In this document: one piece after another, positions 1 through 64,000 of the stretch
Layout: each line of letters begins with the position of its first letter
Numbering within the stretch: the stretch's first letter is position 1
NCBI GenBank assembly: GCA_023145615.1
Contig: JAGLDK010000008.1
Location: 9,837-73,836, forward strand
Length of the DNA stretch: 64,000 bases
Direction of reading: 5' to 3'
Source of the DNA: Ichthyobacteriaceae bacterium
GTDB taxonomy: Bacteria; Bacteroidota; Bacteroidia; Flavobacteriales; JADGDT01
Made by a program: the position numbers and the translations under genes
Notes under the pieces: generated by a model
What the model saw: the letters and a program-made list of their open reading frames with translations, nothing else
What the model was told of the DNA's origin: nothing
The model's database searches: none

Positions 1-1034
1 ATACTTTTGGTCATTTCAAGCGTAGCAAATTTTGCTCCTTTTTTCGATCTATATTCTAAAGTATCTAAATCTAAAGAAAGTATCTCCTTTTTACCTTCGG
101 CATTAACCGTTTTTTTATAAAAACCTTGTTTCGATTTCGAACCTAACCAACCATTTTCCATCATGGTTTCAACATACTTAGGTATGGCAAATAAATCGTG
201 AGCCTCGTCATTTGGCACTCCTTTATAAAGTCCGTTGGCAACATGCACCAAAGTATCAAGCCCAACCACATCAACAGTTCGGAAAGTTGCAGATTTTGCT
301 CGTCCAATTACCGGACCTGTAAGTTTATCAACCTCCTCAATAGTAAGCCCCATTTCTTTTACAACATGAAACAGTTCCATAATACTATAAATACCAACTC
401 TGTTGGCAATAAAAGCAGGAGTATCTTTTGCTAGCACCGATGTTTTACCTAAATATTGCTCGCCGTAATTCATTAAGAATTCAACAATTTTGGTATCGGT
501 TTTTTTAGTAGGAATTACTTCGAAAAGTTTTAAATAACGTGGTGGGTTAAAAAAGTGCGTACCACAAAAATGCTTCTGAAAATCTTCATCTCTATCGGTA
601 ATCATCATATTAATAGGAATACCCGATGTGTTTGATGTAATTAAAGAGCCTTGTTTACGATATTTAACAACATTATCGAAAACAATTTTTTTAATATCTA
701 ACCTTTCCACAACAACCTCCATTACCCAATCGGCATCTTTTATTTTGGGCATATCATCGTCAAAGTTTCCGGTTGTAATTAAACTGGCAAACTCTTTTTT
801 ATAAATAGGCGAAGGATTAGATTTAAGCGTGCTTTTAAGTGCATCGTTTACAATTCTATTCCTTACTATTTTATTTTCAATAGTAAGTCCTTTTAATTTT
901 TCTTTATCATCAAGCTCACGAGGCACAATATCAAGTAGAAGAACTTCTACACCAATATTTGCAAAATGGCATGCAATACGAGACCCCATAATTCCGGAAC
1001 CAAGTATGGCTACTTTTTTAATTGCTCTGTTCAT
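1..1034 (-). CDS. 3-hydroxyacyl-CoA dehydrogenase family protein, N-terminal part (gene continues past the left window edge)
   Basis: Own translation of the minus strand from ATG at 1034-1032: MNRAIKKVAILGSGIMGSRIACHFANIGVEVLLLDI... This is the Rossmann GxGxxG NAD-binding N-terminus of FadB/Hbd-type dehydrogenases. The frame stays open to position 1. It is absent from the ORF track because the window edge truncates it. Confidence 0.85.
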   Translation of the reverse strand, partial: MNRAIKKVAILGSGIMGSRIACHFANIGVEVLLLDIVPRELDDKEKLKGLTIENKIVRNRIVNDALKSTLKSNPSPIYKKEFASLITTGNFDDDMPKIKDADWVMEVVVERLDIKKIVFDNVVKYRKQGSLITSNTSGIPINMMITDRDEDFQKHFCGTHFFNPPRYLKLFEVIPTKKTDTKIVEFLMNYGEQYLGKTSVLAKDTPAFIANRVGIYSIMELFHVVKEMGLTIEEVDKLTGPVIGRAKSATFRTVDVVGLDTLVHVANGLYKGVPNDEAHDLFAIPKYVETMMENGWLGSKSKQGFYKKTVNAEGKKEILSLDLDTLEYRSKKGAKFATLEMTKS

Positions 1035-1438
1035 ACAATTTTGGATTGTTATTAGTTTTATTTTTTGCTTCTGACAATGCCAAAAACATAGTAAGTTTTA
1101 TTTTAAAATAATATTGATTAAAAGCGAACGAGTTAACACTATTAATACTAATTAAATTTTTTTTATTGATTATCAAGAGGTTTAAATTGCACATTGATAA
1201 TTAACAATTATTAATACCTCTTTCTAAGTTATACTATAATTTAATAATAAGTACCATGACTTAATTATTTGTTTACATTATTTTAAAATAACTAGTATTT
1301 ATAGGTACTGGGGAATTAACTGTTACTTATATCAACACTCCGTTAAATTAACAACGTGTAGTTATCTGTAAAGTTATCAACTTAACACTTTAAAAATTAA
1401 GCAATATTAAATTACTGTAGTGTTTTATACACTTATAT

Positions 1439-1460
1439 ATTGATTGATTGATTGATTGAT
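1439..1460. repeat. Tetranucleotide microsatellite (ATTG)x5.5
   Basis: Direct reading ATTGATTGATTGATTGATTGAT, in the 471-bp spacer between the MarR stop (1506) and the dehydrogenase start (1034). Confidence 0.95.
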
Positions 1461-1505
1461 ACATAATGCCATACGAAAAAAAATAACAGACTATTATATA
1501 TGATA

Positions 1506-1949
1506 TTAATCTCCTAAAATTTTTTCATCGTGACTCATTTTTATAATCAAATCGGCTACTTCGTAAAAGTGTTTTAATTTTTGAGGAGACACGTTTTCTC
1601 CCATAACTATATTGAATTTTTCGACTGATTTTTCTGTAATATTTCGTATTTCCATCCCCTTTTCTGTTAAGCAAACAAGCCTACCTCTTCCATCTTTAGG
1701 GTTATCTTTTCGATAAATCAACTTTTTTTCTTCTAACGATTTTAAAGTTCTCGACAAACTTGTTGACTCAACACCCATACGAGGACCAAGCCTAGTTGAT
1801 GGAGTACATCCATCGGGACTAATTGATAAAAGTGTAAAACCTTGCGCCATACTATAGCCATATTTAGCCGCTCTATCAGCATACATTTTCACTACTCCTT
1901 GCCACGCCATACGCAACATTAAATCAATTGTTCTTGTATTTTCCTCCAT
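1506..1949 (-). CDS. MarR family transcriptional regulator
   Basis: 147 aa with a winged-helix core typical of MarR (..TPSTRLGPRMGVESTSLSRTLKSLEEKKLIYRKDNPKDGRGRLVCLTEKG..). It sits upstream of, and co-oriented with, the acyl-CoA dehydrogenase-type gene. Confidence 0.85.
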   Translation of the reverse strand: MEENTRTIDLMLRMAWQGVVKMYADRAAKYGYSMAQGFTLLSISPDGCTPSTRLGPRMGVESTSLSRTLKSLEEKKLIYRKDNPKDGRGRLVCLTEKGMEIRNITEKSVEKFNIVMGENVSPQKLKHFYEVADLIIKMSHDEKILGD

Positions 1950-2166
1950 TATTTTATTGTTTTCGTAATATATTTAACGGTTTCGTCATTATTATTATAT
2001 ATAAATATAAACCCAATTATTAAATTCTTATTAATTTTTATAATCAAGATATAATTTAAGTATATAATTTAATATCATAAACTTAAACATCACTTACTAT
2101 GCAAACATAGTAAAAAAACTTATATTTTACCCCCATAAAAAACAATGTATTACAACCTAAATAATA

Positions 2167-2174
2167 TACTTTTG
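2167..2174 (+). promoter_or_regulatory. Candidate Bacteroidota sigma-A -7 box (TACTTTTG)
   Basis: Matches the TAnnTTTG consensus, 64 nt upstream of ATG 2238. It shares the TACTTTTGCAC core with the rpsA candidate. No clear -33 TTG. Confidence 0.35.
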
Positions 2175-2237
2175 CACCCGTTACCCCCATTTACTAAACA
2201 TTATACATTTATTTATACAACTTATTAAATATTGAGT

Positions 2238-5200
2238 ATGACACGTAAATTACTTAAACAACTTATGTTGAGCTTTATGCTTACAATGTTGTTCTTTAAC
2301 CTTCAAGCCCAGGTTACAACATCAAATATTGATGGTGTAGTAAAAGACCCAACTGGAGAAACACTACCAGGAGCAAATATTGTTGCCATTCACACCCCAT
2401 CGGGTACAACTTACGGAGCAACAGCCAACATATACGGAAAGTTTATTATTCCGGATACTAGAGTTGGTGGACCGTACACTATTACAGTTTCGTTTATTGG
2501 ATACAACAACTATACTATTAATGGAATAACTCTAAATTTAGGAGAAACTTACTCAATAAACGCAAATCTTACAGATGGTGCTTTAGCACTTGACAATGTT
2601 GTTGTTATTGCCGAAAAAAATGCGGTAATTGATAGAAAACGTACCGGATCGGCAATTAACATTTCTAGTAAAACAATTAAACAAATGCCAACAATTTCTC
2701 GTTCGCAAGAGGATTTAACAAGGTTAACTCCTAGTAGCGACGGTAATAGTTTTGGTGGTAGAAATAGTCAGTTTAATAACTTTTCTTTAGACGGTTCAAT
2801 CTTCAATAACCCTTTCGGACTTGATGCTGCCACTCCTGGTGGACAAACAAAGTCTCAACCAATATCGTTAGATGCTATTGAGCAAGTACAGGTTTCGTTA
2901 GCTCCTTTCGATGTTACTCAGGCTGGTTTTACAGGTGCGGCAGTAAATGCGGTTACTAAATCAGGAACTAATGAGTTTAAAGGTACTGTTTATGATTTTT
3001 ACCGTAATCAAAACATGACAGGAAATAAAGTATCAGGGAAAAAAATTGAAAGAGCCGATTTAAATCAGTTGCAAACGGGTGTTTCAGTTGGTGGTCCAAT
3101 TATTAAAAACAAACTTTTCTTTTTCTCAAACTTCGAAATTGAAAGACGTAGTGATTTAGGTACTCCTTATAAGGCTCGTAATGAAGGCGAAAAAGTAGGT
3201 GGTGTAACTTCTCGAATTACTGCCGATGACATGAAGATGGTATCAAAATTATTGAAAGATAATTATGGTTACGAAACTGGTGCTTACGAAAACTACATGC
3301 GTTATACTGGTAACCAAAAAGGTATTATAAAAATTGATTGGAATATTAGTAAGCAACATACTCTATCGGCTAAATACAACTTTTTAAGAGCCAGCAGAGA
3401 TATGAATGCACACCCAAGTGCAATTGGACGAAGAGGTCCGGATTTAACAACTTTACAATTCGAAAATTCAGGATACAGAATTAACAACAATTTAGATTCT
3501 TGGATTGCAGAAATAAATTCTAGATTCGAAAACTCATCTAACAAACTATTATTTGGATACACTGAGTTTAACGATTGGAGAGATGCTTTTTCTGATCCTT
3601 TTCCAACTATCAACATTAACCAAGCCAATGTTAGAGGTATTGTTGCAGGTATGGAGCCATTTTCTATAAACAACGTATTAAACCAAAGAGTTTTTCAGGT
3701 TACTGATAACTTTAACTATTATTTAGGCGATCACGTTATTACTGCAGGTGGATCTTTCGAAAAATTCATGTTTAAAAACTCTTTCAATCTTGGTGCTTAC
3801 GATGGCGTATTCAGACCAGGATATACTGATATAGATGAGTTTAAAAAGGCTATTGAAAGTGACGATTTTAGAAATAAAGTTAACGAAGCTAGAGCTACTG
3901 CTGATGCAGGAAATTGGAGTTGGGCATATACAAATGTTGGACAGGTTGCTGCATTTATTCAGGATAAATGGAAAGTTAACGAAAAGTTTACTTTAACTTA
4001 TGGTGTAAGAATGGATATGCCATTGTTCTTTGATACTGCCGAAATGCTTGAAAATAAAATTGAAGAAAATCCACAAGGAGGTTCTCAATGGAATACTTCT
4101 GATAGCGAAGGAAATGATTTGGGTGGAAAAGTATATTACGATAATGATGGTAATTATCAAACTATTGATAACTCTAAATTTCCGGTACAAAAACCATTAT
4201 TTTCTCCTAGAGTTGGTTTCAATTACGATATAAAAGGTGATAAAACACTTCAACTACGTGGTGGATCTGGACTATTTACTGGTAGATTACCATTTGTATG
4301 GATTGGAAACCAAGTACAAAATTATAACTCTTGGTATTTTAACTCTACTACCGAAAACTTTAAGTTTCCACAAGTTTGGAGAAACAACTTAGGTTTTGAT
4401 GCTAATTTAGGTAAAGGTTGGTCTATTGAAAGTGATGCTATTTTTACACAAGATATTGCTGCTCCAATTGTTAAAAACTATGCTTTAGGAAATCCTACCG
4501 GAAAAATTAACATTAATGGTTACGGAGATAACAGACCTGTTTATAACAACGAAGATCAGGTATATATTCCTGTAAAACAAACAAACAAACGCTTATGTTT
4601 TCGAAAACATGAACGATGGTTACAGTTTTAACTTGTCTTTGCAGGTTAAAAAACAATTCAACAACGGGTTATTTACAAGTTTAGGATATAACTTTTTAGA
4701 TGCAAAAGACTATTCGTCAATAGCAGCCGAAATATCGAGTGATGCTTACGACAGAAATCCACATAGTGGAAATGCAAACAACCCTACTCTATCAGCATCA
4801 ATGTACGGTAACAAACACCGTTTTGTATTTGTAGCTGGTAAAACTTTTAACTGGAACGAAAATTGGGCAACTACTATTTCGGTTATTGGAGAAGCTTCTC
4901 AGGGTGGTAGATTTAATTATACTTACTCTGGAGATATAAATAAAGATCACTCTAATATGAATGATTTACTTTATATTCCTACAAAAAACGAAATTATAAA
5001 CAAAATGGAGTTTAACGAGTATAAAGTTGAAGATTTCGAAAATCCTGGAGCTACTAAAATTGTTAACGAAACTCAACAACGTAAAGCGTTTGAAGCATTT
5101 ATTGAGCAAGACACTTATTTAAGTGATAACCGTGGTAGTTTTGTTGAAAAATATGCAATTTTAAGTCCATGGTATTCAAAGTTCGATTTAAGATTAATGC

Positions 5201-5472
5201 AAGATTTTAACTTTAAAATAGGTAGTAAAACAAACACTGTTCAGTTTACTTGCGATATTATGAATGTTGGAAATTTACTATACTCAAATTGGGGTGTTAA
5301 ACAATTACCTGTAAATACACAACCTGTTGGAGTTAGTTATACTGATGCTAAGGGAAATTCATCTGAAAATCCAAGATACACTTTTGATGTTGAACAAAAA
5401 TCAACTTTTGTTGATGACTTTAATTTAATGAGTCGTTGGCAAATGCAACTTGGTTTAAGATATATTTTCTAA
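2238..5472 (+). pseudogene. TonB-dependent receptor (CarboxypepD_reg + plug + beta-barrel) interrupted by a frameshift near 4575-4631
   Basis: ORFs 2232..4631 (799 aa; likely true start ATG 2238, signal peptide ..FNLQAQ) and 4609..5472 (287 aa) are the N- and C-terminal parts of one receptor. The first has the carboxypeptidase-regulatory-like and plug motifs. The second ends in the barrel terminus ..LGLRYIF. The frames differ by +1 and the switch lies at an (AAAC)4 repeat. Confidence 0.8.
4575..4590 (+). repeat. (AAAC)x4 tetranucleotide repeat at the frameshift site of the TonB-dependent receptor
   Basis: Direct reading gtaAAACAAACAAACAAACgc. Removing one 4-nt unit joins the two ORFs (..PVKQTNAYVFENMNDGYSFNL..). 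Confidence 0.95.
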
Positions 5473-5494
5473 ATCAATAATAAATAAGAGTAAT

Positions 5495-5537
5495 AAAAAA
5501 GGAGCAATTTCTGAATTCAGAAATTGCTCCTTTTTTA
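5495..5537. terminator. Bidirectional rho-independent terminator
   Basis: Perfect palindrome GGAGCAATTTCTGAATTCAGAAATTGCTCC flanked by an A-run and a T-run, between convergent genes (5472 + / 5591 -). Confidence 0.85.
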
Positions 5538-5590
5538 TTTGAATCTAAGTTATAATTATAATAGAACCTAGTATTTTTAATTTAGTAAAA

Positions 5591-6226
5591 TTATTTACGA
5601 TTATTATTATTATTACTATAATTATTTGTTTTATAATTAGTTTGACGAGTTTTACTATCGTTAGAATAATTTTTCTTGTTATTAAACTCGCTTCTCAAAC
5701 TTATTTGCTGATTTCTTAAATCTATATTTCCATCAGATAACTCATACAAATGCTTTAAAATTGTTTCATCATCAACTGTATCTTTATTCCAGTTTAGGAA
5801 ACTCTTTTTCATATGATTTGCCAAAGCCATAATTAATAGCTCCTTTTCCTCAAAATCTTCTCTAGAAATTGCAACAGCAATCATCTTTTTTAAATTCAAA
5901 CCGTAAAAACGATATTTTCTACTTTTTTCGGGATAGACTAACATCTCAGGCTTTTCGGTAAAAAATTCTTCTGAAGGAATTGGATACGGAGAATCAACAT
6001 CAATTTTAAACTTCGACATAATAAATAACTGATCCCACAATTTGTGTTTAAAATCAGGTACATCACGTAAGTGTGGATTTAAATTACCCATTACTTCAAT
6101 TATAGCAAGGGCTGTATCATTACGCTCATCTCTATCTTCAATGCTAACACAATAATTAACCATTTTCTGAACATTACGTCCATATTCTGGAATAATTAAT
6201 TTTTCTCTTATAGTATTATAATCCAT
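5591..6226 (-). CDS. DUF4290 domain-containing protein
   Basis: 211 aa. The N-terminus MDYNTIREKLIIPEYGRNVQKMV..NPHLRDVPDFKHKLWDQLF matches the conserved Bacteroidota DUF4290 family as I recall it. It has a low-complexity N/K-rich tail. Confidence 0.7.
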   Translation of the reverse strand: MDYNTIREKLIIPEYGRNVQKMVNYCVSIEDRDERNDTALAIIEVMGNLNPHLRDVPDFKHKLWDQLFIMSKFKIDVDSPYPIPSEEFFTEKPEMLVYPEKSRKYRFYGLNLKKMIAVAISREDFEEKELLIMALANHMKKSFLNWNKDTVDDETILKHLYELSDGNIDLRNQQISLRSEFNNKKNYSNDSKTRQTNYKTNNYSNNNNNRK

Positions 6227-6745
6227 TAAAAAAATATTTGATTAAAATAGTAGTGTAACCTTTTTCGGCACAATAAATTTATTCGGTAATTTATACTAAA
6301 ACACTCCGTTAAAATAACAGTTATAAATTAAACACAATATATTAAAGAAAAGTTGTTTTGAAGATTCCTGAAAATTAAATCGTAATAATTACCTATTAAT
6401 AATAGTAGTAATGCAAATTTACTTAAAAAAAATCAAATACAATTAAAATATAAATGAATAACTACGCTTTTTATTGAAAAACAAATTAAATACTGAATCA
6501 GTAACATAATAATAGCCCATTACTTTTTGTCGTAACACACTATACACCAATTAATTAATACATAAAAAACTACAGCAATTTAATGTTTTATATTACTGAT
6601 TTTTAGAACATTAAATTAATAACTGCACATTGATAATTTAACATAGTGTTGCATAACAAATACCTTTATTTACAACCCAACATTTATAATATTAAGCTGA
6701 TAATTAGCAGTGCTATAACTGTGCAATTAATACAAATATTAATCA

Positions 6746-6753
6746 TAAATTTG
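6746..6753 (+). promoter_or_regulatory. Candidate -7 box (TAAATTTG) for mtaB
   Basis: Matches TAnnTTTG, 55 nt upstream of ATG 6808. Confidence 0.35.
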
Positions 6754-6807
6754 CAAAACAAACTACTCTCCAAATTTCATTTAGTTTAGATTAAAGAGAA
6801 AATAAAA

Positions 6808-8121
6808 ATGGATAATAAAAAAGTTGCATTTTACACGCTTGGTTGTAAATTAAATTTTTCTGAAACATCAACAATATCACGCCAATTTATTAATAAAGGT
6901 TATGATAAAGTTGAGTTTAACGAACCTGCCGACATATATGTTATTAACACTTGCTCGGTTACCGAAAATGCCGATAAGCGTTTTAAAACCACAGTAAAAA
7001 CAGCACTTAAAACTAATCCGAAAGCATTTATAATTGCTATTGGATGTTATGCTCAGCTAAAACCCGAAGAACTTGCCGATTTAAACGGTGTTGATTTGGT
7101 GCTTGGTGCTACCGAAAAATTTAAAATAACAAACTACATAAACGATCTTAGTAAAAAAGAATTTGCCGAAGTACATTCGTGCGAAATTGAAGACGTAAAT
7201 ATTTACGAAGGTTCGTATTCGGTTGGAGATAGAACTCGTGCTTTTTTAAAAATTCAGGATGGATGCGATTATAAATGTACTTATTGTACTATTCCACTTG
7301 CAAGAGGTATTTCTCGTTCCGATACTTTAGATAATGTAATTAAAAACGCCAAAGAAATTACAGCTAAAGGAATTAAAGAAATTGTTATTACTGGAATTAA
7401 TACCGGAGATTACGGAAAAGGAGAGAATGGTGATAAAAAACATCAACATACTTTTTTAGATTTAGTTAAAAAGTTAGATGAAATTGAAAATTTAGCAAGG
7501 GTTAGAATTTCATCAATAGAACCAAATTTATTAAAAAACGAAACTATTGAATTTGTTTCGAAATCTAATTCGTTTGTTCCTCATTTTCATATACCATTAC
7601 AATCGGGTAATGATGAAATTTTAGGGTTAATGAAACGTAGATATAAACGAGATTTATATACTAACAGAGTTGAACAAATAAAAATATTAATGCCCGATGC
7701 AGCAATTGGAGTTGATGTAATTGTTGGTTTCCCGGGCGAAACCGACGAGTATTTTATGGATACTTTTAAGTATTTAAAACAACTTGATGTTGCGTATTTT
7801 CATGTTTTTACATATTCGGAAAGAGACAACACCGAAGCTGTATTAATGGATAATGTTGTGCCAATGGCAGTACGTAACAAACGTAGTAAAATGTTGCGTG
7901 GATTATCGGTAAAGAAAAAAAGAGCTTTTTACGAAAGCCAAATTGGAAAACAAAAAACTGTAATATTCGAAGCTGATAATAAAAATGGTTTCATGCACGG
8001 ATTTACCGAAAATTATGTAAAAGTTAAAACCAAATTTAACAGCAACTTAATTAATCAAGAAAAAGAAGTTGAACTTGTTGAAATTGATGAAGATGGAGAT
8101 TTCATTATCAACATACTTTAA
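6808..8121 (+). CDS. mtaB: tRNA (t6A37) methylthiotransferase MtaB (radical SAM MTTase)
   Basis: 437 aa. It has the N-terminal MTTase domain (FYTLGCKLNFSE), the radical-SAM CxxxCxxC motif (CDYKCTYC) and a C-terminal TRAM-like region. Confidence 0.9.
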   Translation: MDNKKVAFYTLGCKLNFSETSTISRQFINKGYDKVEFNEPADIYVINTCSVTENADKRFKTTVKTALKTNPKAFIIAIGCYAQLKPEELADLNGVDLVLGATEKFKITNYINDLSKKEFAEVHSCEIEDVNIYEGSYSVGDRTRAFLKIQDGCDYKCTYCTIPLARGISRSDTLDNVIKNAKEITAKGIKEIVITGINTGDYGKGENGDKKHQHTFLDLVKKLDEIENLARVRISSIEPNLLKNETIEFVSKSNSFVPHFHIPLQSGNDEILGLMKRRYKRDLYTNRVEQIKILMPDAAIGVDVIVGFPGETDEYFMDTFKYLKQLDVAYFHVFTYSERDNTEAVLMDNVVPMAVRNKRSKMLRGLSVKKKRAFYESQIGKQKTVIFEADNKNGFMHGFTENYVKVKTKFNSNLINQEKEVELVEIDEDGDFIINIL

Positions 8122-8259
8122 ATTACATAGTAATCTTACAAATTTCGTGATTTATATAATAGTTATTACCGTTAATATAGATAGTAACTATAACACTACA
8201 TTTGTAATAAAACCAATTACATTTTAAAAACCACAGCTAAAAACTACTTAGTAAACCAC

Positions 8260-9858
8260 ATGAAAAATATTATTTTATCGATAATTGCGGGGTTGTTATT
8301 ATCGTTTAGTTGGCCTACAAATGGATTTGCGGGCTTATTATTTATTGCATTTATTCCTCTGTTGTATATTACTCAGGAAATTTACAAATTGAACCAGAAA
8401 AAAAGTGGCTATAAAGTTTTCGGACTTGCATATATTACTTTTGTAATTTGGAATTTCTACACAACTTGGTGGCTACATAATTCCGACTTTTACGCTGGAT
8501 TATTTGCAGTACTTGCAAATTCGGCATTATTAGCTTTGGTGTGGCGTTTGTATTTTATGATAAAAAAACGTGCCGGAAATCATCTATCATTTATGTTTTT
8601 GCCTGCCATTTGGATTGCCTTCGAAAAACTTCATTTAATGTGGGAAATTTCGTGGCCATGGCTAAACTTAGGAAACGGATTTGCCGAATATTACAAATGG
8701 ATTCAGTGGTATGAATACACAGGTGCTTTTGGTGGTACTTTTTGGGTATTACTTGTAAACATTACGTTGTTTGCAGGATTAACCAAATATTTAGAAACTT
8801 CGGATGTTAAAAAAGCAATTCCAGCCTTAATCAGAGGTGCTGTTTTTATAGTTATTCCTATTTCGTATTCTTATTATGTATATAATACTTATTCCGAAAA
8901 AGGAGAAAAAACAGAGGTTGTAGTTCTTCAGCCAAATATTGATCCTTATAAAAATAAATTCGATACAGGAGATGAAGAATTAGGTAGGCAGTTAATTGAA
9001 TTAGCTAACCAAAAAGTTACAAGCAATACATCGTTTGTTTTTGGTCCGGAAACTTCTTTACCCGATGGAATGAATATAAACGCCATTAAAAACTACAGAA
9101 TTTCTAAAGAAATAAACAACTTTACAAAAACACACAACAACACTACTTTTGTTACTGGTGCTACTTTGGTTAATTTTTATTCTGAAGAAAACAAAACTGA
9201 AACATCGAATAGAACACGCAACGGCAAACATTGGTACGATATATATAACACTGCAATTAGGTTTGGCAAAAATTTAGATTCTATTGATCTTTACCATAAA
9301 TCGAAATTGGTTGTTGGTGTTGAAAACATGCCTTTCAGAGAAGTTATACAACCTCTACTTGGAGATTTTATAATAAACCTTGGAGGTACGGTAGGTACAC
9401 ATGTTACGCAAAAAGAAAGAAGTGTTTTTGCTGATAAAAACAAACAAATATACACTGCACCAGTAATTTGTTACGAGTCGGTTTATGGAGAGTTTGTTAC
9501 CGGATATGTAAACAATGGAGCTAATATGCTTTCGGTAATTACAAACGATGGTTGGTGGGGTAACTCACAAGGACACAAACAACATTTATCTTTTTCGAGA
9601 TTAAGAGCTATTGAAAACCGAAGACCAGTTGCACGATCGGCAAACACTGGAATTTCGGCATTAATAAATCAGAAAGGAGATATAATTAAAAGCCTTGAAT
9701 ACGGAAAAAAAGGAGCTATTAAAGGAGATATAATTTTAAATAACGAGCTTACTATATATACTTTATTTGGAGATTATATTGCAAGAGTTGCTGTACTTAT
9801 AGCTGGTATAATTTTTGTTTATGCACTTACTGTAAAGAAAAAAAGTATGGTTTATTAA
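8260..9858 (+). CDS. lnt: Apolipoprotein N-acyltransferase
   Basis: 532 aa. It has a multi-TM N-terminal half and a C-terminal CN-hydrolase domain with the catalytic-Cys context PVICYESVYGEF. Confidence 0.9.
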   Translation: MKNIILSIIAGLLLSFSWPTNGFAGLLFIAFIPLLYITQEIYKLNQKKSGYKVFGLAYITFVIWNFYTTWWLHNSDFYAGLFAVLANSALLALVWRLYFMIKKRAGNHLSFMFLPAIWIAFEKLHLMWEISWPWLNLGNGFAEYYKWIQWYEYTGAFGGTFWVLLVNITLFAGLTKYLETSDVKKAIPALIRGAVFIVIPISYSYYVYNTYSEKGEKTEVVVLQPNIDPYKNKFDTGDEELGRQLIELANQKVTSNTSFVFGPETSLPDGMNINAIKNYRISKEINNFTKTHNNTTFVTGATLVNFYSEENKTETSNRTRNGKHWYDIYNTAIRFGKNLDSIDLYHKSKLVVGVENMPFREVIQPLLGDFIINLGGTVGTHVTQKERSVFADKNKQIYTAPVICYESVYGEFVTGYVNNGANMLSVITNDGWWGNSQGHKQHLSFSRLRAIENRRPVARSANTGISALINQKGDIIKSLEYGKKGAIKGDIILNNELTIYTLFGDYIARVAVLIAGIIFVYALTVKKKSMVY

Positions 9859-9882
9859 AACATCATACAACATTATAAGTAC

Positions 9883-9921
9883 AAAAAAGTCCTATCAACA
9901 AATATTGATAGGACTTTTTTT
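9883..9921. terminator. Bidirectional rho-independent terminator
   Basis: GTCCTATCAA / TTGATAGGAC 10-bp stem flanked by A6 and T7, between convergent lnt and the TonB-dependent receptor. Confidence 0.85.
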
Positions 9922-9960
9922 ATTGTTACTTGAACTTAATTTTAATTCTTAATAATTTTA

Positions 9961-12615
9961 TTAAAAGTTAACTCTTACTGTAAAATTGAAGTTTCTACCC
10001 CAACCCATAAAACCAACAAAATTTTCTCTCAAGTGATCTTTACCATCAACTCCTTCAGCCATATATTCAGCATCTAACACATTATATACATTTACACCTG
10101 CATACATATCTAAAGTATTAAACATAAAATCATAACCAACTGTCATATCTAAAGTATTGAACGATGGAATTTCGAATGATTGCTCTCTATCAGCAACCAC
10201 CCCTTCGCTTACCATTCTTGACTTTACATCAAAAGAAGAATAAAAGTTTGTATTATAATTCCAGTTTGCACTAATAAACATTCCTTTTGCAGGTTTAACT
10301 TTAGCAGTTAATCCGAATTGAGTTTGAGGAGCATCAGCAACTTTTAATCCATCTAATGCAACAATAACATCTTTTTCAATTAAAGTTTGATCCTGAGAAT
10401 CTACCACATCAGTTGTAGGGTCGTTCGTATACTCCCAATTTCCTACCGATGCAAAAGCACCAATATCAAAATAACTACTAATATTATAATTTGCCTCTAA
10501 TTCAATACCGATATGCGTTTGAGATAAATCGGTAAAATTAGCTGTAGCTCTTTTTTTAACCATATCACCATCAACCAATGCTTTATAATCGTAAGTAGCT
10601 GATAAATATCTGTCGGACCATTGAGTGTAATAAGCATTTACCTTAACTGCAATTTTCTCACTTCTGAAACCATAACCAACTTCTCCAGCTATAATTTTTT
10701 CATTATTCAAGTTTTTATTAACATCATTTCTATAATTTATAAAAACAGCATTAATAAAAGGTGCTCTAGAATAATAGCCCAAATTAACGTAAACATTATT
10801 ATTATCGTTCAGGTTATAATTCGACCCTAACTTAAAGTTATATCCTAAACTTGTAACCTCATCAGCATTCTCTACTTTTGCATAACTAAAATAATCGGTT
10901 CTGTTATACCAATTATTCGATACTGATGCTGTTGCAAATACCGATACCGCTTCTGTACCATATTCTAACTGAGAAAACAAACCACCGTAACTTACCTTTC
11001 CAACACTATTAAAGTCAACTATATCGCCAACCTGTGCATCTACATTACCCGATCTTTTAGAATCGTTCCAACCATTAGCACCTAATAAATCTTTAACCTG
11101 ACGGTAATGTTCTCCAGTATATGTACGAGCATCAATACCAACCATTAAGTTTAAATCATCAGTTAACTCATTTTTGTATGTTGATAAAACACCATACCAA
11201 CTATGATTATTCATTGAATTAACCAAAATCATTGCGGCATTACCCTTTCCTTCCTTTTCTTCTGCAGCTAACTGTCTGTTTGTTTCAATAACCTTGGCCC
11301 AATCTTGTCGTAAAGTACCATTATCATCAAACTGTCCATTATCATCAAATTTTTCTTTCGGAACATTATACTTCCAGTTACCATTTGTTCCGTCTTCTAA
11401 ACTAAAACCTCTACCTACAATACCTGATCCACCACCTGAACCAAAAGAAGCATAAGCCGAAGTTGTAATAATTTGCCCATCAGTAATATGCCAAATCCAA
11501 TTTAAACCAAGTTGTGGTTTATGATAAAAGTTCTCGCTTTCGTTTGTTAACTGACTTTGAGATGTATATCCCCAATTGGCATTATATGATCTATCAATAG
11601 TTTCGTAATCTTCGTAAGAAAACATACTGTATTTTCCACCCGGACGCTTACCGTGTACTTGTGGTGCACCTGAAGCTGTAAAAAGCAAGGTATGATTATC
11701 ACCTAATTTCTGAGATGCTGTAAAAAAGTAAGAATAAACATTAGCCCAAGTTTGCTCAATATATCCAGTACCTTGAGTTTTTGATAAAACCATTGTAGCA
11801 GCAAAACCTGACTCTAACAAACCTGTTGATAAACCTACCTTAGTTTTATACATACCATAATTAGTAGATGATCCTTCAACAAATCCACCAGCTTCTGATT
11901 CTGATGGCTTAGTAAGAATATTCATAGTACCACCAACCGAGTTTACGGCTAATTTAGATGCTCCTAAACCTCTTTGAACTTGTATTGAACGTGTTGCATC
12001 CGAAAGTCCTGCCCAGTTACTCCAGTAAACTTTACCATTTTCCATGTCGTTTACAGGAATTCCATTAACCATAACCGCAATATTTTCTTGAGAAAAACCA
12101 CGAATGTTTATTTTAGAATCTCCTACTCCTCCACCCGATTTGGTAGCATATACACCAGGTGTAGTTTTCATAATTTCGGGTAATTCCTGAGAACCTAATT
12201 CTTGTTGAATTTGTTTCGATGAAATTGTTGAAACAGCAACAGGAGTTTTTCTATCAACTGCAACATCGGCAACTAATAAAACTTCTTGCAAACCAACAGC
12301 ATCGGCATACATGTCAACTTGCCCTATTTTTGTAACAGAACCTTCTGAAACAGAAAATGGAACTTCAATTGTAGAATATCCCATAAACGACAATTCTAAA
12401 ATACCACTAGCAGTTGAAACCGAAATTTCAAAAGATCCATCAAGCTTTGTAGTAATTCCGTTTGATGTACCTTTTTCAATAACATTGGCTCCTACCATAA
12501 CATCATTCATATCAGCATCCCAAGCAGTACCTTTTACAATACCCTGAGAAAATCCAAAAATGGAAATTAACATAAGTACCGCTGATAAATAAAATTTAGC
12601 AATAGTCATTCTCAT
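9961..12615 (-). CDS. TonB-dependent receptor with CarboxypepD_reg-like N-terminal domain
   Basis: 884 aa with a signal peptide, a carboxypeptidase-regulatory-like domain, a plug (..KINIRGFSQENIAVMVNGIPVND..) and the barrel terminus ..FNFTVRVNF. Confidence 0.9.
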   Translation of the reverse strand: MRMTIAKFYLSAVLMLISIFGFSQGIVKGTAWDADMNDVMVGANVIEKGTSNGITTKLDGSFEISVSTASGILELSFMGYSTIEVPFSVSEGSVTKIGQVDMYADAVGLQEVLLVADVAVDRKTPVAVSTISSKQIQQELGSQELPEIMKTTPGVYATKSGGGVGDSKINIRGFSQENIAVMVNGIPVNDMENGKVYWSNWAGLSDATRSIQVQRGLGASKLAVNSVGGTMNILTKPSESEAGGFVEGSSTNYGMYKTKVGLSTGLLESGFAATMVLSKTQGTGYIEQTWANVYSYFFTASQKLGDNHTLLFTASGAPQVHGKRPGGKYSMFSYEDYETIDRSYNANWGYTSQSQLTNESENFYHKPQLGLNWIWHITDGQIITTSAYASFGSGGGSGIVGRGFSLEDGTNGNWKYNVPKEKFDDNGQFDDNGTLRQDWAKVIETNRQLAAEEKEGKGNAAMILVNSMNNHSWYGVLSTYKNELTDDLNLMVGIDARTYTGEHYRQVKDLLGANGWNDSKRSGNVDAQVGDIVDFNSVGKVSYGGLFSQLEYGTEAVSVFATASVSNNWYNRTDYFSYAKVENADEVTSLGYNFKLGSNYNLNDNNNVYVNLGYYSRAPFINAVFINYRNDVNKNLNNEKIIAGEVGYGFRSEKIAVKVNAYYTQWSDRYLSATYDYKALVDGDMVKKRATANFTDLSQTHIGIELEANYNISSYFDIGAFASVGNWEYTNDPTTDVVDSQDQTLIEKDVIVALDGLKVADAPQTQFGLTAKVKPAKGMFISANWNYNTNFYSSFDVKSRMVSEGVVADREQSFEIPSFNTLDMTVGYDFMFNTLDMYAGVNVYNVLDAEYMAEGVDGKDHLRENFVGFMGWGRNFNFTVRVNF

Positions 12616-13281
12616 AATTTAATAGTTAATTGGTTAAAATAAATCAATAGTTATATATTAAAAACTTGTTATAAAATGCATACCTATATAATACTGTAAC
12701 TGAAACTGAAAATAATTATCATTGCTTAACAAAAAACAATAATGATTTCAACTTATTTAAGTGCAACTAATGTTAAAAAACACTCATTTAATTACACTAT
12801 AATACTGATTAACATGAATTTACTACTTATTCTTTAGAAAGTGCAAAAATATTTAAAATTAATATAACTACATATATCGTAAACCTTACAACTTAAAACC
12901 ATTATACTTTACATTTATGAAAGTGTATTTTCAATAAATATCAATTCATTAAAATAATGAAACTTGTACTAAAAAAACACCTCTTATTTTTTAAATAAAT
13001 ACACGTTTATCCTTAAAAATATGATGTTTGTCATAAAGTTTAAGCTTTTATACCTGCTAAATATTTATTATGTGTGTGTTTTTTAACTAAAATTGAGAAA
13101 CTACACCTATATATTATGTTAATAACTCAATATAATTTATGTGGAAGTAATTATTAAACTATTTAATAAAAGTTTAATAAGTTATTATATGTTACTTAAT
13201 AGATGTAACATATAATAATGAATAATAATGAAAAGAAATTGCACGTAAATTATACTTATATCTCTGATATTCAAATCGGTG

Positions 13282-13312
13282 TTGTGTAATAACAAAATTA
13301 TATCTACTTTTG
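13282..13312 (+). promoter_or_regulatory. Candidate rpsA promoter (TTG -33 / TACTTTTG -7)
   Basis: TTG at 13282-13284 and TACTTTTG at 13305-13312, with a 20-nt spacer. This fits the Bacteroidota TTG-N17-23-TAnnTTTG consensus and leaves a ~118-nt leader. Confidence 0.45.
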
Positions 13313-13429
13313 CACACCTTTTAGCGGTAATTAGGAATTAAAGGGTTGAAAATTAATTATTTAACATTCTCTCAGAAGTATTCGTTTATTCCTATAAAAT
13401 AACTGAGATACAAAACAAAATTTTCCAAC

Positions 13430-15199
13430 ATGTCAGAGGAAAATAAAAATATCGAAGAGCAAGACCAATTCGCAAATTTTGATTGGGCAGCTTATGAAGC
13501 AGGAATTGAAGATCAAAATCCTGAAGTTAGAAAAGAAATGGAAGAGCTTTATGCTCAATCTCTTGGTGACGTAAATGAAAGTGATGTAGTAGACGGACTA
13601 GTAGTACGTATTACTGACAGAGATGCTATCATTGACATCAACTCGAAGTCTGAAGGAGTTATTTCTCTTAACGAATTCCGTTACAACGCTAATTTAGCTG
13701 TTGGAGATAAAGTTGAAGTTCTTGTTGACAAAAAAGAAGACAGAAACGGACAGTTAGTACTTTCTCACCGTAAGGCTCGTGCTATTAAGGCTTGGGAAAA
13801 TGTTAACAAAGCTCACGATGAAGGAACAATTGTTAATGGTTTCGTAAAATGTAGAACTAAAGGTGGTATGATTGTTGATGTATTCGGTATCGAAGCATTC
13901 TTACCAGGTTCTCAAATTGACGTTAAGCCTATCCGCGATTACGATCAGTATGTTGAGAAGAACATGGAATTCAAAGTTGTTAAAATTAACCACGAATTCA
14001 AAAACGTTGTTGTTTCTCACAAAGCACTTATTGAAGCCGATCTTGAAATCCAGAAGAAGGAAATCATTTCTCAGTTAGAGAAAGGACAAGTTCTTGAAGG
14101 AACTGTTAAGAACATTACTTCTTACGGTGTATTTATCGATTTAGGTGGTGTTGACGGATTGATTCACATTACTGACCTTTCTTGGTCAAGAATCAACCAC
14201 CCATCAGAAGTTGTTGAATTAGATCAGAAACTTAATGTTGTAATCTTAGACTTTGATGAGGCTAAGACTCGTATCCAACTTGGATTAAAACAACTACAGG
14301 CTCACCCTTGGGATGCTCTTGACGGAGAATTAAAAATAGGTGATACTATAAAAGGTAAAGTAGTAGTACTTGCTGATTATGGTGCGTTTGTAGAGATTGC
14401 TCCAGGTGTTGAAGGATTAGTACACGTTTCTGAAATGTCTTGGTCTACTCACTTACGTTCTGCTCAAGATTTCGTAAAAGTTGGTGATCAGTTAGAAGCA
14501 CAAATTCTTACGTTAGATAGAGATGACAGAAAAATGTCTCTTGGTATTAAACAATTATCTCAAGATCCTTGGGCTAATATTACTGAGAAATATCCTGTTG
14601 CTTCTAAGCACCAAGGTATTGTACGTAACTTTACAAACTTCGGAGTATTTGTTGAATTGGAAGAAGGAATTGACGGACTTATCTACATCTCAGACCTATC
14701 TTGGACTAAGAAAGTTAAGCACCCATCTGATTTCTGTGAAATAGGACAAAAATTAGATATTCAGGTTCTTGAATTAGATACTAAATCTCGTCGTTTGTCT
14801 CTTTCTCACAAGCACACTCAAGAAAATCCTTGGGATAAATACGAAGCAAAATATACTCTTAACACAGTAATTTCTGCTACTATTAACGAAGCTAACGATA
14901 AAGGAGCTACTGTAATTCTTGATGAAGGTGTTGAAGGATTTATTCCATCTCGTCACCTTGTAAAAGAAGACGGAAAGTCAATCGTAAAAGGAGAAACTGC
15001 TGAATTTAAAGTAATTGAATTCAACAAAGATCTTAAGCGTATCGTTCTTTCTCACACAAATATCTTCAAAGAAATTGAAGCTAAGAATGTGAAAGAAAAC
15101 AAATCAAAAGCTACTACTAATAACGATTCTGAAAAATCTACTTTAGGTGATTTAGACGCATTAGCAGCATTAAAAAAGAAAATGGAAGAAGGGAAGTAA
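13430..15199 (+). CDS. rpsA: 30S ribosomal protein S1
   Basis: 589 aa with six tandem S1 (OB-fold) repeats, recognisable from the recurring G.V....G.FV.....G..GL.H.S motifs. Confidence 0.95.
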   Translation: MSEENKNIEEQDQFANFDWAAYEAGIEDQNPEVRKEMEELYAQSLGDVNESDVVDGLVVRITDRDAIIDINSKSEGVISLNEFRYNANLAVGDKVEVLVDKKEDRNGQLVLSHRKARAIKAWENVNKAHDEGTIVNGFVKCRTKGGMIVDVFGIEAFLPGSQIDVKPIRDYDQYVEKNMEFKVVKINHEFKNVVVSHKALIEADLEIQKKEIISQLEKGQVLEGTVKNITSYGVFIDLGGVDGLIHITDLSWSRINHPSEVVELDQKLNVVILDFDEAKTRIQLGLKQLQAHPWDALDGELKIGDTIKGKVVVLADYGAFVEIAPGVEGLVHVSEMSWSTHLRSAQDFVKVGDQLEAQILTLDRDDRKMSLGIKQLSQDPWANITEKYPVASKHQGIVRNFTNFGVFVELEEGIDGLIYISDLSWTKKVKHPSDFCEIGQKLDIQVLELDTKSRRLSLSHKHTQENPWDKYEAKYTLNTVISATINEANDKGATVILDEGVEGFIPSRHLVKEDGKSIVKGETAEFKVIEFNKDLKRIVLSHTNIFKEIEAKNVKENKSKATTNNDSEKSTLGDLDALAALKKKMEEGK

Positions 15200-15230
15200 T
15201 TCTCAGAATTCATATTCTAAATAAAGCTTT

Positions 15231-15266
15231 AAAGCCTGTACCATTTTATGGTGCAGGCTTTTTTTA
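15231..15266 (+). terminator. Rho-independent terminator of rpsA
   Basis: AAAGCCTGTACC ATTTTA TGGTGCAGGCTTT hairpin (one G-U pair) followed by T7. Confidence 0.8.
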
Positions 15267-15585
15267 TATAAAAAAAGATATGATTTTTATTGTTTCGAAG
15301 TTATCATAGCCTCACAAACTTACTATTAAGTGCCATGACACAATTATTTGTGTACGAAAATTTAAACGAGTTTTTATACGTGCTAGATAATTAACCATTA
15401 CTTAAATTCAACCTTATATTCAACTAATAAATACAGTTTATTCAATAATATAAAACTCACACTTAAAACATGCTCTTAAACAATCAAATATGCGTTTAAT
15501 AGCAATACTAATTACCTAATACAAAGAATTTTAGTAACTTGAAAACAATATAGATATATTACATTAATAATTAATACATATAAGT

Positions 15586-16278
15586 ATGTTGTTATCAAAA
15601 AAATTAGGAGCTGAATTTCTAGGTACTTTTTGGTTAGTGTTTGGAGGAACAGGAAGTGCAGTTTTAGCAGCTGGGTTTCCAGATGTTGGTATCGGACTTT
15701 TAGGAGTTTCGTTAGCCTTTGGACTTACAGTACTAACATGGGTTTATGCTTTTGGACACATTTCTGGAGGTCATCTTAATCCTGCGGTTTCAATTGGACT
15801 ATGGATGGGAGGACGATTTTCATCATCAGAATTAGTACCGTATATAATATCTCAAGTACTTGGTGGAATTGCAGCATCAGGAGCCTTGTATTTAATTGCA
15901 AGTGGTATTGACAGTTTTACGTTAACCGATGGTTTTGCATCAAATGGATACGGAATACACTCGCCTGGTGGATACTCGTTAATGTCGGTTTTTGTAGCCG
16001 AATTTATATTAACATTTATATTCCTGATGATAATACTTGGAGCAACCGATGATAGAGCACCAAAAGGATTTGCACCTTTAACAATAGGTTTAGCATTAAC
16101 TTTAATACACTTAATAAGTATACCTGTATCAAATACATCTGTTAACCCTGCAAGAAGTTTGGCACCAGCTTTATTTGTTGGAGATTGGGCTTTAGCACAA
16201 GTTTGGGTATTTATTTTAGCGCCAATTTTAGGAGCTATTGTAGCAGGTTTAGTGTATAAATTTTTTAAAGAAGAATAG
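15586..16278 (+). CDS. aqpZ: Aquaporin Z
   Basis: 230 aa MIP-family protein with two NPA boxes (HLNPAVS, SVNPARS) and the AqpZ-like N-terminus [16 protein letters not shown]. Confidence 0.9.
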
Positions 16279-16314
16279 TGTTTATATAAAAACATAAATA
16301 TAACTTAATAAAAT

Positions 16315-16686
16315 ATGGAAGTAGCAATTATTGCACATGATGGTAAGAAAGCTGAAATGGTTTCATTTCTGATGAAGTATTACGAATTATTAAACAAAAA
16401 AAACATACAATTAATTTCAACCGGAACAACTGGTGTACATGCTGAAAAAGCTGGATTAAAAGTAACTAAATTTCAATCGGGTCCTATTGGTGGAGATGCA
16501 GAAATAGCAGCAAGAGTTGTACAAGGACATGTTAAAATGGTTTTGTTTTTCAGAGATCCATTAGGTAAACATCCACACGAACCAGATGTTGCTATGCTTA
16601 TGAGATTATGCGATGTGCATAATGTACCGCTAGCTACTAATCCGGCAACTGCCGATTTACTTATAAATTCAATTAATGAATTATAA
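16315..16686 (+). CDS. mgsA: Methylglyoxal synthase
   Basis: 123 aa with the motifs IAHDGKK, STGTTG, GPIGGD and PHEPDV that are conserved in MgsA. Confidence 0.9.
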   Translation: MEVAIIAHDGKKAEMVSFLMKYYELLNKKNIQLISTGTTGVHAEKAGLKVTKFQSGPIGGDAEIAARVVQGHVKMVLFFRDPLGKHPHEPDVAMLMRLCDVHNVPLATNPATADLLINSINEL

Positions 16687-16825
16687 GATTTCTTGTAGTT
16701 AAAAATAAATTTTCTGATTTAGTAAATAGTTTAGTTGTAGAAGTTTTTATTAACACTGTTTTTATTATCAGTGATGGGGCTAACAATCAATAATTATTCT
16801 ATAAATTTCATCAGATAACCAAATT

Positions 16826-16861
16826 AAAAAAAAGCTAGAGAATTATCTCTAGCTTTTTTTT
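16826..16861. terminator. Bidirectional rho-independent terminator
   Basis: AGCTAGAGA ATTA TCTCTAGCT hairpin flanked by A8 and T8. It lies between convergent mgsA and the last gene of the polysaccharide locus. Confidence 0.85.
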
Positions 16862-16886
16862 AACCTTAAATTTAAGTTCTATAAAA

Positions 16887-18242
16887 TTAATCCTTTTTTA
16901 ATATTCTTTTTAATTGAGTGGTTGATATTCCTTTAGTTCTAGGTAAATAATCTACATCACAATAATCTTTCAAAAAATCAAATTCACCTTTCCAATCATC
17001 TCCCATTACAAAAACATCTATATTGTATTTTTTAACATTATCTATCTTCTGATTCCAATTTTTTTCGGGTATTACCTTATGTACATAACTTAATGACTCA
17101 AGCAATTCTTTTCTTTTTTCGTAACTATGGATACAAGTTTTTCCTTTTTCTAAATTAAATTCATCAGTTGATAAGCCAACTATTAATTTAGTACCGTAGC
17201 TTTTTGCACGTCTAAGAATTTCTAAATGACCATAATGTAATAAATCAAAAGTTCCATAAGTTAAAATAACTTTTTCTCTTTGAATAACTAGATCTTCAAA
17301 ATCAATATCAATTATACCTGTTTTATCTAAAAAAGCCTTTTTAACCACTTTTAAAAGTGGCAATCTGTTTATAACTTTATCAGGAACTATATCTAAAATC
17401 ATATCTAACGATTTTTTACCTTCTAAAACTACACTATTATCACTATCACTATAAAAACCTTTACCCATTAACAAACCTAATGTTCTGTTTCTACTTAAAT
17501 CGTTTAACGATGTTAAACCTAAGTCTCCAAAACCACAACTCAAATTTATTGTGCTTTCATCTCCTCCTAAACTTTTAAGTAATACTATAATTTCGTTAAA
17601 TGATTTTGTAAGAACTAAAAAACGAGTATTTGCCGAATTGTATTTAGCATCAGTATAACCCACTAAAATAGCATATATATTTTTCAATACACTTAGCACT
17701 TCCACCCCAGTTATATCAGTTGTTGTATCAATAAAAACATTAGTACCTTTTATTATTTCAATAATTGATTTATGATTTTCTCTTTTACTATATCCAAGTG
17801 TAAATATCGAATTTGAACCATGAATTAATTCACTTGCAAAAGTTGGACCTTTTAAGGTTATTACATCACAATTTGGTAATACTTGTTTTACATAATCAAC
17901 AATATTAATTTCTTTTGAAATTAAACCTTTAGCCAAATTAACAATCAATGTTCCATCTGAAATAAACATTTTATTGTTTTCAAAAAACTCACCTATAGAA
18001 GAAGAAGGAATTGCAATAAATATAATATCAAAATCTTTTAGTTTTGATAAATCTGAGCTAGCATATAATTTATCGCTTAAAAAGGTATTTGGAAATACTT
18101 TTGTGTTTTTATTTTTATTATTTATTTCATCTACCTTAAAATAATCTGTAGAAAACAGACATACAGCATTATTTTTATTAATTGTTAAACTATTACCTAA
18201 CGCAGTACCGAATTGTCCGGCTCCAATAATTGCTATCTTCAT
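16887..18242 (-). CDS. Fusion protein: NAD(P)H-dependent glycerol-3-phosphate dehydrogenase (GpsA-like) + glycerol-3-phosphate cytidylyltransferase (TagD-like)
   Basis: 451 aa. Residues 1-~320 are GpsA-like (MKIAIIGAGQFGTALG, ..LKGPTFASE.., ..GVEVLSVLKNIYAI.., ..GDLGLTS..SRNR). Residues ~322-451 are TagD-like (ILTYGTFDLLHYGHLEILRRAK.., ..VFVMGDDWKGEFDFL.., RTKGISTT). Confidence 0.8.
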   Translation of the reverse strand: MKIAIIGAGQFGTALGNSLTINKNNAVCLFSTDYFKVDEINNKNKNTKVFPNTFLSDKLYASSDLSKLKDFDIIFIAIPSSSIGEFFENNKMFISDGTLIVNLAKGLISKEINIVDYVKQVLPNCDVITLKGPTFASELIHGSNSIFTLGYSKRENHKSIIEIIKGTNVFIDTTTDITGVEVLSVLKNIYAILVGYTDAKYNSANTRFLVLTKSFNEIIVLLKSLGGDESTINLSCGFGDLGLTSLNDLSRNRTLGLLMGKGFYSDSDNSVVLEGKKSLDMILDIVPDKVINRLPLLKVVKKAFLDKTGIIDIDFEDLVIQREKVILTYGTFDLLHYGHLEILRRAKSYGTKLIVGLSTDEFNLEKGKTCIHSYEKRKELLESLSYVHKVIPEKNWNQKIDNVKKYNIDVFVMGDDWKGEFDFLKDYCDVDYLPRTKGISTTQLKRILKKD

Positions 18243-18473
18243 TTATTTTATTTTAGTGTGTAGTAAAAGATACAAAATATCAACAAATAACTAACTCAGC
18301 ATTTATATAAATACTGAATTAATTACTCATTAATATTTTATTTATACTTATAAAAAATATGTATTATTTAATACTAAATAACAATTAATACTTCGATTAA
18401 AGATATATAACTTTATATGTAACAAAGTAAACTCCGTTTATATTTTCTTCAAAAAAAACACACCAAAATCAAG

Positions 18474-19214
18474 TTATTTAATTTTTTTACCCGGTACACC
18501 TACAATAGTATCTCCATCCGATACATCTTTTATTACAACTGCACCCGCACCAATTACAACCCATTTACCAATTTTCATACCCTGTATAACTGTTGTTCCA
18601 GCACCTATATGAGTTCCTTCTCCAACTTCAACGCTTCCACACAAATTTGCTCCAGGCGATATATGCACGTAATCATGAATTACACAATCATGATCAACAG
18701 ACGATAATGTATTTATTATACAGTGTTTACCAATTTTTGAAGATGCATTTACAACTGCTCCAGCCATAATAACAGTACCTTCTCCAATTTTGGAAGTTGA
18801 ATCTATAATTGAATCGGGATGAATTGCTGTAGCAAAAGACCCTTTTAAACTATTAGATATTCTTTTACGGGCTTTATTATCTCCTATTGTAATAATAATA
18901 TCCGATTTTACTTTTTGCAAACTTGTATTTTCAACAAAATGCCCCTCTATTTCTTTAACATTATCATCAAAAATTCTAACTACTCCTACCTTCATTAACT
19001 TCAAGATATCGTACACCACTTTCGAATGACCTCCTGCTCCATAAATTACAACTGCATCATCCTTAGTTTTTTCTTCTGATGAAATTTTTACAGGAATATA
19101 TTTTGTTGGAGTAAAAGTTGGTACATCATACGTAATAGCCTTGCTACGCCTGAGCATCAACACGTCAACCTTTTTTGCTTTCGATCCTAGATTTATAATT
19201 CTTGTCATATCCAC
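18474..19214 (-). CDS. NeuD/PglD-family sugar N-acetyltransferase (left-handed beta-helix)
   Basis: 246 aa with the motif VVIYGAGGHSKVV followed by hexapeptide repeats. The ORF opens with GTG at 19214 (first ATG 19208) and carries an unusual ~55-aa N-terminal extension, so the true start is uncertain. Confidence 0.75.
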   Translation of the reverse strand: MDMTRIINLGSKAKKVDVLMLRRSKAITYDVPTFTPTKYIPVKISSEEKTKDDAVVIYGAGGHSKVVYDILKLMKVGVVRIFDDNVKEIEGHFVENTSLQKVKSDIIITIGDNKARKRISNSLKGSFATAIHPDSIIDSTSKIGEGTVIMAGAVVNASSKIGKHCIINTLSSVDHDCVIHDYVHISPGANLCGSVEVGEGTHIGAGTTVIQGMKIGKWVVIGAGAVVIKDVSDGDTIVGVPGKKIK

Positions 19215-19457
19215 ACCTTTTAAATATGAATTTGCATTACACTCCTATTATTTACAGTAACAAATAATTATATTTAACATTAAATTCACAAATAAATTTA
19301 AAATTCAACATTATTAGTTACTTAAACTAATAATTGACAAAACACTGCTACAACAAAAAAACATTAAAAACACAACAACTTACGCTTTCAGCTTCCTTTA
19401 TAAGTAATTAAACCAATCATTTATTATAATATTTACACATACAAATTAATATTATTT

Positions 19458-20066
19458 TCAAACTTCACTTCCTTTAAAAGCAACCATAGTAGCATGTCCA
19501 TCGCTACTAATTCCTTCACTTTTAAACACTTTCCAAACAGTCATTAAAATCACTTTAATATCTAGTAAAAACGAAATATTATCAACATACCAAACATCAT
19601 AATCAAATTTCTTTTCCCACGATATGGTATTTCGTCCATTTACTTGTGCCCACCCCGAAATTCCAGGACGAACTTCATGTCGACGTTTTTGAGTTTTATT
19701 ATACAATGGTAAATACTGTACCAATAATGGCCTAGGACCAATTAAACTCATATCTCCTTTTATAACATTTAACAATTGGGGAATTTCATCAAGCGATATT
19801 TTGCGTATAAAACTTCCTACTATTGTTAATCTTTCGGCATCGAGCAACAACTCTCCATCCAAACCTCTTTCGTCAGTCATAGTTTTAAACTTTATAACTT
19901 TAAAAATCTTATTATCCTTACCCGGACGAGGTTGTAAAAAAAATGGAGTGCCTTTATTTGCAATAAAAAGCAACAACATTACTATTACAAATACCGGACT
20001 GATGATAATAAATGCCAAACTAGATAAAGTAAAATCTACAATTCGTTTTATTAAAATTCTATACAT
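19458..20066 (-). CDS. Undecaprenyl-phosphate sugar phosphotransferase (small PglC/WcfS-type initiating transferase)
   Basis: 202 aa with a single N-terminal TM helix and bacterial sugar transferase motifs (..KFKTM.., DEIPQLLNVIKGDMSLIGPRP). Confidence 0.9.
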   Translation of the reverse strand: MYRILIKRIVDFTLSSLAFIIISPVFVIVMLLLFIANKGTPFFLQPRPGKDNKIFKVIKFKTMTDERGLDGELLLDAERLTIVGSFIRKISLDEIPQLLNVIKGDMSLIGPRPLLVQYLPLYNKTQKRRHEVRPGISGWAQVNGRNTISWEKKFDYDVWYVDNISFLLDIKVILMTVWKVFKSEGISSDGHATMVAFKGSEV

Positions 20067-20317
20067 ACAGTTTTGTTTCAGTTCATATTTATATCTGTTT
20101 TTAAATTTGGTATTCTATATTTAACACTTTACTCTTTTTTAATGTTTAGCAACAGTTATGCAATAACTAAGAAATTTTTCAGAAACAACTGTTACAACAC
20201 TTTAATATTGTTTACAACAAAAAATATGATCCTTTAAAAACTCCAAATAAATTATATCATTTTTTTTTAAAGGATTCATATAAAACAAAAAATCAAATAA
20301 TAAACACTGTTGTAATC

Positions 20318-21397
20318 CTAATATTTCAACAAATCTGCAATAATTCTTTCGGCTGTTTTACCATCCCAAAGGTTTGGTATTGAACCTTTTTTCCATTTTC
20401 CTTTCTGAAGTTTTTCCATATACGGAGCCACATTATCAGGATTAGTACCTACTAATTCGTTAGTTCCAATAGTTATAGTTTCTGGGCGTTCGGTATTATC
20501 TCTAAGTGTCATACACGGCACATTCATAACTGTAGTTTCCTCAGTAATTCCTCCCGAATCTGTTACCACAGCAAAAGCATTTTTCACTAAATAGTTAAAT
20601 TCTAAATAACCCAAAGGCTCAATCATGTGCAAATTATCGGCTTTAATACCAATATTGTCAAGCATTTTTGCAGTACGTGGATGCACCGGAAAAATAATAT
20701 TTTTATCTCCTGCACCTTTTACTATTTCATCAATAAGCTCTTTTAGCTTTTCCTCTTCATCAACATTTGCCGGACGATGAAGCGTCATAACAAAATATTC
20801 TTTTTCTTTAAGTCCAAGCTCATCAAAAACTTCAGGCTTATTAAATTTTGGCATATTTTTCAACAAAGTATCAATCATAGTATTTCCAACATACCTGATT
20901 TTACTTTCATCATGCCCTAATTTTCTTAGGTTATCGTTTGCCACCTCCGATGTGGTATAAAAAACATCGGTAATAGCATCGGTAGCCATTCTATTAATTT
21001 CTTCAGGCATAGTTAAATCGTTCGATCTAATTCCTCCTTCAACATGAATTACTCCAACATTAAGTTTTTTTGCAGCAATACTACAAGCCATTGTTGATGT
21101 TACATCTCCAACTACCAAAACCCAATCTGCCATATCTTCCATCAACAAAGCTTCGTAGCGTTCCATTATTCTACCCGTTTGCTCCGACTGTGTGCCCGAT
21201 CCCACTTCTAAATTAAAATGTGGTTCGGGTATGCCAAGTTGCTCAAAAAAACTACCCGACATTTTTTTGTCGTAATGCTGCCCAGTATGTATTAATCTAT
21301 ATTTAATTTTATCCGATACTTTATCTAGCTCAGCAATAATTGGTGCTATTTTCATAAAGTTAGGTCGGGCACCTGCAATAATGTCAAGTTTCATCAT
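20318..21397 (-). CDS. wecB: UDP-N-acetylglucosamine 2-epimerase (non-hydrolysing)
   Basis: 359 aa with motifs GARPNFMKIAPI, HTGQHYD, HVEGGIRS and ERPETI. Confidence 0.9.
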   Translation of the reverse strand: MMKLDIIAGARPNFMKIAPIIAELDKVSDKIKYRLIHTGQHYDKKMSGSFFEQLGIPEPHFNLEVGSGTQSEQTGRIMERYEALLMEDMADWVLVVGDVTSTMACSIAAKKLNVGVIHVEGGIRSNDLTMPEEINRMATDAITDVFYTTSEVANDNLRKLGHDESKIRYVGNTMIDTLLKNMPKFNKPEVFDELGLKEKEYFVMTLHRPANVDEEEKLKELIDEIVKGAGDKNIIFPVHPRTAKMLDNIGIKADNLHMIEPLGYLEFNYLVKNAFAVVTDSGGITEETTVMNVPCMTLRDNTERPETITIGTNELVGTNPDNVAPYMEKLQKGKWKKGSIPNLWDGKTAERIIADLLKY

Positions 21398-21529
21398 TCT
21401 TATATTTTTTTGGTGATTCTTTTAAATTTATATTTAGCTTAAGCGGTTACTTAATAAATATTTAATAAACGCTAAAATGCAATAGGTTAAGAAATCTTTT
21501 TTTGCCTTTGTAGCGTTAAAAACAACCAA

Positions 21530-22813
21530 CTACTGTTTTTCTAAACTAGGAGATAAATCAGGCTGATAGTTAACAACTTTGCTCTCAATTTTTGCTAAAT
21601 ACTTATTTGCCAAAACAGTTCTATCAAAATATTTTTTAGCATAATCATAACCATTTTCACCCATTTCTGGCAATTGCTCTTTATTATCAATACACCATCT
21701 TATTTTTTCGGTAATATCCATTGTATTTTCAGGTTCGGCATAAACTCCACATTTTGCAGTTTCAACTAACTCTCTCGACACACCATCAATCAACAATAAT
21801 ATTGGACGTTTACACGACATATAATCGAAAGTTTTGTTTGAGTAAATTGTTTTAAAAGTATCTACTTTTTTCAATACAGAAGCTCCCATATCCGAAGCCA
21901 AAATATATTTAAACACATCGGCTTTAGCCACCGAATCAACAAACACAATATTGTTTAAACCTCGTTTTTCAACCTCATCAATTAGTTCTTGTTTTTTCAT
22001 TCCGGCTCCAATAAGCTGAAATACTAAATTTGTATCCTGAAGTTTTTCGGCCACATCAATCAACTGAATTAAATGGTTTGCAACTCCATGTGCTCCAACA
22101 TATGTAACTACAAATTTATCGGCAAAACCAAGTTCTTTTTTAAACTCTTGACTATTAAAATCGGAAGATGTAATTTTTTCTGACAAAGTAAAATCGGCAG
22201 CATTTGGTATAAATATTACCTTTTCGGCTGGAACTCCTTTTTCGTTTATTAATTTATCTCTGAAAGCTGGAGTTAATACATTTATTAAATCGGCTTTTTT
22301 ATAAATAAAACTCTCAAATTTATAAGCCCATTTTATAATAGTTTTATTAGTTAACACTCCTGTATCAATAGCCGACTCGGGCCATAAATCTCTGATTTCG
22401 AAAATCATTGGGAGTTTTTTAAATACCGAAACAACATAAGCTGTAATTCCAACTGTTAAAGGTGGAGATGTTACAACAATGGCATCAAACTTACCATCAA
22501 TTTTAAATAATGCTGCAAAAATACTTGAGTATACAAACGAAAAATAGGCCCATAAACGTCCAATAAAACTAACGTTGTACGATTCTGACACATAACATCT
22601 CATAACGTCAACATTGGGGTAAAAGTTTTTTTCGAAATGAAATGCTTTACCACTATACTTTTCTAACCTTTTACCAGTTGCATAATGCATCATTCCTGCC
22701 AAAACAGTTACTTTGTGACCTTTATCGGCCCAAGTTTGAGTCATTTCATTGAACCGAGATCCTCCACTATCATTCTTCTCAAGAAAGTAAAGGTGTATTA
22801 ATAATATATTCAT
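21530..22813 (-). CDS. Glycosyltransferase family 4 (WbuB-like)
   Basis: 427 aa. The N-terminus MNILLIHLYF..GGSRFNEM..W...GH.VTV and the RDLWPES motif are as in WbuB-type GT4 enzymes. Confidence 0.85.
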   Translation of the reverse strand: MNILLIHLYFLEKNDSGGSRFNEMTQTWADKGHKVTVLAGMMHYATGKRLEKYSGKAFHFEKNFYPNVDVMRCYVSESYNVSFIGRLWAYFSFVYSSIFAALFKIDGKFDAIVVTSPPLTVGITAYVVSVFKKLPMIFEIRDLWPESAIDTGVLTNKTIIKWAYKFESFIYKKADLINVLTPAFRDKLINEKGVPAEKVIFIPNAADFTLSEKITSSDFNSQEFKKELGFADKFVVTYVGAHGVANHLIQLIDVAEKLQDTNLVFQLIGAGMKKQELIDEVEKRGLNNIVFVDSVAKADVFKYILASDMGASVLKKVDTFKTIYSNKTFDYMSCKRPILLLIDGVSRELVETAKCGVYAEPENTMDITEKIRWCIDNKEQLPEMGENGYDYAKKYFDRTVLANKYLAKIESKVVNYQPDLSPSLEKQ

Positions 22814-23214
22814 ATCCTAACCAGATTTAAAGTTCTACTGAATTAGGTAAGCTTTGGGAGCTTAAGTTGTTGTGGTTTTTACTGAAAAATACAATTTAAG
22901 TAATACTTAATTTTTAACTATTAATGGTTAATTAACAATTTTTACAAACTCGTTAAAATTTGCAAACAAATATTTTACATTAATACTAAATAGAGGTTTT
23001 AAATATATAGGGGAGGGAATTTTATTACTACTTTTTTTCAATACTCTAAATTACATAATTTATCAGTTTATCTACTAAACAACCGATTTTATGATTGTTT
23101 TAATCGTTCAATTTACCACTCGTTATTAACAAAATAAAATAAAAGATAAATTAGCTTTTATTTTGAATAAGTACCTTCAATTAAAAGCTAATTTATTATT
23201 ATTAATTAAACAAT

Positions 23215-25116
23215 TTAACGCAGTGTTTTAAAATCAACTATCTCAATATTAGTTTCTATAAGCCTGTTATTGGTTTCGAAAGTTAATTGCTGATATTCTG
23301 TTTTCTCTCCATATTTTTCAGAAAACCATCCTTTAGTATATTTCTTTTCCAAAGCTTTTCCATCAAAACCAAAAGCCTGAACTAACACTCTATCATCATT
23401 TAAATATTCGTTTAATATATTCCAATGCTGTACAATTGGAAGATCTCCTTTATAGCCCGAAATTTCATCAATGATTTTCCATTTCAGAGCATTCTTAAAT
23501 TTTATTACAGTTCTGGAATGAACTATATTTTTACCCAAATTAGCAAAAGCACTAATCTTTCCTTTAAACTCAAAAGTAGAATCGGTTTCGGTAACTTTTC
23601 TATCAAAAGATTTAGTCCAGAAATAATATATAAACCTACCCCCTTTTACCATCTGATTATTATTACCAATTGTAATGGTATTATGCCCAGTTGTACCATG
23701 ATAAAAATTCAAATACTCATTATTAGTATTGTACTTATAAGTACCCGGATCGAAAACTATATTTACACCATTACTCCAAATATCTAAATTCAAAGCATCG
23801 GCCTGAGCCGGTCTATCTTTATAAGTACCACACCTAATTGTGGTTAAATTTGTATCATCTCTAAAACCATAAAATCCACCAAAATCATACTCTAAAATAT
23901 TTTTTTGCTGATTTACAACTTTACAAACCACCTGCCCCGAATCTCCGTACCATCTCGAATCTTCAAACTTTTTATTATACAATTCCAGTCCAAGCACATT
24001 TGCCAAAGCTTGTAATTGAGGCTTATAATTTCTGTAATTATTATTATTAAGCGGAAAAAATAATGCACCATCATTCATGCCATAATTTGGCAACCAACCA
24101 TTGGTGTTTTCTTGCTGATTTCTTAAAAACTCAACAGTCATTTTTGCTCTATCGTAAACCACATCCGATAATTTTTGCTGATTTAGTTCCGATATTTTTA
24201 TTGCCCACGTTAAAAGCTGAACAACTACCCTATGATAATTATGAGAAAACTGTAAAAAACTACCATCCTCATAAATTTGATATTCAACTTCTTGCTCAAA
24301 CCATTTTTTACCATCATAACTCCATTTTTCGGCATCAGGAATAAATGGAAATAATATACCCGACAAAAACAAAGTCATAGTTTCGGTAATGGCATGATTA
24401 TTTCTCACAGCTATTCTCGAAAAATCAATATTATTATAAACATGATGCAATTGCCAATAAATATGATTCATTATTTTTTGAAACAACTCATCATTTAAAT
24501 TTTTCGAATTTTTAAAATACCTCAAAGCAAAAGTCCAGTTAAGTACACGCAAACTTATTTCCTGAGAACATTTATAATTAGGACCTTTGTTAATAGGGTT
24601 ATTATTAATAAAACTTTCTATTTCGGAAAACACAAATTCCGATTGATCAATACCCGAATATAAATCGTAACGTATAAAAGTATATAGCCACGAAAACCTC
24701 GACTTTTCCCAAACATATTTTATATCTCCTGCCTCTTTTGATAAATCAGCAATTTCCGACCAATGTTTATTTATATCATACTCGTAATTGGTTTCCGGAT
24801 TGGTAATCCAGTTATAATTAGTACCCAAATTAAATTTAACCGATGAAAAAAAAGTAAACACACCTTTTTTCATCTCCTCAATTTTTTCTTCCGATACAGT
24901 TTCATTACAATTAAACGACAACTTTTCTTTCGAATCGAAAAAGAACGGGATTTTCAATTCTCTCCATTCATCTAAGCTTATAAAAGTTTTAAAGTTGGTA
25001 TTAGTTGGAAACTTACTTTTCAACAATCCAAGCTTCGATTCTAAAGTATATTTGGCTCTAAAAGCCGAATACCTCAACCCCATATTACCAACAAGGTTTA
25101 TATATTTTGATATCAT
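23215..25116 (-). CDS. Heparinase II/III-like family protein
   Basis: 633 aa. The central ..RNNHAITE.. motif and the overall pattern resemble the heparinase II/III-like proteins found in O-antigen/capsule loci. Called from memory of the family, not from a search. Confidence 0.65.
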   Translation of the reverse strand: MISKYINLVGNMGLRYSAFRAKYTLESKLGLLKSKFPTNTNFKTFISLDEWRELKIPFFFDSKEKLSFNCNETVSEEKIEEMKKGVFTFFSSVKFNLGTNYNWITNPETNYEYDINKHWSEIADLSKEAGDIKYVWEKSRFSWLYTFIRYDLYSGIDQSEFVFSEIESFINNNPINKGPNYKCSQEISLRVLNWTFALRYFKNSKNLNDELFQKIMNHIYWQLHHVYNNIDFSRIAVRNNHAITETMTLFLSGILFPFIPDAEKWSYDGKKWFEQEVEYQIYEDGSFLQFSHNYHRVVVQLLTWAIKISELNQQKLSDVVYDRAKMTVEFLRNQQENTNGWLPNYGMNDGALFFPLNNNNYRNYKPQLQALANVLGLELYNKKFEDSRWYGDSGQVVCKVVNQQKNILEYDFGGFYGFRDDTNLTTIRCGTYKDRPAQADALNLDIWSNGVNIVFDPGTYKYNTNNEYLNFYHGTTGHNTITIGNNNQMVKGGRFIYYFWTKSFDRKVTETDSTFEFKGKISAFANLGKNIVHSRTVIKFKNALKWKIIDEISGYKGDLPIVQHWNILNEYLNDDRVLVQAFGFDGKALEKKYTKGWFSEKYGEKTEYQQLTFETNNRLIETNIEIVDFKTLR

Positions 25117-25486
25117 AATTAATTATAGGTTAATACAAATTACAAGTTGTTTTATAAAAAAGTGGCTCTTAAAACAGTTATTGATTATACATTTTATAAC
25201 TAAAAAATCTAAAACTGTGGTTCTATCACAAATACTATACTTTTTTTATAATAGTTGAGCTATTAAAACTTTAAATAACTCTGTTTTGTTAGTTAAATAT
25301 AGGCTGATGATAAAATTGACTTTATAGCTAAAGTCAACAATTACAATTCAGTAATAAATCATAAATTTCAACATAAAAAAAACGCAAATACAGCACCGAT
25401 TTTAAATAACCATAATGCAGTATTTACGTATTTTTTTTGTTCATTTTTAAAGTAAGTTAATGCTCTAAAAATGTATTTTATTTATT

Positions 25487-27652
25487 TCAGTTAAAATTAG
25501 CCTTTGTTAACACCGTTGCACCTAAAACTTCTATCTGTGCAACATCAATCCAAGCACCCGATTTTAAACTTTCAATAGCCGCAAAACTTGCTTTAGTAAC
25601 ATTTATCAACTCATCGTAAGGTATAAGCGATACACCTTTACCCGAATTTGCACTATCAACAATTTGCTGAAACTGATTTTTATGACCTTTATCTAAACCT
25701 GTTTTCAGTTTCGAGAACCCTTTAAATCCAAAGCCTTCGGTTTTCATAAAATTATCCATAATCAAAGTCCGTTCCTGACTATAAACCTCAAGTCGTTCTT
25801 TAGAATATGATTTTGCTCCGTTTGCAAAATAATTAATTACCCCTGTCGATCCGTTTTCTAGTTTCAACAAAATAGAGGCACTATCGGTATTTTCTTTTGG
25901 ATTTTCACCCATTGCATTCATACAAACCGACTTAATTTTACTACCCGTTAAATGAACTATTAAATCCATATAATGGCAAGCTTCTCCAATAATTCGTCCG
26001 CCACCAACAGCCATATCATGCACCCAAACATTTGCAGGTATAGCACCAGCATTCATAGTTGCAATAACATTCATTTGGCTATTTCCTAGCAACGATTTCA
26101 TTTTTATAGTATGTGGAGAAAATCGTCTATTAAACCCAATCATTAACGATGCTTCGCTATCGTTATAAGCAGCTTGAATTCTGCCTAAATCAGTAGCATT
26201 TAAGGCCAATGGTTTTTCTACAAAAACATGTTTTCCTTTTCCTAAAGCCTCAATTACCATATCGGCATGAAGGTTATGACGAGTTGTTATCATTACAACA
26301 TCAACATTTTCGTCTTCTAAAACCTTGCTATAATCTGTACTACTTTTAGCAATGCCATGTTTTTTAGCAAGTGCTGTTCCGTTAACTCCTCCTGCCGAAA
26401 CTATATGCTGAATATCGGCATTAGTTTTTTCTAAAGCAGGTAACATTGTCATTTTAGTAAAGTTTCCGGCACCAACAACTGCTATTTTTCCTTTCGATGT
26501 AGAAATTGCTTTTTCAGTTACCTCAACTGTGTAATCAGGTACATTATCTTCTTTATATTTTAGTATTGTAGCTATTGATTTCGAGTTTCCAATATCTCCA
26601 TAAATTTCTTCAAAATTCTCAATATCTATTTCTTCGGTAATTAATTCTTTAACTTTTAATCGTCCTGTAGATATTGAATTCAGTACAGTTTCGAAATTTC
26701 GTTTTTCAGTCCAACGCACAAAAGCCATTGGATAATCTAAACCTTTTTGCTCGTAATTTTCATCGTATCTACCAGGACCATACGAACATGAAACCTGAAA
26801 TGTTAATTCTTTTTCATAAAATTCAGTTCTCGAAAGATTTAATCCAATAACACCAACAAGTACAATTCTACCACGTTTACGACTCATATTTGCCGCATCC
26901 GAAATTATATCGTTACTTTTTGCTGAAGCAGTAATTATAACCGCATCGGCTCCTACTCCATTGGTTTTTCCTTCTACGTATCTAACCGGATTATCTCCTT
27001 TTGCAGGATTAAAAGCTAAAACTCCTTTTTTCTTTGCAACTTCAACTTTGGCATCATCTAAATCGTACCCAATTACAGTACAACCGTTAGCCAAAAGCAT
27101 TTCGGCAGTTAGCAAACCAATTAATCCAAGTCCAATAACTACAACAGTTTCTCCATATTGCGGATTTACAAGTCGTAAACCTTGTAAACCAATTGATCCA
27201 ATTACAGTAAATGCAGCTTCTTCGTCAGTAATATTATCGGGCACATGCGCCACTAAATTCTGAGGAACCGAAACAAACTCGGCATGCTGTCCATTTGATG
27301 CAACCCTATCGCCAACTTTAAAATCTTGCACTCCTTCTCCTACTTCAACTACCCTTCCAACATTACAATACCCCAAAGGCAAAGGTTGCTCTAACTTATT
27401 AAAAACAGTTTCAATAGTTGGCATTAAACCTTCAGATTTAATTTTATCCAAAACCATTTTTACCTTATCAGGCTGCTGACGTGCTTTTTCAATTAAAGAC
27501 GCTTTACCAAATTCTACCAACATACGCTCAGTTCCTAACGAAACTAACGAACGAGTTGTTTTAATTAAAACCTGACCCTTTTTAACAGTAGGACTTGGCA
27601 ACTCTGCCAACTCAGTTTTTCCTGTTTTAAACGATTGTAATATTTGCTTCAT
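25487..27652 (-). CDS. Bi-domain oxidoreductase (MDR/zinc-ADH-like N-terminal half + Gfo/Idh/MocA C-terminal half)
   Basis: 721 aa. The N-terminal half is a GroES-like plus Rossmann domain (VVVIGLGLIGLL). The C-terminal half is Gfo/Idh/MocA-like (KIAVVGAGNFTK.., ..HVFVEKPLALN). Confidence 0.8.
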   Translation of the reverse strand: MKQILQSFKTGKTELAELPSPTVKKGQVLIKTTRSLVSLGTERMLVEFGKASLIEKARQQPDKVKMVLDKIKSEGLMPTIETVFNKLEQPLPLGYCNVGRVVEVGEGVQDFKVGDRVASNGQHAEFVSVPQNLVAHVPDNITDEEAAFTVIGSIGLQGLRLVNPQYGETVVVIGLGLIGLLTAEMLLANGCTVIGYDLDDAKVEVAKKKGVLAFNPAKGDNPVRYVEGKTNGVGADAVIITASAKSNDIISDAANMSRKRGRIVLVGVIGLNLSRTEFYEKELTFQVSCSYGPGRYDENYEQKGLDYPMAFVRWTEKRNFETVLNSISTGRLKVKELITEEIDIENFEEIYGDIGNSKSIATILKYKEDNVPDYTVEVTEKAISTSKGKIAVVGAGNFTKMTMLPALEKTNADIQHIVSAGGVNGTALAKKHGIAKSSTDYSKVLEDENVDVVMITTRHNLHADMVIEALGKGKHVFVEKPLALNATDLGRIQAAYNDSEASLMIGFNRRFSPHTIKMKSLLGNSQMNVIATMNAGAIPANVWVHDMAVGGGRIIGEACHYMDLIVHLTGSKIKSVCMNAMGENPKENTDSASILLKLENGSTGVINYFANGAKSYSKERLEVYSQERTLIMDNFMKTEGFGFKGFSKLKTGLDKGHKNQFQQIVDSANSGKGVSLIPYDELINVTKASFAAIESLKSGAWIDVAQIEVLGATVLTKANFN

Positions 27653-28093
27653 TTTATGATTATTATTAGGTTATGTCATTTACATTAAATTTATTATCAT
27701 TTTAAAACACTCCATTAAATTAATAATGTGCTATTAGTAGAATGCAATATTCTATTAAATCAACAATAAATTATTACCATAAATAAGAAGAGATTTACTA
27801 ATAAAAGGGGAAGGGATTTACTTATTTTTAAATACTTACATTAAAGTAATAAGTAATATGGTTAAAACAAAAACATTTCGATTAGCGCCCAACTTTTATG
27901 TAAAAACTGAAATATTACAACAGCATCTAAATCGTAATACAACAAAAACACTTTCGAAATAAAAAGCACTCCGAAAAACATAATTACATATATATGAGTA
28001 AATATTAAATTAAAATCTAAAAATGACTTAGAACTCATGAAAATATTTTTTTTTAGTTTACAACACTTATATTTTGTGTTAAAAATAATTATA

Positions 28094-28624
28094 CTACTCT
28101 CTTTTTCTAATTAATTTTGCAGGAACTCCGGCTACAATAGTATTTGCTTCAACATTTTTGGTAACAACACTACCACCAGCAATTACTGCACCATCTCCTA
28201 TTTCAACACCAGCCATAATAGTACAACCAGCACCAACCCAAACGTCTTTACCTATTGTAACTTTTTTTAATTCATGACCCGATTCAAAAATACTTTCTCC
28301 AATTTTTGGTATGTTATGGTTTGCCGAAAAAATCATGGTATTATATCCAATTAAACTTCTATCTCCAATTTCAACCCCACCGCCTGTGGTAATTAAAACA
28401 CCCCAAGCTAAATCTACACCATCGCCAATAACAATATTACTTGCCGGATTTATTTTTATTCCAGGATAAAAAGTAACCCAACTTCCAACTTTTCCTCCTT
28501 GAATTCGTATCCAATTCGATTTTATTAAATTGAAAAGTTTATGACGTGGAAAAGCAAAAATTATTGTTGATATAAATTCGTATGTACTTACTAGTTCATA
28601 TTTTATTAGTTTTCCAATTTTCAT
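28094..28624 (-). CDS. Hexapeptide-repeat O-acetyltransferase (WcaF/maltose O-acetyltransferase-like)
   Basis: 176 aa with left-handed beta-helix repeats ([42 protein letters not shown]). It overlaps the upstream GT gene by 29 nt. Confidence 0.8.
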
Positions 28625-29759
28625 ATTGTTGTTTTATAAAGTTCAACTGAAGTTCTACTTTTTCTTTTGGAGTAGGATAAAGTTCAAGTTCTTTTGCCTG
28701 ACGATTTACTACTTCATCATAAAATTCGGGATTAGATTTAAGTGCAATTATTTTATCGGCAATATCTTTGGCATTATTTCTGTCAACATAAACCGGTATA
28801 TTATTGCAAATTGATTGCGACCACTCTAAATCGGAAATTAATAAAGGCTTTTTAAAATGATACGATTCAATAATATTATTACTAAAACTCTCTAATAAAC
28901 TAAACAATCCAACAGCACTTACCTTACTATATAAATCGGGTATAAATGACGTATCAACATTACCTATTGCATTTATTCCACCATTAACCCCTAAACTTTT
29001 ACATTCCGAAATTAACTTTTGTATATTTTCGTTACTATTATCAACTGTTATTACAAACTCAACATCGTTAATATTTTGTTTTTTAAGCTGATGTAAAACT
29101 TCCGGAATTATTGTAAGATTTTTATTAGGATGCCAACCCGTAAGCATCAATATATTAAACTTGTTGCTATCTATTTTTACTTCATTATTTTCGGAAGTAG
29201 AATACGAGCTTATTGATGGACGTATAAAAGTTGTGCTTTTTACAGGAAACTTAAATAAATTTGAAACTCGATTTTGCATTGCTACATTTTCGAAAATAAT
29301 AGCATCGGCTTTTAATGTTTGCGACAATCTATATTTATCAATAAGTTTCTTTTTTATACTTTCGATTCCTGTTGTAGTATTCCAAAAATTAATTTCCGGA
29401 AAATATATATTTGAGTAAGCACTACCAACAACATTAAATGTTTTAGATGATGTTAACGCTGGTCCGAATAATGTATATATAGTAGATATTTTTTTATCTG
29501 AAATTAATTTTTCAAGCTGTAAAGTTTCGAACTTAATTCTATTAAATAACGAATCTTTAACCGAAAAACACTCAAGTTTTTCGTCAACAACTTTTTTATA
29601 AACCGGAGAATTATCATTACATAAAAAAACGTAATCCTTTTTATTACTTAACTGCCCAATATTTGATATAAAATTAATGGCAACCTGAAGTCCTCCACCT
29701 CTTTTTATTGGTATTAAGTTTATTAATAATTTGTTGTTTTTAATCATAAGTAAATACAA
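28596..29759 (-). CDS. Glycosyltransferase family 1 (GT-B fold)
   Basis: 387 aa. The C-terminal half has a GT1-like pattern (..[22 protein letters not shown]..). Weaker motif support than for the other GTs. Confidence 0.7.
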
Positions 29760-29811
29760 TATATTAATGTGTATTAAGTATGTGCAGGTTAAAAAACACT
29801 TTATAATGTTT

Positions 29812-31068
29812 TTAGTTTTTCACTTGTTTTATTTTATTATTAACTCTTTTTTTAAAATAATCACTAGGGTAAATTAAGTATGATAATAAATACAAAATAA
29901 CCAATAAGAGTATATATTTATTGCCTCCTTCATTTCCTAAAATAAAGTAGAAAAATCCACTTGCCATAAATTGAGCATAAAATGTATATATTATTATTCT
30001 CCTAAAAAAGTGTAATCGTGGTGCAATTCCTACGTAGTAATCAATTGTTAAATAACTAAATAAAGAAATAAACAACATTAATATTAAACCTCCCGATTTA
30101 TAATAACTTGTTAAAAAAGTTCCGAATTGCCATTCGTAAGGGTTAACTCTTCTACTTAAAGAGGTATTCACTTCATATGAAGTAAACAATTTTTTGAAAA
30201 ATGGAAAACCAGAATCTCCATAATTATATTTCGTCCACCTATTTATTGTTTCATTAAAAATAAATGGTTGCATACCAGCATACCCTACAACTCCTACTTC
30301 AAAAGCAGAAGATCCAGATTTTTTTTGATCAAATCTATCAACAGTTGCAATAGTCAAAAACCCTACCGAAATTACTGAGAACAGAATAAACATACGTTGT
30401 ATGTATTTAACTATCTTCTCTGATAAAAGTTTATAAAACAAAAAATTCACTACTAAAAACGCAATTCCAACAAGTATGAATCCCGTTCTACCCGAAAATG
30501 CTAATACATTAACAATGTATGATATGGCTCCTAAAGCCAAACCCAACTTTATATAAATTGATTTTTTTTGAATTATTGCTACATAAATAAACACTAAAAA
30601 CAAATAATAAAAACGAGCTATAGTGGTTGATATTGTAGTAAAAATACTTTTCGGCAATACTGTTACACCATCCTGAATCAGTCCCTCCCTTATCTCTTTA
30701 GTTCCAGTTACAAGTGATTTAAATGCATGAGGAGACAAATAAACAAAAGCAAAAACACCTGCAATTGAAAAAACAATTAACACAACATCCATTACCCCAT
30801 CTCGAGGTATAATCGATTCAGAAGTTATTGATCTTATTTTTAAAGCAGGAAGTAGGTGAAGTAATATTAATACTGAGTACAAAACAAAAACTAACCATGA
30901 GTCTTGAGTAAAATCATGACTTGGTATTATATGAGATCCTATAAAAAAAGAAAAGATGGTACCAACAAAATATATACCTATAATTACCATTGCCACTTTG
31001 TTTTTTAAATACCTGTAATTATAATAAAACAACAATGATATAAATATGAAAGGAATTATTGCATGCAT
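29812..31068 (-). CDS. O-antigen/repeat-unit polymerase (Wzy-like) polytopic membrane protein
   Basis: 418 aa with about 10 or more hydrophobic segments, located between GT genes and next to Wzx. Called from topology and context only. Confidence 0.5.
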   Translation of the reverse strand: MHAIIPFIFISLLFYYNYRYLKNKVAMVIIGIYFVGTIFSFFIGSHIIPSHDFTQDSWLVFVLYSVLILLHLLPALKIRSITSESIIPRDGVMDVVLIVFSIAGVFAFVYLSPHAFKSLVTGTKEIREGLIQDGVTVLPKSIFTTISTTIARFYYLFLVFIYVAIIQKKSIYIKLGLALGAISYIVNVLAFSGRTGFILVGIAFLVVNFLFYKLLSEKIVKYIQRMFILFSVISVGFLTIATVDRFDQKKSGSSAFEVGVVGYAGMQPFIFNETINRWTKYNYGDSGFPFFKKLFTSYEVNTSLSRRVNPYEWQFGTFLTSYYKSGGLILMLFISLFSYLTIDYYVGIAPRLHFFRRIIIYTFYAQFMASGFFYFILGNEGGNKYILLLVILYLLSYLIYPSDYFKKRVNNKIKQVKN

Positions 31069-31093
31069 AATATGTTATTTAAATTCAACAAAA

Positions 31094-31990
31094 TCAAGTG
31101 TTTTTAAAAACCTGATATAAAGGCAAGTAAACATTACCAAAAAACATAGCTTTTGTTTTTTTATACAATTTGCAAGTAGCAGAATTGTTGGTTGTGTAAG
31201 CTAATTTGTTTATTATCGTTTTAATTTCGAATATTTTTTTGTATTTATATTTAGTATACTTGTTAGCGTTGTCTAAAAAATATCTATACTTATCATATCT
31301 AACAGTATTTTCTGTTTGTTGAGAAATACTTAATTCGTGCAAACGATATACACTTAAGTAATCATCTAAAAACTTAACTTTTTTATTTCCGGCTACTAAT
31401 ACCATTAAAGTTTGATCTCCAGCAAAAACCTTAAAAGCCCAATCAGGCACATTGGTTAATATTGAATTAGATCGGAATAGAAAAGTTGATGTATGAGTGA
31501 AATTTCGAATTAAATAATCTGATAATTCGAAACTTAATTTATTTTTTTGATAAAAGGATCTGTTATCTACTTCTTGCAAGTTGTTATCTCCCGTTTTTGT
31601 ATAATACTTTGATGTAACTATGCTATAAGACTCATTATTATCTAAAAAATCAACTTGTTTTTGAAGTTTTAATGGGTCAATCCAATAATCATCACCTTCG
31701 CATGTTGCAATATATTTTGGATTTGCCAATTGGCATTTCTGAAGATTATAAAACCAATTACCTATTGATCCTTTATTTTTATCAAAATTTTCAAGTTCAA
31801 TTATATCAGGATATTTATTGGCATATTTTTTACAAACTTCAACAGTATTATCTGGAGAGTTATCAACTGTAATGTAAAGTTTAAATTTAAAATTGGTTTT
31901 CTGATTCAACACTCCTTCTATAGCTTCTGATATGTAATTTTCATGATTATACGTTATCATTGAAACTGCAACAACTATATTATCTTCCAT
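31094..31990 (-). CDS. Glycosyltransferase family 2
   Basis: 298 aa with the GT-A N-terminus VSMITYNHENYISEAIEGVLNQ and a DNSPDNT (DxD-like) motif. Confidence 0.85.
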   Translation of the reverse strand: MEDNIVVAVSMITYNHENYISEAIEGVLNQKTNFKFKLYITVDNSPDNTVEVCKKYANKYPDIIELENFDKNKGSIGNWFYNLQKCQLANPKYIATCEGDDYWIDPLKLQKQVDFLDNNESYSIVTSKYYTKTGDNNLQEVDNRSFYQKNKLSFELSDYLIRNFTHTSTFLFRSNSILTNVPDWAFKVFAGDQTLMVLVAGNKKVKFLDDYLSVYRLHELSISQQTENTVRYDKYRYFLDNANKYTKYKYKKIFEIKTIINKLAYTTNNSATCKLYKKTKAMFFGNVYLPLYQVFKNT

Positions 31991-32096
31991 TATTCTGAGT
32001 TAAAAACATTAACAATATCTATTTAATTAAATTTACATTAAATAGTATTTTTACAACCTTAACACCGAGCAACTGAAACAAAACACTCACTAACAA

Positions 32097-33539
32097 CTAC
32101 TTACTAAACTGAGTAAAATCATCTTTCATTGAAAGCATAAACTTTTTTTCGAATAAATAACTTAAACCTACATACAATATACCAGCAACAGCAATTTGAA
32201 TAAACAGTGTAATTGTAATTCCTAAATTAATTACTTGCCCCAAGTAATATGTTGCAACCATCATTATAATTGATATAATAAGTATTTTATAAATTTGTTT
32301 TACTTGTTTAATAATACCATAATTAAAAATATGCCCCGAATAAATAGAATTTAATATTACAGATGGAAAGGAAACAAAAGCAAAATGACTTAACAACATT
32401 ATAGTTATACCATATTTATAACTAAAATATATAGACAATGCCATTATAATTTTTTTTATAATTTCGAGTTTCAAAAACAAGTCGGATCTACCTTTTGCAT
32501 TAAGTGCTTGCAAATTCATTACACTTATTGGTAACATTGCACCCATAAGCATTAAAACCCTTAAATAAGGCACACTCTCTATCCACTTATCGGTTAATAA
32601 AAAAATTATTAAATTATCGGCAACTGCTAAAATTCCAAACATAACAGGCAATGTTACAAATGCCAACATTTTTAAACCTCTTGAAAATACTTTTACAAAT
32701 CTTTCGTTATCATCCTGTACTTTCGATAAAACAGGATAAACAATTTTACCAATAACACCTACAGTATTACTTATTGTAAGCAAATAAAACTCATTACTTC
32801 TGTTATAAAATCCCAAAGCAGCTGCGCTAAATAATTTACCAATTATAAGGTTATACAGGTTTGTAAAAACAGTATTCAATATACCCGACATTAGTAGTTT
32901 AGAACCAAAACCAAATAAGCCTTTTAACGAGTTTAAGCTAAATTTTAATTGAGGGTACCATTTACTAAACACAAACATAAATACACTCTTAAAAAAAGTA
33001 GCAACTATTATTTGAATAACTAACGCCATAACTCCGTAGCCATTATAAGCCATATAAACTCCTACAAAACCCGAAATTATTGATGATAATAAAGTAACCT
33101 TTGCTTGTGTTTTAAAATCTAATTCTTTCGATAATAAATTGTTAGGAACTGCGGCAAAAGAACCTATTAATAAATTGAATGATATTATTTTAGTAATTAA
33201 CACTAATTGAGGTTCGTTATAAAATTCGGCAATAAAATTTGCACTAAAAAATAACAACGCAGTCATTAAAGCACCTAAGAGTAGGTTTAGGTAAAAAACA
33301 GAAGATTCGTCAATATGAGTTATTTTTTTACGTTGTATAAGAGCAGCTCCAAAACCGCTATCAATAATGGTTTGTCCTAAAGCAGAAAATACAGCAATCA
33401 TTCCTATCAAACCAAATTCTTTTGGCGATAATATACGGGCAAGTATTAACGAAACTATAAAAGTTACTAACTGTCTTCCAAACTTTTCCATTATTGTCCA
33501 GAATACTCCTAATAATGCTTTTTGCCTAAGATTTTCCAA
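32097..33539 (-). CDS. wzx: Wzx-type oligosaccharide flippase (MOP/PST family)
   Basis: 480 aa with about 12-14 TM segments and the PST-family N-terminus ..FWTIMEKFGRQLVTFIVSLILARILSPKEFGLIG. Confidence 0.85.
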   Translation of the reverse strand: MENLRQKALLGVFWTIMEKFGRQLVTFIVSLILARILSPKEFGLIGMIAVFSALGQTIIDSGFGAALIQRKKITHIDESSVFYLNLLLGALMTALLFFSANFIAEFYNEPQLVLITKIISFNLLIGSFAAVPNNLLSKELDFKTQAKVTLLSSIISGFVGVYMAYNGYGVMALVIQIIVATFFKSVFMFVFSKWYPQLKFSLNSLKGLFGFGSKLLMSGILNTVFTNLYNLIIGKLFSAAALGFYNRSNEFYLLTISNTVGVIGKIVYPVLSKVQDDNERFVKVFSRGLKMLAFVTLPVMFGILAVADNLIIFLLTDKWIESVPYLRVLMLMGAMLPISVMNLQALNAKGRSDLFLKLEIIKKIIMALSIYFSYKYGITIMLLSHFAFVSFPSVILNSIYSGHIFNYGIIKQVKQIYKILIISIIMMVATYYLGQVINLGITITLFIQIAVAGILYVGLSYLFEKKFMLSMKDDFTQFSK

Positions 33540-33638
33540 ATATCATATTTTATAAGCACTAATTAATATAAGTTAAAACACTACTTTATAAAGTTTAATT
33601 TATTGTATTGTTTTATACTTATTAACTAGCCTTGTAAT

Positions 33639-34865
33639 TTATAGCTCATTAATTTTACTAAGCACGCGCTGAGTATTATTGAAATCATTATACTTAAAAA
33701 ACAATTTATAAATATCTTTATATCTCTCATCTACCGATTCGGAAGAAGGATAATTACTGTTTTGTAAAGTCTTAATTAAGTCGTTAAACGAATAACAAAT
33801 TTCTCCTGGAAATACATCCTTTAAATCATACACAAATCCATGTTGACTATTTACATAATGATCGTAATCATAAGCAAAAGAAATAACTGTTTTATTCAAA
33901 TATAAAGCATCAATATATGTGCTTGAATAATCCGAAATTAAAATATCCGACTCCCTAGTAAGTATATTCATATTAGAAATCATACTTGTTGATAAATCTA
34001 TAATATACTCATTGTCAATTATTTTTTTGAAAATATCAATTGGCGGATTAAAAGGATGATACCTAATTCCTAGTAAATAATTATTATCTTTTAAAAACTT
34101 CTTTAATATTGATAATTCTTCATTTGTAAAGTTATAATAATAGCCACCCACAGTACTATCTTTGTACGTTGGAGCATACATAATTAATTTTTTATCACCT
34201 TTTATAACTCTTAATAAACTAAGTTCTTTTTTTAGTTCATCTGGAAGATTCTTATCTTCTAACTTTAAAAAATCATTTCTTGGCAATCCGGTTTCCCAAA
34301 AATTCTCATCAGGAGTATTAAAAAACACTTTCTTTAAAATTTCTTTATTATCGGTTGATGAAGCTATAATAGAATGATGCTTCATTTCTTTCTCTAACTC
34401 CTTATTCATAAAACCAACTTCAGGATTAGAAAGATCTTTAATTATTATTCCATGCCAAAGGTTTACTATATTTCTATATTCGGGATGAGTAAAACGGAGT
34501 TTAATACTTTTAAATTCATAAGATATTGAATGTTGAATAATTATTTTCTTAGATTTTAAAAGATACCAATACGCAACCAACGACGTCATTTTTACCTGCT
34601 TAACACTTTTAGAGTTTCCTAAAGAAAGTTTTTTATTCCTGAATAATACAATTTTTTGTATATCATGGTTATTCTTAACACCCTCGAATAAGGCTAACGA
34701 ATTATCACTTAAATCTCCATCTCCCAAAAAGTAAACAGGAAAAATCCAGTAATCTTTTCTTTTTTCAAAAAAGCCATCTAACAGATTAAATACTACATTT
34801 AATAATAATCGTACACCCCAAACAAAACGATTAAAAATAGCTGATATAATTTTTGTTATTTTCAT
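33639..34865 (-). CDS. CDP-glycerol glycerophosphotransferase family protein (TagB/TagF-like)
   Basis: 408 aa with TagF-family C-terminal motifs (..YAPTYKD.., ..LISDYSSTYIDALYLNKTVISFAYDYDHY..). Confidence 0.8.
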   Translation of the reverse strand: MKITKIISAIFNRFVWGVRLLLNVVFNLLDGFFEKRKDYWIFPVYFLGDGDLSDNSLALFEGVKNNHDIQKIVLFRNKKLSLGNSKSVKQVKMTSLVAYWYLLKSKKIIIQHSISYEFKSIKLRFTHPEYRNIVNLWHGIIIKDLSNPEVGFMNKELEKEMKHHSIIASSTDNKEILKKVFFNTPDENFWETGLPRNDFLKLEDKNLPDELKKELSLLRVIKGDKKLIMYAPTYKDSTVGGYYYNFTNEELSILKKFLKDNNYLLGIRYHPFNPPIDIFKKIIDNEYIIDLSTSMISNMNILTRESDILISDYSSTYIDALYLNKTVISFAYDYDHYVNSQHGFVYDLKDVFPGEICYSFNDLIKTLQNSNYPSSESVDERYKDIYKLFFKYNDFNNTQRVLSKINEL

Positions 34866-34894
34866 AAAACAATGTCAAAATTTTTATTAATAGA

Positions 34895-35030
34895 TTATTT
34901 ATTCTCCTGCTTTAATTTTTCACCTTCCATATTATATACTTCTATTTTTAATTCTGAAAAGATAATTTCATACCTATCCCTTAAGTGTACTAAAATGTAT
35001 TTTTACAGGTATCGCATGCCACTAAAAGTC
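34895..35030 (-). pseudogene. Decayed 3'-terminal fragment of a second TagD/ECT-like cytidylyltransferase gene
   Basis: Minus-strand translation of 34972-34895 gives YEIIFSELKIEVYNMEGEKLKQENK*. The intact gene ends ..YDIIFSELRREVQNMEEWKLKQS* (35184-35261). 16 of 22 residues are identical, and the nucleotide similarity is visible by eye. An in-frame stop lies upstream (35003-35005) and there is no start. Confidence 0.55.
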
Positions 35031-35183
35031 AATCAAAAAGTATCAAGATCAGTTTAAAAATATAGAGCACGCAAATTTATTCGCTATGCTCTTAATTTAT
35101 CATTGATACAACCAAAAAAATAAAAACTATATTTTGGTTGCTATAAAACTTATTGTATTATGTGGATTATGCCTTACTTATAG

Positions 35184-35672
35184 TTACGATTGTTTTAATT
35201 TCCATTCTTCCATATTTTGCACTTCTCTGCGTAATTCTGAAAAAATAATATCGTACGAATTCTTTATAATATCACGTTTAGTACTAGTTGTACTTACAGT
35301 TCCGGTATATGGCAGATATACAACTTCCTTACCTTCTTGATTTTGCATCCAATCTAAACCCTCTAAGTATTTATCTTTCCAATCATCGCCAATTGTTACA
35401 ACATCAATCCCTAGTTCTTCAAGTTGATTAATATCTGTAAGTTTTTCTTGTTTTACAGCTTTATAAACTCCTTTCATTGATTGTATAATTCTTAACCTTT
35501 GCTCGAAAGGAATAACCGGAGGCATACCTTTATAATCAGCTATTAACTCGTCAGTACTTACTCCAACAATAAGTTTATCACCATATTCTGCCGATTTTTC
35601 AATAATATTAACATGCCCTATATGAAATAAGTCCCAAGTTCCTGATGTGTAAACAATTCTATCTTTTTTCAT
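35184..35672 (-). CDS. Cytidylyltransferase family protein (TagD / ethanolamine-phosphate cytidylyltransferase-like)
   Basis: 162 aa with HxGH-type motif SGTWDLFHIGH, plus GVSTDE and IGDDWKDKY. The substrate is not assignable from sequence. Confidence 0.8.
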   Translation of the reverse strand: MKKDRIVYTSGTWDLFHIGHVNIIEKSAEYGDKLIVGVSTDELIADYKGMPPVIPFEQRLRIIQSMKGVYKAVKQEKLTDINQLEELGIDVVTIGDDWKDKYLEGLDWMQNQEGKEVVYLPYTGTVSTTSTKRDIIKNSYDIIFSELRREVQNMEEWKLKQS

Positions 35673-36735
35673 TACGTAAATTATTTTGAATTTCTACTAT
35701 TTTATTAACTACTATATCTAATTCTCTTTTATTTTGAAGTCCAATATGCGACACTCTTAAAAGCTCACTACTTCCACTTGGCATTACATATATATTTTCT
35801 TTATTAAGCTGGTTACATACATTTTTACTGTTTTCAACATAAAATCCAGTAACACACGACGAAGGACTTTCAGCACTTAAAGTCCAATTATTATTTTTAC
35901 ACAATTGTCTGAAATACAATGCGTTTTCCTTTACTTTATTTAACGTTTTTTCTGCTCCTTCTTTCTTCAATTTCAACAACCTTGCATGTAGCTGATAAAA
36001 CAAAACTGTAGCCGGACTAAATGGTGTTTGACCTCTTTGCAAATTGCTTAGATTTTCTTCCATGTCTAAATAATAGTTATTACTACTAAATCCTTGCTTT
36101 AATGCTTTTTCGGCAATAGCTACAAACGATAATCCTGGAGGAATATTTAATCCTTTTTGACTACTAACAACAGCCATATCAATATCCCAGTTTTTCATAC
36201 TGAAATCATCAGTCATAAAAGAACTAATTGCATCAACAACCAATCGTACATTGTTATTTTTACAAGTGGTTGATATTTTATCTAAATCATATAATTGCCC
36301 CGATGATGTTTCGTGATGCTGACACAACAACACATCGTAATTGCCTTTATCTATAATATCATTTAATTTTGTATAATTAATATCTTTACCAAATACAACT
36401 TTAAACTCGTCGGCATTTATATTATGATATTTGCATAAATCTCTCCATCTGTTTCCAAAAGTCCCTCCATTAATAACCAAAACTTTATTGAAATTTGAAA
36501 CATAATTAACAACCACCGATTCCATTGCCGCAGTACCTGCCGATGTATAGGTAATAACTTTACCATCTTTTACATCTAACAATTCCTTTAATATTTCCTC
36601 GTTTTCGTTAACCATTTTCGAAAATTTACTTGTGCGCATATATGGAATTTGTTTAGATCCTAATGCCAAAATATCATCTTCAATTAAACCTGGAAATGCA
36701 AAGGTTAGCATTTCATTATCTGAATTTTCAAACAT
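35659..36735 (-). CDS. Class-V (AGXT/serine-pyruvate-type) PLP aminotransferase
   Basis: 358 aa with the PLP-lysine context VVSSQKGLNIPPGLSFVAI that is typical of class-V aminotransferases. It overlaps the next gene by 14 nt. Confidence 0.8.
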   Translation of the reverse strand: MFENSDNEMLTFAFPGLIEDDILALGSKQIPYMRTSKFSKMVNENEEILKELLDVKDGKVITYTSAGTAAMESVVVNYVSNFNKVLVINGGTFGNRWRDLCKYHNINADEFKVVFGKDINYTKLNDIIDKGNYDVLLCQHHETSSGQLYDLDKISTTCKNNNVRLVVDAISSFMTDDFSMKNWDIDMAVVSSQKGLNIPPGLSFVAIAEKALKQGFSSNNYYLDMEENLSNLQRGQTPFSPATVLFYQLHARLLKLKKEGAEKTLNKVKENALYFRQLCKNNNWTLSAESPSSCVTGFYVENSKNVCNQLNKENIYVMPSGSSELLRVSHIGLQNKRELDIVVNKIVEIQNNLRNEKR

Positions 36736-37186
36736 AATCTTCTCCTCTCATTGTTAATACTGGCGACATTCCCTCTTTAAATCCAAATTTTGCATAAAAT
36801 GGTTCGCTACCAGGAATGGCAGTTAAAAACATTTTCATAAAACCTCCTTCTATACTTTTTTTGGTAGTTAAATCAAGTAATCCCTTTCCAACTCCTAATT
36901 TTCTATAATCAGGATTAACCATAACATCAAGTATGTAATACATGTAAACATTATCGGTTAAAAGTCTTGCGTAACCAATTAACTCATTGTTTTTTAATGG
37001 ATTTCGTGCAGTAATTGCAACAGTATTTTCAAGCGAAATCTTTTCTTTTTCAACAGTTCGTAATGAATAATGAAAAACATTTTCGGGTGGAAATTTATCT
37101 GATGTAGATTTTTTCATTTTTTCCATCAAATTAAAAAGTTCGTCAGTATTTACCTCATCATTAAATTTATAGGTTATTTTATTCAT
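36728..37186 (-). CDS. GNAT family N-acetyltransferase
   Basis: 152 aa with acetyl-CoA motif A (YRKLGVGKGLL). Confidence 0.75.
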   Translation of the reverse strand: MNKITYKFNDEVNTDELFNLMEKMKKSTSDKFPPENVFHYSLRTVEKEKISLENTVAITARNPLKNNELIGYARLLTDNVYMYYILDVMVNPDYRKLGVGKGLLDLTTKKSIEGGFMKMFLTAIPGSEPFYAKFGFKEGMSPVLTMRGEDYV

Positions 37187-37188
37187 AA

Positions 37189-38457
37189 TTAATTTATCAT
37201 ATCAGGTGCAAAAACAGGAATATCATGAACTTCAGATACATCAAATCTTTCAACATGACTATCATCTATAAATATTGATTTATTTCCTTTTATATATTTC
37301 GATTTTTTATCTTTTCTATCTAAATGAATAACCTCATCAAACAAAGTACTTAACCTATATTTTTTCAACGATTCGTTAATATCAAAAGCATGTCGGGTAA
37401 TTAAAGTAACTTTTTTACCTTCGTTTATATACTGATAAAGTTTAGCTACCAAAGAAGTATTAACCTTGCCTTCAATTATTAAACAGTCATCAAAATCAAC
37501 ATAAACCTTATCGAAATCGTAATCCATATTTACTACAACTCCTAATGCCCTATCAATTTCAATACTAGCTTTATTCTCAACAATACTAACATCAAAATCA
37601 AAAGAATCGAAAATACTCAGTAGTGCAAAATTCACTCCTTTATATCTGTATAACAACGATGATCCTCCCATACGAGACGCAACCTCTAACAACGATAATT
37701 TATTATTTATATCTCTTTTAACTTGATAAAACCAAGCTCCACGAAACTCCATTTTAGAATTTATTGTGCGTGCAATTTCCTCAAATTCAAATCGTTCGGT
37801 TACATCTAACGAAATTGTATTAACCGATATTCCTGTTCGTGTACGCCTACGAGGACGTGGACCAGAAAACATCAGTTCTCCTTTTTTATTAGTAAAACAA
37901 TCAACTGTATATTCCTCTCCTGGTAAGTAATCCGATATAATACAATCACCCCATTCCTCTATATGAGATATTCCCTCATTTAAAGTTTTTATAACCTTTG
38001 CACCTCTCGATCCGTACCCAACATTGGGTTTTATAAATACCGGAAAATTTTCAACATCAATAATATTATCATACACTCTTGGCACATTCATTACCGAATT
38101 TAACAGAGTATATGTTAGTTTTTTTGAAGAACATATTCTACTAGTTTCAACCGACGATGCAATAACTTTGCAATTAAATTCTTGCTCTAATGGTTTTAAA
38201 AAAGAAATTGCAATATCCATAGCCGGATATATTGCTTCAATTTTATTATCTGAAATTATTTTTTTAAAATGCTCTACAAAATCAACGTCATTAATATTGG
38301 GCACATTTCCAATATAATTTTCGTAAACAAACTTACCGTGATCGTTAACACTACTAGCGCCAAATAACTCAACATGACGACTATGCTTTAACGAACGATG
38401 TATTTCTAAACCAACTTCCGATCCGCAAGGAAAAACTAAAACTTTAATTTTATTCAT
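37189..38457 (-). CDS. ATP-grasp ligase fused to a C-terminal HAD-like phosphatase module
   Basis: 422 aa. The first ~310 aa follow an ATP-grasp pattern (..FPVFIKPNVGYGSRGAKVI.., ..EYTVDCF.., ..LLEVASRMGGS). The last ~105 aa carry HAD-like motif I KVYVDFDDCLI and motif IV-like SIFIDDS. Confidence 0.7.
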   Translation of the reverse strand: MNKIKVLVFPCGSEVGLEIHRSLKHSRHVELFGASSVNDHGKFVYENYIGNVPNINDVDFVEHFKKIISDNKIEAIYPAMDIAISFLKPLEQEFNCKVIASSVETSRICSSKKLTYTLLNSVMNVPRVYDNIIDVENFPVFIKPNVGYGSRGAKVIKTLNEGISHIEEWGDCIISDYLPGEEYTVDCFTNKKGELMFSGPRPRRRTRTGISVNTISLDVTERFEFEEIARTINSKMEFRGAWFYQVKRDINNKLSLLEVASRMGGSSLLYRYKGVNFALLSIFDSFDFDVSIVENKASIEIDRALGVVVNMDYDFDKVYVDFDDCLIIEGKVNTSLVAKLYQYINEGKKVTLITRHAFDINESLKKYRLSTLFDEVIHLDRKDKKSKYIKGNKSIFIDDSHVERFDVSEVHDIPVFAPDMIN

Positions 38458-39565
38458 TGGTAATTAATTTAACTATGTAACTAATTTCTTCTTCTGATAG
38501 GTTTGGATATATTGGCAAACAAATTACCTTATCAGCTATTTTAACTGCATTTTGTAAATTATTTCTATTAGCCGATGGCAATCCTTTATAAGTTGGAAAA
38601 TCGCTTATAAGCGGATAAAAATATCTTCTTCCATACACATTATGATCCTTTAATTTTTCATAAAGCTCATCTCTACTAAGTGTGTAATCGCTATTAACAT
38701 AAATCGGGAAATATGCATAATTATGCTTAACTCCTTCAATATCTTTTAAACAACTAATACCTTCAACACCCTTAAATTTTTCTTTGTATTTATATGCAAT
38801 ATCCTTACGTTGTTGAATTTGCTTATCAATTGTGTTAAGCTGTAATAATCCGTATGCCGATTGTAGTTCATTCATTTTAGCATTTATACCTGGTGCTACC
38901 ACAGTGGTTTCATCTGCAAATCCAAAATTCTTTAAAAAGTCAATTCGTTTTTTTGTTCCCTCATCATGACATATAATTGCCCCACCTTCTATTGTATTAA
39001 ATGTTTTGGTGGCATGGAAACTTAATATTGATAAATCTCCATAATTTAGCACACTCTGTCCGTTAATTTCAACTCCAAAAGCATGTGCCGCATCATAAAT
39101 AATTTTTAAGCCATAGGTGTCGGCAATACGTTCTAGTTTTTCAACCTCAACCGGATTTCCATAAACATGTACCGGAACAATTGCAGTAGTTTTTGGAGTA
39201 ATTAAACTCTCTATTTTATCTATATCTAAATTTCCGTAAACGGGATCTATATCGCAAAACACCGGAGTTATTCCATTCCAATGCAAAGCATGAGTTGTTG
39301 CAACAAAAGTATATGGAGTTGTAATTACCTCTCCCGAAATTCTAAGTGTTTGCAAAGCAGTAATTAAAGCAAGAGTTCCGTTAGAAAATAACGACACATA
39401 TTTTACCCCAAGATGTTTTGCTAATTTATCCTCAAATTCTTGATGATATTTACCATTATTAGTCAACCATTTATTTTCCCAAATATCCTCTAGTTTCTCT
39501 ACAAATTCTCCTAAATCTGGCATTGTTGGTTGAGTTACCAGTATCGGTTTTTCTCTTTTCTCCAT
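38450..39565 (-). CDS. DegT/DnrJ/EryC1/StrS family NDP-sugar aminotransferase
   Basis: 371 aa with typical family features (..SNGTLALITALQ.., ..SFHATKTFNTIEGG..). Confidence 0.9.
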   Translation of the reverse strand: MEKREKPILVTQPTMPDLGEFVEKLEDIWENKWLTNNGKYHQEFEDKLAKHLGVKYVSLFSNGTLALITALQTLRISGEVITTPYTFVATTHALHWNGITPVFCDIDPVYGNLDIDKIESLITPKTTAIVPVHVYGNPVEVEKLERIADTYGLKIIYDAAHAFGVEINGQSVLNYGDLSILSFHATKTFNTIEGGAIICHDEGTKKRIDFLKNFGFADETTVVAPGINAKMNELQSAYGLLQLNTIDKQIQQRKDIAYKYKEKFKGVEGISCLKDIEGVKHNYAYFPIYVNSDYTLSRDELYEKLKDHNVYGRRYFYPLISDFPTYKGLPSANRNNLQNAVKIADKVICLPIYPNLSEEEISYIVKLITNE

Positions 39566-39603
39566 TTGTATATAGTTGTTTCTTATTAGTTGAATCTAAA
39601 TTC

Positions 39604-40986
39604 TTATTTTACTTTCTTAAATACATTATACTTATTATTGATACATTCAATAAAATCATAATTATCTTTAAGTTTTTTAGTTACTAAAGAATCTTCTACA
39701 GCATAAAAAATTAAATAACTATCTTTTTCTATTTGATCTAATACCGTATTGTAAGCTCTTGTTCGGGGAAAAGTGTAACCTAATTTTTTATAATTTGCCG
39801 ATCTATAATTGCCATAATAATATTGGGCAGGACTAATTTTTAAATAAACTTTACTGTTTTTTGGCACAACATCTACTAATACCTTACTTACTGCAATATC
39901 TCTATTATACTTATGTATTGTGTTGTTATATTTACTATACCAACCGTAAGCTCCAAAAACAATAACCGTATAAATTGTTAAGTATTTTAAAACCTTATTT
40001 ATACTGAATTTATATACTATAATACTGTAATTTAATTTATTTAATGCAATGGCTAGTATAAATATCGACCATGGTATTATTGCATAGAAGTAATACAAAA
40101 TAACTGAAAAATAAATACTTAGCATGGTACTTAAAAAAGCCAAAATAAAAAATACTATGTATTTATCAATCTTAATAAATTTTAGTAAATAGAAGCTAAA
40201 AGGAACAAAAATAAATACCGTTGGAATTAGCACAAAACTTGCTAAGTACATAAGAACACTTTGTCCTCCTGTAATTTTTATAGCACCTTCTACTCCCATA
40301 ATTCCAACCAAACGCTTAAGATAATCCCAAAAATCTATTTGATTAAAATGTATTACATACATTAATATTAATACAGTAAAGAAACCTGATTTAAACAGTG
40401 AAAAATTTTTAATAATTCTTTTGTCATCATCCATTACAACCCAATAAAAAATTGGAATTGCAAAAGCTAATGCATACTGCTTTGTATAAAAAGACAGGAA
40501 TAGAAACACGCCCGATAAAAAATATTTTTTCTTGAATAAAAACAATGTTGTTAATAGCATAAACAACAACATTAAAGGTTCTAAATAAATACTTATACCA
40601 CCTAAAAACAATGAGTAAAGCATGAAAAGTATAATCGTAAATGTTTTTATTTGTTGTTTTATTTTCAATAACGTAAGTACCTTATAAAACACAGCAACAC
40701 TTATAAGCTGTATTGCAAATACTACTAAAAAAAAATATTGAGTTTCAATTTCGGATGTTAATAAATAAGGTATTCCATAAAAATAAATTGCCAACGGATT
40801 ATATTCTACCGCCATTTTGTAATAAGGAATTCCATCTGCAAAAACATCTCTTGCAATAGAAATGTAATACGATCCATCTACCCCAACATTTGGATAGTTT
40901 AAAGAAAGCAACACCATTAAAATTACAAATATCAACCACACTAATTGTGACACTTTATTTGTTTTACTATCAAAAAAAGTTTTCAT
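39604..40986 (-). CDS. GT-C-like polytopic membrane glycosyltransferase candidate (ArnT/PMT_2-like)
   Basis: 460 aa with many hydrophobic segments, a first-loop motif VDGSYYISIARDV reminiscent of the DExxY loop of GT-C enzymes, and a ~100-aa soluble C-terminus. It lies directly downstream of an ArnC/GtrB-type GT2. Confidence 0.5.
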   Translation of the reverse strand: MKTFFDSKTNKVSQLVWLIFVILMVLLSLNYPNVGVDGSYYISIARDVFADGIPYYKMAVEYNPLAIYFYGIPYLLTSEIETQYFFLVVFAIQLISVAVFYKVLTLLKIKQQIKTFTIILFMLYSLFLGGISIYLEPLMLLFMLLTTLFLFKKKYFLSGVFLFLSFYTKQYALAFAIPIFYWVVMDDDKRIIKNFSLFKSGFFTVLILMYVIHFNQIDFWDYLKRLVGIMGVEGAIKITGGQSVLMYLASFVLIPTVFIFVPFSFYLLKFIKIDKYIVFFILAFLSTMLSIYFSVILYYFYAIIPWSIFILAIALNKLNYSIIVYKFSINKVLKYLTIYTVIVFGAYGWYSKYNNTIHKYNRDIAVSKVLVDVVPKNSKVYLKISPAQYYYGNYRSANYKKLGYTFPRTRAYNTVLDQIEKDSYLIFYAVEDSLVTKKLKDNYDFIECINNKYNVFKKVK

Positions 40987-40999
40987 GTTGGTTAGTAGT

Positions 41000-41941
41000 T
41001 TATTTTTTATTTTTAATGATAAAACCAGGACGATCTTTTACTTCATCATAAATACGCCAAATATATTCGGCTACAATTCCTAATGAAAAAAGTATTAATC
41101 CGCTGAAAAAAGAGAAGATAACAGCTATTGAAGTCCATTCTGGTAAATTTTCATCCCAATATTCTGTATTTCCGAATAATTTCATATAAATATATATTGC
41201 AATTATTACTATTGATGTTGCAATAAAGAAAAAACCTATATTGGTTATCATTTTTATTGGCCAAGTTGAACTAGAAAAAAAAGCATCTCTAAACAACTTT
41301 ATTTTTTTACTAAAAGACCACCTCGATTTTTCATTTATACCCTGCATACGTTGGTACGACAATAAATAAGGAGAGAATCCTAAGCGTAAAACTTCAATTA
41401 TACTAACTGTATTTATATGATGAATTTTGTTGTTTAATATATCAACAACCTCTCTATCTAAAAAAAAAGTATCTGCACCTCCATTCGGAAATTTTATGTC
41501 TGATGTATAGTTCATAACCTTATAAAAAAGATTAGAAAACACATCACTAAAAAAACCATCATCGCGAGATTCTCTATGAGGAATAATTATTTTCTCGCCT
41601 TGTTGCCAAACCTTATACATATCAACTATTGTTTGATATGGCATTTGTTCATCATCATGAATTGGCAAAGCACAATTACCATTACTAACCTGTAATCCTG
41701 CAAATGTGGCATAATGAGCTGTGTAATTTTTACTTAATTGGTAAGCGTGTACATTACTATTTTCATGCTCAAGTTTTTTTGCAACCTCATAAGAATCATC
41801 TTTTGATCCATCATCAATAATGATAAATTCAAAAGGAATATTATTCTTATTAAGTAGCTTAGTTATATCGTTATAATTTTTAACAATTCGTTGGCTACTA
41901 TAATATGACAATAGTATTATGCTTAATAAATTGTTATTCAT
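41000..41941 (-). CDS. Polyprenyl-phosphate glycosyltransferase (GT2; ArnC/GtrB/DPM1-type)
   Basis: 313 aa with a GT-A domain (IILLSYYSS.., IIIDDGSKDDS), two C-terminal TM helices and the signature tail LGIVAEYIWRIYDEVKDRPGFII. Confidence 0.8.
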   Translation of the reverse strand: MNNNLLSIILLSYYSSQRIVKNYNDITKLLNKNNIPFEFIIIDDGSKDDSYEVAKKLEHENSNVHAYQLSKNYTAHYATFAGLQVSNGNCALPIHDDEQMPYQTIVDMYKVWQQGEKIIIPHRESRDDGFFSDVFSNLFYKVMNYTSDIKFPNGGADTFFLDREVVDILNNKIHHINTVSIIEVLRLGFSPYLLSYQRMQGINEKSRWSFSKKIKLFRDAFFSSSTWPIKMITNIGFFFIATSIVIIAIYIYMKLFGNTEYWDENLPEWTSIAVIFSFFSGLILFSLGIVAEYIWRIYDEVKDRPGFIIKNKK

Positions 41942-42006
41942 AGCTCATTAAATTTGGTTATAAGAAAAATACTGAGATTTATAAAATCGTTATTATCAAA
42001 GAACCT

Positions 42007-43173
42007 TTAATTTCTATAAAACTCAATCACGGCATTTATTACTCTATCAATTTCTGCACTTTTTAAATCGTAATACATTGGCAATCTTAATAATCTACTT
42101 GTATAAAGTTCCGATTGTGGTAAATCAACCTTGCTATTACTTTTTAAGTAAAACGGACTTTCATGAAGACATAAATAATGAAATACACTGTGTATATTTT
42201 TCTGTTTTAAAAAATTAATCAACTCAGTTCTTTCATCAACCGACTTGGTAATTAAGTAAAACATATGTCCGTTGCTTGTGGCATAATCTGGAATAAATGG
42301 CAGTTTAATTTTGTTTTCAATTAACTTAAGTCCATTATAATATTTATTCCAATTCCAAATACGTTTGGCTTGTATTTTGTCAATGTTTTCGAGTTGTGCA
42401 TACAAAAAACCTGCCACTGTTTCCGAAGGTAAAAATGATGATCCTGTATCAACCCAAGTATATTTATCAATTTCTCCTCTAAAAAAAGAAGCTCTATTTG
42501 TTCCTTTTTCCCAAATAATTTCGGCACGTTCAATTAGTTCGTCATCATTTACAACAAGTAAACCTCCTTCTCCCGAAATAACATTTTTTGTTTCATGAAA
42601 AGAGAAAGTTCCTAAATGCCCAATGCCTCCAAGTGGTTGTCCTTTATAAAAGCTTTCAACTGCCTGAGCAGAATCTTCAACAACCTTAATATTATATTTT
42701 TTAGATAAAGCCATAACCTTATCCATATCAACTGCAACTCCTGCGTAATGAACCACAACAATAGCTTTAGTTTTACTAGTTATTAATTCTTCTATTTTAT
42801 TAACATCAATATTTGGTGTTTCCACCTCCGAATCGGCAAATACAATTTTAGCACCTTGTCTGAAAAAAGCTAATGCCGTTGACACAAAAGTGTAAGAAGG
42901 AATTATAACCTCATCTTCAGGTTTAATGTCTAACAACATTGCACACATTTCTAAAGCAGTGGTGCACGATGTGGTTAATAATGTTTTTTTGAAACCATAT
43001 CTTTCTTCGAAAAAATGCTGGCATTGTTTTGTATAAATTCCATTACCCGATAATTGTCCGGAACTAACTGCTTTTTGAATATAATTAGTTTCGTTTCCGG
43101 TTAAATACGGTTTATTAAATGGTATTTCTTTAAATGTTTCTTTATTCTTTAAAGTGTCCGATTTAGTATTCAT
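42007..43173 (-). CDS. WecE/ArnB-like NDP-4-keto-sugar aminotransferase (DegT family)
   Basis: The ORF track gives 42007..43311. The family-typical N-terminus (..IPFNKPYLTGNETNYIQKAV..SGNGIYTKQC..) begins right after the internal ATG at 43173, so I take that as the start. The upstream 46 codons look non-coding. Confidence 0.85.
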   Translation of the reverse strand: MNTKSDTLKNKETFKEIPFNKPYLTGNETNYIQKAVSSGQLSGNGIYTKQCQHFFEERYGFKKTLLTTSCTTALEMCAMLLDIKPEDEVIIPSYTFVSTALAFFRQGAKIVFADSEVETPNIDVNKIEELITSKTKAIVVVHYAGVAVDMDKVMALSKKYNIKVVEDSAQAVESFYKGQPLGGIGHLGTFSFHETKNVISGEGGLLVVNDDELIERAEIIWEKGTNRASFFRGEIDKYTWVDTGSSFLPSETVAGFLYAQLENIDKIQAKRIWNWNKYYNGLKLIENKIKLPFIPDYATSNGHMFYLITKSVDERTELINFLKQKNIHSVFHYLCLHESPFYLKSNSKVDLPQSELYTSRLLRLPMYYDLKSAEIDRVINAVIEFYRN

Positions 43174-43366
43174 GATTACTCTATCGTAGGTAATATTTTT
43201 ATATTTTAAACTCGAATTATTATTTTTACAATTCGATAAAATTGATTTATTAACAACTACTTTCATAAACAAGTGTTTTATACTATATCGAAATATATTG
43301 AACCAATACACTCAATAAAGAAATGATAATTTAGTTTGGCTATAGATATTTAAGATATTTAAAACC

Positions 43367-44527
43367 TTAAATATCAACCCCTAATACATTGGATGGATTT
43401 ATTATTTGTTTTTTTAGTGGATGAGAATAGACTACTACTCCAACACGTTTTCCTGATTCATCTAACGATTCGTAATCGCCAACAGAAAGCAACATCATAG
43501 ACTTTACAATACAATTATTACTGTACAAGCTATCTTTATAAATCTTATCTTTTTCTGGTTTTGAATAAACAAAATAAACTCCCGAATATTCGTTTTTACT
43601 TGGTGGGTAATTAATCGGTGTAAATTTATTGAATGCAACATCAATAACACCTTTTACAAAATCGTATCCTGTAGAAAGCTGAACTAAATCAGACCCTATA
43701 AAATCTCCTCCCATACGGGCTCCTATTTCTACAATATATATTTTATTATCGGCTGTAATTAATATTTCAGAATGTCCTGCTCCATTAACTACGCCTAATG
43801 CACTAAGTGCTTTTTTTATTGTTGAAAAAATATTTTCTTTTAAAACATCAGTAATATTTGCAGGCTGATGATGCTCAATTTCAACAAAATACGGAGTACC
43901 AGTTGTAACCTTATCAGTTACTGCCAACATATAATGTTTTCCTTTAAACGATATTGTTTCTACCGAAAACTCTCGGCCTTTTATAAATTCCTCAACTATA
44001 ACAGTTTCAGAAAATTGAAGAGATTTTTCAATAGCCTTATTTATATCCGAATTTTTATTAACATAAGTAACTCCTCTCGATCCCGAACTATCAGTAGGTT
44101 TAACAACAATAGGCAACTTTAACTTATTATTATAAATATTAAAATCAGGAGTATTACAGGCTGTAAAAAGTGGACACAATAACCCCGATTTGCTTAAAGC
44201 CTTACGCATTTGATATTTATTTGTTGTTAGCAACGATAATTCTACAGGATTACCAACAAGCCCCAATTTATCTGCAACATAATTTACAGTAGGCATTGCC
44301 ATATCAGATGCAATTGAAGTAATTGCATTAATACCAACTTTGGTACAAATTTTTAATATTTCGTTTTTATCAAGTATCGATATAGAATAATAAAAATCAG
44401 CAATATCTTCTACTACGTTTCCTTCTTTCCAAGCAAACACATGAGTTTCGTAACCCAACTCTTTAGCTTTATCAACCAAAGGTTTTTGTAAATAACTTGC
44501 TCCTAAAATTGCTAATTTTTGTTTCAT
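43367..44527 (-). CDS. ATP-grasp domain protein (carboxylate-amine ligase type)
   Basis: 386 aa. It has a pre-ATP-grasp N-terminus KLAILGASYLQKPLV and an ATP-grasp core (..LPIVVKPTDSSGSRGV.., ..EFSVETIS.., ..VEIGARMGGDFI). Confidence 0.75.
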   Translation of the reverse strand: MKQKLAILGASYLQKPLVDKAKELGYETHVFAWKEGNVVEDIADFYYSISILDKNEILKICTKVGINAITSIASDMAMPTVNYVADKLGLVGNPVELSLLTTNKYQMRKALSKSGLLCPLFTACNTPDFNIYNNKLKLPIVVKPTDSSGSRGVTYVNKNSDINKAIEKSLQFSETVIVEEFIKGREFSVETISFKGKHYMLAVTDKVTTGTPYFVEIEHHQPANITDVLKENIFSTIKKALSALGVVNGAGHSEILITADNKIYIVEIGARMGGDFIGSDLVQLSTGYDFVKGVIDVAFNKFTPINYPPSKNEYSGVYFVYSKPEKDKIYKDSLYSNNCIVKSMMLLSVGDYESLDESGKRVGVVVYSHPLKKQIINPSNVLGVDI

Positions 44528-44726
44528 AAAAATCTATATAATAAGTAATAAAACATATTTATTTAGAATTGATTATGTTTGATAGTTCACTTTTAATTTT
44601 GTCATAATATTTAAATTCATAAAAATGATACATTAACAAAATGATAGATCACGCAAAGTTTTAATATAACTATCAATAAATAATACTGAATAAAGCTTTG
44701 CGTGATATATAACTTGAATCTAAGTT

Positions 44727-46073
44727 TTATAATCTTCCGTCAACTAATTTTCTATCAACAAACGATTTTGTATCGAAAATAACAGTATCACTATCTTTCC
44801 ATTTCTTAAAATTAAGTGTTTTAAATTCGTTATGGGCAACTGCTACAATAACCGAAGAATAAACCTCTCCGTTAAGATGATCTAATACATCAATACCGTA
44901 TTCGTGCTTTACTTCCATAGCATTAACCCACGGATCGAAAATATCAACATCCATACCAAATTGTTTTAATTCTTGATAAATATCAACAACTCTAGTATTT
45001 CTTATATCCGGACAATTCTCTTTAAAAGTAACACCTAAAATCAACGATTTTGCACCTTTAATTTGAACTCCTTTATCTATTAATAATTTTACAACCTTAT
45101 TAGCAACGTGCATTCCCATTGAATCATTTACTCGTCGCCCTGATAAAATTACATTTGGATGATATCCTAACGATTTTGCTTTGTGAGCTAAGTAATACGG
45201 ATCAACTCCTATACAATGTCCGCCAACTAAACCTGGCTTAAACGGCAAGAAATTCCACTTTGTACCTGCTGCTGCTAACACATCGTTTGTATCAATATTC
45301 ATTCTTTCAAAAATCAATGATAATTCATTTACAAATGAAATATTAACATCACGCTGAGCATTTTCAATTGCTTTTGATGCCTCAGCAACCTTCATGCTAG
45401 GTGCCTTATGTGTACCTGCTAAAATTATTTTATTATATAAATCATCAACTAAATCTGCAATTTCAGGAGTAGATCCAGAAGTAACCTTTTTAATAGTTGT
45501 AAGCGTATTAACTTTATCTCCCGGATTTATTCGTTCTGGAGAATATCCACAATAAAAGTTATTATTAAACTTCAATCCTGATTTTTTCTCTAAAACCGGC
45601 ACACAATCCTCTTCGGTACATCCAGGATATACAGTAGATTCATAAATAACAATATCTCCTTCAGATAATACACTTCCTACCGTAGCCGATGCGCTTAACA
45701 GTGGTTTTAAATCGGGCGCATTAAAATCATCAATCGGTGTTGGAACAGTTATTATGTACACATTGGCATCCTTAATGTCTTTTAATTTGCTAGACAATAA
45801 CAATCCATCATCCTCAAAGCCATCAATCTGAGCTTCTTCTTTAATTTCATTATCTTTTCCAACAGTTTGAAAAACAAGAGATTCTTTTAATACTGCGTGC
45901 AAATATTCATCTGCAACTTCTAAAGTATCATCATGTCCTTCATTAAGCCTTTTTACTCTTAATTCATTAATATCGAATCCAACTACTGGATACATCTTTG
46001 CAAATTCAACAGCCAAAGGCAATCCAACATATCCTAATCCGATTACTGCAATTTTAAGCTCGTTAACATTCAT
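44727..46073 (-). CDS. NDP-sugar 6-dehydrogenase (TviB/WbpO/WbpA-like UDP-N-acetylhexosamine dehydrogenase)
   Basis: 448 aa with N-terminus KIAVIGLGYVGLPLAVEFAK and the catalytic-Cys context GLVGGHCIGVDPYY. It is the first gene of the minus-strand locus. Confidence 0.9.
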   Translation of the reverse strand: MNVNELKIAVIGLGYVGLPLAVEFAKMYPVVGFDINELRVKRLNEGHDDTLEVADEYLHAVLKESLVFQTVGKDNEIKEEAQIDGFEDDGLLLSSKLKDIKDANVYIITVPTPIDDFNAPDLKPLLSASATVGSVLSEGDIVIYESTVYPGCTEEDCVPVLEKKSGLKFNNNFYCGYSPERINPGDKVNTLTTIKKVTSGSTPEIADLVDDLYNKIILAGTHKAPSMKVAEASKAIENAQRDVNISFVNELSLIFERMNIDTNDVLAAAGTKWNFLPFKPGLVGGHCIGVDPYYLAHKAKSLGYHPNVILSGRRVNDSMGMHVANKVVKLLIDKGVQIKGAKSLILGVTFKENCPDIRNTRVVDIYQELKQFGMDVDIFDPWVNAMEVKHEYGIDVLDHLNGEVYSSVIVAVAHNEFKTLNFKKWKDSDTVIFDTKSFVDRKLVDGRL

Positions 46074-46245
46074 AATTGTAAATAATTAATTTGGTGGTCT
46101 ATTAATTTCTATCATACTAACTATAACTTTATAATTAGGGTATCAATGAAAGTAATTGATGTATTAATTTTATATTTAATACAGAACATAAATCATCTCA
46201 AATCATATAATAATAGTTCTCTAACAAATACCGTGATTTGATAAA

Positions 46246-46293
46246 TAGTTATTATCGTTATAACCTATATAGCGTTTGTAACGATAATAACTA
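46246..46293 (-). promoter_or_regulatory. 15-bp perfect inverted repeat in the leader/upstream region of the polysaccharide locus
   Basis: TAGTTATTATCGTTA (46246-46260) and TAACGATAATAACTA (46279-46293) are exact reverse complements with an 18-nt spacer, 173-220 nt upstream of the first gene start (46073). Confidence 0.4.
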
Positions 46294-46950
46294 ATTTTAA
46301 TATTTTCACTTTATTTTGTCATATAACCATAACGATTAAGATAATACAAATTGTTTTTTACGGTAAAATGGTGGGTACCATCATATAGGTTGTTTTCATA
46401 GCTTCGCTACTTAAAGTCACATAAACTTTAAGTAAAATAGGAAATACGCTCATAATTAAGACAAACAACAAAAGCATAAAAAATATCAGTTTGTTTTTGT
46501 AAAAAATGAAGAGCTGATTAATGAAAATCACTACTATATATTACTTTAAATTTAAGTTTTCTAAGTCAGTAAACATCTACTAAACCTCTTGTTTTCGTTG
46601 AATAAATAGGTAAAGCCGATTTACGTAACCATCAAAAACAACACACCCAAACTATGTGCTTTAAATCGATATAAAAGATTTTACATTCCAATGTATTTTT
46701 AATTATGAGCAGTAAAATTAACAACTAAAAAAACACCATTAAAAACTAATTACTGCATAAAACATTAAACAACAACCTTAAACTTAAACACCTTATAAAC
46801 AGCATACTTAAATATATAGTAAGTTTCATACTGAAACATTAAAAGGAATATTGCATTATATATTTCAATGTAAATGTTGCAATAATTGAAACATTACTTT
46901 ACTTTTAATAAAGAATTACTAATTAGTATATCAACATTAAATAATATATT

Positions 46951-47385
46951 ATGACAGGAGATATTACATTTTCTATGATTAAACCAGGAGCTGTAGGTAA
47001 TGGTTTTATAGGTCCTATTTTAGATAAAATTACGTCGGCAGGTTTTACAATTGTAGCACTAAGAATGACTCAAATGACGAGATCGGAAGCTGAGGCTTTT
47101 TATTACGTTCATAAAGAAAGACCATTTTTTACTGAATTAGTAGAATTCATGGTTGGTGGTCCTATAGTTGCAGTAGTGTTGAAAAAAGAAAATGCTGTTG
47201 AGGACTTCAGAACTTTAATAGGAGCAACTAATCCTGAAGAGGCTGCTGAAGGAACTATCAGAAAAATGTATGCCGAATCGTTAGGGCATAATGCAATTCA
47301 TGGATCGGATAGCGATGATAACGCTAAACGTGAAGTTTCATTCCATTTTTCTACTAGAAAGATTTTTTACAATTGCTCAAAATAA
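46951..47385 (+). CDS. ndk: Nucleoside-diphosphate kinase
   Basis: 144 aa with motifs [19 protein letters not shown] and the active-site context NAIHGSDS. Confidence 0.9.
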
Positions 47386-47553
47386 ATTACTATTTACTGT
47401 TATTTACAGTAATATATAACAACAACACTCTGTTAAATTTTTTATTTAACACTCTTAAAATCAGTAACATTAAATAGCTATAATTTTCATTATACTTGAT
47501 TTTACTGATATACAATGTGTTATAGCAAAAAATAACGGACTATTATAATAACT

Positions 47554-47581
47554 AAAAAGGGGGATTTACCCCCTTTTTTTG
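47554..47581. terminator. Rho-independent terminator downstream of ndk
   Basis: AAAAAGGGGG ATTTA CCCCCTTTTT hairpin plus a T-run. Confidence 0.8.
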
Positions 47582-47602
47582 GTAACTACAATTTCTTGTA
47601 AA

Positions 47603-48784
47603 ATGAAAAAAGACGTAGTAATTGTTTCAGCTTTAAGAACACCTATTGGAAGTTTTGGAGGAGTTTTTTCTAAAATATCAGCAACCAATTTAGGTGCTAT
47701 AGCAATTAAAGCAGTAATTGAAAACTCAAAAATAGATACGAATGAAATAGATGAAGTATTTATGGGAAATGTTATTCAGGCAAATAACGGACAAGCACCT
47801 GCTAGGCAAGCATCAATAAAGGCCGGAATTGCTAACACAGTACCATGCACCACTGTAAACAAGGTGTGCTCATCGGGTATGAAAGCAATGATTTTAGGGG
47901 CGCAAAGTATAATTACAGGAGATAACGACGTAGTAATTGCAGGTGGAATGGAAAACATGTCGTTAATACCTCATTACTTAGAAAAAGGTAGAACCGGACA
48001 AAAACTTGGTAATTTAAACTTAGTAGACGGATTGCTAAAAGACGGTCTTTTAGATGCGTATACGGGTAAACACATGGGAGAAAGTGCCGAACTTTGTGCC
48101 GACAAATACCAATTTACAAGAGAAACACAAGATGAATATGCAGTTGAATCATACAAAAAATCGGCAGATGCATGGAGTAAAGGTTTGTTTAAAAACGAAA
48201 TTGCTCCTGTTGAAGTACCTTTAACAAAAGGCAAAACAACAATTATAGATACAGATGAAGAATTTACTAATGTAAAATTCAACAAAATATCGTTATTAAA
48301 ACCCGTATTTAAAAAAGAGGGTACAGTAACTGCTGCAAATGCATCAACATTAAACGATGGAGCATCGGCATTACTATTAATGAGTTCCGAAAAAGCAAAA
48401 GAACTTAAATTAAAACCATTAGCTAAAATTGTTTCTTATGCCGACGCTGCTAATGAGCCTGAGTGGTTTACTACAGCACCTGCAAAAGCTATGAAAAAAG
48501 CTATTGACAAAACCAATTTATCAATTAAAGACATTGACTATATTGAAATAAACGAGGCATTTTCTGTAGTAAGTTTAGCCAATATAAATATACTAAACCT
48601 TAATAAAGATATTGTAAATGTAAATGGTGGAGCTGTATCTCTTGGTCATCCGCTAGGTAGTTCTGGATCTAGAATTATTACAACTTTAATAAATATATTA
48701 ATTCAAAAAGGCGCTAAATATGGATTAGCGGGTATATGTAATGGAGGAGGTGGCGCCTCGGCTATGATTATTGAACGTATTTAA
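47603..48784 (+). CDS. Acetyl-CoA C-acetyltransferase (thiolase II)
   Basis: The track ORF starts at TTG 47579, inside the terminator T-run. ATG 47603 gives the canonical MKKDVVIVSALRTPIGSFGG N-terminus. Active-site contexts are NKVCSSGMKA, ..GHPLGSSG.. and ..CNGGGGASA. Confidence 0.9.
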   Translation: MKKDVVIVSALRTPIGSFGGVFSKISATNLGAIAIKAVIENSKIDTNEIDEVFMGNVIQANNGQAPARQASIKAGIANTVPCTTVNKVCSSGMKAMILGAQSIITGDNDVVIAGGMENMSLIPHYLEKGRTGQKLGNLNLVDGLLKDGLLDAYTGKHMGESAELCADKYQFTRETQDEYAVESYKKSADAWSKGLFKNEIAPVEVPLTKGKTTIIDTDEEFTNVKFNKISLLKPVFKKEGTVTAANASTLNDGASALLLMSSEKAKELKLKPLAKIVSYADAANEPEWFTTAPAKAMKKAIDKTNLSIKDIDYIEINEAFSVVSLANINILNLNKDIVNVNGGAVSLGHPLGSSGSRIITTLINILIQKGAKYGLAGICNGGGGASAMIIERI

Positions 48785-48938
48785 AACAATAAATAACAAC
48801 TATTGAAAATACAGTTTTAAATATAAATACTACGCAAAAACATGTTATAATAAAAAAACACTTTTAATCTAATAACAGCTTGAATTTTTTCATTATTTCA
48901 CTATATTAGAACTACTTAGAAACCTAATAAATTAAACA

Positions 48939-49103
48939 ATGAAAAAAATAAAAGAGAACATTAAAGAAACTACCCAGAAGCTAAAAAGACTAAAGGTTAG
49001 ATTAGATTATAAAACATTTATAACAATTAAAGATATTAGTTCTTTAAAAATTTGGAAAGATCGCTATCCTAATGCAAAAGTAGTAGGCGAAATTTATATT
49101 TAA
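48939..49103 (+). CDS. Hypothetical small protein (54 aa)
   Basis: Own reading: ATG 48939 to TAA 49101-49103, MKKIKENIKETTQKLKRLKVRLDYKTFITIKDISSLKIWKDRYPNAKVVGEIYI. It is below the ORF-track cutoff and has no recognisable family. Confidence 0.3.
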   Translation: MKKIKENIKETTQKLKRLKVRLDYKTFITIKDISSLKIWKDRYPNAKVVGEIYI

Positions 49104-49323
49104 AATAAATGACGCCACTTAAACTATTTTTTTGTATTTTTAATTAAGTTCACTACTTAATTACCATTTTTAGAGTAAAATTGTAATAGAGTGTGAATGT
49201 GTTGAAAGGAGATTGTAAGAAAACACATATATATTTATATACGATTTAGATTATACTTTTTTTAAATCTTAAATATACATATCTTGCAACCAACCAATAA
49301 ATAACAATTAAAGACTCTATACC

Positions 49324-50022
49324 ATGTTAAATTGCATCACAGTTGACGACTCAAATATCCAGCTAAAGGTTATATCTGAGTTAGTTAGACAACACCCGTC
49401 ATTAAAACTTGTTGGTTCATTCACTAATGCTATTGAAGCACGTGAAGGTTTAAAAAACTTAGAAGTTGACTTAATATTTTTAGATATTGAAATGCCTGTT
49501 GTATCAGGGTTCGATTTTTTAGAAACTTTTAAAGATATTCCACAAGTTATAATTGTAACTTCTAAGAAAGAATATGCCTTTGAAGCTTTCAAATATGACG
49601 TTACTGGATTTTTAAATAAGCCAATAGATAAAGATTCTTTTCAGAAAGCTATCGACCGTTCATTATTGTTCCACGAAAACGTATTCAATAAAGAAGAAGA
49701 TACTACCGAAGACGAAACTATTTTTGTAAAAAGTAACCTTGTAAACAAAAAGGTTTTCTTAAAAGATATTAAATGGATTGAAGCAGTTGGTGATTACGTA
49801 AAAGTAGTTACTAATTCTGAAAACCATATTGTACTTTCAACAATGAAAGCTTTTGTAGCTAAATTGCCGGAAGAAAGATTTATGAGAATTCATAAATCAT
49901 ATATTGTTAATCTTGAAAGAGTAAAAAGATTTAACAGTAAAACTGTAGATATTGAAGATCATAAACTGCCTTTAAGTAGAACAAAGAAAATAAAATTGTT
50001 TGATATGTTAAACGCAAATTAA
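49324..50022 (+). CDS. LytTR-family response regulator (REC + LytTR DNA-binding domain)
   Basis: 232 aa with a receiver domain (VDD.., phospho-acceptor context LIFLDIEMP, ..NKP) and a C-terminal LytTR domain (..IEAVGDYVKVVT.., ..RIHKSYIVNL). Confidence 0.85.
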   Translation: MLNCITVDDSNIQLKVISELVRQHPSLKLVGSFTNAIEAREGLKNLEVDLIFLDIEMPVVSGFDFLETFKDIPQVIIVTSKKEYAFEAFKYDVTGFLNKPIDKDSFQKAIDRSLLFHENVFNKEEDTTEDETIFVKSNLVNKKVFLKDIKWIEAVGDYVKVVTNSENHIVLSTMKAFVAKLPEERFMRIHKSYIVNLERVKRFNSKTVDIEDHKLPLSRTKKIKLFDMLNAN

Positions 50023-50050
50023 CTAAAAGGTTAAGTCTTTTAATTATATA

Positions 50051-50089
50051 AAAAAAGAGGAGTGCTATATATAGCACTCCTCTTTTTTT
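50051..50089. terminator. Bidirectional rho-independent terminator
   Basis: GAGGAGTGCTAT AT ATAGCACTCCTC 12-bp stem flanked by A7 and T7, between convergent genes. Confidence 0.85.
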
Positions 50090-50190
50090 ATATAAATATT
50101 TCTGGATAATATAGCTATCTATTATAACGCAAAATAATACGTGTATATTTAAAACCAAATAACTATATAATTGTTTTTTTTAATCATCAA

Positions 50191-51084
50191 TTATACCAAA
50201 ACTACATTACGTTTTTTAGCAATTATGTTAGGCAAAATCATTCCTGATAAAATAACTAACACTCCAAGCCATTGTAATGCTGTAACATCCTCATGCAACA
50301 AAAAACTTGAAGCTACAACAGCTACAGGTAATTCGGCTGCACTAATAATAGAACTTAATCCTACTCCAATACGAGGAATTCCAATTGAAAATAACAAAGG
50401 AGGTAATACAGCTCCGAATATGGCTAATAACACTCCATAAGGAATAAGTCCCTCGTACAATGCACCATTCACCAAAAACATTGGTGGATGTAGTAAAGAA
50501 GTTAAAATCATAGCTCCAGTAACCATTAAAGCACTCTTTTTAAGTGGTCGAATATTTTCATCTCCACTCTTTCCGCTGAAAAAGATAAAAAGAGCATACG
50601 AAAAGGCAGAAACTATACCAAAAACAAAACCTTTTAAACTAAAGTTATTTAATCCATGTTCTAATATTCCGGCTGCTAAAACAGTACCAAACATCAATAC
50701 TAAAGATGAAATAATTTTAAACTTATTAGGAAGTTGTTTGGTTGAAATTGCTTCGAATAAAACACCAATCCAAGTAAACTGAAAAAGTAATAATATAGCT
50801 AACGATGCTGGCATAAGTTGCACTGCCTGATAATAAGAAAAACTTGTAATTCCTATTGGAATACCCATCAACATAGTTGCAACTATACTTTTTGCTGATA
50901 ATTTATTTCCTTTATCTTTTTTAGAAGTTAAAAGAACCATTGCCCACAAAATTATTGTACCAAAAATCATTTGACTACCAGTTGCATCAAACGCACTAAA
51001 TCCAGCTTCGTAACTAAACTTAGCTATTGTTGATAATATTCCGTAGCTAGCTGCTCCCAAAAAAACTAAAAAACTATACTTCAT
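50191..51084 (-). CDS. EamA/DMT-family transporter
   Basis: 297 aa with about 10 TM segments in two EamA-like halves. Confidence 0.75.
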   Translation of the reverse strand: MKYSFLVFLGAASYGILSTIAKFSYEAGFSAFDATGSQMIFGTIILWAMVLLTSKKDKGNKLSAKSIVATMLMGIPIGITSFSYYQAVQLMPASLAILLLFQFTWIGVLFEAISTKQLPNKFKIISSLVLMFGTVLAAGILEHGLNNFSLKGFVFGIVSAFSYALFIFFSGKSGDENIRPLKKSALMVTGAMILTSLLHPPMFLVNGALYEGLIPYGVLLAIFGAVLPPLLFSIGIPRIGVGLSSIISAAELPVAVVASSFLLHEDVTALQWLGVLVILSGMILPNIIAKKRNVVLV

Positions 51085-51266
51085 ATATCTGTTGTTTCAA
51101 TTTGTTAAATACAAATATAAACCTACCACACTGAACTACTGCATATTAAGTGCTGACAACTGATGAAATCATGACAAATAAACAATTAACACTGATAAGT
51201 ATGTGTATTTTAATATATTTCAATAAAAATACTTGTAAATTCGCATAAATTTTTTAAACCATAATT

Positions 51267-52433
51267 ATGAGTAACAAAATTACTTCTCTTTTAGTACTAC
51301 TAACTATTTTCACTTTTTCAACAAGTGTAAATGCTCAAGAAACTGAAGAAATCAAACCTAAATTTAAAATAGGTGGTTTTATTAAAACCGATTTTATTAC
51401 AACACAGTATAACAATGGAAATGCTGAAAAGGGTAACTTTTTAAATGATTTTCATTTAGCTTCGAAACTACCAGTAGGTAATATTGATAGAAATATCAAT
51501 ACTAATTTTCATGTAAAAGAATCGAGATTAAACTTAACTGTAAACCACAAAATTGGAGATAATACATTAAAAGCTTTTGCTGAAATTGATTTTATGCTTT
51601 CTCCTTCGGGAAACTCAATTATTAGTAATTCGTTTGCACCCCGTTTAAGACACTTTTTTGTAAACTATAACAATTTTACTTTCGGACAAACTTGGAGTAC
51701 ATTTATGATTGTAACCCTTCCGGATGATTTAGATTTTACAGGAGCAGGAGAAGGTATTGTATTTGTTCGTCAACCATTAATTAAATATTCTACTAATGGA
51801 TGGCAATTTGCATTAGAAAACCCTACAAGTACATACATGTATTCTAATGCTGAAATTAATGATAAACAACATTACACTAAACAAACTAAAGTAAACGATC
51901 TTGTGCCTGATGCAATTATTCGTAAAGACTTTAAAGGAGATTGGGGAAATTTTTCGGTATCAACAATATTCAGAAATGTACATGTTGACAATAACGATTC
52001 TGATTATTTTGGATACGGAACAACTTTAGGTGGTAAATTTAATGTTGGAGAAAAAGATGATATTAGATTTACAGTTGCTGGAGGTCATGGAATTGGACGC
52101 TACGTTGCTTTAGGTTTAGTAACAGCCGGAGAATTAAATGCTGATAATGAATTTAAAACACTTCCGGTAGCAAATGGTTACGTTAGTTATTTACACCATT
52201 GGAATAACAAATTCCGATCAAGCATAAATGCATCTGCATTATATGCCGAAACTAGTATATTAAAAAATACTGAAGGTACTAAATCAGCATATAGTGGATC
52301 GGCAAACCTAATATACTCTCCGGTAGCTGGGTTTTTAGTAGGTGCCGAGTATATGTATGCTTACAGAGAATTAACTAATAAAACTGAAGGTAGCTTTAAT
52401 AGACTTCAATTTTCTGCTAAATATTCTTTCTAA
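51267..52433 (+). CDS. Porin-like outer-membrane beta-barrel protein
   Basis: 388 aa with a signal peptide (..STSVNAQE), alternating amphipathic strands and a C-terminal aromatic ..LQFSAKYSF. Confidence 0.6.
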   Translation: MSNKITSLLVLLTIFTFSTSVNAQETEEIKPKFKIGGFIKTDFITTQYNNGNAEKGNFLNDFHLASKLPVGNIDRNINTNFHVKESRLNLTVNHKIGDNTLKAFAEIDFMLSPSGNSIISNSFAPRLRHFFVNYNNFTFGQTWSTFMIVTLPDDLDFTGAGEGIVFVRQPLIKYSTNGWQFALENPTSTYMYSNAEINDKQHYTKQTKVNDLVPDAIIRKDFKGDWGNFSVSTIFRNVHVDNNDSDYFGYGTTLGGKFNVGEKDDIRFTVAGGHGIGRYVALGLVTAGELNADNEFKTLPVANGYVSYLHHWNNKFRSSINASALYAETSILKNTEGTKSAYSGSANLIYSPVAGFLVGAEYMYAYRELTNKTEGSFNRLQFSAKYSF

Positions 52434-52463
52434 AAAAATATTACTTTAATAATAAATATACTA

Positions 52464-52493
52464 AAGCTGAGATGTAAATCTCGGCTTTTTTTT
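52464..52493 (+). terminator. Rho-independent terminator
   Basis: AAGCTGAGAT GTAA ATCTCGGCTT hairpin (one G-U pair) followed by T8. Confidence 0.75.
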
Positions 52494-52612
52494 GTCTAAA
52501 ATTTTAAAGAACTTCATACTCTATTCTTTCAAAAGCAAAATTTTTATATTCTAACATTATTATTTTGTCTCTATTTTTATTCGTAGATTGTAAGTAGCTA
52601 ACCCTAAATACT

Positions 52613-53503
52613 ATGAAAATGGAAACACCATTCCCTAAAATAAGTATTGTTACTGTAAATTTTAATCAACCAGAAGTAACCGAAGATTTATTAAAAAGTT
52701 TAAAGAACATTAGTTACCCAAATTACGAAGTATTTGTAGTTGACAATGGATCATCAAACAACAATTTATCTCTTCTTGAAAACAAATATCCCGATATAAA
52801 TTTCATATATAGTTCCGAAAATTTGGGCTTTGCAGGTGGTAATAATTTAGCAATGAAACTAACTACCGGAGATGCTGTATTATATATTAATAACGATGTT
52901 GAAGTTCCGAAATCGTTTTTAGAACCTTTGGTTAAAAGATTGTATTCTGAAAAAAACATAGGAATGGTAAGTCCTAAAATAAAATTCCACCACACCCCTA
53001 CTCATATTCAATATGCTGGTGCAACAAAAATGAATCCTTTAACTATAAGCAATAAGCAAATAGGATATAACGAAAAAGATATAGGGCAATACAATCAATC
53101 AAGACAAACAAATTATGCACATGGGGCATGTATGTTAGTTTCAAAAGATGCAATTGACTCAATTGGATATATGGAGAATACATTTTTTCTTTATTACGAA
53201 GAAATTGATTGGTGTGAGCGTATTAAAAAAGGTGGATACAAAATTTGGTACGAAGCTAATTCTGAAATTTATCATAAAGAATCTATCTCAACAGGTAAAA
53301 ACTCTCCTTTAAAAACATACTATTTAACACGGAATAGATTGTACTACGCCAAAAGAAATCAAAGCAAAATTGATTACGCAATTGGAGTATCGTATTTTAC
53401 ATTGTTTTCTATACCCGTAAACACTATAAAATATGTTTTTAAAATGGAAATTGATTTATTAAAGTCTTTTTACAAAGGAATAAAGTGGAATCTAGTAAGG
53501 TAA
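52613..53503 (+). CDS. Glycosyltransferase family 2 (soluble, rhamnosyltransferase-like)
   Basis: 296 aa with motifs ISIVTVNFNQPE, VVDNGSSNN and NNDVEV (DxD). Confidence 0.85.
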   Translation: MKMETPFPKISIVTVNFNQPEVTEDLLKSLKNISYPNYEVFVVDNGSSNNNLSLLENKYPDINFIYSSENLGFAGGNNLAMKLTTGDAVLYINNDVEVPKSFLEPLVKRLYSEKNIGMVSPKIKFHHTPTHIQYAGATKMNPLTISNKQIGYNEKDIGQYNQSRQTNYAHGACMLVSKDAIDSIGYMENTFFLYYEEIDWCERIKKGGYKIWYEANSEIYHKESISTGKNSPLKTYYLTRNRLYYAKRNQSKIDYAIGVSYFTLFSIPVNTIKYVFKMEIDLLKSFYKGIKWNLVR

Positions 53504-53509
53504 TTTATC

Positions 53510-54742
53510 ATGGAATATTTAGAAAAAGTATTATCAACAGCACTTTTTGTGTTTTTTATTTATGCTTGGTTTTCGGTATCGTACATCTTTTTTTATTCGT
53601 TTTTAGGTTTATTTAAAACAAAAAAACGAACAATACGTAAAGTAAAAAACAAACTCCGCAAATTTGTAGTTTACATACCTGCGTACAAAGAAGATGCAGT
53701 TATAGTTGATGTAGCAAACACTGCAATGAAACAAAACTACAATAAAAAATTATTTGATGTGGTTGTAATTGCCGACAGCCTAAAAACTGAAACACTTAAT
53801 AAGTTAAGAAAAAACAATATTGAGGTAATTGAGGTTTCATTTGAAAAAAGCACAAAATCGAAAGCTTTAAATTTTGCAATGAAAAATGTAGAGCCTCTTA
53901 AATACGATGTGGCTTTAATACTTGATGCAGATAATGTTATGAAAGATGATTTTTTAACAAATATTAATATGGCCTTTAATAGAGGTTTTCAGGTTGTTCA
54001 AGGTCATAGAATTGCAAAAAACTTAGATACTAATTATGCTATTTTAGATGCTATATCCGAAGAAATAAACAATAATATTTATAGTGTAGGACATAGAGTT
54101 ATTGGAATGTCATCGAGGTTAATTGGGTCGGGCATGGCCTTTGATTTCGAATTATTCCGTAAAACTATGAAAGATATTAATGCTGTTGGCGGATTTGATA
54201 AAGAACTAGAATTGAAGTTAATGAAATCGAAATACGTTTTTGAATATGTTGAAAATGCTTACGTTTATGACGAAAAAGTTAATAATGCAACAGTAATGAC
54301 AAATCAAAGATCGAGATGGATTTCTGCACAATTTTATTATTTACGCAGATATTTACTTTCGTCGATTTATCATTTAGTAAAAGATTTTAATTTAGATTTT
54401 TTCAACAAAGCTCTACAAATGGCACTGCCTCCAAGAGTACTACTTCCTGGCGTGTTATTTTTTATAACAATTATTGCTTTAATAACAAGTCAAAGCAGAG
54501 AGGTTTATACATTCGGAACTTTATTTATGGTAAATATAATAGCTTATGTAATAGCTATTCCACGCAAATTTTACAATAAAAAAACATTGGATGCTGTAAT
54601 TTACGGAATCCCAAATATTTTCTTAAAAACATTATTATCGATAGGCAAAATGACTAAAGCTAATAAAACTTTCATACACACTCCACACACAAATACTAAG
54701 GTTGACGAATCGATTACAAAAAAAAATAAATTTAAGGTTTAG
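53510..54742 (+). CDS. Membrane-embedded GT2, processive synthase-like (QxxRW motif)
   Basis: 410 aa with an N-terminal TM, a GT-A domain (LDADN), a QRSRW motif and several C-terminal TM helices. Confidence 0.8.
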   Translation: MEYLEKVLSTALFVFFIYAWFSVSYIFFYSFLGLFKTKKRTIRKVKNKLRKFVVYIPAYKEDAVIVDVANTAMKQNYNKKLFDVVVIADSLKTETLNKLRKNNIEVIEVSFEKSTKSKALNFAMKNVEPLKYDVALILDADNVMKDDFLTNINMAFNRGFQVVQGHRIAKNLDTNYAILDAISEEINNNIYSVGHRVIGMSSRLIGSGMAFDFELFRKTMKDINAVGGFDKELELKLMKSKYVFEYVENAYVYDEKVNNATVMTNQRSRWISAQFYYLRRYLLSSIYHLVKDFNLDFFNKALQMALPPRVLLPGVLFFITIIALITSQSREVYTFGTLFMVNIIAYVIAIPRKFYNKKTLDAVIYGIPNIFLKTLLSIGKMTKANKTFIHTPHTNTKVDESITKKNKFKV

Positions 54743-54863
54743 TAATTTTAAACTGCATCTTAGTTTATTTCAATACTAAAATTAGAGTTATAAAAGAGTA
54801 GTTTACATTTTATATTACAACTATACTTTTATAATTCTTCAGTTCAACTAAAACCCAAAAATC

Positions 54864-56045
54864 ATGAGAATTGGAATAGAAGCGCAAAGAATTTTCAGAA
54901 AGAAAAAACACGGCATGGATATTTATGCTTTAGAATTAATACGCCATTTACAACAAATTGACAAAATAAATAAATATTTTGTTTTTGTAAATCCAGGAGA
55001 AGACAGTAATTGTTTGCACGAAACCCAAAATTTTAAAATAGTAACTCAAGAAGGAGTTTACCCTGTTTGGGAACAATATTACTTGCCAAAACTTACAAGA
55101 AAATACAATTTAGATTTACTTCATAGCACATCAAATACAACTCCAATTTTTATTAACATACCTTTAGTTGTAACATTACACGATATAATATTTTTAGATA
55201 ATTCGTTGCTATTAAATTCAAACTTTACAGTTTATCAATATTTCGGAAATATTTACAGAAATATTATTGTATCAATACTATTAAGAAAACAGATTAATTG
55301 GATTACTGTTTCGAATAGTGAAAAGGAAGAAATATCAAAAAAAATAAAACATACCCAGAGTAGCATAAAAGTAATTTACAACGGATTATCAAACTCTTTC
55401 AAGAAAAACAATAATGCAACTGAACTTAAAAATGTTGCTGAAAAATATAAACTTCCCAAAAATTTCATATTAAATATAGGAAATACCGATCCTAAAAAAA
55501 ACACTGAAAAAAGTATTGCATCAACAGCTTTGTATAAAAAAGAAACTAATTCGGATATTAAAATAGTTATAATAGATTATGACATATTAGGAATTGAAAA
55601 AATACTTGAAAAGCACGATGCTATACATTTAATAAACGATTATATATGTATTGGATATGTTGATAATGCAGATATGTCAACAATTTTTAGTTTGGCAAAT
55701 ATGTTATTATTTACATCGGTACGAGAGAGTTTCGGAATACCTGTTATTGAAGCAATGTCGTGCGAGTGCCCTGTTGTGGTTTCTAATATAAGCTGTTTAA
55801 TTGAAATTTCTGATGGGTCAACTTGTGTTGTTAATCAGCATAGTATAAATGATATAAAAATAGGAATTAAAAAAGTTTTAGAAAATAAGGAGTACAGAAA
55901 TGAACTTATTTTTAAAGGTATAGCCAAAGCAAAAGAATTTTCGTGGACAAATTGCGCAACTGAAACTCTTAGTAAATACGAAGAAGTAATTAGCCCCGAC
56001 ACAAATAAACACTCGTATAAATCGCCCGTAAAAAACCTAAACTAA
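54864..56045 (+). CDS. Glycosyltransferase family 1 (GT4-like)
   Basis: 393 aa with N-terminus MRIGIEAQRIF..HGMDIYALELIRHL and a C-terminal E..G.PVIEAM pattern. Confidence 0.8.
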   Translation: MRIGIEAQRIFRKKKHGMDIYALELIRHLQQIDKINKYFVFVNPGEDSNCLHETQNFKIVTQEGVYPVWEQYYLPKLTRKYNLDLLHSTSNTTPIFINIPLVVTLHDIIFLDNSLLLNSNFTVYQYFGNIYRNIIVSILLRKQINWITVSNSEKEEISKKIKHTQSSIKVIYNGLSNSFKKNNNATELKNVAEKYKLPKNFILNIGNTDPKKNTEKSIASTALYKKETNSDIKIVIIDYDILGIEKILEKHDAIHLINDYICIGYVDNADMSTIFSLANMLLFTSVRESFGIPVIEAMSCECPVVVSNISCLIEISDGSTCVVNQHSINDIKIGIKKVLENKEYRNELIFKGIAKAKEFSWTNCATETLSKYEEVISPDTNKHSYKSPVKNLN

Positions 56046-56051
56046 CGTATT

Positions 56052-57245
56052 ATGAATTTAAATGAGTTATTGTTCTTTACAATGTTATTTACCATTTTCT
56101 ACACTTATATTGGTTATGGAATTGTAATTTTTACTTTAGTTAAAGTAAAAAGGATTTTCGGAAAAAATAAAACTGACAATTCTAATTATTTCGAACCCGA
56201 AGTTACTTTGGTTGTTCCGGCTTATAATGAGGAAGATTTTATTGATGAAAAAGTTAAAAATAGTTTAGAGTTAGATTATCCTAAAAACAAATTGAAAATA
56301 ATTTTTATTGCCGATGGATCTAACGACGGTACTGTTGACAAACTTAATATGTATAACGAAATTACAGTTTTATACGATGATATTAGAGCAGGAAAATCGG
56401 CTGCCGAAAATAGAGCTATGAAGTTTGTAAAAACTCCTTTTGTTATTTTTTGTGATGCAAATACTTACCTAAATAAAAATGCGGTTAAAGAAATAGTTAA
56501 GCATTATAAGGATGATAATATTGGCGGTGTATCAGGAGAAAAAAGAATTTATACCAAAAATACTGAAATGGCAAGTGGTTCTGAAGGCTTGTATTGGAAA
56601 TACGAATCGTTCTTAAAAAAAATGGATTCCGAATTTTATACAATAGTTGGTGCAGCTGGAGAATTAGTTTCGTTTAGATGTAGTTTAGTTGAAGATTTAG
56701 AAAATGACACCATTTTAGATGATTTTATACAATCGATGCGCATAGTAGAAAAAAAATACAGGTTTGTGTACGAACCAAATGCTTATGCAATGGAAACTCC
56801 ATCAGAATCGGTTAAAGAAGAATTAAAGAGAAAAGTAAGAATTGCAGCAGGAGGTTGGCAAGCAATGTTTAGATTAAAAAGTATTTTAAATCCTTTAACT
56901 CAACCTGTAGTATTTTTTCAATATGTATCTCATAGAGTTTTAAGATGGAGTGTTACTCCTGTTTTATTGATACTAGCTTTTTTTCAAAATATTACTCTAT
57001 TAAATTCTGATAGTAATATTTTTACATACACAATGATTGCTCAACTAACTTTTTACACACTTGCTATTTTAGGTTGGTATTTAGAGAACAAACAAATTAA
57101 AATAAAAGCATTTTTTGTTCCATATTATTTTACAATGATGAATTATGCTGTTATTGCAGGATTTATACGCTTTGTAAAAGGAAGCCAAAAATCGGCATGG
57201 GAAAGATCGAAAAGAGCTAGTGGCGTTAAAAATATGGTTGGATAA
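56052..57245 (+). CDS. Membrane-embedded GT2 (PgaC/IcaA/NodC-like architecture)
   Basis: 397 aa with an N-terminal TM, a GT-A domain (VVPAYNEE, ADGSNDGT, CDAN) and about 4 C-terminal TM helices. Confidence 0.8.
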   Translation: MNLNELLFFTMLFTIFYTYIGYGIVIFTLVKVKRIFGKNKTDNSNYFEPEVTLVVPAYNEEDFIDEKVKNSLELDYPKNKLKIIFIADGSNDGTVDKLNMYNEITVLYDDIRAGKSAAENRAMKFVKTPFVIFCDANTYLNKNAVKEIVKHYKDDNIGGVSGEKRIYTKNTEMASGSEGLYWKYESFLKKMDSEFYTIVGAAGELVSFRCSLVEDLENDTILDDFIQSMRIVEKKYRFVYEPNAYAMETPSESVKEELKRKVRIAAGGWQAMFRLKSILNPLTQPVVFFQYVSHRVLRWSVTPVLLILAFFQNITLLNSDSNIFTYTMIAQLTFYTLAILGWYLENKQIKIKAFFVPYYFTMMNYAVIAGFIRFVKGSQKSAWERSKRASGVKNMVG

Positions 57246-57262
57246 TTTATTCATCATCTCCC

Positions 57263-57313
57263 AAAAAAAAACTAAACCCCTTTACTGATTAGTAAAGGGG
57301 TTTAGTTTTTTTT
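57263..57313. terminator. Bidirectional rho-independent terminator
   Basis: ACTAAACCCCTTTACT GATT AGTAAAGGGGTTTAGT 16-bp perfect stem flanked by A8 and T8. Confidence 0.9.
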
Positions 57314-57354
57314 ATAGATATTTAAATAACTTAGATTCAACTAAATAATCACAA

Positions 57355-57993
57355 TTATTTATTCTTTTCATTAACCAACAATACAACAAAAGGGATTAAA
57401 ACCAATGCAATTGTAATCCACGATTGAGATAACACAGAAGGTATTAGAATAATTGTAAGTAATATACCAGCAATTCCTCCTCCTAAATGTGCGCTATGAC
57501 CAATATTCCCAACCTGATTTTTCATTCCATAAATAGAGTATAAAACATACCCTATTCCAAACAACCAACCCGGAATAGCAATTGGTAAAGGAAATATATA
57601 CAGGCTCATACTTGGTATTAATATTATGGCAGAAAACAATATTCCACTTACCGCACCCGATGCTCCTATTGCAGAATATAATGGATCTTTTTTATTAAAA
57701 TAAACCGATATTAAATTACCCAACACCAACGATCCTAAATAGATTATAATGAAATAAGTTGGTCCTACTACCTTTAAAACTTCGGGGCCGAAAAAAAACA
57801 AGGTAAACATATTGAATATAAAATGAGTCCAGCTTCCGTGTAAAAAACCCGAACTAACTAATCGTACATATTCTTTGTTATGAATTATACTTCCAACCCT
57901 AAGCATATACTTTCCGAAAAAACTATTATCGTTTAATCCTTGATAAGTAACTATTGCATTAACTGCAATTAATAAAAACACAATATTATTCAT
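57355..57993 (-). CDS. Rhomboid-family intramembrane serine protease
   Basis: 212 aa with 6 TM segments, catalytic GASGAVSG and downstream HSAHLGG. Confidence 0.85.
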   Translation of the reverse strand: MNNIVFLLIAVNAIVTYQGLNDNSFFGKYMLRVGSIIHNKEYVRLVSSGFLHGSWTHFIFNMFTLFFFGPEVLKVVGPTYFIIIYLGSLVLGNLISVYFNKKDPLYSAIGASGAVSGILFSAIILIPSMSLYIFPLPIAIPGWLFGIGYVLYSIYGMKNQVGNIGHSAHLGGGIAGILLTIILIPSVLSQSWITIALVLIPFVVLLVNEKNK

Positions 57994-58666
57994 CTTGATT
58001 GTTTTTTAGATACTTCTCTAAAATTGATTCTGAATTTTTAACCGATTTCATTGACCAATTATACTCTAAAGCAAACTTTTCTTCATCGGTTAATTCCCAT
58101 TTTACATCGCTATTTTTCAGTTTATCAACAATTGATTGCAAAATAATAGCAACCGAACTTGATATATTTAAACTTTCGGTAAACCCATACATTGGAATTT
58201 TTATATAACCATCGGCTTGATCAATTATATTTTTAGAAAGTCCTTCTTTTTCTTGTCCAAAAAATATAGCCGAAGGCTTTGTAATATCAAATTCCATTGG
58301 CGATGTAGATCCATAATGAGGAGATGTAGCAATAATTTGATACCCTTTTTTACGCATTGCATCAATAGCAGGTTGCGTATTATCAACCCCTATTTCGTTA
58401 AAAGAATGTACATCAACCCATTTATCCGCACCTTTTGCAACGTGTGTGCTTAAATTAAATTGATGTAATCGTTCGGTAACATTTAAATCCTGAATTCCGA
58501 AAATATCGCACGATCGAAGTATTGCACTTGCGTTATGCGATTGAAAAGGATCTTCAACAACAACTGTAAAATGTTTAGTACGCTGATTAATTACTTTTCT
58601 GATAGTTTTAACCCTATTCTCAGTCATAAAACCTTGAATGTATTCTAAAATTTCCTTTTTCTCCAT
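57986..58666 (-). CDS. SpoU/TrmH-family tRNA 2'-O-methyltransferase
   Basis: 226 aa with SpoU motifs (..HNASAILRSCDIFG.., ..FGQEKEGLS.., ..IPMYGFTESLNISSSVAI). It overlaps the rhomboid gene by 8 nt. Confidence 0.8.
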   Translation of the reverse strand: MEKKEILEYIQGFMTENRVKTIRKVINQRTKHFTVVVEDPFQSHNASAILRSCDIFGIQDLNVTERLHQFNLSTHVAKGADKWVDVHSFNEIGVDNTQPAIDAMRKKGYQIIATSPHYGSTSPMEFDITKPSAIFFGQEKEGLSKNIIDQADGYIKIPMYGFTESLNISSSVAIILQSIVDKLKNSDVKWELTDEEKFALEYNWSMKSVKNSESILEKYLKNNQDE

Positions 58667-58759
58667 CGTTTAATTATTTACTAAAGTTACGGTTGAATTT
58701 AAGAAGTAATAAAAAATAAAGTGGTGTATATTTGTGGGCGTTGTAAAAATTATAATATT

Positions 58760-59527
58760 TTATCTATCATCGAAAACTCCAATACCAAACAGTGCAAAAT
58801 CGTATTTAACAGGGTCGTTAGCATCTAATATACGTAATTGTGTATCTAATTCGGCAACAGCTTTCCAATCGTTTTGTTTTCGGTTTAACATATTTAATTC
58901 TCTGGCAATTCTACCTGAATGTACATCTAAAGGAATTGATAATTTTGAAGGTGAAATGTTTTTCCACAAACCAAAATCAACACCATTATTATCATTTCTA
59001 ACCATCCAACGTAAATACATATTTATTCTTTTGGCTGCACTTCCTTTTAGCGGATTAGAAATATGCTTGGTTGTACGTGCCAAATGCTCTTCTTCGAAAA
59101 ATGCAGTTTTAAGCTGAAAAATTGAATCCTTCATATCTACTTCTCCTTGATGTTTAGTAAAAACACCCTCTAAACCGTTGTGGTTTGTATAAATATGTTT
59201 CAACGATTTTATAAACTGAATAAAATCATTTCCGTTAAAAGTTCGGTGTACAAATTGTTTCAACAAATCAACATCCGAATCTTTATGATTCATAATAAAA
59301 TCTGATGGCGAATTATCCATAAGCTCCATCATTTTATTACAATTTCGGATAATCATTTTTCTATTTCCCCAAGCAATTGTAGCCGCCAAAAAACCTGCAA
59401 TTTCAATATCTTCTTTTTTATTAAATCTATGCGGAATTTGAATAGGATCCGATTCAATAAATTCTAATCTATTATACTTATCAACTTTTTCGTCTAAGTA
59501 ATTTTTTAACTGTACCTCATTCATCAT
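58760..59527 (-). CDS. TIGR02757 (DUF2400) family protein
   Basis: 255 aa. The pattern ..SDPIQIPHRF....DIEIAGFLAATIAWGNR.. matches the family as I recall it. Confidence 0.7.
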   Translation of the reverse strand: MMNEVQLKNYLDEKVDKYNRLEFIESDPIQIPHRFNKKEDIEIAGFLAATIAWGNRKMIIRNCNKMMELMDNSPSDFIMNHKDSDVDLLKQFVHRTFNGNDFIQFIKSLKHIYTNHNGLEGVFTKHQGEVDMKDSIFQLKTAFFEEEHLARTTKHISNPLKGSAAKRINMYLRWMVRNDNNGVDFGLWKNISPSKLSIPLDVHSGRIARELNMLNRKQNDWKAVAELDTQLRILDANDPVKYDFALFGIGVFDDR

Positions 59528-59689
59528 ATAAATAGCTTGCTTCTTTTCAGTTAAATTAAAAATGGTGCAATTTGGTTCTGCAAAAATACATAAACTTTAA
59601 AAGTTTACACAAAATCAAATAACACCAATTTATATGTCTAAATTTTATTTACAACAATTAGTTACATAAAATAAATATTCAAACAAATA

Positions 59690-60448
59690 TTATTTCATAT
59701 CATTAAGTTTAATAACCAATAACTTAAGGTAATCAATAGCTTTAATTATTCTTGAACCGTACCATGAAAACATTTTATGATCTATTACAAAAGTTTCTGC
59801 ATCATGGGTTTGACTAACAATACTAATAATATCTCCATCGCTAAACTCTTCTGGCAAAAACACCAAATCAGGATTTGCAATATGAATATTTGCTCCTGTT
59901 ACAACAGGATATCGTTCTTTTAAATTGGCAAATACGTTTTTTACATTAATTAATTCCATCATAGAACTTATAAAAGTATGGTTACCAGCAGCAATCCATG
60001 GGCTATTTAAAACAAAATAAATACCATTTCTAAACAAAAGTCCTTCTTTTACTTTTTCTAAATCTTTAAGCTGAAGTTCAATTTTAGTAATTATTTTTTG
60101 TGCTTCCAGAGTTTTGCTAAGCAAAGATCCTACTTCTGTAATAAGCTCAATTGCATCTTCAATATTTCTAACATCAATACTAAAAACATTAAAATTATTG
60201 GTTAATTCTAATAAAGTATCGTCATCATAATCGTCAACAGAAACAAATATAATATCCGGATTAAGTCCTTTTATTTTTTCAAAATCAACAGTCTCATTAT
60301 TCGATACTATAGTTTTTTCTATCTGAAAATATTTAGGAATTACACATTTTGATGTTACTCCTTTTAATTGTTTTTCGGCATTAATATCATATATCAACTC
60401 ACTTATGGTTGGAGACAATGATATTATTGAAGTAAATTTTGGTTTCAT
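59690..60448 (-). CDS. BtuF-like / helical-backbone metal-receptor periplasmic-binding-fold protein
   Basis: 252 aa. The N-terminus ..IISLSPTISELIYDI..LKGVT.. and ..PDIIFVS.. are typical of PF01497-type cobalamin/siderophore-binding proteins. No obvious signal peptide. Confidence 0.6.
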   Translation of the reverse strand: MKPKFTSIISLSPTISELIYDINAEKQLKGVTSKCVIPKYFQIEKTIVSNNETVDFEKIKGLNPDIIFVSVDDYDDDTLLELTNNFNVFSIDVRNIEDAIELITEVGSLLSKTLEAQKIITKIELQLKDLEKVKEGLLFRNGIYFVLNSPWIAAGNHTFISSMMELINVKNVFANLKERYPVVTGANIHIANPDLVFLPEEFSDGDIISIVSQTHDAETFVIDHKMFSWYGSRIIKAIDYLKLLVIKLNDMK

Positions 60449-60545
60449 TTGGTGTGGTTTTTAATATAATAATCTGCTATAAATATGTATTTAAAAGTTA
60501 ATGTAAATAAAAAAAATCTATTATATCAAACTATTATAAACAAAT

Positions 60546-60570
60546 AAAGGCTACTAATACAGTAGCCTTT
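60546..60570 (-). terminator. Rho-independent terminator of galE
   Basis: AAAGGCTACT AATAC AGTAGCCTTT hairpin 20 nt past the galE stop, with T-rich flanks on both strands. Confidence 0.7.
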
Positions 60571-60589
60571 TTATATTATTAATTAAATT

Positions 60590-61612
60590 TTATTTTAACG
60601 ATAGTAGGTATTGCTCCCATTTCCAAGCCGATGAAGTCATTTCATCTAAAGTTTTTTCTGCTTTCCAACCAAGTACGTCATTTGCTTTTGTAGTTGAAGC
60701 ATAAGTTTGCTCAATATCTCCATCTCTACGTGGAGCGTAAGAATAATTTAACTCAACACCTGTTGATTTTACAAAAGAATCAATAACCTGTTTTACAGAA
60801 AAACCGTTTCCAGTACCTAAATTAAATACTTCATACTGTTTATCCGACTTGCTTTCTATTAAACGCTCAACAGCTTTAACATGGGCTTTTGCCAAATCAA
60901 CAACATGAATATAATCTCTTACAGCAGTACCATCAACTGTATTATAATCTGTTCCAAAAACCTTTAATTCATCTCTCATACCTATTGCAGTTTGAGTAAT
61001 AAATGGCATTAAATTGTTTGGTACACCAGTTGGGCTTTCTCCATTTTCTCCTGATTCGTGTGCTCCTACCGGATTAAAATATCTTAATGCTATTGCCTTT
61101 AAATTTGTATCGGCAACAGTTTGATCTTGCAACATCTCCTCTCCTATTTGCTTTGTTCTACCATAAGGCGATTCAGCAGGTTTTATTGGAGTATCTTCGG
61201 TAACAGGCAACACGTCGGGCTGACCATAAACTGTACACGACGATGAAAATACTATTCCACTAACATTATTTTCTTTCATAGCATCTAAAACATTTGCTAA
61301 CGAAACCAAGTTGTTTTTATAGTATTTCATAGGAAATTGAACCGACTCTCCTACTGCTTTATAAGCTGCAAAATGAATTACTGCATCAATATCATAATCC
61401 TCGAAAAAATCATCAACTTTAGCACTATCTCTAAGTTTAAACTGTTCGAAAACAGGACGTTTTCCACTTAACTTTTCTATCCTATCTAAAACATCAATTG
61501 TAGAGTTAGATAAATCGTCGATAATAAGTACTTCGTATCCGTTTTTTATCAATTCAATAGCAGTGTGCGAACCAATATATCCAGTACCCCCGGTAACAAG
61601 TATTTTTTTCAT
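60590..61612 (-). CDS. galE: UDP-glucose 4-epimerase
   Basis: 340 aa SDR with motifs ILVTGGTGYIGSH, SSSCTVYG and YGRTK. Confidence 0.9.
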   Translation of the reverse strand: MKKILVTGGTGYIGSHTAIELIKNGYEVLIIDDLSNSTIDVLDRIEKLSGKRPVFEQFKLRDSAKVDDFFEDYDIDAVIHFAAYKAVGESVQFPMKYYKNNLVSLANVLDAMKENNVSGIVFSSSCTVYGQPDVLPVTEDTPIKPAESPYGRTKQIGEEMLQDQTVADTNLKAIALRYFNPVGAHESGENGESPTGVPNNLMPFITQTAIGMRDELKVFGTDYNTVDGTAVRDYIHVVDLAKAHVKAVERLIESKSDKQYEVFNLGTGNGFSVKQVIDSFVKSTGVELNYSYAPRRDGDIEQTYASTTKANDVLGWKAEKTLDEMTSSAWKWEQYLLSLK

Positions 61613-61704
61613 TTGGAAATGTTTTATTTATACAAACCCAAATGTAAACTTTATTTTATAAATAATAATAGTGTAGCCAAATTACATTTTATTTTAAAAC
61701 ACAA

Positions 61705-61739
61705 AAAACCTCTTTATATTATCAACATAAAGAGGTTTT
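61705..61739 (-). terminator. Rho-independent terminator of the OM beta-barrel gene
   Basis: AAAACCTCTTTAT ... ATAAAGAGGTTTT 13-bp stem. On the minus strand it is followed by a T-run. Confidence 0.75.
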
Positions 61740-61776
61740 TTTTATTATAGTTTATTATTGTAATGCAATTTATTTA

Positions 61777-62466
61777 CTACTTTCCTAATGCAAAAACTAA
61801 TCCTCCAGCTATATAACCTTGTACATAAGCCGATCCAGAATTAAGTCCTATTCCTGAAGATCCTCCAGTTCCTATATTAAAGTACATACCTCCAAAACTA
61901 ATTGGAGCTAACATACGAGCTTCTATTTTTATACCAACTTTATCGCTTATATAATGTTTAAATCCTGCACCTAATGTAACTGCAAACTCCCATACATCTT
62001 CGTACGATTGAAGTCGTGTGTTTTCTGGGCTAATTTGAGATGCTCCTAATGAGGTAACTATATAAGGAATGTTTTTTCCATGAGGCATTTCCTTTACAAA
62101 ACCAACTTGATAATAATTTACATTTGTATTTATGTAATCATTACCAGTAAAGAAACCTTTATACCCAATTGCAGTATTTTGTCCGTGCCACGATAATTCT
62201 ACTCTAGAATGCCACGACATCGGAAAACTTAAACTCAGGTTCCATGCTTCAGTATTATCAATATCAAAATTTCCTTTTCGTCCACCAAACATAAAACCAT
62301 ACATTGCTCCAATTTCGGTACTTCTCGATGGAGTTACTTGACGGTTTGAAGTTTGATATTGTTGCTGAGAATTGGTAGCAACACTTTGTTTACGGATAGG
62401 TTGAGCAAATAATGCCACACTTAATAACATCATTAACCCCAATAAAAGAGAGTTTTTTTTAGCCAT
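61777..62466 (-). CDS. Outer-membrane beta-barrel protein (OmpA-beta/OmpW-like small barrel)
   Basis: 229 aa with a signal peptide (..VALFAQP), alternating strand pattern and a C-terminal ..GGLVFALGK. Confidence 0.6.
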   Translation of the reverse strand: MAKKNSLLLGLMMLLSVALFAQPIRKQSVATNSQQQYQTSNRQVTPSRSTEIGAMYGFMFGGRKGNFDIDNTEAWNLSLSFPMSWHSRVELSWHGQNTAIGYKGFFTGNDYINTNVNYYQVGFVKEMPHGKNIPYIVTSLGASQISPENTRLQSYEDVWEFAVTLGAGFKHYISDKVGIKIEARMLAPISFGGMYFNIGTGGSSGIGLNSGSAYVQGYIAGGLVFALGK

Positions 62467-62725
62467 CTTATTACAATTTTAAGTTAAAAGTTTGCATCAA
62501 AAAATATCAATATTTTTTTAATATCAATATCACAATTCAAATAGCCATATAAAATGTAGTATGCATTTATAATACTATAATTACTTGAAAATATCAATGC
62601 AATGAAAATCAAAACTTTAAGGTAGCTTTATAATTAAATAAGCAAGTACTCTATCATACATTCGGAATGTATATTCGATAAAACGCAAATAATAAGTATG
62701 TAAATACATAATTATTCAACATAAA

Positions 62726-62771
62726 AAAATGCACTTAAACAGTTTGATATAAACTATTTAAGTGCATTTTT
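62726..62771 (-). terminator. Rho-independent terminator of the FAD-protein gene
   Basis: AAAAATGCACTTAAA ... TTTAAGTGCATTTTT stem with a long partly paired loop, 28 nt past the stop at 62799. Confidence 0.65.
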
Positions 62772-62798
62772 AAAATAATATATTCTTATTTAAAAGCT

Positions 62799-64000
62799 TT
62801 ATAACAACTGAACAAGTGCTTCGGCACATCGTTCTCCATCAACTGCCGCCGATACAATTCCTCCTGCATATCCTGCACCTTCTCCCGAAGGGAAAAGTCC
62901 TTTTATTTGTGGGTGTTCTAAAGTTTCTTTATCTCTTGGAATACGTACAGGCGATGAAGTTCGAGATTCAACACCAATTACCTGAGCTTCGTTTGTAATA
63001 AAGCCATGCATTTTTTTTCCGAAATCTTTAAATCCATTTTGCAACTGCTTACCAATTACAGAAGGTAACATTTCGTGCATTGGTACCGATGTTAACCCTG
63101 GTACGTACGATGTTGGCCCTAAATTATTAGAAACCTTACCCTTTATAAAATCAACCATACGCTGTGCTGGTGCGGCTTGTGTTTTTCCTCCGGCAATAAA
63201 AGCAGCATTTTCTAACGCTTTTTGATAATACATTCCTGCCAAAGGACCGTACTTATTATATTCTTTATAATCTTCGGGGTTTAATGAAACTACCATTCCT
63301 GAATTTGCAAACTCATTACTACGTGTAGATGGCGACATTCCGTTTACCACAACTTCGTCGGGTGCAGTTGCCGATGGAACAATAAACCCACCCGGACACA
63401 TACAAAACGAATACACTCCTCGGTTGTTCGATTGTGTAACAAGCTTATATGCTGCGGCAGGTAAATCAGGTCCTCGTAAATCGCAATGATACTGAATACT
63501 ATCAATTAACTCTTGCGGATGCTCTAAACGAACGCCCATTGCAAACGATTTCGATTCAATATAAATTTCTTTGCGGTGCAAAAGTTCGTAAATATCTCGT
63601 GCCGAATGCCCTGTAGCAAGTATAACCCCTTCTCCATCAAAAGTATTACCATCAACGGTTTTTACCCCTGTTATTTTATTACCTTCAATAATAAAATCGT
63701 TTACTTTTTTATCAAATAAATACTCTCCACCAGCATTAATAATACTTTCTCTAATTGCCTCAACAATATGCGGTAATTTATTTGTACCAATATGAGGCTG
63801 AGAATTTACAGCAATATCTTCAACAGCTCCATGAGCTATTAAAATATTTAAAATTCTTTTTACGTTACCTCGTTTTTTAGATCGGGTGTATAATTTTCCA
63901 TCAGAATAAGTACCAGCACCACCTTCTCCAAAGCAATAGTTCGATTCGGGGTTAACAATATTATCCAGATTAATTTTCTTTAAATCCTTACGTCTCGATT
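62799..64000 (-). CDS. FAD-dependent protein (COG2509-type), C-terminal part; gene continues past the right window edge
   Basis: The track ORF 62799..63581 starts at an internal TTG. Own translation shows the frame stays open upstream (..VILATGHSARDIYELLHRKEIY..) to position 64000. Confidence 0.8.
   Translation of the reverse strand, partial: SRRKDLKKINLDNIVNPESNYCFGEGGAGTYSDGKLYTRSKKRGNVKRILNILIAHGAVEDIAVNSQPHIGTNKLPHIVEAIRESIINAGGEYLFDKKVNDFIIEGNKITGVKTVDGNTFDGEGVILATGHSARDIYELLHRKEIYIESKSFAMGVRLEHPQELIDSIQYHCDLRGPDLPAAAYKLVTQSNNRGVYSFCMCPGGFIVPSATAPDEVVVNGMSPSTRSNEFANSGMVVSLNPEDYKEYNKYGPLAGMYYQKALENAAFIAGGKTQAAPAQRMVDFIKGKVSNNLGPTSYVPGLTSVPMHEMLPSVIGKQLQNGFKDFGKKMHGFITNEAQVIGVESRTSSPVRIPRDKETLEHPQIKGLFPSGEGAGYAGGIVSAAVDGERCAEALVQLL

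What the first reader, a model, noticed from the sequence alone, without database searches (positions are those of the whole stretch)
4575..4631. TonB-dependent receptor broken exactly at an (AAAC)4 repeat; loss of one unit restores a 1078-aa ORF (possible slipped-strand ON/OFF switch)
Seen:
- The receptor is split into 2232..4631 and 4609..5472, in frames that differ by +1.
- The last sensible residues of the first frame (..YIPVKQTN) are encoded by gtaAAACAAACAAACAAACgc at 4572-4592.
- After that point the first frame gives unrelated sequence and stops (KRLCFRKHERWLQF*), while the other frame reads AYVFENMNDGYSFNLSLQVKK, a typical barrel-strand continuation.
- Deleting one AAAC unit (or any single base there) gives ..PVKQTNAYVFENMNDGYSF.. 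and one continuous 1078-aa protein.

Established: tetranucleotide repeats inside outer-membrane receptor genes drive phase variation by slipped-strand mispairing in Haemophilus, Neisseria and others.

Inference: this is either a phase-variable receptor currently OFF, a recent pseudogene, or an assembly error. Four units is short for efficient slippage, which tempers the claim.
Basis: partly seen in the sequence, partly recalled or inferred. Interest (0 to 1): 0.6.

Follow-up and report, generated by a model that had tools for sequence, protein, structure and literature searches.

The report
Length-variable AAAC repeat switches outer-membrane receptor
A four-letter DNA repeat inside an outer-membrane transporter gene of an uncultured deep-sea bacterium has four copies here, which breaks the gene, but six copies, which leave it intact, in another assembly of the same seawater sample. 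It therefore behaves like the slippage-driven on/off switches known from Haemophilus and Neisseria.

Summary
(AAAC)4 at 4575-4590 splits a ~1080-aa Oar-type TonB-dependent transporter gene (2238..5472) into two frames.

The window comes from MAG SW_4.bin.33. This is an Ichthyobacteriaceae (Flavobacteriales) genome from seawater over a South China Sea cold seep, sequenced on Illumina.

- An independent ENA assembly of the same sample is 99.93% identical over 14.2 kb. It carries (AAAC)6, which is in frame and gives a 1080-aa protein reading ..VKQTNKQTNAYVF...
- This 8-bp difference is the only indel in about 50 kb compared. Nineteen homopolymers of 8 nt or more are unchanged.
- A third assembly of the same run (Logan) ends after exactly 3 units.
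- A contig from another run also has 6 units.
- Two neighbouring repeats, (ATTG)n at 1439 and (ATT)n at 5600, also vary in length between samples.
- The repeat encodes the end of a length-variable, probably extracellular loop. Homologues at 64-71% identity lack it.

Verdict: this is a real, hypermutable intragenic repeat. Copy numbers 3, 6 or 9 give an intact gene; all others truncate it. This haplotype is OFF.

Reversible high-frequency switching and any adaptive role are inferred, not shown. It is a new member of a known kind. Counting repeat units in SRR13892591 reads would settle it.

The parts
2238..5472 (+). Oar-type TonB-dependent transporter gene, frameshifted in this window. The alternative TTG start at 2232 is the one the ORF lister reports.
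   Evidence: - Pfam: CarboxypepD_reg (2e-17), CarbopepD_reg_2 and OMP_b-brl_4 PF25183 (6e-43). PF00593 scores 24 bits, below its 27-bit cut-off.
- The 100%-identical intact 1080-aa version is P0001.
- The top Foldseek PDB hits of the AF2 model are all TonB-dependent transporters, E 2e-18 and weaker.
- The NCBI MAG annotation has no protein accession between MarR (MCK5823930) and DUF4290 (MCK5823931).
4575..4590 (+). (AAAC)4 simple sequence repeat, the site of the frameshift. It encodes K-Q-T-N per 3 units.
   Evidence: - Present as described.
- 6 units in L001 (12338-12361) and in L002 (2487-2510).
- Logan contig L088, from the same run as L001, ends after exactly 3 units.
2238..4631 (+). Upstream reading frame of the OFF allele. 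It gives a 797-aa truncated product: signal peptide, N-terminal domain, plug region and about 60% of the barrel, then 14 out-of-frame residues and a stop at 4629-4631.
   Evidence: The product lacks the last ~9 predicted strands and the C-terminal ..LRYIF end.
4591..5472 (+). Downstream, in-frame remainder of the receptor (AYVFENMNDGYSF...LRYIF*). In this allele it is reachable only from the internal ATG at 4609.
   Evidence: It aligns to the conserved NAYVFxN strand and the C-terminus of 17 homologues.
1439..1458 (.). (ATTG)5 intergenic tetranucleotide repeat, read as (CAAT)5 on the - strand. It lies 48 nt after the MarR stop and about 405 nt upstream of the fadJ-like gene start at 1034. It is also length-polymorphic.
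   Evidence: - 5 units in the window and L001; 4 units in L089 (SRR29288233).
- Logan contig L088 starts exactly at its first base.
5600..5614 (-). (ATT)5 trinucleotide repeat, read as AAT (Asn) on the - strand, in the 3' end of the convergent DUF4290 gene. Its length varies in frame.
   Evidence: 4 units in L091, giving a 210-aa protein. 5 units in the window and L001. L092 (SRR29288234) starts with 6 units.
1506..1949 (-). MarR-family regulator, divergent from the receptor gene. A 288-bp shared intergenic region lies between them.
   Evidence: Pfam MarR 5e-10. NCBI name MCK5823930.1.
5501..5530 (.). 30-nt perfect palindrome GGAGCAATTTCTGAATTCAGAAATTGCTCC, flanked by an A-run and a T-run. It is probably a bidirectional terminator for the receptor and DUF4290 genes.
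   Evidence: Sequence. Logan contigs L002 and L091 both end inside it. The terminator function is inferred.

Best explanation
The (AAAC)n tract is a hypermutable repeat inside the coding sequence of an Oar-type TonB-dependent outer-membrane transporter. The host is an uncultured Ichthyobacteriaceae bacterium.

**Mechanism**
- Slipped-strand mispairing during replication adds or removes whole 4-nt units.
- Because 4 is not a multiple of 3, the unit number sets the reading frame.
- n = 3, 6 or 9 gives a full-length receptor of 1076, 1080 or 1084 aa. These differ only by 0, 1 or 2 extra KQTN tetrapeptides at the end of a long variable loop.
- Every other n stops translation 8-14 codons after the tract.
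- The truncated product lacks the last ~9 strands and the C-terminal ..RYIF end. It should therefore fail to assemble in the outer membrane.

**State in this sample**
- The window haplotype has n = 4 and is OFF.
- A co-occurring haplotype in the same seawater sample has n = 6 and is ON.

**Shown versus inferred**
- Shown: the tract, the frame arithmetic, the natural 4-versus-6 polymorphism, and its status as the only indel.
- Inferred: that switching recurs and reverses at a useful rate, roughly 1e-6 to 1e-5 per generation by a back-of-envelope estimate from SNP divergence.
- Inferred: that it serves to escape something that uses the receptor, such as a phage, a bacteriocin or a host factor.
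For: 1. P0001 is 100% identical to the repaired protein but reads ..VKQTNKQTNAYVF... Its DNA has (AAAC)6.
2. Window versus L001 over 14,209 bp shows 2 SNPs and one 8-bp gap at the tract. Window versus scaffold_383 of the same assembly (window 20144-56073) shows 4 SNPs and 0 indels. Nineteen homopolymers of 8 nt or more and three shorter repeats in those regions are unchanged.
3. The window, L001 and L088 are three assemblies of one read set.
   - The window's S1 protein is NCBI MCK5823935.1, 'Ichthyobacteriaceae bacterium', on a 90,083-bp contig.
   - The only Ichthyobacteriaceae MAG in the cold-seep study is SW_4.bin.33, whose longest contig is 90.083 kb. It came from Illumina reads through MEGAHIT and metaSPAdes.
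   - L001 comes from sample SAMN18200488, which is SW_4, run SRR13892591.
   - The three assemblies give 4 units, 6 units, and a contig end after 3 units.
4. An unrelated run, SRR29288233, also has 6 units.
5. Two nearby repeats vary in the same way: (ATTG) 4/5 and (ATT) 4/5/6 or more. Slippage at 5-6-unit tracts is therefore frequent relative to point mutation in this lineage.
6. The tract lies in the most length-variable segment of the family alignment (columns 812-838), just before the conserved NAYVF strand. Homologues at 64-71% identity have no repeat there.
7. In the AF2 model, residues 780-787 end a 37-residue low-confidence loop. That loop is on the long-loop side of the barrel.
8. The OFF allele has no other defect. 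Its coding sequence is otherwise identical to L001.
9. Three of the four SNPs between the two intact alleles change an amino acid, and two of these (D522Y, P527S) fall in another long loop. SNP density is about 5-fold higher in this gene than in the flanks, binomial p = 0.027.
10. From my own knowledge, the Illumina de Bruijn-graph assemblers used here do not normally emit a tract length absent from the reads.
Against: - Only one OFF allele has been seen, against two ON assemblies. No read-level counts are available.
- Tracts of 4-6 units are short. In H. influenzae the well-studied loci usually carry 10-40 units, and the quoted rate of 1e-4 per generation is for long tracts.
- The neighbouring repeats vary without any obvious function. 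The variability could be generic slippage rather than an evolved switch.
- The tract sits 72% of the way into the gene. Classic contingency genes usually carry it near the 5' end. The OFF state therefore wastes a 797-aa product.
- The 3-unit allele is inferred only from where a Logan contig ends. PCR stutter in deep Illumina data could produce such a branch.
- The loop topology rests on a mediocre model (mean pLDDT 60, pTM 0.59).
Confidence: 0.58

Rival explanations
1. This is a one-off loss. A single slippage event deleted two units in one haplotype and produced an ordinary recent pseudogene. The repeat is an accident of an AT-rich loop sequence. It does not switch back at any biologically relevant rate and has no adaptive role.
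For: - Only one OFF allele is known; the other two assemblies have 6 units.
- The tract is short, and the neighbouring repeats vary without apparent function.
- The window haplotype also differs from the other assemblies of the sample at SNPs 2088, 9294 and 42057. This looks like a distinct co-existing strain.
- NCBI's annotation has no protein for this gene.
Against: - The gene has no second lesion.
- The tract is the only indel in ~50 kb.
- The Logan graph of the same reads branches after 3 units. That implies more than the two consensus alleles.
- Tetranucleotide repeats of 4 or more units are absent from 775 kb of homologous loci elsewhere.
Confidence: 0.22
2. The selected feature is in-frame loop-length variation. 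On this view the tract matters because it changes the number of KQTN tetrapeptides (n = 3, 6, 9) in a surface loop, altering recognition by phage or host. Out-of-frame alleles such as n = 4 are short-lived deleterious by-products.
For: - The alleles best supported outside the window are 6 units, plus 3 units by inference. Both are in frame.
- The loop is hypervariable in length across the family.
- Amino-acid-changing SNPs cluster in another long loop.
Against: - A 4-nt unit is an inefficient way to vary a peptide, because two of every three changes are lethal to the gene.
- The n = 4 allele is abundant enough to have been the consensus of a metaSPAdes reassembly.
Confidence: 0.1
3. The 4-unit tract is an artefact of assembly or library PCR. 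The true population carries only in-frame tracts.
For: - The 4-unit allele is seen in only one assembly, a bin reassembly made from recruited reads.
- Tandem repeats are prone to PCR stutter.
Against: - From my own knowledge, Illumina de Bruijn-graph assemblers build contigs from k-mers present in the reads, and the tract plus its flanks is shorter than k.
- A 2-unit deficit is not the typical stutter of minus one unit.
- The same contig has no other indel in ~50 kb, including 19 long homopolymers.
Confidence: 0.07
4. The gene is expressed by programmed +1 ribosomal frameshifting. The ribosome would slip at ..AAC AAA CGC.., where CGC is a rare codon, and make full-length receptor from the 4-unit allele.
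For: CGC accounts for only 4% of Arg codons in 11,573 window codons. It directly follows a Lys AAA codon at the frame junction.
Against: - The frameshift is not conserved. The nearest relatives are simply in frame, and no homologue needs recoding.
- No known +1 frameshift motif or stimulator was identified.
Confidence: 0.02

Closest known systems
Haemophilus influenzae hgpA/B/C haemoglobin-haptoglobin receptors with (CCAA)n
   Same: A tetranucleotide repeat lies inside the ORF of a TonB-dependent outer-membrane receptor. Unit number sets the frame and so the ON or OFF state. Unit number differs between strains, from 4 to 39 units.
   Different: - The hgp tracts are usually much longer. From my own knowledge they lie near the 5' end, just after the signal peptide.
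- Here the tract has 4-6 units and lies at codon 780 of 1080, in a loop-coding segment.
- The receptor family (Oar type), the phylum (Bacteroidota) and the habitat (cold-seep seawater) all differ.
- The switching rate has not been measured here.
Neisseria meningitidis hmbR / hpuAB (poly-G in the ORF) and fetA (promoter poly-C)
   Same: These are TonB-dependent receptors switched by repeat-length change. ON and OFF states differ among isolates (abstracts listed).
   Different: The Neisseria tracts are homopolymers, not a tetranucleotide. In this window, homopolymers of 8-9 nt were invariant.
Bacteroides phase variation of capsules, S-layer and SusC/TonB-dependent systems by invertible promoters
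   Same: Same phylum and the same class of surface targets. There the switching is linked to phage sensitivity.
   Different: The mechanism differs entirely. Bacteroides uses site-specific invertases flipping promoters flanked by inverted repeats. No invertase or inverted-repeat-flanked promoter was seen near this gene.
Myxococcus xanthus Oar (TBDT with a CarboxypepD_reg N-terminal extension)
   Same: The domain architecture and unusual length match. Oar is 300-400 aa longer than typical TBDTs. Oar-type architecture dominates among Bacteroidetes TBDTs.
   Different: Oar is implicated in secretion of the protease PopC. No substrate is known for this protein. No phase variation is reported for Oar.

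Membership tests
TonB-dependent transporter, Oar subclass | N-terminal CarboxypepD_reg / CarbopepD_reg_2 extension | tested here: met
   PF13620 at 2e-17 and PF13715 at 5e-12, residues 31-123.
TonB-dependent transporter, Oar subclass | Large C-terminal beta-barrel with the TBDT fold | tested here: met
   - PF25183 OMP_b-brl_4 at 6e-43. PF00593 reaches only 24 bits against a 27-bit cut-off.
- A profile search hits Cir weakly.
- The top 50 Foldseek PDB hits of the AF2 model are all TBDTs, including YddB, FusA, Cir, PfeA and SusC, E 2e-18 to 2e-12. The model is only moderate (pLDDT 60).
TonB-dependent transporter, Oar subclass | Plug domain (PF07715) with a TonB box | tested here: inconclusive
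   - No PF07715 hit at E <= 1e-3.
- Residues 114-245 have pLDDT below 50.
- The segment is nevertheless the most conserved part of the family, with invariant R135 T136 G137, P151-S156 and F189-Q203.
- No TonB box was tested.
TonB-dependent transporter, Oar subclass | C-terminal aromatic residue (outer-membrane assembly signal) and an N-terminal signal peptide | tested here: met
   - The sequence ends ..LGLRYIF, as do most of the 17 homologues.
- It starts MTRKLLKQLMLSFMLTMLFFNLQAQ.
- Both were read from the sequence. No signal-peptide predictor was run.
Repeat-mediated phase-variable (contingency) locus | Perfect tandem repeat inside the ORF, with a unit not divisible by 3 and longer than chance allows | tested here: met
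   0 of 100 shuffles; expected 0.037 per 64 kb; 0 in 775 kb of homologous loci.
Repeat-mediated phase-variable (contingency) locus | Near-identical genomes differ by whole repeat units, including both in-frame and out-of-frame states | tested here: met
   4 units (OFF) against 6 units (ON) at 99.93% identity. It is the only indel in ~50 kb.
Repeat-mediated phase-variable (contingency) locus | Heterogeneity of tract length within one population or sample | tested here: inconclusive
   Three assemblies of the same SW_4 read set give 4 units, 6 units, and a graph break after 3 units. Reads could not be inspected. Two co-existing strains or PCR stutter could contribute.
Repeat-mediated phase-variable (contingency) locus | Measured high-frequency, reversible switching with a matching change in expression | not testable with these tools
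   This needs a culture, or deep amplicon or read data.
Programmed ribosomal frameshift gene | Frameshift conserved in orthologues, with a recognisable slippery site | tested here: not met
   The closest relatives are in frame. All 17 aligned homologues are single ORFs.
H. influenzae hgp-type receptor | Repeat placed at the 5' end of the gene and homology to hgp | tested here: not met
   The tract is at codon 780 of 1080. The Pfam and fold hits place the protein in the Oar-type family, not hgp.

The most novel reading that the evidence does not exclude
The receptor repeat may be one of three hypermutable repeats packed into 4.2 kb: (ATTG)n at 1439, (AAAC)n at 4575 and (ATT)n at 5600. The other ~58 kb of the window has none of comparable length.

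On this reading the three form a small contingency region around an Oar-type transporter whose surface loops are under diversifying selection. That would show that an uncultured, probably animal-associated deep-sea member of the Flavobacteriales uses repeat slippage for bet-hedging of a surface receptor within a single natural population. The invertase systems typical of Bacteroidota would not be involved. Phage or host pressure would be the likely driver.
Probability: 0.25. Interest if true: 0.7.

Novelty: new member of a known kind. Interest (0 to 1): 0.5.

Why it matters
**Why the case is unusual**
- Repeat-driven phase variation is textbook biology for a few host-adapted Proteobacteria.
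- For Bacteroidota the documented switches are invertible promoters. For uncultured marine bacteria there is almost nothing.
- Three targeted full-text searches found no report of tetranucleotide-repeat switching of a receptor in the Flavobacteriales.

**What this locus offers**
- ON and OFF alleles were recovered from the same seawater sample.
- The public reads (SRR13892591) can test the idea directly.

**Practical lessons**
- Annotation pipelines may label contingency genes in MAGs as pseudogenes. NCBI lists no protein for this gene.
- Different assemblers can pick different alleles from one read set.
- Contig ends that fall on short repeats can flag population heterogeneity.

Tried and rejected
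**Searches that found nothing or could not run**
- An exact flank-plus-gap pattern scan of GTDB species genomes and of JGI metagenomes found 0 hits in each.
- Protein-guided scans of both collections found only relatives at 55% identity or less, none with a repeat. No further strains came from there.
- Exact look-ups of the two window fragments were not on record. The expected partial product KQTNAYVF.. of a Logan contig downstream of the tract was not on record either. The other side of the Logan break could therefore not be seen.
- The look-up of the NCBI contig through P0122 failed. The source had to be identified indirectly from accession order and the 90.083-kb contig length.
- NCBIfam gave no family. 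Rfam gave nothing in the window. A sequence search of the PDB gave only marginal hits.

**Explanations considered and rejected**
- Recoding was rejected because the relatives are in frame.
- Transcriptional slippage was rejected because there is no long homopolymer at the site.
- A promoter-spacing role for (ATTG)n was rejected because it lies about 405 nt from the nearest downstream start codon.
- Tandem-repeat collapse in the assembly graph was rejected because the tract (16-24 nt) is shorter than k-1 for Logan's k = 31. That k value and the graph reasoning are from my own knowledge.
Full report
**1. Observation**

The sequence at 4572-4592 is gtaAAACAAACAAACAAACgc, so (AAAC)4 occupies 4575-4590. 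ORF 2232..4631 (799 aa) ends ..YIPVKQTNKRLCFRKHERWLQF*. ORF 4609..5472 lies in the +1 frame, and that frame reads *NKQTNAYVFENMNDGYSF.. back to a TAA at 4573-4575. Removing one unit fuses the two frames into a protein of 1076 aa from the ATG at 2238, or 1078 aa from the TTG at 2232.

Unit number decides the outcome:
- n = 3, 6, 9 give 1076, 1080 and 1084 aa.
- n = 4, 7, 10 stop at ..KRLCFRKHERWLQF*.
- n = 2, 5, 8 stop at ..LMFSKT*.

The tract is not a chance feature. It appeared in 0 of 100 dinucleotide-preserving shuffles. A Markov simulation expects 0.037 tetranucleotide repeats of 4 or more units per 64 kb, and two are observed. None occurs in 775 kb of homologous loci from other Bacteroidota.

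**2. The gene**

The repaired protein carries CarboxypepD_reg and CarbopepD_reg_2 domains at residues 31-123. It also matches OMP_b-brl_4 (PF25183, 6e-43). PF00593 falls just below its cut-off, and there is no Pfam Plug hit. NCBIfam gives nothing.

An AlphaFold2 model built from 18 homologues is moderate, with mean pLDDT 60 and pTM 0.59. Its best PDB matches are all TonB-dependent transporters, with E from 2e-18 for YddB, FusA, Cir and PfeA. Length and architecture match the Oar subclass of TBDTs, which is the dominant TBDT architecture in Bacteroidetes. The substrate is unknown.

The neighbouring genes are:
- a divergent MarR regulator (1506..1949, - strand);
- a fadJ/fadA/fadE-like operon beyond it;
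- a convergent DUF4290 gene;
- MtaB, Lnt and a second receptor.

**3. Where the repeat sits in the protein**

In the 18-sequence alignment the tract falls in columns 812-838. This is the most gap-rich, least conserved segment, and it lies directly before the conserved NAYVFxN strand. The closest homologues (64-71% identity) read ..FSPTNAYVF or ..GTPVANAYIF there and have no KQTN repeat.

In the model, KQTNKQTN is residues 780-787. It forms the end of a 37-residue low-confidence loop (750-786) between strands 728-749 and 787-809. Counting back from the C-terminus, short turns of 2-5 residues alternate with long loops, and this loop is on the long-loop side. By analogy with solved TBDTs that side is extracellular. 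This step is an inference.

**4. Related sequences: the key result**

P0001, from ENA assembly ERZ23498500 scaffold_613, is 100% identical to the repaired protein. The one difference is that it reads ..VKQTNKQTNAYVF.. and is 1080 aa long. Its DNA (L001) has (AAAC)6.

| Comparison with the window | Region (window coordinates) | SNPs | Indels |
|---|---|---|---|
| L001, ENA scaffold_613 | 1-14201 | 2 (at 2088 and 9294) | one 8-bp gap at the tract |
| ENA scaffold_383 (L083 + L085) | 20144-56073 | 4 | 0 |

Nineteen homopolymers of 8 nt or more and three shorter repeats in these regions are unchanged. A Logan contig from another run (SRR29288233, L002) also has 6 units and differs at 4 SNPs. No further relatives closer than 71% exist in the protein database, GTDB or JGI metagenomes.

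**5. Source of the window**

- The window's ribosomal protein S1 is NCBI MCK5823935.1, 'MAG: Ichthyobacteriaceae bacterium', on a 90,083-bp contig.
- The neighbouring genes carry consecutive accessions. MarR is ...930 and DUF4290 is ...931, so NCBI lists no protein for the receptor.
- In the cold-seep study of Zhang et al. (PMC9357000) the only Ichthyobacteriaceae MAG is SW_4.bin.33. It is 70% complete, has GC 0.3055 and a longest contig of 90.083 kb, and its accession is JAGLDK000000000.
- That MAG was made from Illumina 2x150 reads of sample SW_4 with MEGAHIT, followed by metaSPAdes reassembly.
- SW_4 is seawater just above the invertebrate communities. Its identifiers are SAMN18200488 and SRR13892591. 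L001 is an assembly of that same sample.

The window (4 units) and L001 (6 units) are therefore two assemblies of one read set. From my own knowledge, de Bruijn-graph assemblers do not normally output a tract length that is absent from the reads. I therefore infer that both alleles are present in the sample, together with the SNP variants that distinguish the assemblies.

**6. A third assembly of the same run**

Logan contig L088 (SRR13892591) spans window 1439..4586. It begins at the first base of the (ATTG)5 repeat and ends after exactly three AAAC units. The tracts (20-24 nt) are shorter than k-1 for k = 31, so they cannot create graph cycles. SNP bubbles such as the one at 2088 were evidently resolved inside this contig.

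The simplest reading is that indel branches remained at both repeats. A branch after 3 units implies reads with n = 3 alongside n >= 4. A branch beside 5 ATTG units implies n = 5 alongside n >= 6. PCR stutter cannot be excluded for these minor branches. The k value and the graph reasoning are my own knowledge and inference.

**7. Neighbouring repeats**

| Repeat | Window | L001 (ENA, SW_4) | SRR29288233 | SRR29288234 |
|---|---|---|---|---|
| (ATTG)n at 1439-1458 | 5 | 5 | 4 | not covered |
| (ATT)n at 5600-5614 (Asn codons near the DUF4290 C-terminus) | 5 | 5 | 4 | contig starts with 6 |

All three of the window's longest multi-base repeats lie within 4.2 kb, and all three vary. Slippage at 5-6-unit tracts therefore outpaces point mutation in this lineage, where genomes differ by roughly 1e-4 per site. 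This demonstrates the mechanism. It also shows that variability alone does not prove an evolved switch.

**8. Signs of selection on the receptor**

The OFF allele has no second lesion. Between the two intact alleles, 3 of 4 SNPs change an amino acid: T81I, D522Y and P527S. The last two lie 15 nt apart in another long, low-confidence loop. SNP density is 4 per 3.4 kb in this gene against 4 per 17.9 kb in the flanking contigs of the same run (binomial p = 0.027). The numbers are small, but they are consistent with diversifying pressure on exposed loops.

**9. Interpretation**

- Best supported (0.58): a slippage-prone intragenic repeat toggles the receptor between intact and truncated forms, and this haplotype is OFF.
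- A one-off loss in one co-existing strain (0.22).
- Selection mainly on in-frame KQTN copy number (0.10).
- An artefact (0.07).
- +1 recoding (0.02). CGC after the junction is a rare codon, but the relatives are simply in frame.

**10. Comparison with known systems**

It works like the H. influenzae hgp (CCAA)n receptors and the Neisseria hmbR, hpuAB and fetA loci. It differs in receptor family, phylum, habitat, tract length and tract position. It contrasts with the invertase-based switching usual in Bacteroides. Ichthyobacteriaceae include a fish pathogen and coral-associated lineages. That fits the general link between repeat-based contingency loci and host-adapted bacteria noted.

**11. 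Verdict**

This is a real feature. Switching rate and function remain untested. It is a new member of a known kind, with interest 0.5.

Noticed in passing
window 1439-1458: A second tetranucleotide repeat, (ATTG)5, which reads (CAAT)5 on the - strand. It lies 48 nt after the MarR stop and ~405 nt upstream of the fadJ-like operon start. It has 4 units in run SRR29288233, and a Logan contig of run SRR13892591 starts exactly at it. Its function is unknown, and it is too far from the start codon for a simple promoter-spacing role.
   Followed up: partly
window 5600-5614: (ATT)5 encodes a poly-Asn stretch (..NNYSNNNNNRK*) at the C-terminus of the DUF4290 protein. It has 4 units in SRR29288233, giving a 210-aa protein. 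A contig from SRR29288234 starts with 6 units. This gives three length alleles in four data sets.
   Followed up: partly
window 1439-5614: The three longest multi-base repeats of the 64-kb window all lie within 4.2 kb around the receptor gene. The other ~58 kb has only (TTA)4, (ATT)4 and (AAAT)3. The clustering was noticed after the fact and is unexplained.
   Followed up: no
window 3801 and 3816 (codons 522 and 527); also 2479 and 2492: The two intact receptor alleles (L001 and L002) differ by T81I, a silent S85 change, D522Y and P527S. Three of the four changes alter an amino acid, and two sit in one long low-confidence loop. SNP density is ~5-fold above the flanks (p = 0.027). This may reflect diversifying selection.
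   Followed up: partly
window 5501-5530: A perfect 30-nt palindrome, GGAGCAATTTCTGAATTCAGAAATTGCTCC, between an A-run and a T-run. It is probably a bidirectional terminator for the convergent receptor and DUF4290 genes. Two Logan contigs end inside it.
   Followed up: no
window 2039-2068 and 2167-2174: The MarR-receptor intergenic region contains ~2.5 copies of a 12-13-bp direct repeat (TATAATCAAGTA), which may be an operator. It also contains TACTTTTG, 64 nt upstream of the ATG. This matches the Bacteroidota -7 promoter motif TAnnTTTG, a motif I recall from memory. Neither was tested.
   Followed up: no
window 2088, 9294, 22859, 24862, 26806, 42057: The MAG contig differs at these SNPs from the ENA assembly of the same sample. 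At 2088 and 42057 it also differs from the Logan assembly of the same sample. At least two closely related haplotypes (about 1e-4 divergence) therefore co-exist in sample SW_4.
   Followed up: partly
window ~20300-46100, - strand: A large surface-polysaccharide biosynthesis cluster. It includes glycosyltransferases, a flippase, aminotransferases, ATP-grasp enzymes, a heparinase II/III-like protein and UDP-glucose dehydrogenase. No indels were seen between assemblies here.
   Followed up: no
L001 79-246 (about 7.5 kb left of the window start): A 55-aa IS66 TnpB-like fragment sits upstream of the fatty-acid oxidation operon on the ENA contig.
   Followed up: no

Follow-up and report, generated by a model that had tools for sequence, protein, structure and literature searches.

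The gene that ends the polysaccharide biosynthesis locus of the 64-kb window, as we call the whole stretch of DNA analysed here, raises the question of whether a single protein could carry dihydroxyacetone phosphate (DHAP) all the way to CDP-glycerol, and which polymer such a protein would serve. GpsA reduces DHAP to sn-glycerol-3-phosphate, and CDP-glycerol, the product of TagD, is the donor for glycerol-phosphate polymers. The gene (16887..18242, minus strand) joins a GpsA-like and a TagD-type domain, and the original prediction of one polypeptide converting DHAP to CDP-glycerol is supported by our analysis, since both domains keep every residue needed, as judged from sequence and fold. We consider it very likely that the product of the gene is a bifunctional CDP-glycerol synthase, which would proceed from DHAP via sn-glycerol-3-phosphate to CDP-glycerol and feed glycerol-phosphate transfer.

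Reading frame and domains of the fusion protein

The listing of open reading frames and our re-translation both gave a single uninterrupted frame of 451 codons, as had been predicted, with an ATG start and one terminal stop (16887-16889); the strand, absent from the original prediction, is the minus strand. All motifs quoted earlier were present where they had been placed, namely GAGQFGTALG (residues 7-16), LKGPTFASE (130-138), GVEVLSVLKNIYAI (179-192), GDLGLTS (239-245), SRNR (250-253), TYGTFDLLHYGH (328-339), GDDWKGEFDFL (414-424) and RTKGISTT (435-442), and the domain junction proposed at about 17280 agrees with codon 322 at 17277-17279. The gene has a G+C content of 26% and is open across 1356 nt, which is far beyond chance since stop codons are frequent at this composition. 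An AF2 model of the protein (mean pLDDT 87.2, pTM 0.78) was confident in both domains.

An assembly or sequencing artefact merging adjacent gpsA-like and tagD genes had been raised as a formal possibility only, and we found no point in its support. At least 120 independent protein clusters share this unbroken architecture together with its conserved linker (RLPL...F...F.L), and genomes of isolates have it too, among them Aestuariibaculum marinum IP7 and Polaribacter sp. HL-MS24, the latter as a complete chromosome. Moreover, the identical 451-aa product recurs with the same neighbours in two other assemblies, an ENA metagenome scaffold and a Logan assembly contig, both of which may share one sample. 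The chance that the single frame is artefactual is, in our judgement, close to nil.

The C-terminal domain (residues 324-451; 16890..17273, minus strand) is a complete TagD-type cytidylyltransferase, as originally proposed. Besides a CTP_transf_like match in Pfam (E 2e-23), TIGR01518 scored 183.5 bits against an equivalog cut-off of 165.4 (E 1e-54; residues 326-446, profile positions 1-123 of 125), so that this half passes the NCBI equivalog cut-off for glycerol-3-phosphate cytidylyltransferase over residues 324-446. It matched TagD of Bacillus subtilis (1coz, E 7e-51) and the Staphylococcus aureus enzyme (2b7l, 1e-48), and Foldseek returned 63% identity with target-normalised TM-scores of 0.89 (1coz_A) and 0.96-0.97 (2b7l). 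Its features comprise HxGH at 336-339 (H336-Y-G-H339), K366/K368, equivalent to K44/K46 of B. subtilis, GDDW at 414-417 and the RTKGISTT motif. The HxGH, both lysines and RTxGISTT align to 1coz and 2b7l and are invariant across an alignment of 27 fusions.

The N-terminal domain (residues 1-320; 17283..18242, minus strand) had been described as carrying the full set of GpsA motifs, and as far as motifs, fold and all catalytic and phosphate-binding residues are concerned this description holds. The domain matched NAD_Gly3P_dh_N (PF01210, 99 bits against a gathering threshold of 23.1, E 3e-28), NAD_Gly3P_dh_C (PF07479, 87.9 against 25, E 1e-24) and PF20618 (60.1 against 27.6), as well as Coxiella GpsA (3k96, E 8e-28). 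Target-normalised Foldseek TM-scores were 0.83 to 3k96 and 0.85 to 1z82, both bacterial GpsA, and the best 26 matches to the fusion model were all glycerol-3-phosphate dehydrogenases, followed by TagD. The Rossmann motif GAGQFG occupies residues 7-12, and K105, K187, N188, D240, T244, R251 and N252 align with 3k96; in the 27 fusions these residues are invariant, apart from K105 with a conservation of at least 90%. We take the catalytic and phosphate-binding set of human GPD1 to be K120, K204, N205, D260, T264, R269 and N270.

What did not stand is the standard GpsA identity of this half. The domain falls below every curated NCBIfam GpsA cut-off, which NCBI requires for naming a protein GpsA (best NF000942, 178.4 bits against 257; NF000940, 155.5 against 202), and because of this we assign it to a divergent, Bacteroidota-centred paralogue clade. 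The standalone sister clade from which the domain derives is likewise under the cut-off (195-210 against 257 bits), whereas canonical P0244 passes it (455-474 bits). Hence we infer the substrate from the conserved residues and the fused partner and not from equivalog membership. The standalone relatives (about 330 aa) also belong to polysaccharide loci, but have neither a TagD nor a TagF-like gene in their vicinity, and some adjoin unrelated nucleotidyltransferases or a HAD-type enzyme. That they are the housekeeping GpsA of Bacteroidota is unsupported, given this placement and their failure at the curated thresholds, although it may still hold for Bacteroidales.

Such divergence raises the question of whether the N-terminal domain reduces DHAP at all. 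It could instead act on another small ketone, such as dihydroxyacetone, or have a regulatory or ligand-binding role, in which case another CDP-alcohol would be made or glycerol-3-phosphate would be needed from outside. The scores of the domain and its nearest standalone relatives (178-210 bits against 257) and the surroundings of these relatives would fit this, as would the existence of a CDP-2-glycerol pathway with its own reductase, Gtp1. In that pathway, Gtp1 reduces unphosphorylated dihydroxyacetone, a separate glycerol-2-phosphotransferase takes part and Gtp2 is the cytidylyltransferase; the pneumococcal route (Gtp1-Gtp2-Gtp3) was reportedly described by Wang et al. in 2010. However, the C-terminal domain reaches the equivalog threshold for sn-glycerol-3-phosphate cytidylyltransferase and keeps the lysines that bind glycerol-3-phosphate, and the residues of glycerol-3-phosphate dehydrogenase for DHAP-phosphate binding, hydride transfer and proton transfer are invariant across the fusions. 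In addition, no Gtp3-like or other extra phosphotransferase gene of the CDP-2-glycerol type flanks the fusion in the loci examined, and an independent Clostridial fusion with a canonical GpsA half follows the same logic. That the N-terminal domain does something other than reduce DHAP appears highly improbable to us.

Returning to the bifunctional CDP-glycerol synthase, we propose that the GpsA-fold domain would use NAD(P)H to reduce DHAP to sn-glycerol-3-phosphate, which the TagD domain would convert with CTP to CDP-glycerol and pyrophosphate, the former being the donor from which glycerol phosphate would be passed to a surface polysaccharide of Wzx/Wzy type. The fusion would then be a locus-borne supply module that takes its glycerol phosphate directly from glycolysis and does not depend on the housekeeping GpsA pool for phospholipids, and the fused state would ensure 1:1 co-expression and co-inheritance of both steps. 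The enzymatic activities, the independence from housekeeping GpsA and the identities of acceptor and transferase in the window are all inferred. Enzyme cascades for teichoic-acid-like and capsule polymers would benefit from a single protein that makes CDP-glycerol out of DHAP, NAD(P)H and CTP. A bolder version, which we offer tentatively and consider rather unlikely, is that the fusion is a true channelling synthase, that its divergent GpsA2-type domain is subject to neither the regulation nor the product inhibition that act on housekeeping GpsA, and that the standalone GpsA2 proteins form a family of polyol-phosphate reductases. If so, decoration of surface polysaccharides with glycerol phosphate would be metabolically uncoupled from phospholipid synthesis, and the standalone clade, found beside Wzx flippases and assorted nucleotidyltransferases, would represent unrecognised reductases dedicated to polysaccharides.

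Distribution and origins of the fusion

The original prediction held that the two activities are known mainly as separate proteins and that their fusion deserves to be recorded, and it proposed mapping the taxonomic spread of fusions between GpsA and CTP_transf_like domains. The fusion proved not to be rare: it is widespread in Bacteroidota and has a separate origin in Clostridia. The full architecture is present in every one of the best 120 protein clusters, a lower bound on the total, with identities of 52-63%. A genome scan with the fusion protein alone returned one unrelated TagD locus only, and scan patterns drawn from the TagD half mostly returned standalone TagD genes, so the alignment was limited to the C-terminal half of GpsA and the linker. 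Among the 80 related loci obtained in this way, 26 were fused, in named genomes of Flavobacteriales, Chitinophagaceae and Draconibacterium. We conclude that the GpsA-TagD fusion is real and selected, and that it is common in Bacteroidota.

The Clostridial fusions differ in having a canonical GpsA half (NF000942, 397 bits against 257). In a neighbour-joining tree on Kimura distances, with over-saturated distances clipped, rather than a maximum likelihood tree, Clostridial and Bacteroidota fusions grouped together in 0 of 200 bootstraps and the split separating them appeared in all 200. From these sequence comparisons, GpsA and TagD have been fused twice, the Clostridial fusion being an independent, convergent event. 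A Rosetta-stone case was found in Bacillus sp. 491mf (L040), where separate tagD and gpsA-like genes lie 4 kb apart among TagF-like genes.

Our search of open-access papers found none describing a GpsA-TagD fusion. At NCBI the named relatives bear no other name than "glycerol-3-phosphate cytidylyltransferase", and the reductase half therefore goes unreported. Being common in Bacteroidota, the fusion is a modest, under-annotated finding that overturns no existing knowledge, since the pathway and both of its activities belong to textbook biochemistry. It may nevertheless be of use as a clean marker predicting polysaccharides that contain glycerol phosphate in marine Flavobacteriia and rumen Clostridia.

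Locus context and the putative glycerophosphotransferase

In the window, the fusion gene ends a Wzx/Wzy-type polysaccharide biosynthesis locus (18474..46073, minus strand) and shares its orientation with all 22 genes of that locus. Pfam scans identified a UDP-sugar dehydrogenase, ATP-grasp ligases, DegT aminotransferases, glycosyltransferases, a Wzx flippase, a UDP-GlcNAc 2-epimerase, an initiating Bac_transf and a PglD-like acetyltransferase, while the products of 29812-31068 and 39604-40986 are multi-spanning (8-9 hydrophobic segments) and had no Pfam match. Downstream, a palindromic hairpin with an 18-pair stem between an A-run and a T-run (16824..16863) separates the fusion gene from the convergent mgsA and is likely a bidirectional terminator that closes the polysaccharide locus; the terminator scan found two such sites, against 0.4 expected in shuffles. 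Upstream, an AT-rich gap of 231 bp (18243..18473) sets the fusion gene apart from the PglD-like acetyltransferase gene, and a promoter for the fusion alone may lie there. The exact Bacteroidetes-type motif TAnnTTTG is absent from this gap, and a sigma-70 scan was not enriched (13 sites against 19.1 expected).

Two further neighbours were considered. The MIP channel could have been a glycerol facilitator tied to the fusion, but its gene, which lies on the opposite strand, encodes an aquaporin Z equivalog. Beside it lies mgsA, encoding methylglyoxal synthase, which likewise uses DHAP. Since no methylglyoxal synthase gene occurs in the gene tables that we read for fusion loci of other organisms, we treat its adjacency to the fusion as coincidental.

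The original prediction placed the fusion at the far 3' end of the locus, about 15 kb from a TagF-like enzyme that it regarded as the user of CDP-glycerol. The position is correct. The TagF-like phosphotransferase gene (33639-34865), the only one in the window, is instead the conserved partner in another cassette (33639..37186, minus strand), in which, by Pfam and NCBIfam, it stands with a GNAT gene (36728-37186), a class-V aminotransferase gene (35659-36735) and a gene for a small TagD paralogue of 162 aa (35184-35672). The gene order of this conserved cassette is repeated in another locus (L095), with a related arrangement in a further one (L096), and the 9 kb that we examined to each side of these two cassettes contained no fusion; a metagenome scan with the class-V aminotransferase gave no match. 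The counterparts in L095 are 54% (TagF-like) and 73% (small cytidylyltransferase) identical to those of the window, whereas the TagF-like genes adjoining fusions elsewhere are only 26-31% identical to the window gene. Because of this difference, the TagF-like protein of the window is probably not the dedicated user of the fusion's product.

In other genomes the association with phosphotransferases is close. Of the 26 fused loci, 20 have a TagF-like gene no more than 5 kb away, compared with 1 of the 54 unfused relatives. Such a gene adjoins or overlaps the fusion in Mariniflexile and Aestuariibaculum, and two (L090) or one (L092) such genes are found at most two genes away; LicD adjoins the fusion in Polaribacter and Ruminococcus flavefaciens. 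With the exception of one Clostridial locus (L007), in which the fusion comes after genes for an ABC transporter and a kinase-like protein, every other fusion locus read (L082-L085, L090-L092, L009) was part of a polysaccharide locus of the Wzx/Wzy or cell-wall type, with the fusion either within it or at its border. It is on account of this comparative context that we regard the fusion as a putative dedicated supply module of polysaccharide loci.

The window itself allows for a different destination, in which the enzyme works as proposed while being transcribed separately and providing CDP-glycerol for another glycerol-phosphate acceptor, which might be a protein O-glycan, LPS/LOS or the product of another locus. 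Consistent with this are the 231-bp gap, the cassette membership of the only TagF-like gene and the G+C content of the fusion gene (26%, against 29.5% for the polysaccharide locus), and the 64 kb contain no LicD, second TagF-like or other recognisable glycerophosphotransferase gene. On the other hand, the common orientation of the fusion and the locus genes, followed by the locus-closing terminator, speaks against this, and the polysaccharide settings and the nearby TagF-like genes of fusions elsewhere point the same way. TagF-like enzymes can also be promiscuous, and the one in the window could still use CDP-glycerol. We consider another acceptor unlikely, and favour supply of the polysaccharide locus that the fusion gene ends.

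Comparison with known systems

The two reactions predicted for the fusion, their order and their product are those of separate GpsA (EC 1.1.1.94) and TagD/TarD/Gct (EC 2.7.7.39) enzymes, which operate in the wall teichoic acid systems of B. subtilis and S. aureus and for the HS:1 capsule of Campylobacter jejuni, whose Gct has been described (PMC11924219). In these systems CDP-glycerol feeds TagF-like or LicD transferases, as we propose for the fusion. The window differs from them in having one polypeptide with almost no linker, in the reductase being a divergent, locus-borne paralogue instead of the housekeeping GpsA, and in its setting in a Gram-negative Wzx/Wzy polysaccharide locus.

Joining a glycerol-3-phosphate dehydrogenase to the enzyme that next consumes its product is also seen in PlsY-GpsA proteins and in the phosphatase-dehydrogenase of Dunaliella salina (PDB 6iuy), the N-terminal domain of which is presumably the phosphatase. 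In these cases an acyltransferase and a phosphatase are the partners and yield lysophosphatidate and glycerol, not a nucleotide-activated donor. The Clostridial fusions, for example that of Ruminococcus flavefaciens YAD2003 (L009), have the identical domain order; the gene in L009 has a TagD equivalog score of 198 bits and adjoins a LicD phosphotransferase gene among others for cell-wall polysaccharide. The Clostridial N-terminal domain is only about 25% identical to those of Bacteroidota and branches elsewhere in the tree.

The same logic of a reductase combined with a cytidylyltransferase is found in the CDP-ribitol synthase Bcs1/Acs1 of Haemophilus influenzae, and in the TarI-TarJ pair of S. 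aureus, with ribulose-5-phosphate and ribitol in place of DHAP and glycerol. We take the domains of Bcs1/Acs1 to be an IspD-type cytidylyltransferase and a short-chain (or medium-chain) reductase, and the fusion protein had no IspD, NTP_transf_3 or adh_short match in Pfam. Because the domain families differ, we conclude that the resemblance is convergent and not homologous. The gene for Bcs1/Acs1 belongs to a capsule locus in which a TagF-like transferase is encoded as well (PMC10299916), and Bcs1, the closest characterised analogue, acts 'without substrate channeling' according to the title of its description (Zolli et al., 2001), which weakens the original proposal of a channelled supply. 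Physical channelling between the domains of the fusion is possible but would not be required. Taken together, two independent GpsA-TagD fusions and a convergent CDP-ribitol synthase show recurrent selection to package the making of a polyol phosphate with its activation in polysaccharide loci.

Two halves of the fused reading frame

The gene at 16887-18242 on the minus strand was confirmed by ORF listing and re-translation to comprise 451 codons, starting with ATG and carrying its sole stop at the end, in line with the original prediction of a single uninterrupted 451-aa ORF. The quoted motifs were all found at the residue positions claimed, and the codon of residue 322 (17277-17279) agrees with the proposed junction at about 17280. 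Since the gene has a G+C content of only 26%, an open frame of 1.36 kb is improbable by chance. At the sequence level, profile matches to NAD_Gly3P_dh_N (residues 2-154, E 3e-28), NAD_Gly3P_dh_C (residues 176-303, E 1e-24), GPD_NAD_C_bact (residues 236-299) and CTP_transf_like (residues 327-446, E 2e-23) settle the question of whether the fusion ORF is genuine.

Judged by its sequence, the C-terminal half is unambiguously TagD. It passes the TIGR01518 equivalog cut-off (183.5 against 165.4 bits), aligns over the full length with the solved TagD proteins of B. subtilis (E 7e-51) and S. aureus (E 1e-48), and retains HxGH (H336, H339), K366/K368 (aligned with B. subtilis K44/K46), GDDW and RTKGISTT, all of which are invariant across 27 aligned fusion proteins; the score, alignments and intact motifs thus bear out the claim of a complete TagD-type domain. 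The N-terminal half is a complete GPDH-fold domain with the Rossmann motif GAGQFG, in which K105, K187/N188, D240, T244 and R251/N252, aligned to Coxiella GpsA and conserved across the fusions, are the catalytic and phosphate-binding residues, judging from that alignment and from GPD1. The predicted GpsA motif set therefore stood as far as motifs and conserved residues are concerned, but the half falls below every curated NCBIfam GpsA cut-off (best 178 against 257).

An exhaustive profile search showed that the nearest relatives of residues 1-320 are not ordinary GpsA but standalone proteins of 316-340 aa (35-52% identity), which likewise fail the curated thresholds (195-210 bits, against 455-474 bits for the canonical GpsA P0244). 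Like the fusion, they occupy polysaccharide loci, most often directly preceded by a Wzx-like flippase, and some adjoin other nucleotidyltransferase genes (CTP_transf_3, NTP_transferase) or HAD genes. One standalone clade (standalone loci within L097-L176, e.g. L105, L107, L139 and L171; proteins P0123-P0148) of about 330 aa and 41-52% identity to the N-domain is found in polysaccharide loci of Bacteroidales, Flavobacteriales and Spirochaetota, with DUF4783-NadC-BrkB synteny in Bacteroidales; no TagD or TagF-like gene was found near these loci. It is, in our judgement, quite improbable that the N-domain acts on a different substrate or serves a different function. The best-supported reading, which we hold with considerable confidence, is a putative bifunctional CDP-glycerol synthase, whose N-domain would convert DHAP to sn-G3P and whose C-domain would join G3P and CTP to give CDP-glycerol.

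An AlphaFold2 model built from the 27-sequence alignment was confident (mean pLDDT 87.2, pTM 0.78). In a Foldseek search against the PDB, the first 26 matches were glycerol-3-phosphate dehydrogenases with target-normalised TM-scores of 0.75-0.85, except for two longer two-domain Dunaliella chains (about 0.5), and TagD structures came next (0.89-0.97); no solved chain spanning both halves was found there. Alignment and model place the end of the GpsA C-terminal helices at about residue 319 and the start of the first TagD strand at 325, so that the linker is just a few residues.

Spread and origins of the fusion

Among the matches listed from a search space of 5.8 billion proteins, at least 120 clusters carried the full architecture, all about 450 aa long with both domain sets and 52-63% identity to the window protein; their members include proteins of Aestuariibaculum marinum, Mariniflexile rhizosphaerae and Polaribacter, which NCBI names only "glycerol-3-phosphate cytidylyltransferase". 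The exact window protein was also called, with the same neighbours, on two further assemblies. Scanning one genome per species with a GpsA C-half alignment, and classifying loci by reading frame, gave at least 80 loci, at least 26 fused and at least 54 standalone genes (about 330 aa). These findings make an artefactual ORF next to impossible, and the fusion, whose two activities were originally described as known mainly from separate proteins, is no rarity. The fused loci belong to numerous genera of Flavobacteriales, to Ginsengibacter and Taibaiella (both Chitinophagaceae) and to Draconibacterium; fusions also occur in Clostridia. One Flavobacteriaceae MAG, CAZBXQ01, held two different fusion loci in a single bin (L099 and L132), the latter with an open frame of 496 codons abutted by a TagF-like match.

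The Clostridial fusions (L003-L009) are about 485-510 aa long with a canonical GpsA half. Their N-domain passes NF000942 (397 bits) and shares only about 25% identity with Bacteroidota N-domains, against 46-48% with canonical standalone GpsAs. A clade of all fusions appeared in none of 200 neighbour-joining bootstraps, whereas in all 200 the Bacteroidota fusions, together with their standalone relatives, split from the Clostridial fusions and theirs. From this distance tree, too coarse to count the events within Bacteroidota, we conclude that the fusion arose at least twice, once separately in Clostridia. In the Clostridial locus L007, the genes preceding the fusion encode an ABC transporter and a kinase-like protein of APH type. 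The representative search gave further GpsA fusions, P0189 (637 aa), P0241 (893 aa) and P0247 (451 aa); two of the three have an N-terminal PlsY-like membrane domain and a long acidic linker before GpsA, and P0247 begins with a GpsA half but continues into something other than TagD.

Genomic context and the candidate user enzyme

In Mariniflexile and Aestuariibaculum, the fusion lies within a Wzx/Wzy locus and is followed by a Glyphos_transf (TagF-like) gene whose start adjoins or overlaps the fusion stop, and two metagenomic relatives have one or two TagF-like genes at most two genes away. LicD is the neighbour in Polaribacter and in Ruminococcus flavefaciens YAD2003, where the Clostridial fusion (L009, 9995-11509) follows it within an rml/epimerase cluster. 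Among the genome-scan loci listed, a TagF-like gene lay within 5 kb of 20 of 26 fused and 1 of 54 unfused loci, and in 15 of those 20 within about 110 bp. A classic unfused counterpart is L040 (Bacillus sp. 491mf, 10001-16668): there, among three TagF-like genes, tagD is separated by 4 kb from a gpsA-like gene whose product is 26% identical to the window N-domain. Context in other genomes hence strongly supports a supply module for glycerol-phosphate transfer. The original prediction of a dedicated, channelled CDP-glycerol supply is well supported by this context as regards dedication, unlike channelling. The closest functional analogue, Bcs1 of H. influenzae, is reported not to channel its substrate (title of Zolli et al. 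2001), and co-expression and co-transfer of two steps are sufficient reason for a fusion.

The user that it named in the window is doubtful. Here the fusion is the last gene after 22 same-strand ORFs of at least 110 aa (18474-46073, a 29-kb run), most with polysaccharide-biosynthesis domains, with a gap of 231 bp on its upstream side. On its 3' side is a strong palindromic terminator (16824-16863), shared with convergent mgsA. The proposed user, a TagF-like gene about 15 kb upstream (33639-34865, minus strand), belongs to a cassette (33639-37186, minus strand) of GNAT, class-V aminotransferase, a 162-aa TagD paralogue (TIGR01518 80.5 bits, under the cut-off) and TagF-like genes. The order is identical in L095 (8539-11759), and the TagF-like, aminotransferase and cytidylyltransferase trio recurs in L096 (7910-10544), on a contig bearing a protein NCBI-named from Bacteroides congonensis; no GpsA-TagD fusion was found within the 9 kb read at either locus. 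Because the TagF-like gene sits in this recurrent cassette and is nearer to its L095 counterpart (54% identity) than to fusion-flanking TagF-like genes (26-31%), its assignment to the fusion is doubtful. For the small cytidylyltransferase, identity to the counterparts is 73% in L095 and 63% in L096. No LicD or second TagF-like gene was found in the 64-kb window, which would hold two independent CDP-alcohol supply modules and one recognisable phosphotransferase. That the CDP-glycerol serves an acceptor other than the adjacent polymer is unlikely.

The cassette itself looks like a putative self-contained pathway that would both make and transfer a CDP-activated amino-alcohol or amino-acid phosphate, for example from DHAP through serinol phosphate to CDP-serinol; to our knowledge, no such donor has been described. 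Its aminotransferase scores below the cut-offs for PhnW/AepZ, BhcA and SerC. Its homologues number over 1400, most of them sharing about 50% identity with it and labelled simply "alanine--glyoxylate aminotransferase family"; those named come from Bacteroides and other Bacteroidota.

Elsewhere in this biosynthetic locus, a 721-aa fusion of zinc-type alcohol dehydrogenase and GFO/IDH/MocA oxidoreductase (25487-27652) adjoins a 633-aa heparinase II/III-like protein (23215-25116), both on the minus strand. Two minus-strand ATP-grasp ligases (37189-38457 and 43367-44527) are paired with DegT-type sugar aminotransferases (38450-39565 and 42007-43311), which suggests amino sugars or uronic acids with amide-linked substituents in the polymer. 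Convergent to the fusion, on the plus strand (15586-16686), are an aquaporin Z equivalog and methylglyoxal synthase, another DHAP consumer; as their adjacency recurs only in assemblies with the identical fusion protein (L093, L094), it is probably coincidental. A second glycosyltransferase cluster of four genes (GT2, GT2, GT4/GT1, GT2; 52613-57245, plus strand) lies apart from the main locus, and a UDP-sugar epimerase/dehydratase-type gene is at 60590-61612.

Comparison with known systems

The GpsA and TagD activities and their pathway are textbook knowledge in teichoic acid synthesis, and their fusion will not surprise a specialist. The architecture is abundant in sequence databases, named for its TagD half only, and as yet uncharacterised; no paper describing it was found in the open-access full text searched. 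It should be useful for annotation, for predicting glycans that bear glycerol phosphate, and for biocatalysis. A GpsA/TagD-type pathway also operates in the C. jejuni HS:1 capsule (PMC11924219). In the PlsY-GpsA proteins and the two-domain Dunaliella GPDH (6iuy), GPDH is joined to a different G3P user. The closest functional analogue is Bcs1 of H. influenzae, a characterised, convergent reductase-cytidylyltransferase fusion in which one protein carries out both ribulose-5-phosphate reduction and ribitol-5-phosphate activation (PMC10299916).

Follow-up and report, generated by a model that had tools for sequence, protein, structure and literature searches.

A probable remnant of a cytidylyltransferase gene end upstream of a TagF-like gene in a flavobacterial surface-polysaccharide locus

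The analysed stretch of DNA, referred to here as the window, comprises 64,000 nucleotides of an Ichthyobacteriaceae genome and carries a surface-polysaccharide locus on the minus strand, running from about 46073 down to about 18474. The locus opens with the genes for a UDP-sugar dehydrogenase, an ATP-grasp protein, a DegT protein, a GT2 and a 460-aa membrane protein. These are followed by a second DegT gene, a second ATP-grasp gene and the genes for a GNAT acetyltransferase, a class V aminotransferase and a cytidylyltransferase (CT), after which comes a 318-bp spacer. Downstream of the spacer lie the genes for a TagF-like protein, Wzx, another GT2, a 418-aa protein, a GT1 and a hexapeptide transferase, and the locus ends with further transferases and a GpsA-CT fusion. 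TonB/SusC-type receptors are encoded on its flanks. By ribosomal protein S1, the host stood closest to an Ichthyobacteriaceae MAG (88% identity), the values for other Flavobacteriales being 70-75%; this MAG, the nearest genome available, lacks the window's TagF. The genes surrounding the spacer are given below, L numbers denoting related loci.

37189 to 39565, minus strand: ATP-grasp (37189-38457) and DegT aminotransferase (38450-39565), the left backbone flanking the variable slot
36728 to 37186, minus strand: GNAT acetyltransferase, first gene of a three-gene module
35659 to 36735, minus strand: class V aminotransferase of the three-gene module, also found beside the CT in L001, L006, L007 and L010-L013
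35184 to 35672, minus strand: intact CT, 162 aa, TagD/ethanolamine-phosphate-CT-like (Pfam PF01467; PDB matches 3elb and 1coz)
33639 to 34865, minus strand: TagF-like CDP-alcohol phosphotransferase (PF04464), downstream of the relic
31094 to 33539, minus strand: Wzx flippase (32097-33539) and GT2 (31094-31990), the right backbone flanking the slot

The intact CT had more than 1000 homologues. Its match to the NCBIfam model of glycerol-3-phosphate cytidylyltransferase (TIGR01518, TagD) was partial and reached 80.5 bits, below the cut-off of 165.4. Judged from its sequence, the CT, and with it the parent of the relic described below, is best regarded as a member of the PF01467 family that falls under the TagD equivalog cut-off. 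At the far end of the locus, a 451-aa protein (16887-18242, minus strand) fuses GpsA, an NAD-dependent glycerol-3-phosphate dehydrogenase, to a CT domain; it is likely a one-protein CDP-glycerol synthase and hence a second source of CDP-alcohol for the locus. Other long gaps, of 370-877 bp, occur in and around the locus (22814-23214, 25117-25486, 27653-28093 and 46074-46950). No relics of the locus's own genes were found in these long gaps, and none of the 13 intergenic gaps that the locus has besides the spacer contained a paralogous relic.

The spacer between the CT stop and the TagF-like start was divided into the following elements.

34984 to 35183, minus strand: filler of 200 bp from the intact CT stop to the relic, unrelated to the CT, to the rest of the window and to the related loci
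35109 to 35140, minus strand: weaker A/U-rich hairpin, CAACCAAAA...UUUUGGUUG (dG -8.2, z = -2.5)
35055 to 35092, minus strand: terminator-like element, with a hairpin at 35064-35092 (stem of 12 bp interrupted by a single bulge, loop of 4 nt), then AUAUUUUUA
34895 to 34983, minus strand: relic of the CT 3' end, with homology over 34908-34983 and the frame open to a TAA at 34895-34897, corresponding to CT residues ~134-162
34866 to 34894, minus strand: gap of 29 nt from the relic stop to the TagF-like ATG, with the geometry of a native CT-to-TagF junction

Positions 34908-34983 (minus strand) constitute a diverged copy of the 3' end of the intact CT gene at 35191-35266, with a DNA identity of 74-76% and, according to the codon table, 16 identical residues among the 22 aligned. 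An independent repeat search recovered the same pair as a direct repeat of 76 nt with 74% identity and a spacing of 283 nt. The minus-strand translation of 34895-34972 reads YEIIFSELKIEVYNMEGEKLKQENK up to its stop codon, and the intact CT terminates in NSYDIIFSELRREVQNMEEWKLKQS (also quoted as SYDIIFSELRREVQNMEEWKLKQS). Both this translation and the 16/22 identity had been put forward in the initial annotation of the region and were reproduced. The nucleotide match, which had been drawn by eye, was borne out by local DNA alignment of the spacer to the CT gene, which scored 55, compared to a mean of 23.0 (sd 2.7) and a maximum of 36 for 500 dinucleotide shuffles. In a tblastn search, CT residues 136-161 matched the spacer with 61.5% identity, and no CT sequence N-terminal of residue 136 was found in the spacer at a word size of 2. 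The homology between the relic and the CT ends abruptly at both edges. The flanks of the two repeat copies were unrelated, the 47 nt downstream (p = 0.68) and the 69 nt upstream (p = 0.97) aligning no better than shuffled sequence, and the faint similarity that had been proposed to continue beyond the relic was thus not supported. The counterpart of the relic in the intact protein, residues ~134-162, is a C-terminal tail specific to its clade. Two plus-strand open reading frames, 34872-35057 and 35134-35340, share the string CFNF...NSEKIISY because both read the repeat in antisense, as had been recognised from the outset, and neither of them matched Pfam.

The relic has no start codon, and the break in the frame that had been reported upstream of it is present in the form of an in-frame stop at 35003-35005. 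The spacer contains no minus-strand open reading frame of at least 20 aa, and its sole in-frame ATG leads to 11 residues. When residue conservation was counted in an alignment of 119 CT homologues, the two most conserved residues of the tail, R (119/119) and W (112/119), were found to be changed in the relic to I and E, respectively. The relic retained clade-specific F, S, M and L residues that are rare among these homologues. Among the tails of 120 CT homologues, those scoring best against the relic belonged to the window's CT and to relatives sharing 70-77% identity with it, and relic-like tails were confined to this narrow clade. The stretch combines in-frame, co-linear similarity with the loss of the start and most of the gene, changes at invariant positions and the syntenic place of the orthologue. 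It is probably what is left, in non-functional form, of the final ~28 codons of a CT gene that formerly abutted the TagF-like gene; the similarity, the decay and the syntenic place all agree with its original reading as a decayed CT 3' end.

The 200-bp filler that separates the relic from the intact CT matched neither other parts of the window nor 20 related loci nor PLSDB plasmids. It was likewise without a match in Rfam, and its hairpin had no exact match in JGI metagenomes. One alignment of the filler, to 39632-39669 (38 nt, 79%), was judged to be due to chance, the target being an A/T-rich coding sequence. The terminator-like hairpin at 35064-35092 was predicted to fold with a dG of -13.1 kcal/mol (z = -3.7), and only one of 200 shuffles folded as well. 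It lies 92 nt past the CT stop, mid-way in what would otherwise be one long operon, and was missed by a simple consensus terminator scan because of its bulge. A Bacteroidota -7-type motif, TAAATTTG (TAnnTTTG), lies in its loop at 35072-35079. The putative terminator hairpin would be in keeping with the filler having once lain behind the final gene of a unit.

The relic is placed at the native CT/TagF junction by seven related loci (L001, L006, L007, L010, L011, L013 and L014), each with an intact CT from the relic's clade 0-57 nt upstream of the TagF homologue. The closest relatives of the window's TagF, 53-54% identical, are encoded in a tight cassette of GNAT, aminotransferase, CT and TagF genes (L001, which is a Lentimicrobiaceae MAG, L006, L007, L010 and L011), in which TagF begins directly at the CT stop or overlapping it. 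In L013 and L014, which encode the closest CT relatives, the TagF homologue follows at 57 nt and 31 nt, respectively. On this comparison of gene order, the window's TagF appears to have been coupled originally to a CT of which the relic is the tail, and the intact CT together with 200 bp of unrelated DNA appears to be displaced from the junction. The earlier suggestion that the TagF side once had its own CT directly upstream is upheld by the seven related loci and by the 29 nt that separate the relic stop from the window's TagF start.

The four-gene cassette (GNAT, class V aminotransferase, TagD/ECT-like CT and TagF-like protein) recurred as a conserved, tightly packed unit in six or more loci from metagenomes or MAGs. 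Its coordinates are 33639-37186 (minus strand) in the window, 3860-7130 in L001, 3455-6740 in L007, 5490-8710 in L010 and 3258-5576 in L013. L012 also carries the GNAT, aminotransferase and CT genes as a trio, but after a spacer of 116 bp it continues with Wzx and, in place of TagF, a LicD-type transferase. The best PDB relative of the cassette aminotransferase was the unnamed structure 3f0h. We found no paper describing either the cassette or the putative product of the trio, and the literature on serinol phosphate, N-acetylserinol and CDP-serinol yielded only papers on Campylobacter glucuronamide, none of them on the cassette. As a guess, the head group activated by the cassette might be a CDP-linked N-acetylated amino-alcohol phosphate. 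The nearest relatives of the cassette (window 33639-37186) came from the Lentimicrobiaceae MAG and marine metagenomes, and the host housekeeping genes (window 13430-15199 was compared) were of Flavobacteriales, Ichthyobacteriaceae-like affiliation. This difference implies a horizontal spread of the cassette, although its GC3 is fully host-like.

The gene order DegT, ATP-grasp, slot, TagF, Wzx and GT2 was common to the window and five further loci (L008, L009, L095, L096 and L097), in which the orthologues of these five window proteins were 32-45% identical. In the window, this recurrent backbone spans 31094-39565, and its ATP-grasp protein is of the ATPgrasp_Ter type. The slot was empty in L008, where there is a gap of only 92 bp. 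It was occupied in L009 and L097 by a PF01467-Ppm (PEP-mutase) fusion with Ppd (phosphonopyruvate decarboxylase) and an Fe-ADH, and in L095 by a fusion of a CT with an oxidoreductase (GFO/MocA). L096 carries no module upstream of TagF and has an IspD-SDR fusion downstream of it. Loci with both flanks in common thus differ in gene content at precisely this point. Given that the modules differ or are absent in the five backbone loci, the seam lies at a real hot spot for module exchange, with activation module and transferase exchanged independently of each other. No relics were found upstream of the CT-less TagF homologues in L008 and L009. L009 has a long inverted repeat, GGGGGGTATCCACTT ... 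AAGTGGATACCCCCC, on either side of ~200 bp at 5690-5930. It is located at this boundary of the slot, where 336 bp separate the phosphonate module from TagF, and may be a small mobile or REP-like element.

The initial annotation had placed a module boundary at the spacer, and the five backbone loci with differing or absent modules beside TagF argue for it. The block that was said to have been joined there, 35184-46073, proved too large, since the second DegT gene and the ATP-grasp gene (37189-39565) are syntenic with TagF, Wzx and GT2 in the five loci and belong with them. What was exchanged is more likely to have been the trio of GNAT, aminotransferase and CT genes (35184-37186), in full or in part. 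A break in G+C content or codon usage, which had been proposed as a check, was not observed at the seam. GC3 was 0.18-0.22 on either side (0.196 for the CT and 0.205 for TagF), equal to that of housekeeping genes, and the overall difference in G+C across the seam was located in codon positions 1 and 2. The CT remnant, the former upstream CT and the module boundary stand from the first reading of the region, and the block extent does not.

For all four cassette genes, the window was the outgroup to the same set of relatives. The nearest relatives were alike and all distant (47-77% identity), and on these sequences no phylogenetic discordance appeared resolvable between the two sides of the seam. 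The shared relationships of the four genes provide no independent evidence that the two sides had different sources. The nearest DNA match of the relic was the window's own CT (74%), and other available orthologues reached 64-67%. The relic diverged from the intact CT by 26%, and the window's CT diverged from orthologues of another order by 21-24%. Of the 17 nucleotide differences over 22 codons, 10 were at third positions (binomial p = 0.027), and five codons differed only synonymously. This pattern, although it rests on only 17 differences, suggests that the copies diverged in part as functional coding sequences in separate lineages. No IS, integrase, H-repeat or repeat element was found at the joint, including in the plasmid comparison; remnants of mobile elements are common at such joints but need not be present. 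The relic pattern was absent from GTDB genomes in an exact-match scan, the 90% protein clusters contained only sequences of this organism, and three other contigs carrying this TagF were identical across the region.

We consider it probable that the arrangement resulted from recombination at the slot with one illegitimate joint inside a CT gene. Recombination at the activation-module slot upstream of TagF would have joined a segment to the TagF side, and this segment would have comprised a complete CT at its end and ~200 bp of its own downstream DNA with the terminator-like hairpin. The joint itself would have been non-homologous, inside the TagF-linked CT copy and near codon 134. Everything 5' of the joint would have been lost, and the orphan CT tail would then have decayed. 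The layout of intact CT, 200 bp of unrelated DNA, orphan tail and TagF is the product expected of one illegitimate joint inside the CT. A likely mechanism would be homology-facilitated illegitimate recombination, in which a single homologous anchor lay upstream and the illegitimate end at the spacer. Because CT is usually coupled to TagF, retention of the tail may reflect its use as an unstructured A/U-rich leader for starting TagF translation, a role that is plausible from the sequence. We infer the type of recombination, its direction and the reason for the retention of the tail from the observed duplication and its bounds, the decay, the syntenic position and the variability of the slot. 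The flat GC3, the common relatives of the cassette genes and the closeness of the relic to the window's own CT were counted against a foreign origin.

These last observations are equally those that favour a partial duplication in situ, by which the CT or the whole trio would have been tandemly doubled and the downstream copy mostly deleted or overwritten, with no DNA from another lineage involved. The lack of a mobile element also agrees with such an event. However, a tandem duplication predicts an A-X-A-X arrangement, whereas the flanks of the two copies were unrelated and the 200-bp filler had no match in the locus. The third-position excess would be unexpected under neutral decay since the duplication, and relic and CT have diverged no less than the CT and its orthologues from another order. 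We regard duplication in situ as unlikely on these grounds. A fortuitous match between two A/T-rich sequences has a negligible probability. The region has a G+C content of 26-30%, and short A/T-rich matches such as that of the filler to 39632-39669 are common, yet the shuffle test refutes chance similarity, the alignment score lying ~12 sd over the mean. In addition, the match is in-frame and co-linear with a conserved protein tail, was recovered by four different CT queries and occurs at a syntenic position.

Retention of the stretch as a functional element, be it a leader peptide, a small RNA or a promoter or translation-initiation region of TagF, was also considered and appears very improbable. 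The stretch immediately precedes TagF, at a place where related loci couple the translation of CT and TagF, and contains sigma-70-like hexamers. Moreover, the 110 nt before the ATG were less structured than shuffles (z = +1.8), as expected of a Bacteroidota leader. Against a peptide, the spacer offers no minus-strand open reading frame of at least 20 aa, the only in-frame ATG giving the 11 residues mentioned above. Against a structured RNA or leader, there was no Rfam match, and the whole spacer folded no better than shuffles (z = 0.17), with the relic region at z = +1.8. Against a promoter, the sigma-70-type matches in the spacer showed no excess over shuffles (7 versus 5.7 +/- 2.5 expected), and the only TAnnTTTG match, of which 0.2 were expected by chance, is 206 nt upstream, within the hairpin, and agrees with a chance occurrence.

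At the insertion sites of integrative elements, the incoming DNA brings a replacement 3' end for the target gene, and the original end is left behind as a partial direct repeat. The window resembles such sites in the succession of an intact gene, inserted DNA and an orphan 3' end of the same gene in direct orientation. In contrast to them, it contains neither an integrase nor cargo, the insert is only 200 bp long, and the repeats are 74% identical rather than near-identical and consist of a 76-nt protein-coding tail rather than an att core. Homology-facilitated illegitimate recombination, which occurs in transformable bacteria, involves one homologous and one illegitimate joint. It would leave a clean, invisible joint and a truncated resident gene beside the incoming DNA, and its likeness to the arrangement in the window is purely inferred.

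In O-antigen clusters, remnants of genes and anomalous non-coding gaps are an accepted sign that rearrangement has taken place (PMC7685785, PMC3715488). In E. coli, nine serogroups have gene remnants and 14 have non-coding gaps in these clusters (PMC7685785), and in Salmonella, wzy remnants lie between wbaV and wbaU in groups B1 and D1, and an H-repeat remnant marks a recombination junction in group D2 (PMC3715488). The relic is similar to these O-antigen and capsule remnants in being a truncated, non-functional fragment of a pathway gene in an overlong gap of a mosaic locus, at a block junction. It differs from them in that an intact paralogue is located immediately upstream, so that the remnant duplicates the end of its neighbour, in that no IS or H-repeat is found at the junction, and in that the host is an uncultured flavobacterium. 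With regard to the slot, PF01467-Ppm fusions of the Fom1 type cytidylylate hydroxyethylphosphonate, and PF01467-Ppm (Fom1-like) and PntC systems pair with LicD-like transferases in glycan decoration (PMC6697681). An activating nucleotidyltransferase is likewise found beside a transferase in L009, L097 and the window. The window, unlike those systems, contains neither Ppm nor Ppd, its slot being filled by the CT, the aminotransferase and the GNAT acetyltransferase.

A bolder reading, possible but rather doubtful in our estimation, is that the scar marks a 'plug-and-play' slot of interchangeable activation modules in Bacteroidota TagF-family loci, that the trio makes an undescribed CDP-activated N-acetylated amino-alcohol phosphate, which the TagF-like protein would transfer to the polysaccharide, and that the relic has been co-opted as a leader for the initiation of TagF translation. 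The product may, for example, be N-acetyl-serinol phosphate made from dihydroxyacetone phosphate.

The relic is an ordinary scar of past module shuffling and not a new functional element, and it opens no new biological question, since such remnants are well documented in enterobacterial O-antigen clusters. What is new is an example of a remnant in an uncultured flavobacterium that duplicates the end of the adjacent intact gene. In annotation, the 318-bp gap should not be taken for a missed gene, nor the two antisense reading frames for anything but artefacts. For the biology of the locus, the relic is a physical record of polysaccharide-locus diversification, with the exchange joint at codon ~134 of a CT on the edge of the variable slot, and it points to that slot and to a conserved, apparently uncharacterised cassette of GNAT, aminotransferase, CT and TagF genes.

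Follow-up and report, generated by a model that had tools for sequence, protein, structure and literature searches.

In the HS:2 capsule of Campylobacter jejuni, glucuronate is decorated with serinol or ethanolamine amides; the PLP transaminase Cj1437 converts DHAP to serinol phosphate, the C-terminal domain of Cj1438 is an ATP-dependent amidoligase and Cj1435 is a HAD phosphatase, roles that had been given correctly in a preliminary description of the DNA studied here (PMC11800397). The same three chemistries are encoded in the window (the whole analyzed stretch of 64,000 nucleotides), but here the ATP-grasp-HAD fusion is paired with a DegT-type aminotransferase.

Layout of the locus

According to the ORF listing, the cassette consists of five minus-strand genes encoding a DegT-type aminotransferase (38450-39565, 371 aa), an ATP-grasp-HAD fusion (37189-38457, 422 aa), a GNAT (36728-37186, 152 aa), a class-V aminotransferase (35659-36735, 358 aa) and a cytidylyltransferase (CT; 35184-35672, 162 aa). 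ORF coordinates and reading of the sequence gave an 8-nt overlap between DegT and ATP-grasp-HAD (38450-38457), a 2-nt gap between ATP-grasp-HAD and GNAT (37187-37188), an 8-nt overlap between GNAT and the class-V aminotransferase (36728-36735) and a 14-nt overlap between the latter and the CT (35659-35672). This bears out the arrangement given in the preliminary description; the peptide motifs quoted there were all found in the translations, and Pfam and NCBIfam profile searches agree with its five family assignments. Alignments of class-V aminotransferase homologs begin only at residue 8-9 and the start of this protein may be Met9, in which case the junction with the GNAT gene would be a 16-nt gap and not an 8-nt overlap.

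Gene overlaps of 8-14 nt are ordinary in operons, and the small overlaps within the cassette show co-transcription, which is no proof of a common pathway. A 318-nt gap (34866-35183) separates the cassette from the gene of a TagF-like CDP-alcohol phosphotransferase (33639-34865, minus strand) and a 38-nt gap lies between its other edge and the upstream membrane-protein gene, so the tight gene packing ends on both sides. In promoter and terminator scans the number of sites did not exceed that in shuffled sequence. All five ORFs form part of a single long Wzx-type polysaccharide locus on the minus strand (∼16.9-46.1 kb). At its distal end lies a GpsA-TagD fusion gene (16887-18242, minus strand), which had been overlooked previously.

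Gene neighborhoods

When more than 160 related loci were compared, the survey split DegT and ATP-grasp-HAD from the other genes. The cassette is thus predicted to be not one five-gene pathway, as had been proposed, but two separate neighboring polysaccharide-decoration modules. Module A would comprise DegT and ATP-grasp-HAD, and module B the GNAT, the class-V aminotransferase, the CT and the TagF-like transferase. In none of 80 genome loci did an ATP-grasp-HAD or cassette-type DegT gene adjoin the class-V aminotransferase or CT gene, and no class-V aminotransferase was found near ATP-grasp-HAD in the 77 ATP-grasp-HAD loci analyzed from a metagenome scan. The closest ATP-grasp-HAD homologs (73 and 67% identity) were likewise found without GNAT, class-V aminotransferase and CT. 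Of 67 metagenomic loci, 49 had a DegT homolog immediately upstream of the ATP-grasp-HAD gene, and a CT followed the class-V aminotransferase in ∼78 of the 80 genome loci. Where three or more genes had been called on both sides of the aminotransferase (63 loci), a TagF-like or LicD gene lay at most three genes away from it in 55.

Genes for GNAT orthologs with 53-70% identity immediately precede the class-V aminotransferase gene in L007, L008, L009, L025 and L061, and a 150-aa GNAT occupies the same position in Vibrio owensii (L168); no ATP-grasp-HAD gene was found in these GNAT-bearing loci. The GNAT (Pfam Acetyltransf_1, 45.5 bits) probably belongs to module B. The arrangement GNAT-aminotransferase-CT together with a TagF-like gene was observed in L007, L009 and L168. 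Module B was found in Verrucomicrobiota, in Vibrio owensii and in Bacteroides LOS-core clusters, which contain the trio of TagF-like enzyme, class-V aminotransferase and CT, suggesting that many gut Bacteroides likewise carry an amino-alcohol phosphate module in their LPS-core clusters. No description of either module was found in the searchable literature, and both are uncharacterized.

Module A: DegT aminotransferase and ATP-grasp-HAD fusion

The DegT protein matched Pfam DegT_DnrJ_EryC1 with 345.6 bits and TIGR04427 (DesI) with 323.9 bits, under the cut-off of 650, and its top PDB sequence match was DesI (2po3, 1.5e-68). It is predicted to be a DesI-like NDP-4-keto-6-deoxyhexose 4-aminotransferase. 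In L001-L003 a DegT homolog is encoded directly upstream of ATP-grasp-HAD, and these loci also carry RmlA/RmlB, a 2,3-dehydratase and a ketoreductase.

In the fusion protein, an ATP-grasp ligase (aa 1 to ∼300), with Pfam matches (ATPgrasp_Ter, ATP-grasp_3 and ATP-grasp_4) restricted to residues 51-287, is followed by a capless HAD domain (aa ∼316-422, nt 37192-37512). A homolog search returned 3855 sequences at E ≤ 1e-5, the best 120 of which were 415-444 aa long with a query coverage of 97-100%, indicating that the fusion is conserved. Of the HAD motif residues, D321, D323, D324, K385, D398 and D399 were invariant in 24 homologs and T354 was conserved in at least 90% of these sequences. AF2 models had a pLDDT of 89.3 for aa 300-422 and a pLDDT of 90.7 with a pTM of 0.88 for the full-length protein. 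Every top Foldseek match of the C-terminal domain was a HAD phosphatase (MDP-1, KDN-9-P phosphatase, KdsC and T4 PNK phosphatase). Motifs and model thus indicate that the C-terminal module, noted earlier as HAD-like, is a true HAD domain of the capless type. With the full-length model, the best match was 2pn1, an uncharacterized ATP-grasp protein, and biotin carboxylases, PurK, PylC and RizA came next; these relatives are generic ATP-grasp proteins.

In module A, the DesI-like aminotransferase would form an NDP-4-amino-4,6-dideoxyhexose, and the ATP-grasp domain would replace the usual N-acetyltransferase and join a carboxylic acid to the sugar amine. Since the fused HAD domain has intact catalytic residues, the acid may enter the reaction in phosphorylated form, for example as 3-phosphoglycerate or O-phosphoserine, and dephosphorylation by HAD after ligation would expose a hydroxyl of the N-acyl substituent. 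In 76 loci, the gene directly downstream of ATP-grasp-HAD encodes LicD (24 loci), a pyruvyl transferase (13) or a methyltransferase (7), among other products, and LicD, TagF or CTase is found among the next three genes in 30 of 54 loci. LicD, pyruvyl transferases and methyltransferases all act on hydroxyl groups.

Module B and alternative readings

The class-V aminotransferase matched Aminotran_5 with 83.7 bits and reached no NCBIfam equivalog cut-off; its top PDB match was the uncharacterized protein 3f0h (1.1e-57), and K194 (the Schiff-base lysine), D168 and R327 were invariant in 16 homologs. The CT matched CTP_transf_like with 59.3 bits and TIGR01518 with 80.5 bits (cut-off 165.4), and its PDB matches were the ethanolamine-phosphate cytidylyltransferase ECT (3elb, 1.3e-20), the Fom1 CyTase domain (5x3d, 7e-18) and TagD (1coz, 1e-16). 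Its homologs are strongly conserved and, among the matches listed, mostly 157-177 aa long with 58-77% identity. By these scores the CT is a stand-alone, ECT/TagD-like enzyme and not a TagD equivalog.

For substrates, order of acetylation and acceptor, we infer the following, and give the resulting model of an acylated amino sugar from module A and a CDP-activated amino-alcohol phosphate, at best guess serinol phosphate, from module B an even chance of being correct. The class-V aminotransferase would convert a phosphorylated carbonyl compound, most likely DHAP, to serinol phosphate, from which the CT would form CDP-serinol with CTP. The GNAT would N-acetylate the amine, a step particular to the clade of the window, and the TagF-like enzyme would transfer the phospho-amino-alcohol to the glycan as a phosphodiester. 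The co-occurrence of GNAT, aminotransferase, CT and TagF-like genes fits an earlier suggestion that a CDP-activated (N-acetyl)amino-alcohol phosphate is built for the TagF-like enzyme. Because LicD, TagF or CTase genes very often follow ATP-grasp-HAD, module A may supply the acceptor in the form of the hydroxyl that it exposes. Neither CDP-serinol nor phosphodiester-linked serinol phosphate is reported in the searchable literature.

That the stand-alone CT matches both ECT and TagD would favor a three-carbon skeleton. No conserved oxidoreductase partner was found in loci with a stand-alone CT, so these would need a ready-made keto-phosphate, for which DHAP is the obvious candidate. The characterized DHAP transaminase Cj1437 belongs to a different aminotransferase class, and thus DHAP as substrate is without homology support. 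In ∼26 loci the same aminotransferase family occurs with LicD and with a fusion of a TagD-like CT and a Gfo/Idh/MocA oxidoreductase, an arrangement that fits activation of glycerol-P, oxidation and transamination to the same end product; this role of the fusion is a guess, and the skeleton could be a sugar or inositol instead. The Gfo/Idh/MocA family usually oxidizes sugars or inositol, the top PDB match of the CT is an ethanolamine-phosphate enzyme and PEtN is a common LPS-core substituent, all of which speak for CDP-ethanolamine, a CDP-amino-pentitol or -amino-inositol, or CDP-phosphoserine instead of CDP-serinol. However, we know of no phosphorylated carbonyl metabolite whose transamination yields phosphoethanolamine, the transaminase residues K194, D168 and R327 are retained, and no conserved kinase or sugar-phosphate gene lies beside the aminotransferase-CT pair, so that such products seem unlikely.

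The TagF-like protein (Glyphos_transf, 183.2 bits) is likely the transferase of module B, judged from gene order: orthologs with 54% identity are encoded directly after the CT in L007 and L009, a TagF-like gene precedes the aminotransferase in Bacteroides, and in Vibrio owensii one is encoded three genes downstream. The 318-nt gap to the cassette was counted against this assignment. A further complication is the GpsA-TagD fusion, with matches to NAD_Gly3P_dh_N/C and CTP_transf_like, 183.5 bits against TIGR01518 (above the cut-off) and a match to TagD 1coz at 1.6e-52; by these criteria it is a bona fide CDP-glycerol synthase joined to an NAD-dependent G3P dehydrogenase. Its presence in the same locus makes the TagF-like enzyme, the single recognized CDP-alcohol transferase in the window, harder to assign: with two CDP-alcohol synthases for one such enzyme, it might use CDP-glycerol instead, and the cassette product would then serve another, unrecognized transferase or no glycan transfer at all. 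The gap is in line with this, but the orthologs in L007 and L009 abut a cassette-type CT, GpsA-TagD was not found in the available sequence of these loci, and TagF-like or LicD genes accompany the aminotransferase-CT pair in most loci (55/63, see above), which makes it quite unlikely that CDP-glycerol is the donor.

Very unlikely, in turn, is a single five-gene pathway modeled on Cj1435/1437/1438, in which ATP-grasp would amidate a uronic acid with an amino-alcohol phosphate formed by the class-V aminotransferase and HAD would dephosphorylate the product. The Campylobacter precedent is genuine, a PLP enzyme, an ATP-dependent ligase and a HAD phosphatase are all present and co-transcribed, and a UDP-sugar dehydrogenase is encoded in the same window (44727-46073). 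Yet this reading of the preliminary description has no comparative support because ATP-grasp-HAD pairs with DegT and never with the class-V aminotransferase, be it in the genome loci, the metagenome loci or the closest homologs. Moreover, the DegT partner would provide an amine and not a carboxylate, and the CT and phosphotransferase coupled to the class-V aminotransferase are needless for amidation. Of the preliminary interpretation, the families, the HAD domain, the separation from PhnW and the CDP-activated product are supported, whereas five-gene unity and uronic acid amidation are not.

The aminotransferase matched PhnW/AepZ models at E 7.8e-38 and TIGR03301 with 130.8 bits, far below the cut-off of 360.8, and is distinct from PhnW/AepZ by this measure. 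Among 84 related loci, Ppm/Ppd were found in a single one (L074), where a separate, paralogous aminotransferase, 24% identical, lies beside Ppd and a CT-Ppm fusion. On this rarity and the TIGR03301 score, a phosphonate route is rejected. CMP-2-aminoethylphosphonate tailoring with Ppm and Ppd encoded elsewhere is extremely improbable despite the Fom1 domain as second-best CT match and the frequency of PF01467 CyTases in phosphonate clusters (PMC6697681), since true phosphonate modules adjoining ATP-grasp-HAD genes hold Ppm, Ppd and Fe-ADH together.

A second aminotransferase/ATP-grasp pair was observed at 42007-44527 in the polysaccharide locus. It consists of a WecE-like aminotransferase (42007-43311, minus strand; NF008687 553 bits, exceeding the cut-off of 375) and a second ATP-grasp gene (43367-44527, minus strand; ATP-grasp_4 75.5 bits), and a similar adjacent pair is found in L009.

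Gene order and the division into two modules

The coordinates and junctions of the five packed minus-strand ORFs at 35184-39565, as read in the sequence and from the ORF list, are exactly those of the preliminary description, and Pfam and NCBIfam searches bore out its five family assignments. The ORFs encode a DegT aminotransferase (38450-39565), an ATP-grasp ligase with a C-terminal HAD module (37189-38457), a GNAT (36728-37186), a class-V aminotransferase (35659-36735) and a small cytidylyltransferase (CT, 35184-35672). Since homologues of the class-V aminotransferase begin at residue 8-9 of the window protein, the GNAT/aminotransferase junction is uncertain and the annotated overlap may instead be a 16-nt gap. 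Such tight packing is ordinary within operons.

Around the cassette, a long Wzx-type polysaccharide locus extends on the minus strand over about 16.9-46.1 kb; among its other genes are those for an initiating transferase, glycosyltransferases, a flippase and a UDP-sugar dehydrogenase. The window is AT-rich, with a GC content of ~30%, and its class-V aminotransferase and CT share 100% identity with proteins of an Ichthyobacteriaceae MAG at NCBI. Promoter and terminator scans of 33400-40000 gave sites no more numerous than in shuffled sequence. An AT-rich intergenic gap of 318 nt (34866-35183) separates the CT gene from a TagF-like gene (33639-34865); in L007 and L009, two related loci from the surveys, their orthologues abut. 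Within the gap, just past the CT stop codon, lies an imperfect inverted repeat (CAACCAAAA...TTTTTGGTTG), and 34866-35183 gave no consensus terminator call.

An alignment of the class-V aminotransferase was scanned against one genome per species, which yielded 80 loci. Every ORF of these loci was scored against the window proteins, and the neighbours of the aminotransferase were clustered de novo with Pfam annotation of cluster representatives. A CT follows the aminotransferase in about 78 of the 80 loci, with the two genes usually abutting or overlapping, and a PF04464 TagF-like or LicD phosphotransferase lies at most three genes away in 55 of the 63 loci with at least three called genes on either side of the aminotransferase. 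Neither an ATP-grasp-HAD gene nor the cassette DegT was ever found beside the aminotransferase-CT pair among the 80 loci. Scanning an ATP-grasp-HAD alignment against metagenomes likewise gave 80 loci. Here a DegT gene stands immediately upstream in 49 of 67 metagenome loci, and genome examples of the DegT/ATP-grasp-HAD pair have RmlA and RmlB, in some cases joined by a 2,3-dehydratase and a ketoreductase. The closest ATP-grasp-HAD homologues (73% and 67% identity) are without GNAT, aminotransferase or CT, and the class-V aminotransferase and ATP-grasp-HAD co-occurred in none of the 80 loci of the former or the 77 of the latter that were analysed.

Based on these co-occurrence surveys, the genes are divided into module A, consisting of DegT and ATP-grasp-HAD, and module B, consisting of GNAT, class-V aminotransferase, CT and the TagF-like gene. 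Tight gene packing is here not equivalent to a single pathway, and the five-gene pathway proposed earlier is unsupported, since ATP-grasp-HAD and the aminotransferase-CT pair are never neighbours in the surveyed loci. The same applies to the suggested amidation of a uronic acid followed by dephosphorylation, a Cj1435/1437/1438-type route, because the small-molecule PLP enzyme is not co-inherited with the ligase and the phosphatase. The second scheme of the preliminary description, a CDP-activated (N-acetyl)amino-alcohol phosphate made for the TagF-like transferase, is retained for GNAT, class-V aminotransferase and CT, together with the TagF-like gene, and abandoned as a scheme for all five. 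Both modules are concluded to be variants, as yet uncharacterised, of glycan-tailoring systems of known kinds.

Module A and the ATP-grasp-HAD family

DegT scored 345.6 bits on Pfam DegT_DnrJ_EryC1 and 323.9 bits on TIGR04427, under the cut-off of 650, with DesI (2po3, 1.5e-68) as best PDB match. By sequence it is DesI-like and a candidate NDP-hexose 4-aminotransferase, with its regiochemistry and nucleotide putative. No RmlA was found in the window, only a distant epimerase/dehydratase at 60617-61618. In L007, a DegT 70% identical to that of the window is followed by a hexapeptide acetyltransferase, the position taken in the window by ATP-grasp-HAD.

The ATP-grasp protein has no Pfam match past about residue 290, and a profile of the HAD module gave only chance-level matches to PDB sequences. 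The whole 422-aa architecture is conserved, as the best 120 of 3855 homologues are 415-444 aa long with 97-100% query coverage. When 24 homologues at 50-73% identity were aligned, D321, D323 and D324 (motif I), K385 (motif III) and D398/D399 (motif IV) were invariant, and T354 (motif II) was conserved to at least 90%. The AF2 model of residues 300-422 (pLDDT 89.3) has a Rossmannoid HAD core, and all its top Foldseek matches in the PDB are capless HAD phosphatases, namely MDP-1 (E 3.1e-4, TM 0.68), KDN-9-P phosphatase, KdsC and T4 PNK phosphatase. With the catalytic motif residues kept in the alignment and the fold present in the model, the earlier assignment of this module as a HAD stands. The full-length model (pLDDT 90.7) matched only generic ATP-grasp enzymes in the PDB (2pn1, biotin carboxylases, PurK, PylC and RizA) and gave no functional clue. 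Literature on ATP-grasp enzymes, O-antigens and N-acylation yielded nothing on this family, and to our knowledge no protein that fuses an ATP-grasp ligase to a HAD phosphatase has been characterised. With at least 3855 homologues, it represents a large uncharacterised enzyme family of O-antigen and capsule loci in Bacteroidota and Proteobacteria.

The invariance of the predicted HAD active site points to a phosphorylated co-substrate. The ATP-grasp domain would join a phosphorylated acid, for example 3-phosphoglycerate or O-phosphoserine, to the amine, and the HAD domain would then remove the phosphate. The direct succession of a DesI-like aminotransferase and an amine-acylating enzyme is shared with the DegT/N-acyltransferase pairs behind N-acylated 4-amino-4,6-dideoxyhexoses (VioA/VioB, DesI-type) and with FkbH/ACP N-glyceroyl routes, but in module A acylation would fall to an ATP-grasp ligase fused to a predicted HAD phosphatase. 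The glucuronamide parts of the C. jejuni HS:2 capsule are the transaminase Cj1437, the decarboxylase Cj1436, the C-terminal amidoligase of Cj1438 and the HAD phosphatase Cj1435. There, as proposed for the window, a PLP enzyme provides a phosphorylated amino alcohol, and an ATP-dependent ligase acts before a HAD enzyme removes the handle phosphate. In the window, however, the predicted ligase and phosphatase are fused and genomically tied to DegT, not to the small-molecule aminotransferase, and the amino-alcohol phosphate of module B is predicted to be CDP-activated and linked via its phosphate instead of an amide. Module A as inferred would thus mirror the Cj1438C/Cj1435 logic with reversed polarity.

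Of 76 loci, 24 encode LicD directly 3' of ATP-grasp-HAD, 13 have a gene for a pyruvyl transferase there, 7 one for a methyltransferase and 4 one for a TagF-like protein; LicD, TagF or a CT is among the next three genes in 30 of 54. All four of the former families modify hydroxyl groups. Because the genes downstream of ATP-grasp-HAD encode such enzymes, the juxtaposition of the modules in the window may be functional, although they are separable. Speculatively, module B could attach its phospho-head group to the hydroxyl that module A exposes.

N-acylation of 4-amino-6-deoxyhexoses by ATP-grasp enzymes appears to be a recurrent design, since the window has a second aminotransferase/ATP-grasp pair at 42007-44527 (minus strand). 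Its WecE-like member scored 553 bits, over the cut-off, on the dTDP-4-amino-4,6-dideoxygalactose transaminase model NF008687, and a D-Ala-D-Ala-ligase-like ATP-grasp gene lies directly upstream, suggesting that the glycan includes another 4-amino sugar, likewise N-acylated, here with an aminoacyl group. As the model match begins at residue 63, an N-terminal extension of roughly 60 aa in the WecE ORF (GTG start) is probably not translated. Inserted between the two aminotransferase/ATP-grasp pairs (39604-41941, minus strand) are an ArnC/PgfS-like GT2 of the polyprenyl-phosphate sugar synthase type and, after it, a 460-aa multi-pass membrane protein without a Pfam match; the two resemble a GtrB/ArnC plus GT-C pair that would glycosylate the polymer in the periplasm.

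Module B and its predicted product

The cassette CT scored 59.3 bits on PF01467 (CTP_transf_like; cut-off 21) and has the HxGH motif (TWDLFHIGH). Its best PDB matches are, in order, ECT, the Fom1 CyTase domain and TagD. With 80.5 bits on the TagD equivalog TIGR01518 (cut-off 165.4), it is not a TagD orthologue. Judged from these scores, the true CDP-glycerol synthase of the locus is a separate protein, a GpsA-TagD fusion at 16887-18242 (minus strand) with 183.5 bits on TIGR01518 and a match to 1coz at 1.6e-52. The fusion, at the distal end of the locus, combines an NAD-dependent glycerol-3-phosphate dehydrogenase with a TagD-type CT and could be a one-protein route from DHAP to CDP-glycerol. 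A homologous fusion in locus L092 adjoins DegT, ATP-grasp-HAD and two TagF-like genes. The window therefore has two CDP-alcohol synthases versus one recognised TagF-like transferase, which scored 183.2 bits on Pfam Glyphos_transf (cut-off 22.1) and reached none of the TarF, TarL and TarB equivalog cut-offs; in both L007 and L009 an orthologue at 54% identity comes immediately after the CT.

The class-V aminotransferase retains K194, D168 and R327, residues typical of class-V transaminases. A PhnW/AepZ identity was ruled out, because its scores of 130.8 (TIGR03301), 77.6 (TIGR02326) and 93.7 bits (NF010006) are far under the equivalog cut-offs of 360.8, 400.8 and 296. PEP mutase (Ppm) and phosphonopyruvate decarboxylase (Ppd) are absent from the 64-kb window and occur in one of 84 related loci, L074, with their own, 24% identical aminotransferase and a CT-Ppm fusion, beside a 46%-identical orthologue of the window enzyme. 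The early judgement that a 2-aminoethylphosphonate route is unlikely is thus strengthened. Phosphonate and phosphocholine modules (Ppm-Ppd-AEPT-PntC or Fom1-type CyTase; LicC/LicD) follow a common logic of aminotransferase, CT and LicD/TagF transfer to a surface glycan, and the Fom1 CyTase and the cassette CT belong to the same family, PF01467. Module B differs in having neither mutase nor decarboxylase and in its aminotransferase, which forms a clade separate from the AEP-type paralogue of L074. Genuine phosphonate modules (CT-Ppm, Ppd-like TPP enzyme, Fe-ADH) were found beside some ATP-grasp-HAD genes, in agreement with the picture of Rice et al., 2019 (PMC6697681). Five loci (L090, L098, L125, L130 and L165) have Fom1-like CT-PEP-mutase fusions adjoining DegT and ATP-grasp-HAD genes and accompanied by genes for a Ppd-like TPP enzyme, an Fe-alcohol dehydrogenase and TagF/LicD. 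Such sets look like 2-hydroxyethylphosphonate-type (CMP-HEP) glycan-tailoring modules.

GNAT orthologues (53-70% identity) were found only in the window's own clade (L007, L008, L009, L025 and L061), always directly upstream of the class-V aminotransferase, which rules out that the GNAT belongs to the ATP-grasp module by an N-acetyl-aminoacyl logic as seen in L169. A GNAT is likewise directly upstream of the aminotransferase in Vibrio owensii (L168), with a TagF-like gene in the same locus. The PDB relatives of the window GNAT are small-amine acetyltransferases only, with weak matches.

Since the aminotransferase is coupled to a phospho-alcohol-type CT and to CDP-alcohol phosphotransferases, it should aminate a phosphorylated carbonyl. 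In about 52 loci no oxidoreductase, kinase or further enzyme is conserved that could supply this compound, which should therefore come from central metabolism. With DHAP, transamination yields serinol phosphate, the counterpart of glycerol-3-P with a 2-amino group and of phosphoethanolamine with an added hydroxymethyl group; this fits a CT that scores against both ECT and TagD. The class-V aminotransferase would convert DHAP to serinol phosphate, the CT would activate this to CDP-serinol, the GNAT would N-acetylate the amine in the window's clade, and a TagF-like or LicD-type enzyme would transfer the phospho-amino-alcohol onto the glycan as a phosphodiester. In TagD/TagF (TarD/TarF) and Gram-negative TagF-like capsule polymerases, a small PF01467 CT likewise makes a CDP-alcohol for phosphodiester transfer by PF04464; the cassette CT differs in staying under the TagD cut-off and in its pairing with a class-V aminotransferase and, here, also a GNAT, so that the head group should bear an (acetyl)amino group. 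That module B produces a CDP-activated amino-alcohol phosphate transferred by TagF/LicD-type enzymes is highly probable; serinol phosphate as the specific amino-alcohol phosphate is a tentative choice, with a little less than an even chance of being correct.

Neither CDP-serinol nor anything relevant on phosphodiester-linked serinol, N-acetylserinol, GroNAc or 2-aminoglycerol was found in the literature searched. Searches for serinol phosphate with cytidylyltransferase returned only the C. jejuni amidation work, where serinol-P is used only for amide formation (PMC11800397). Those for serinol in Bacteroid* returned only unrelated work, and neither an aminotransferase nor a cytidylyltransferase is mentioned in the paper on B. 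thetaiotaomicron LOS.

Occurrence of the modules in other loci

In Bacteroides the gene order is Kdo-kinase-like, TagF-like, aminotransferase, CT, inside LOS-core-type clusters that include GT9, DUF4254 and MsbA-like genes. One Bacteroides CT sequence was present on 175 contigs and one Odoribacter CT sequence on 712. It is the breadth of both modules, above all of the trio in Bacteroides LOS-core clusters, that gives them interest. Should the product be CDP-serinol or another new CDP-amino-alcohol, it would establish a charged or zwitterionic substituent not reported before, and also which nucleotide donor goes with the gene trio conserved in the LPS-core clusters of abundant gut Bacteroidales. 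In these organisms, core charge affects innate-immune recognition and antimicrobial peptide resistance. The full combined proposal is that aminotransferase, CT and TagF/LicD form an unrecognised, widespread CDP-serinol (CDP-2-amino-1,3-propanediol) pathway placing serinol-phosphate, or N-acetylserinol-phosphate in the window's clade, on surface glycans, among them the LPS/LOS core of numerous Bacteroides, Odoribacter and Prevotella species of the gut, as a third head group of its kind beside glycerol-phosphate and phosphoethanolamine, and that ATP-grasp-HAD proteins are a new N-acylating class that uses a phosphorylated acid and exposes a hydroxyl as attachment point for phosphodiesters. That all of this holds jointly is rather unlikely.

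About 26 more distant Bacteroidales loci (L058, L062-L087) have an aminotransferase of the same family (43-47% identical) followed by a CT-Gfo/Idh/MocA fusion of roughly 460 aa, for example L084 11061-12449, with LicD adjoining. These long CT ORFs are not Fom1-like CT-PEP-mutases, and their CT part is more TagD-like than the cassette CT. No published description of this architecture was found. As a guess at the role of the fusion, it suggests an alternative order in which glycerol-P would be activated, oxidised at C2 and then transaminated to the same CDP-serinol.

In L007 (1-12760), whose module B is the most closely related one, three or four genes code for sulfotransferases, and genes for DegT, hexapeptide acetyltransferase, glyoxalase-like, FkbH-like and ACP proteins stand in a row. 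This row suggests that an N-glyceroyl group is made via acyl carrier protein, and the L007 glycan is predicted to be heavily sulfated and acylated. In the biosynthetic locus of the window, a 721-aa bi-domain oxidoreductase (zinc-ADH plus Gfo/Idh/MocA) adjoins a 633-aa heparinase II/III-like protein at 23215-27652 (minus strand).
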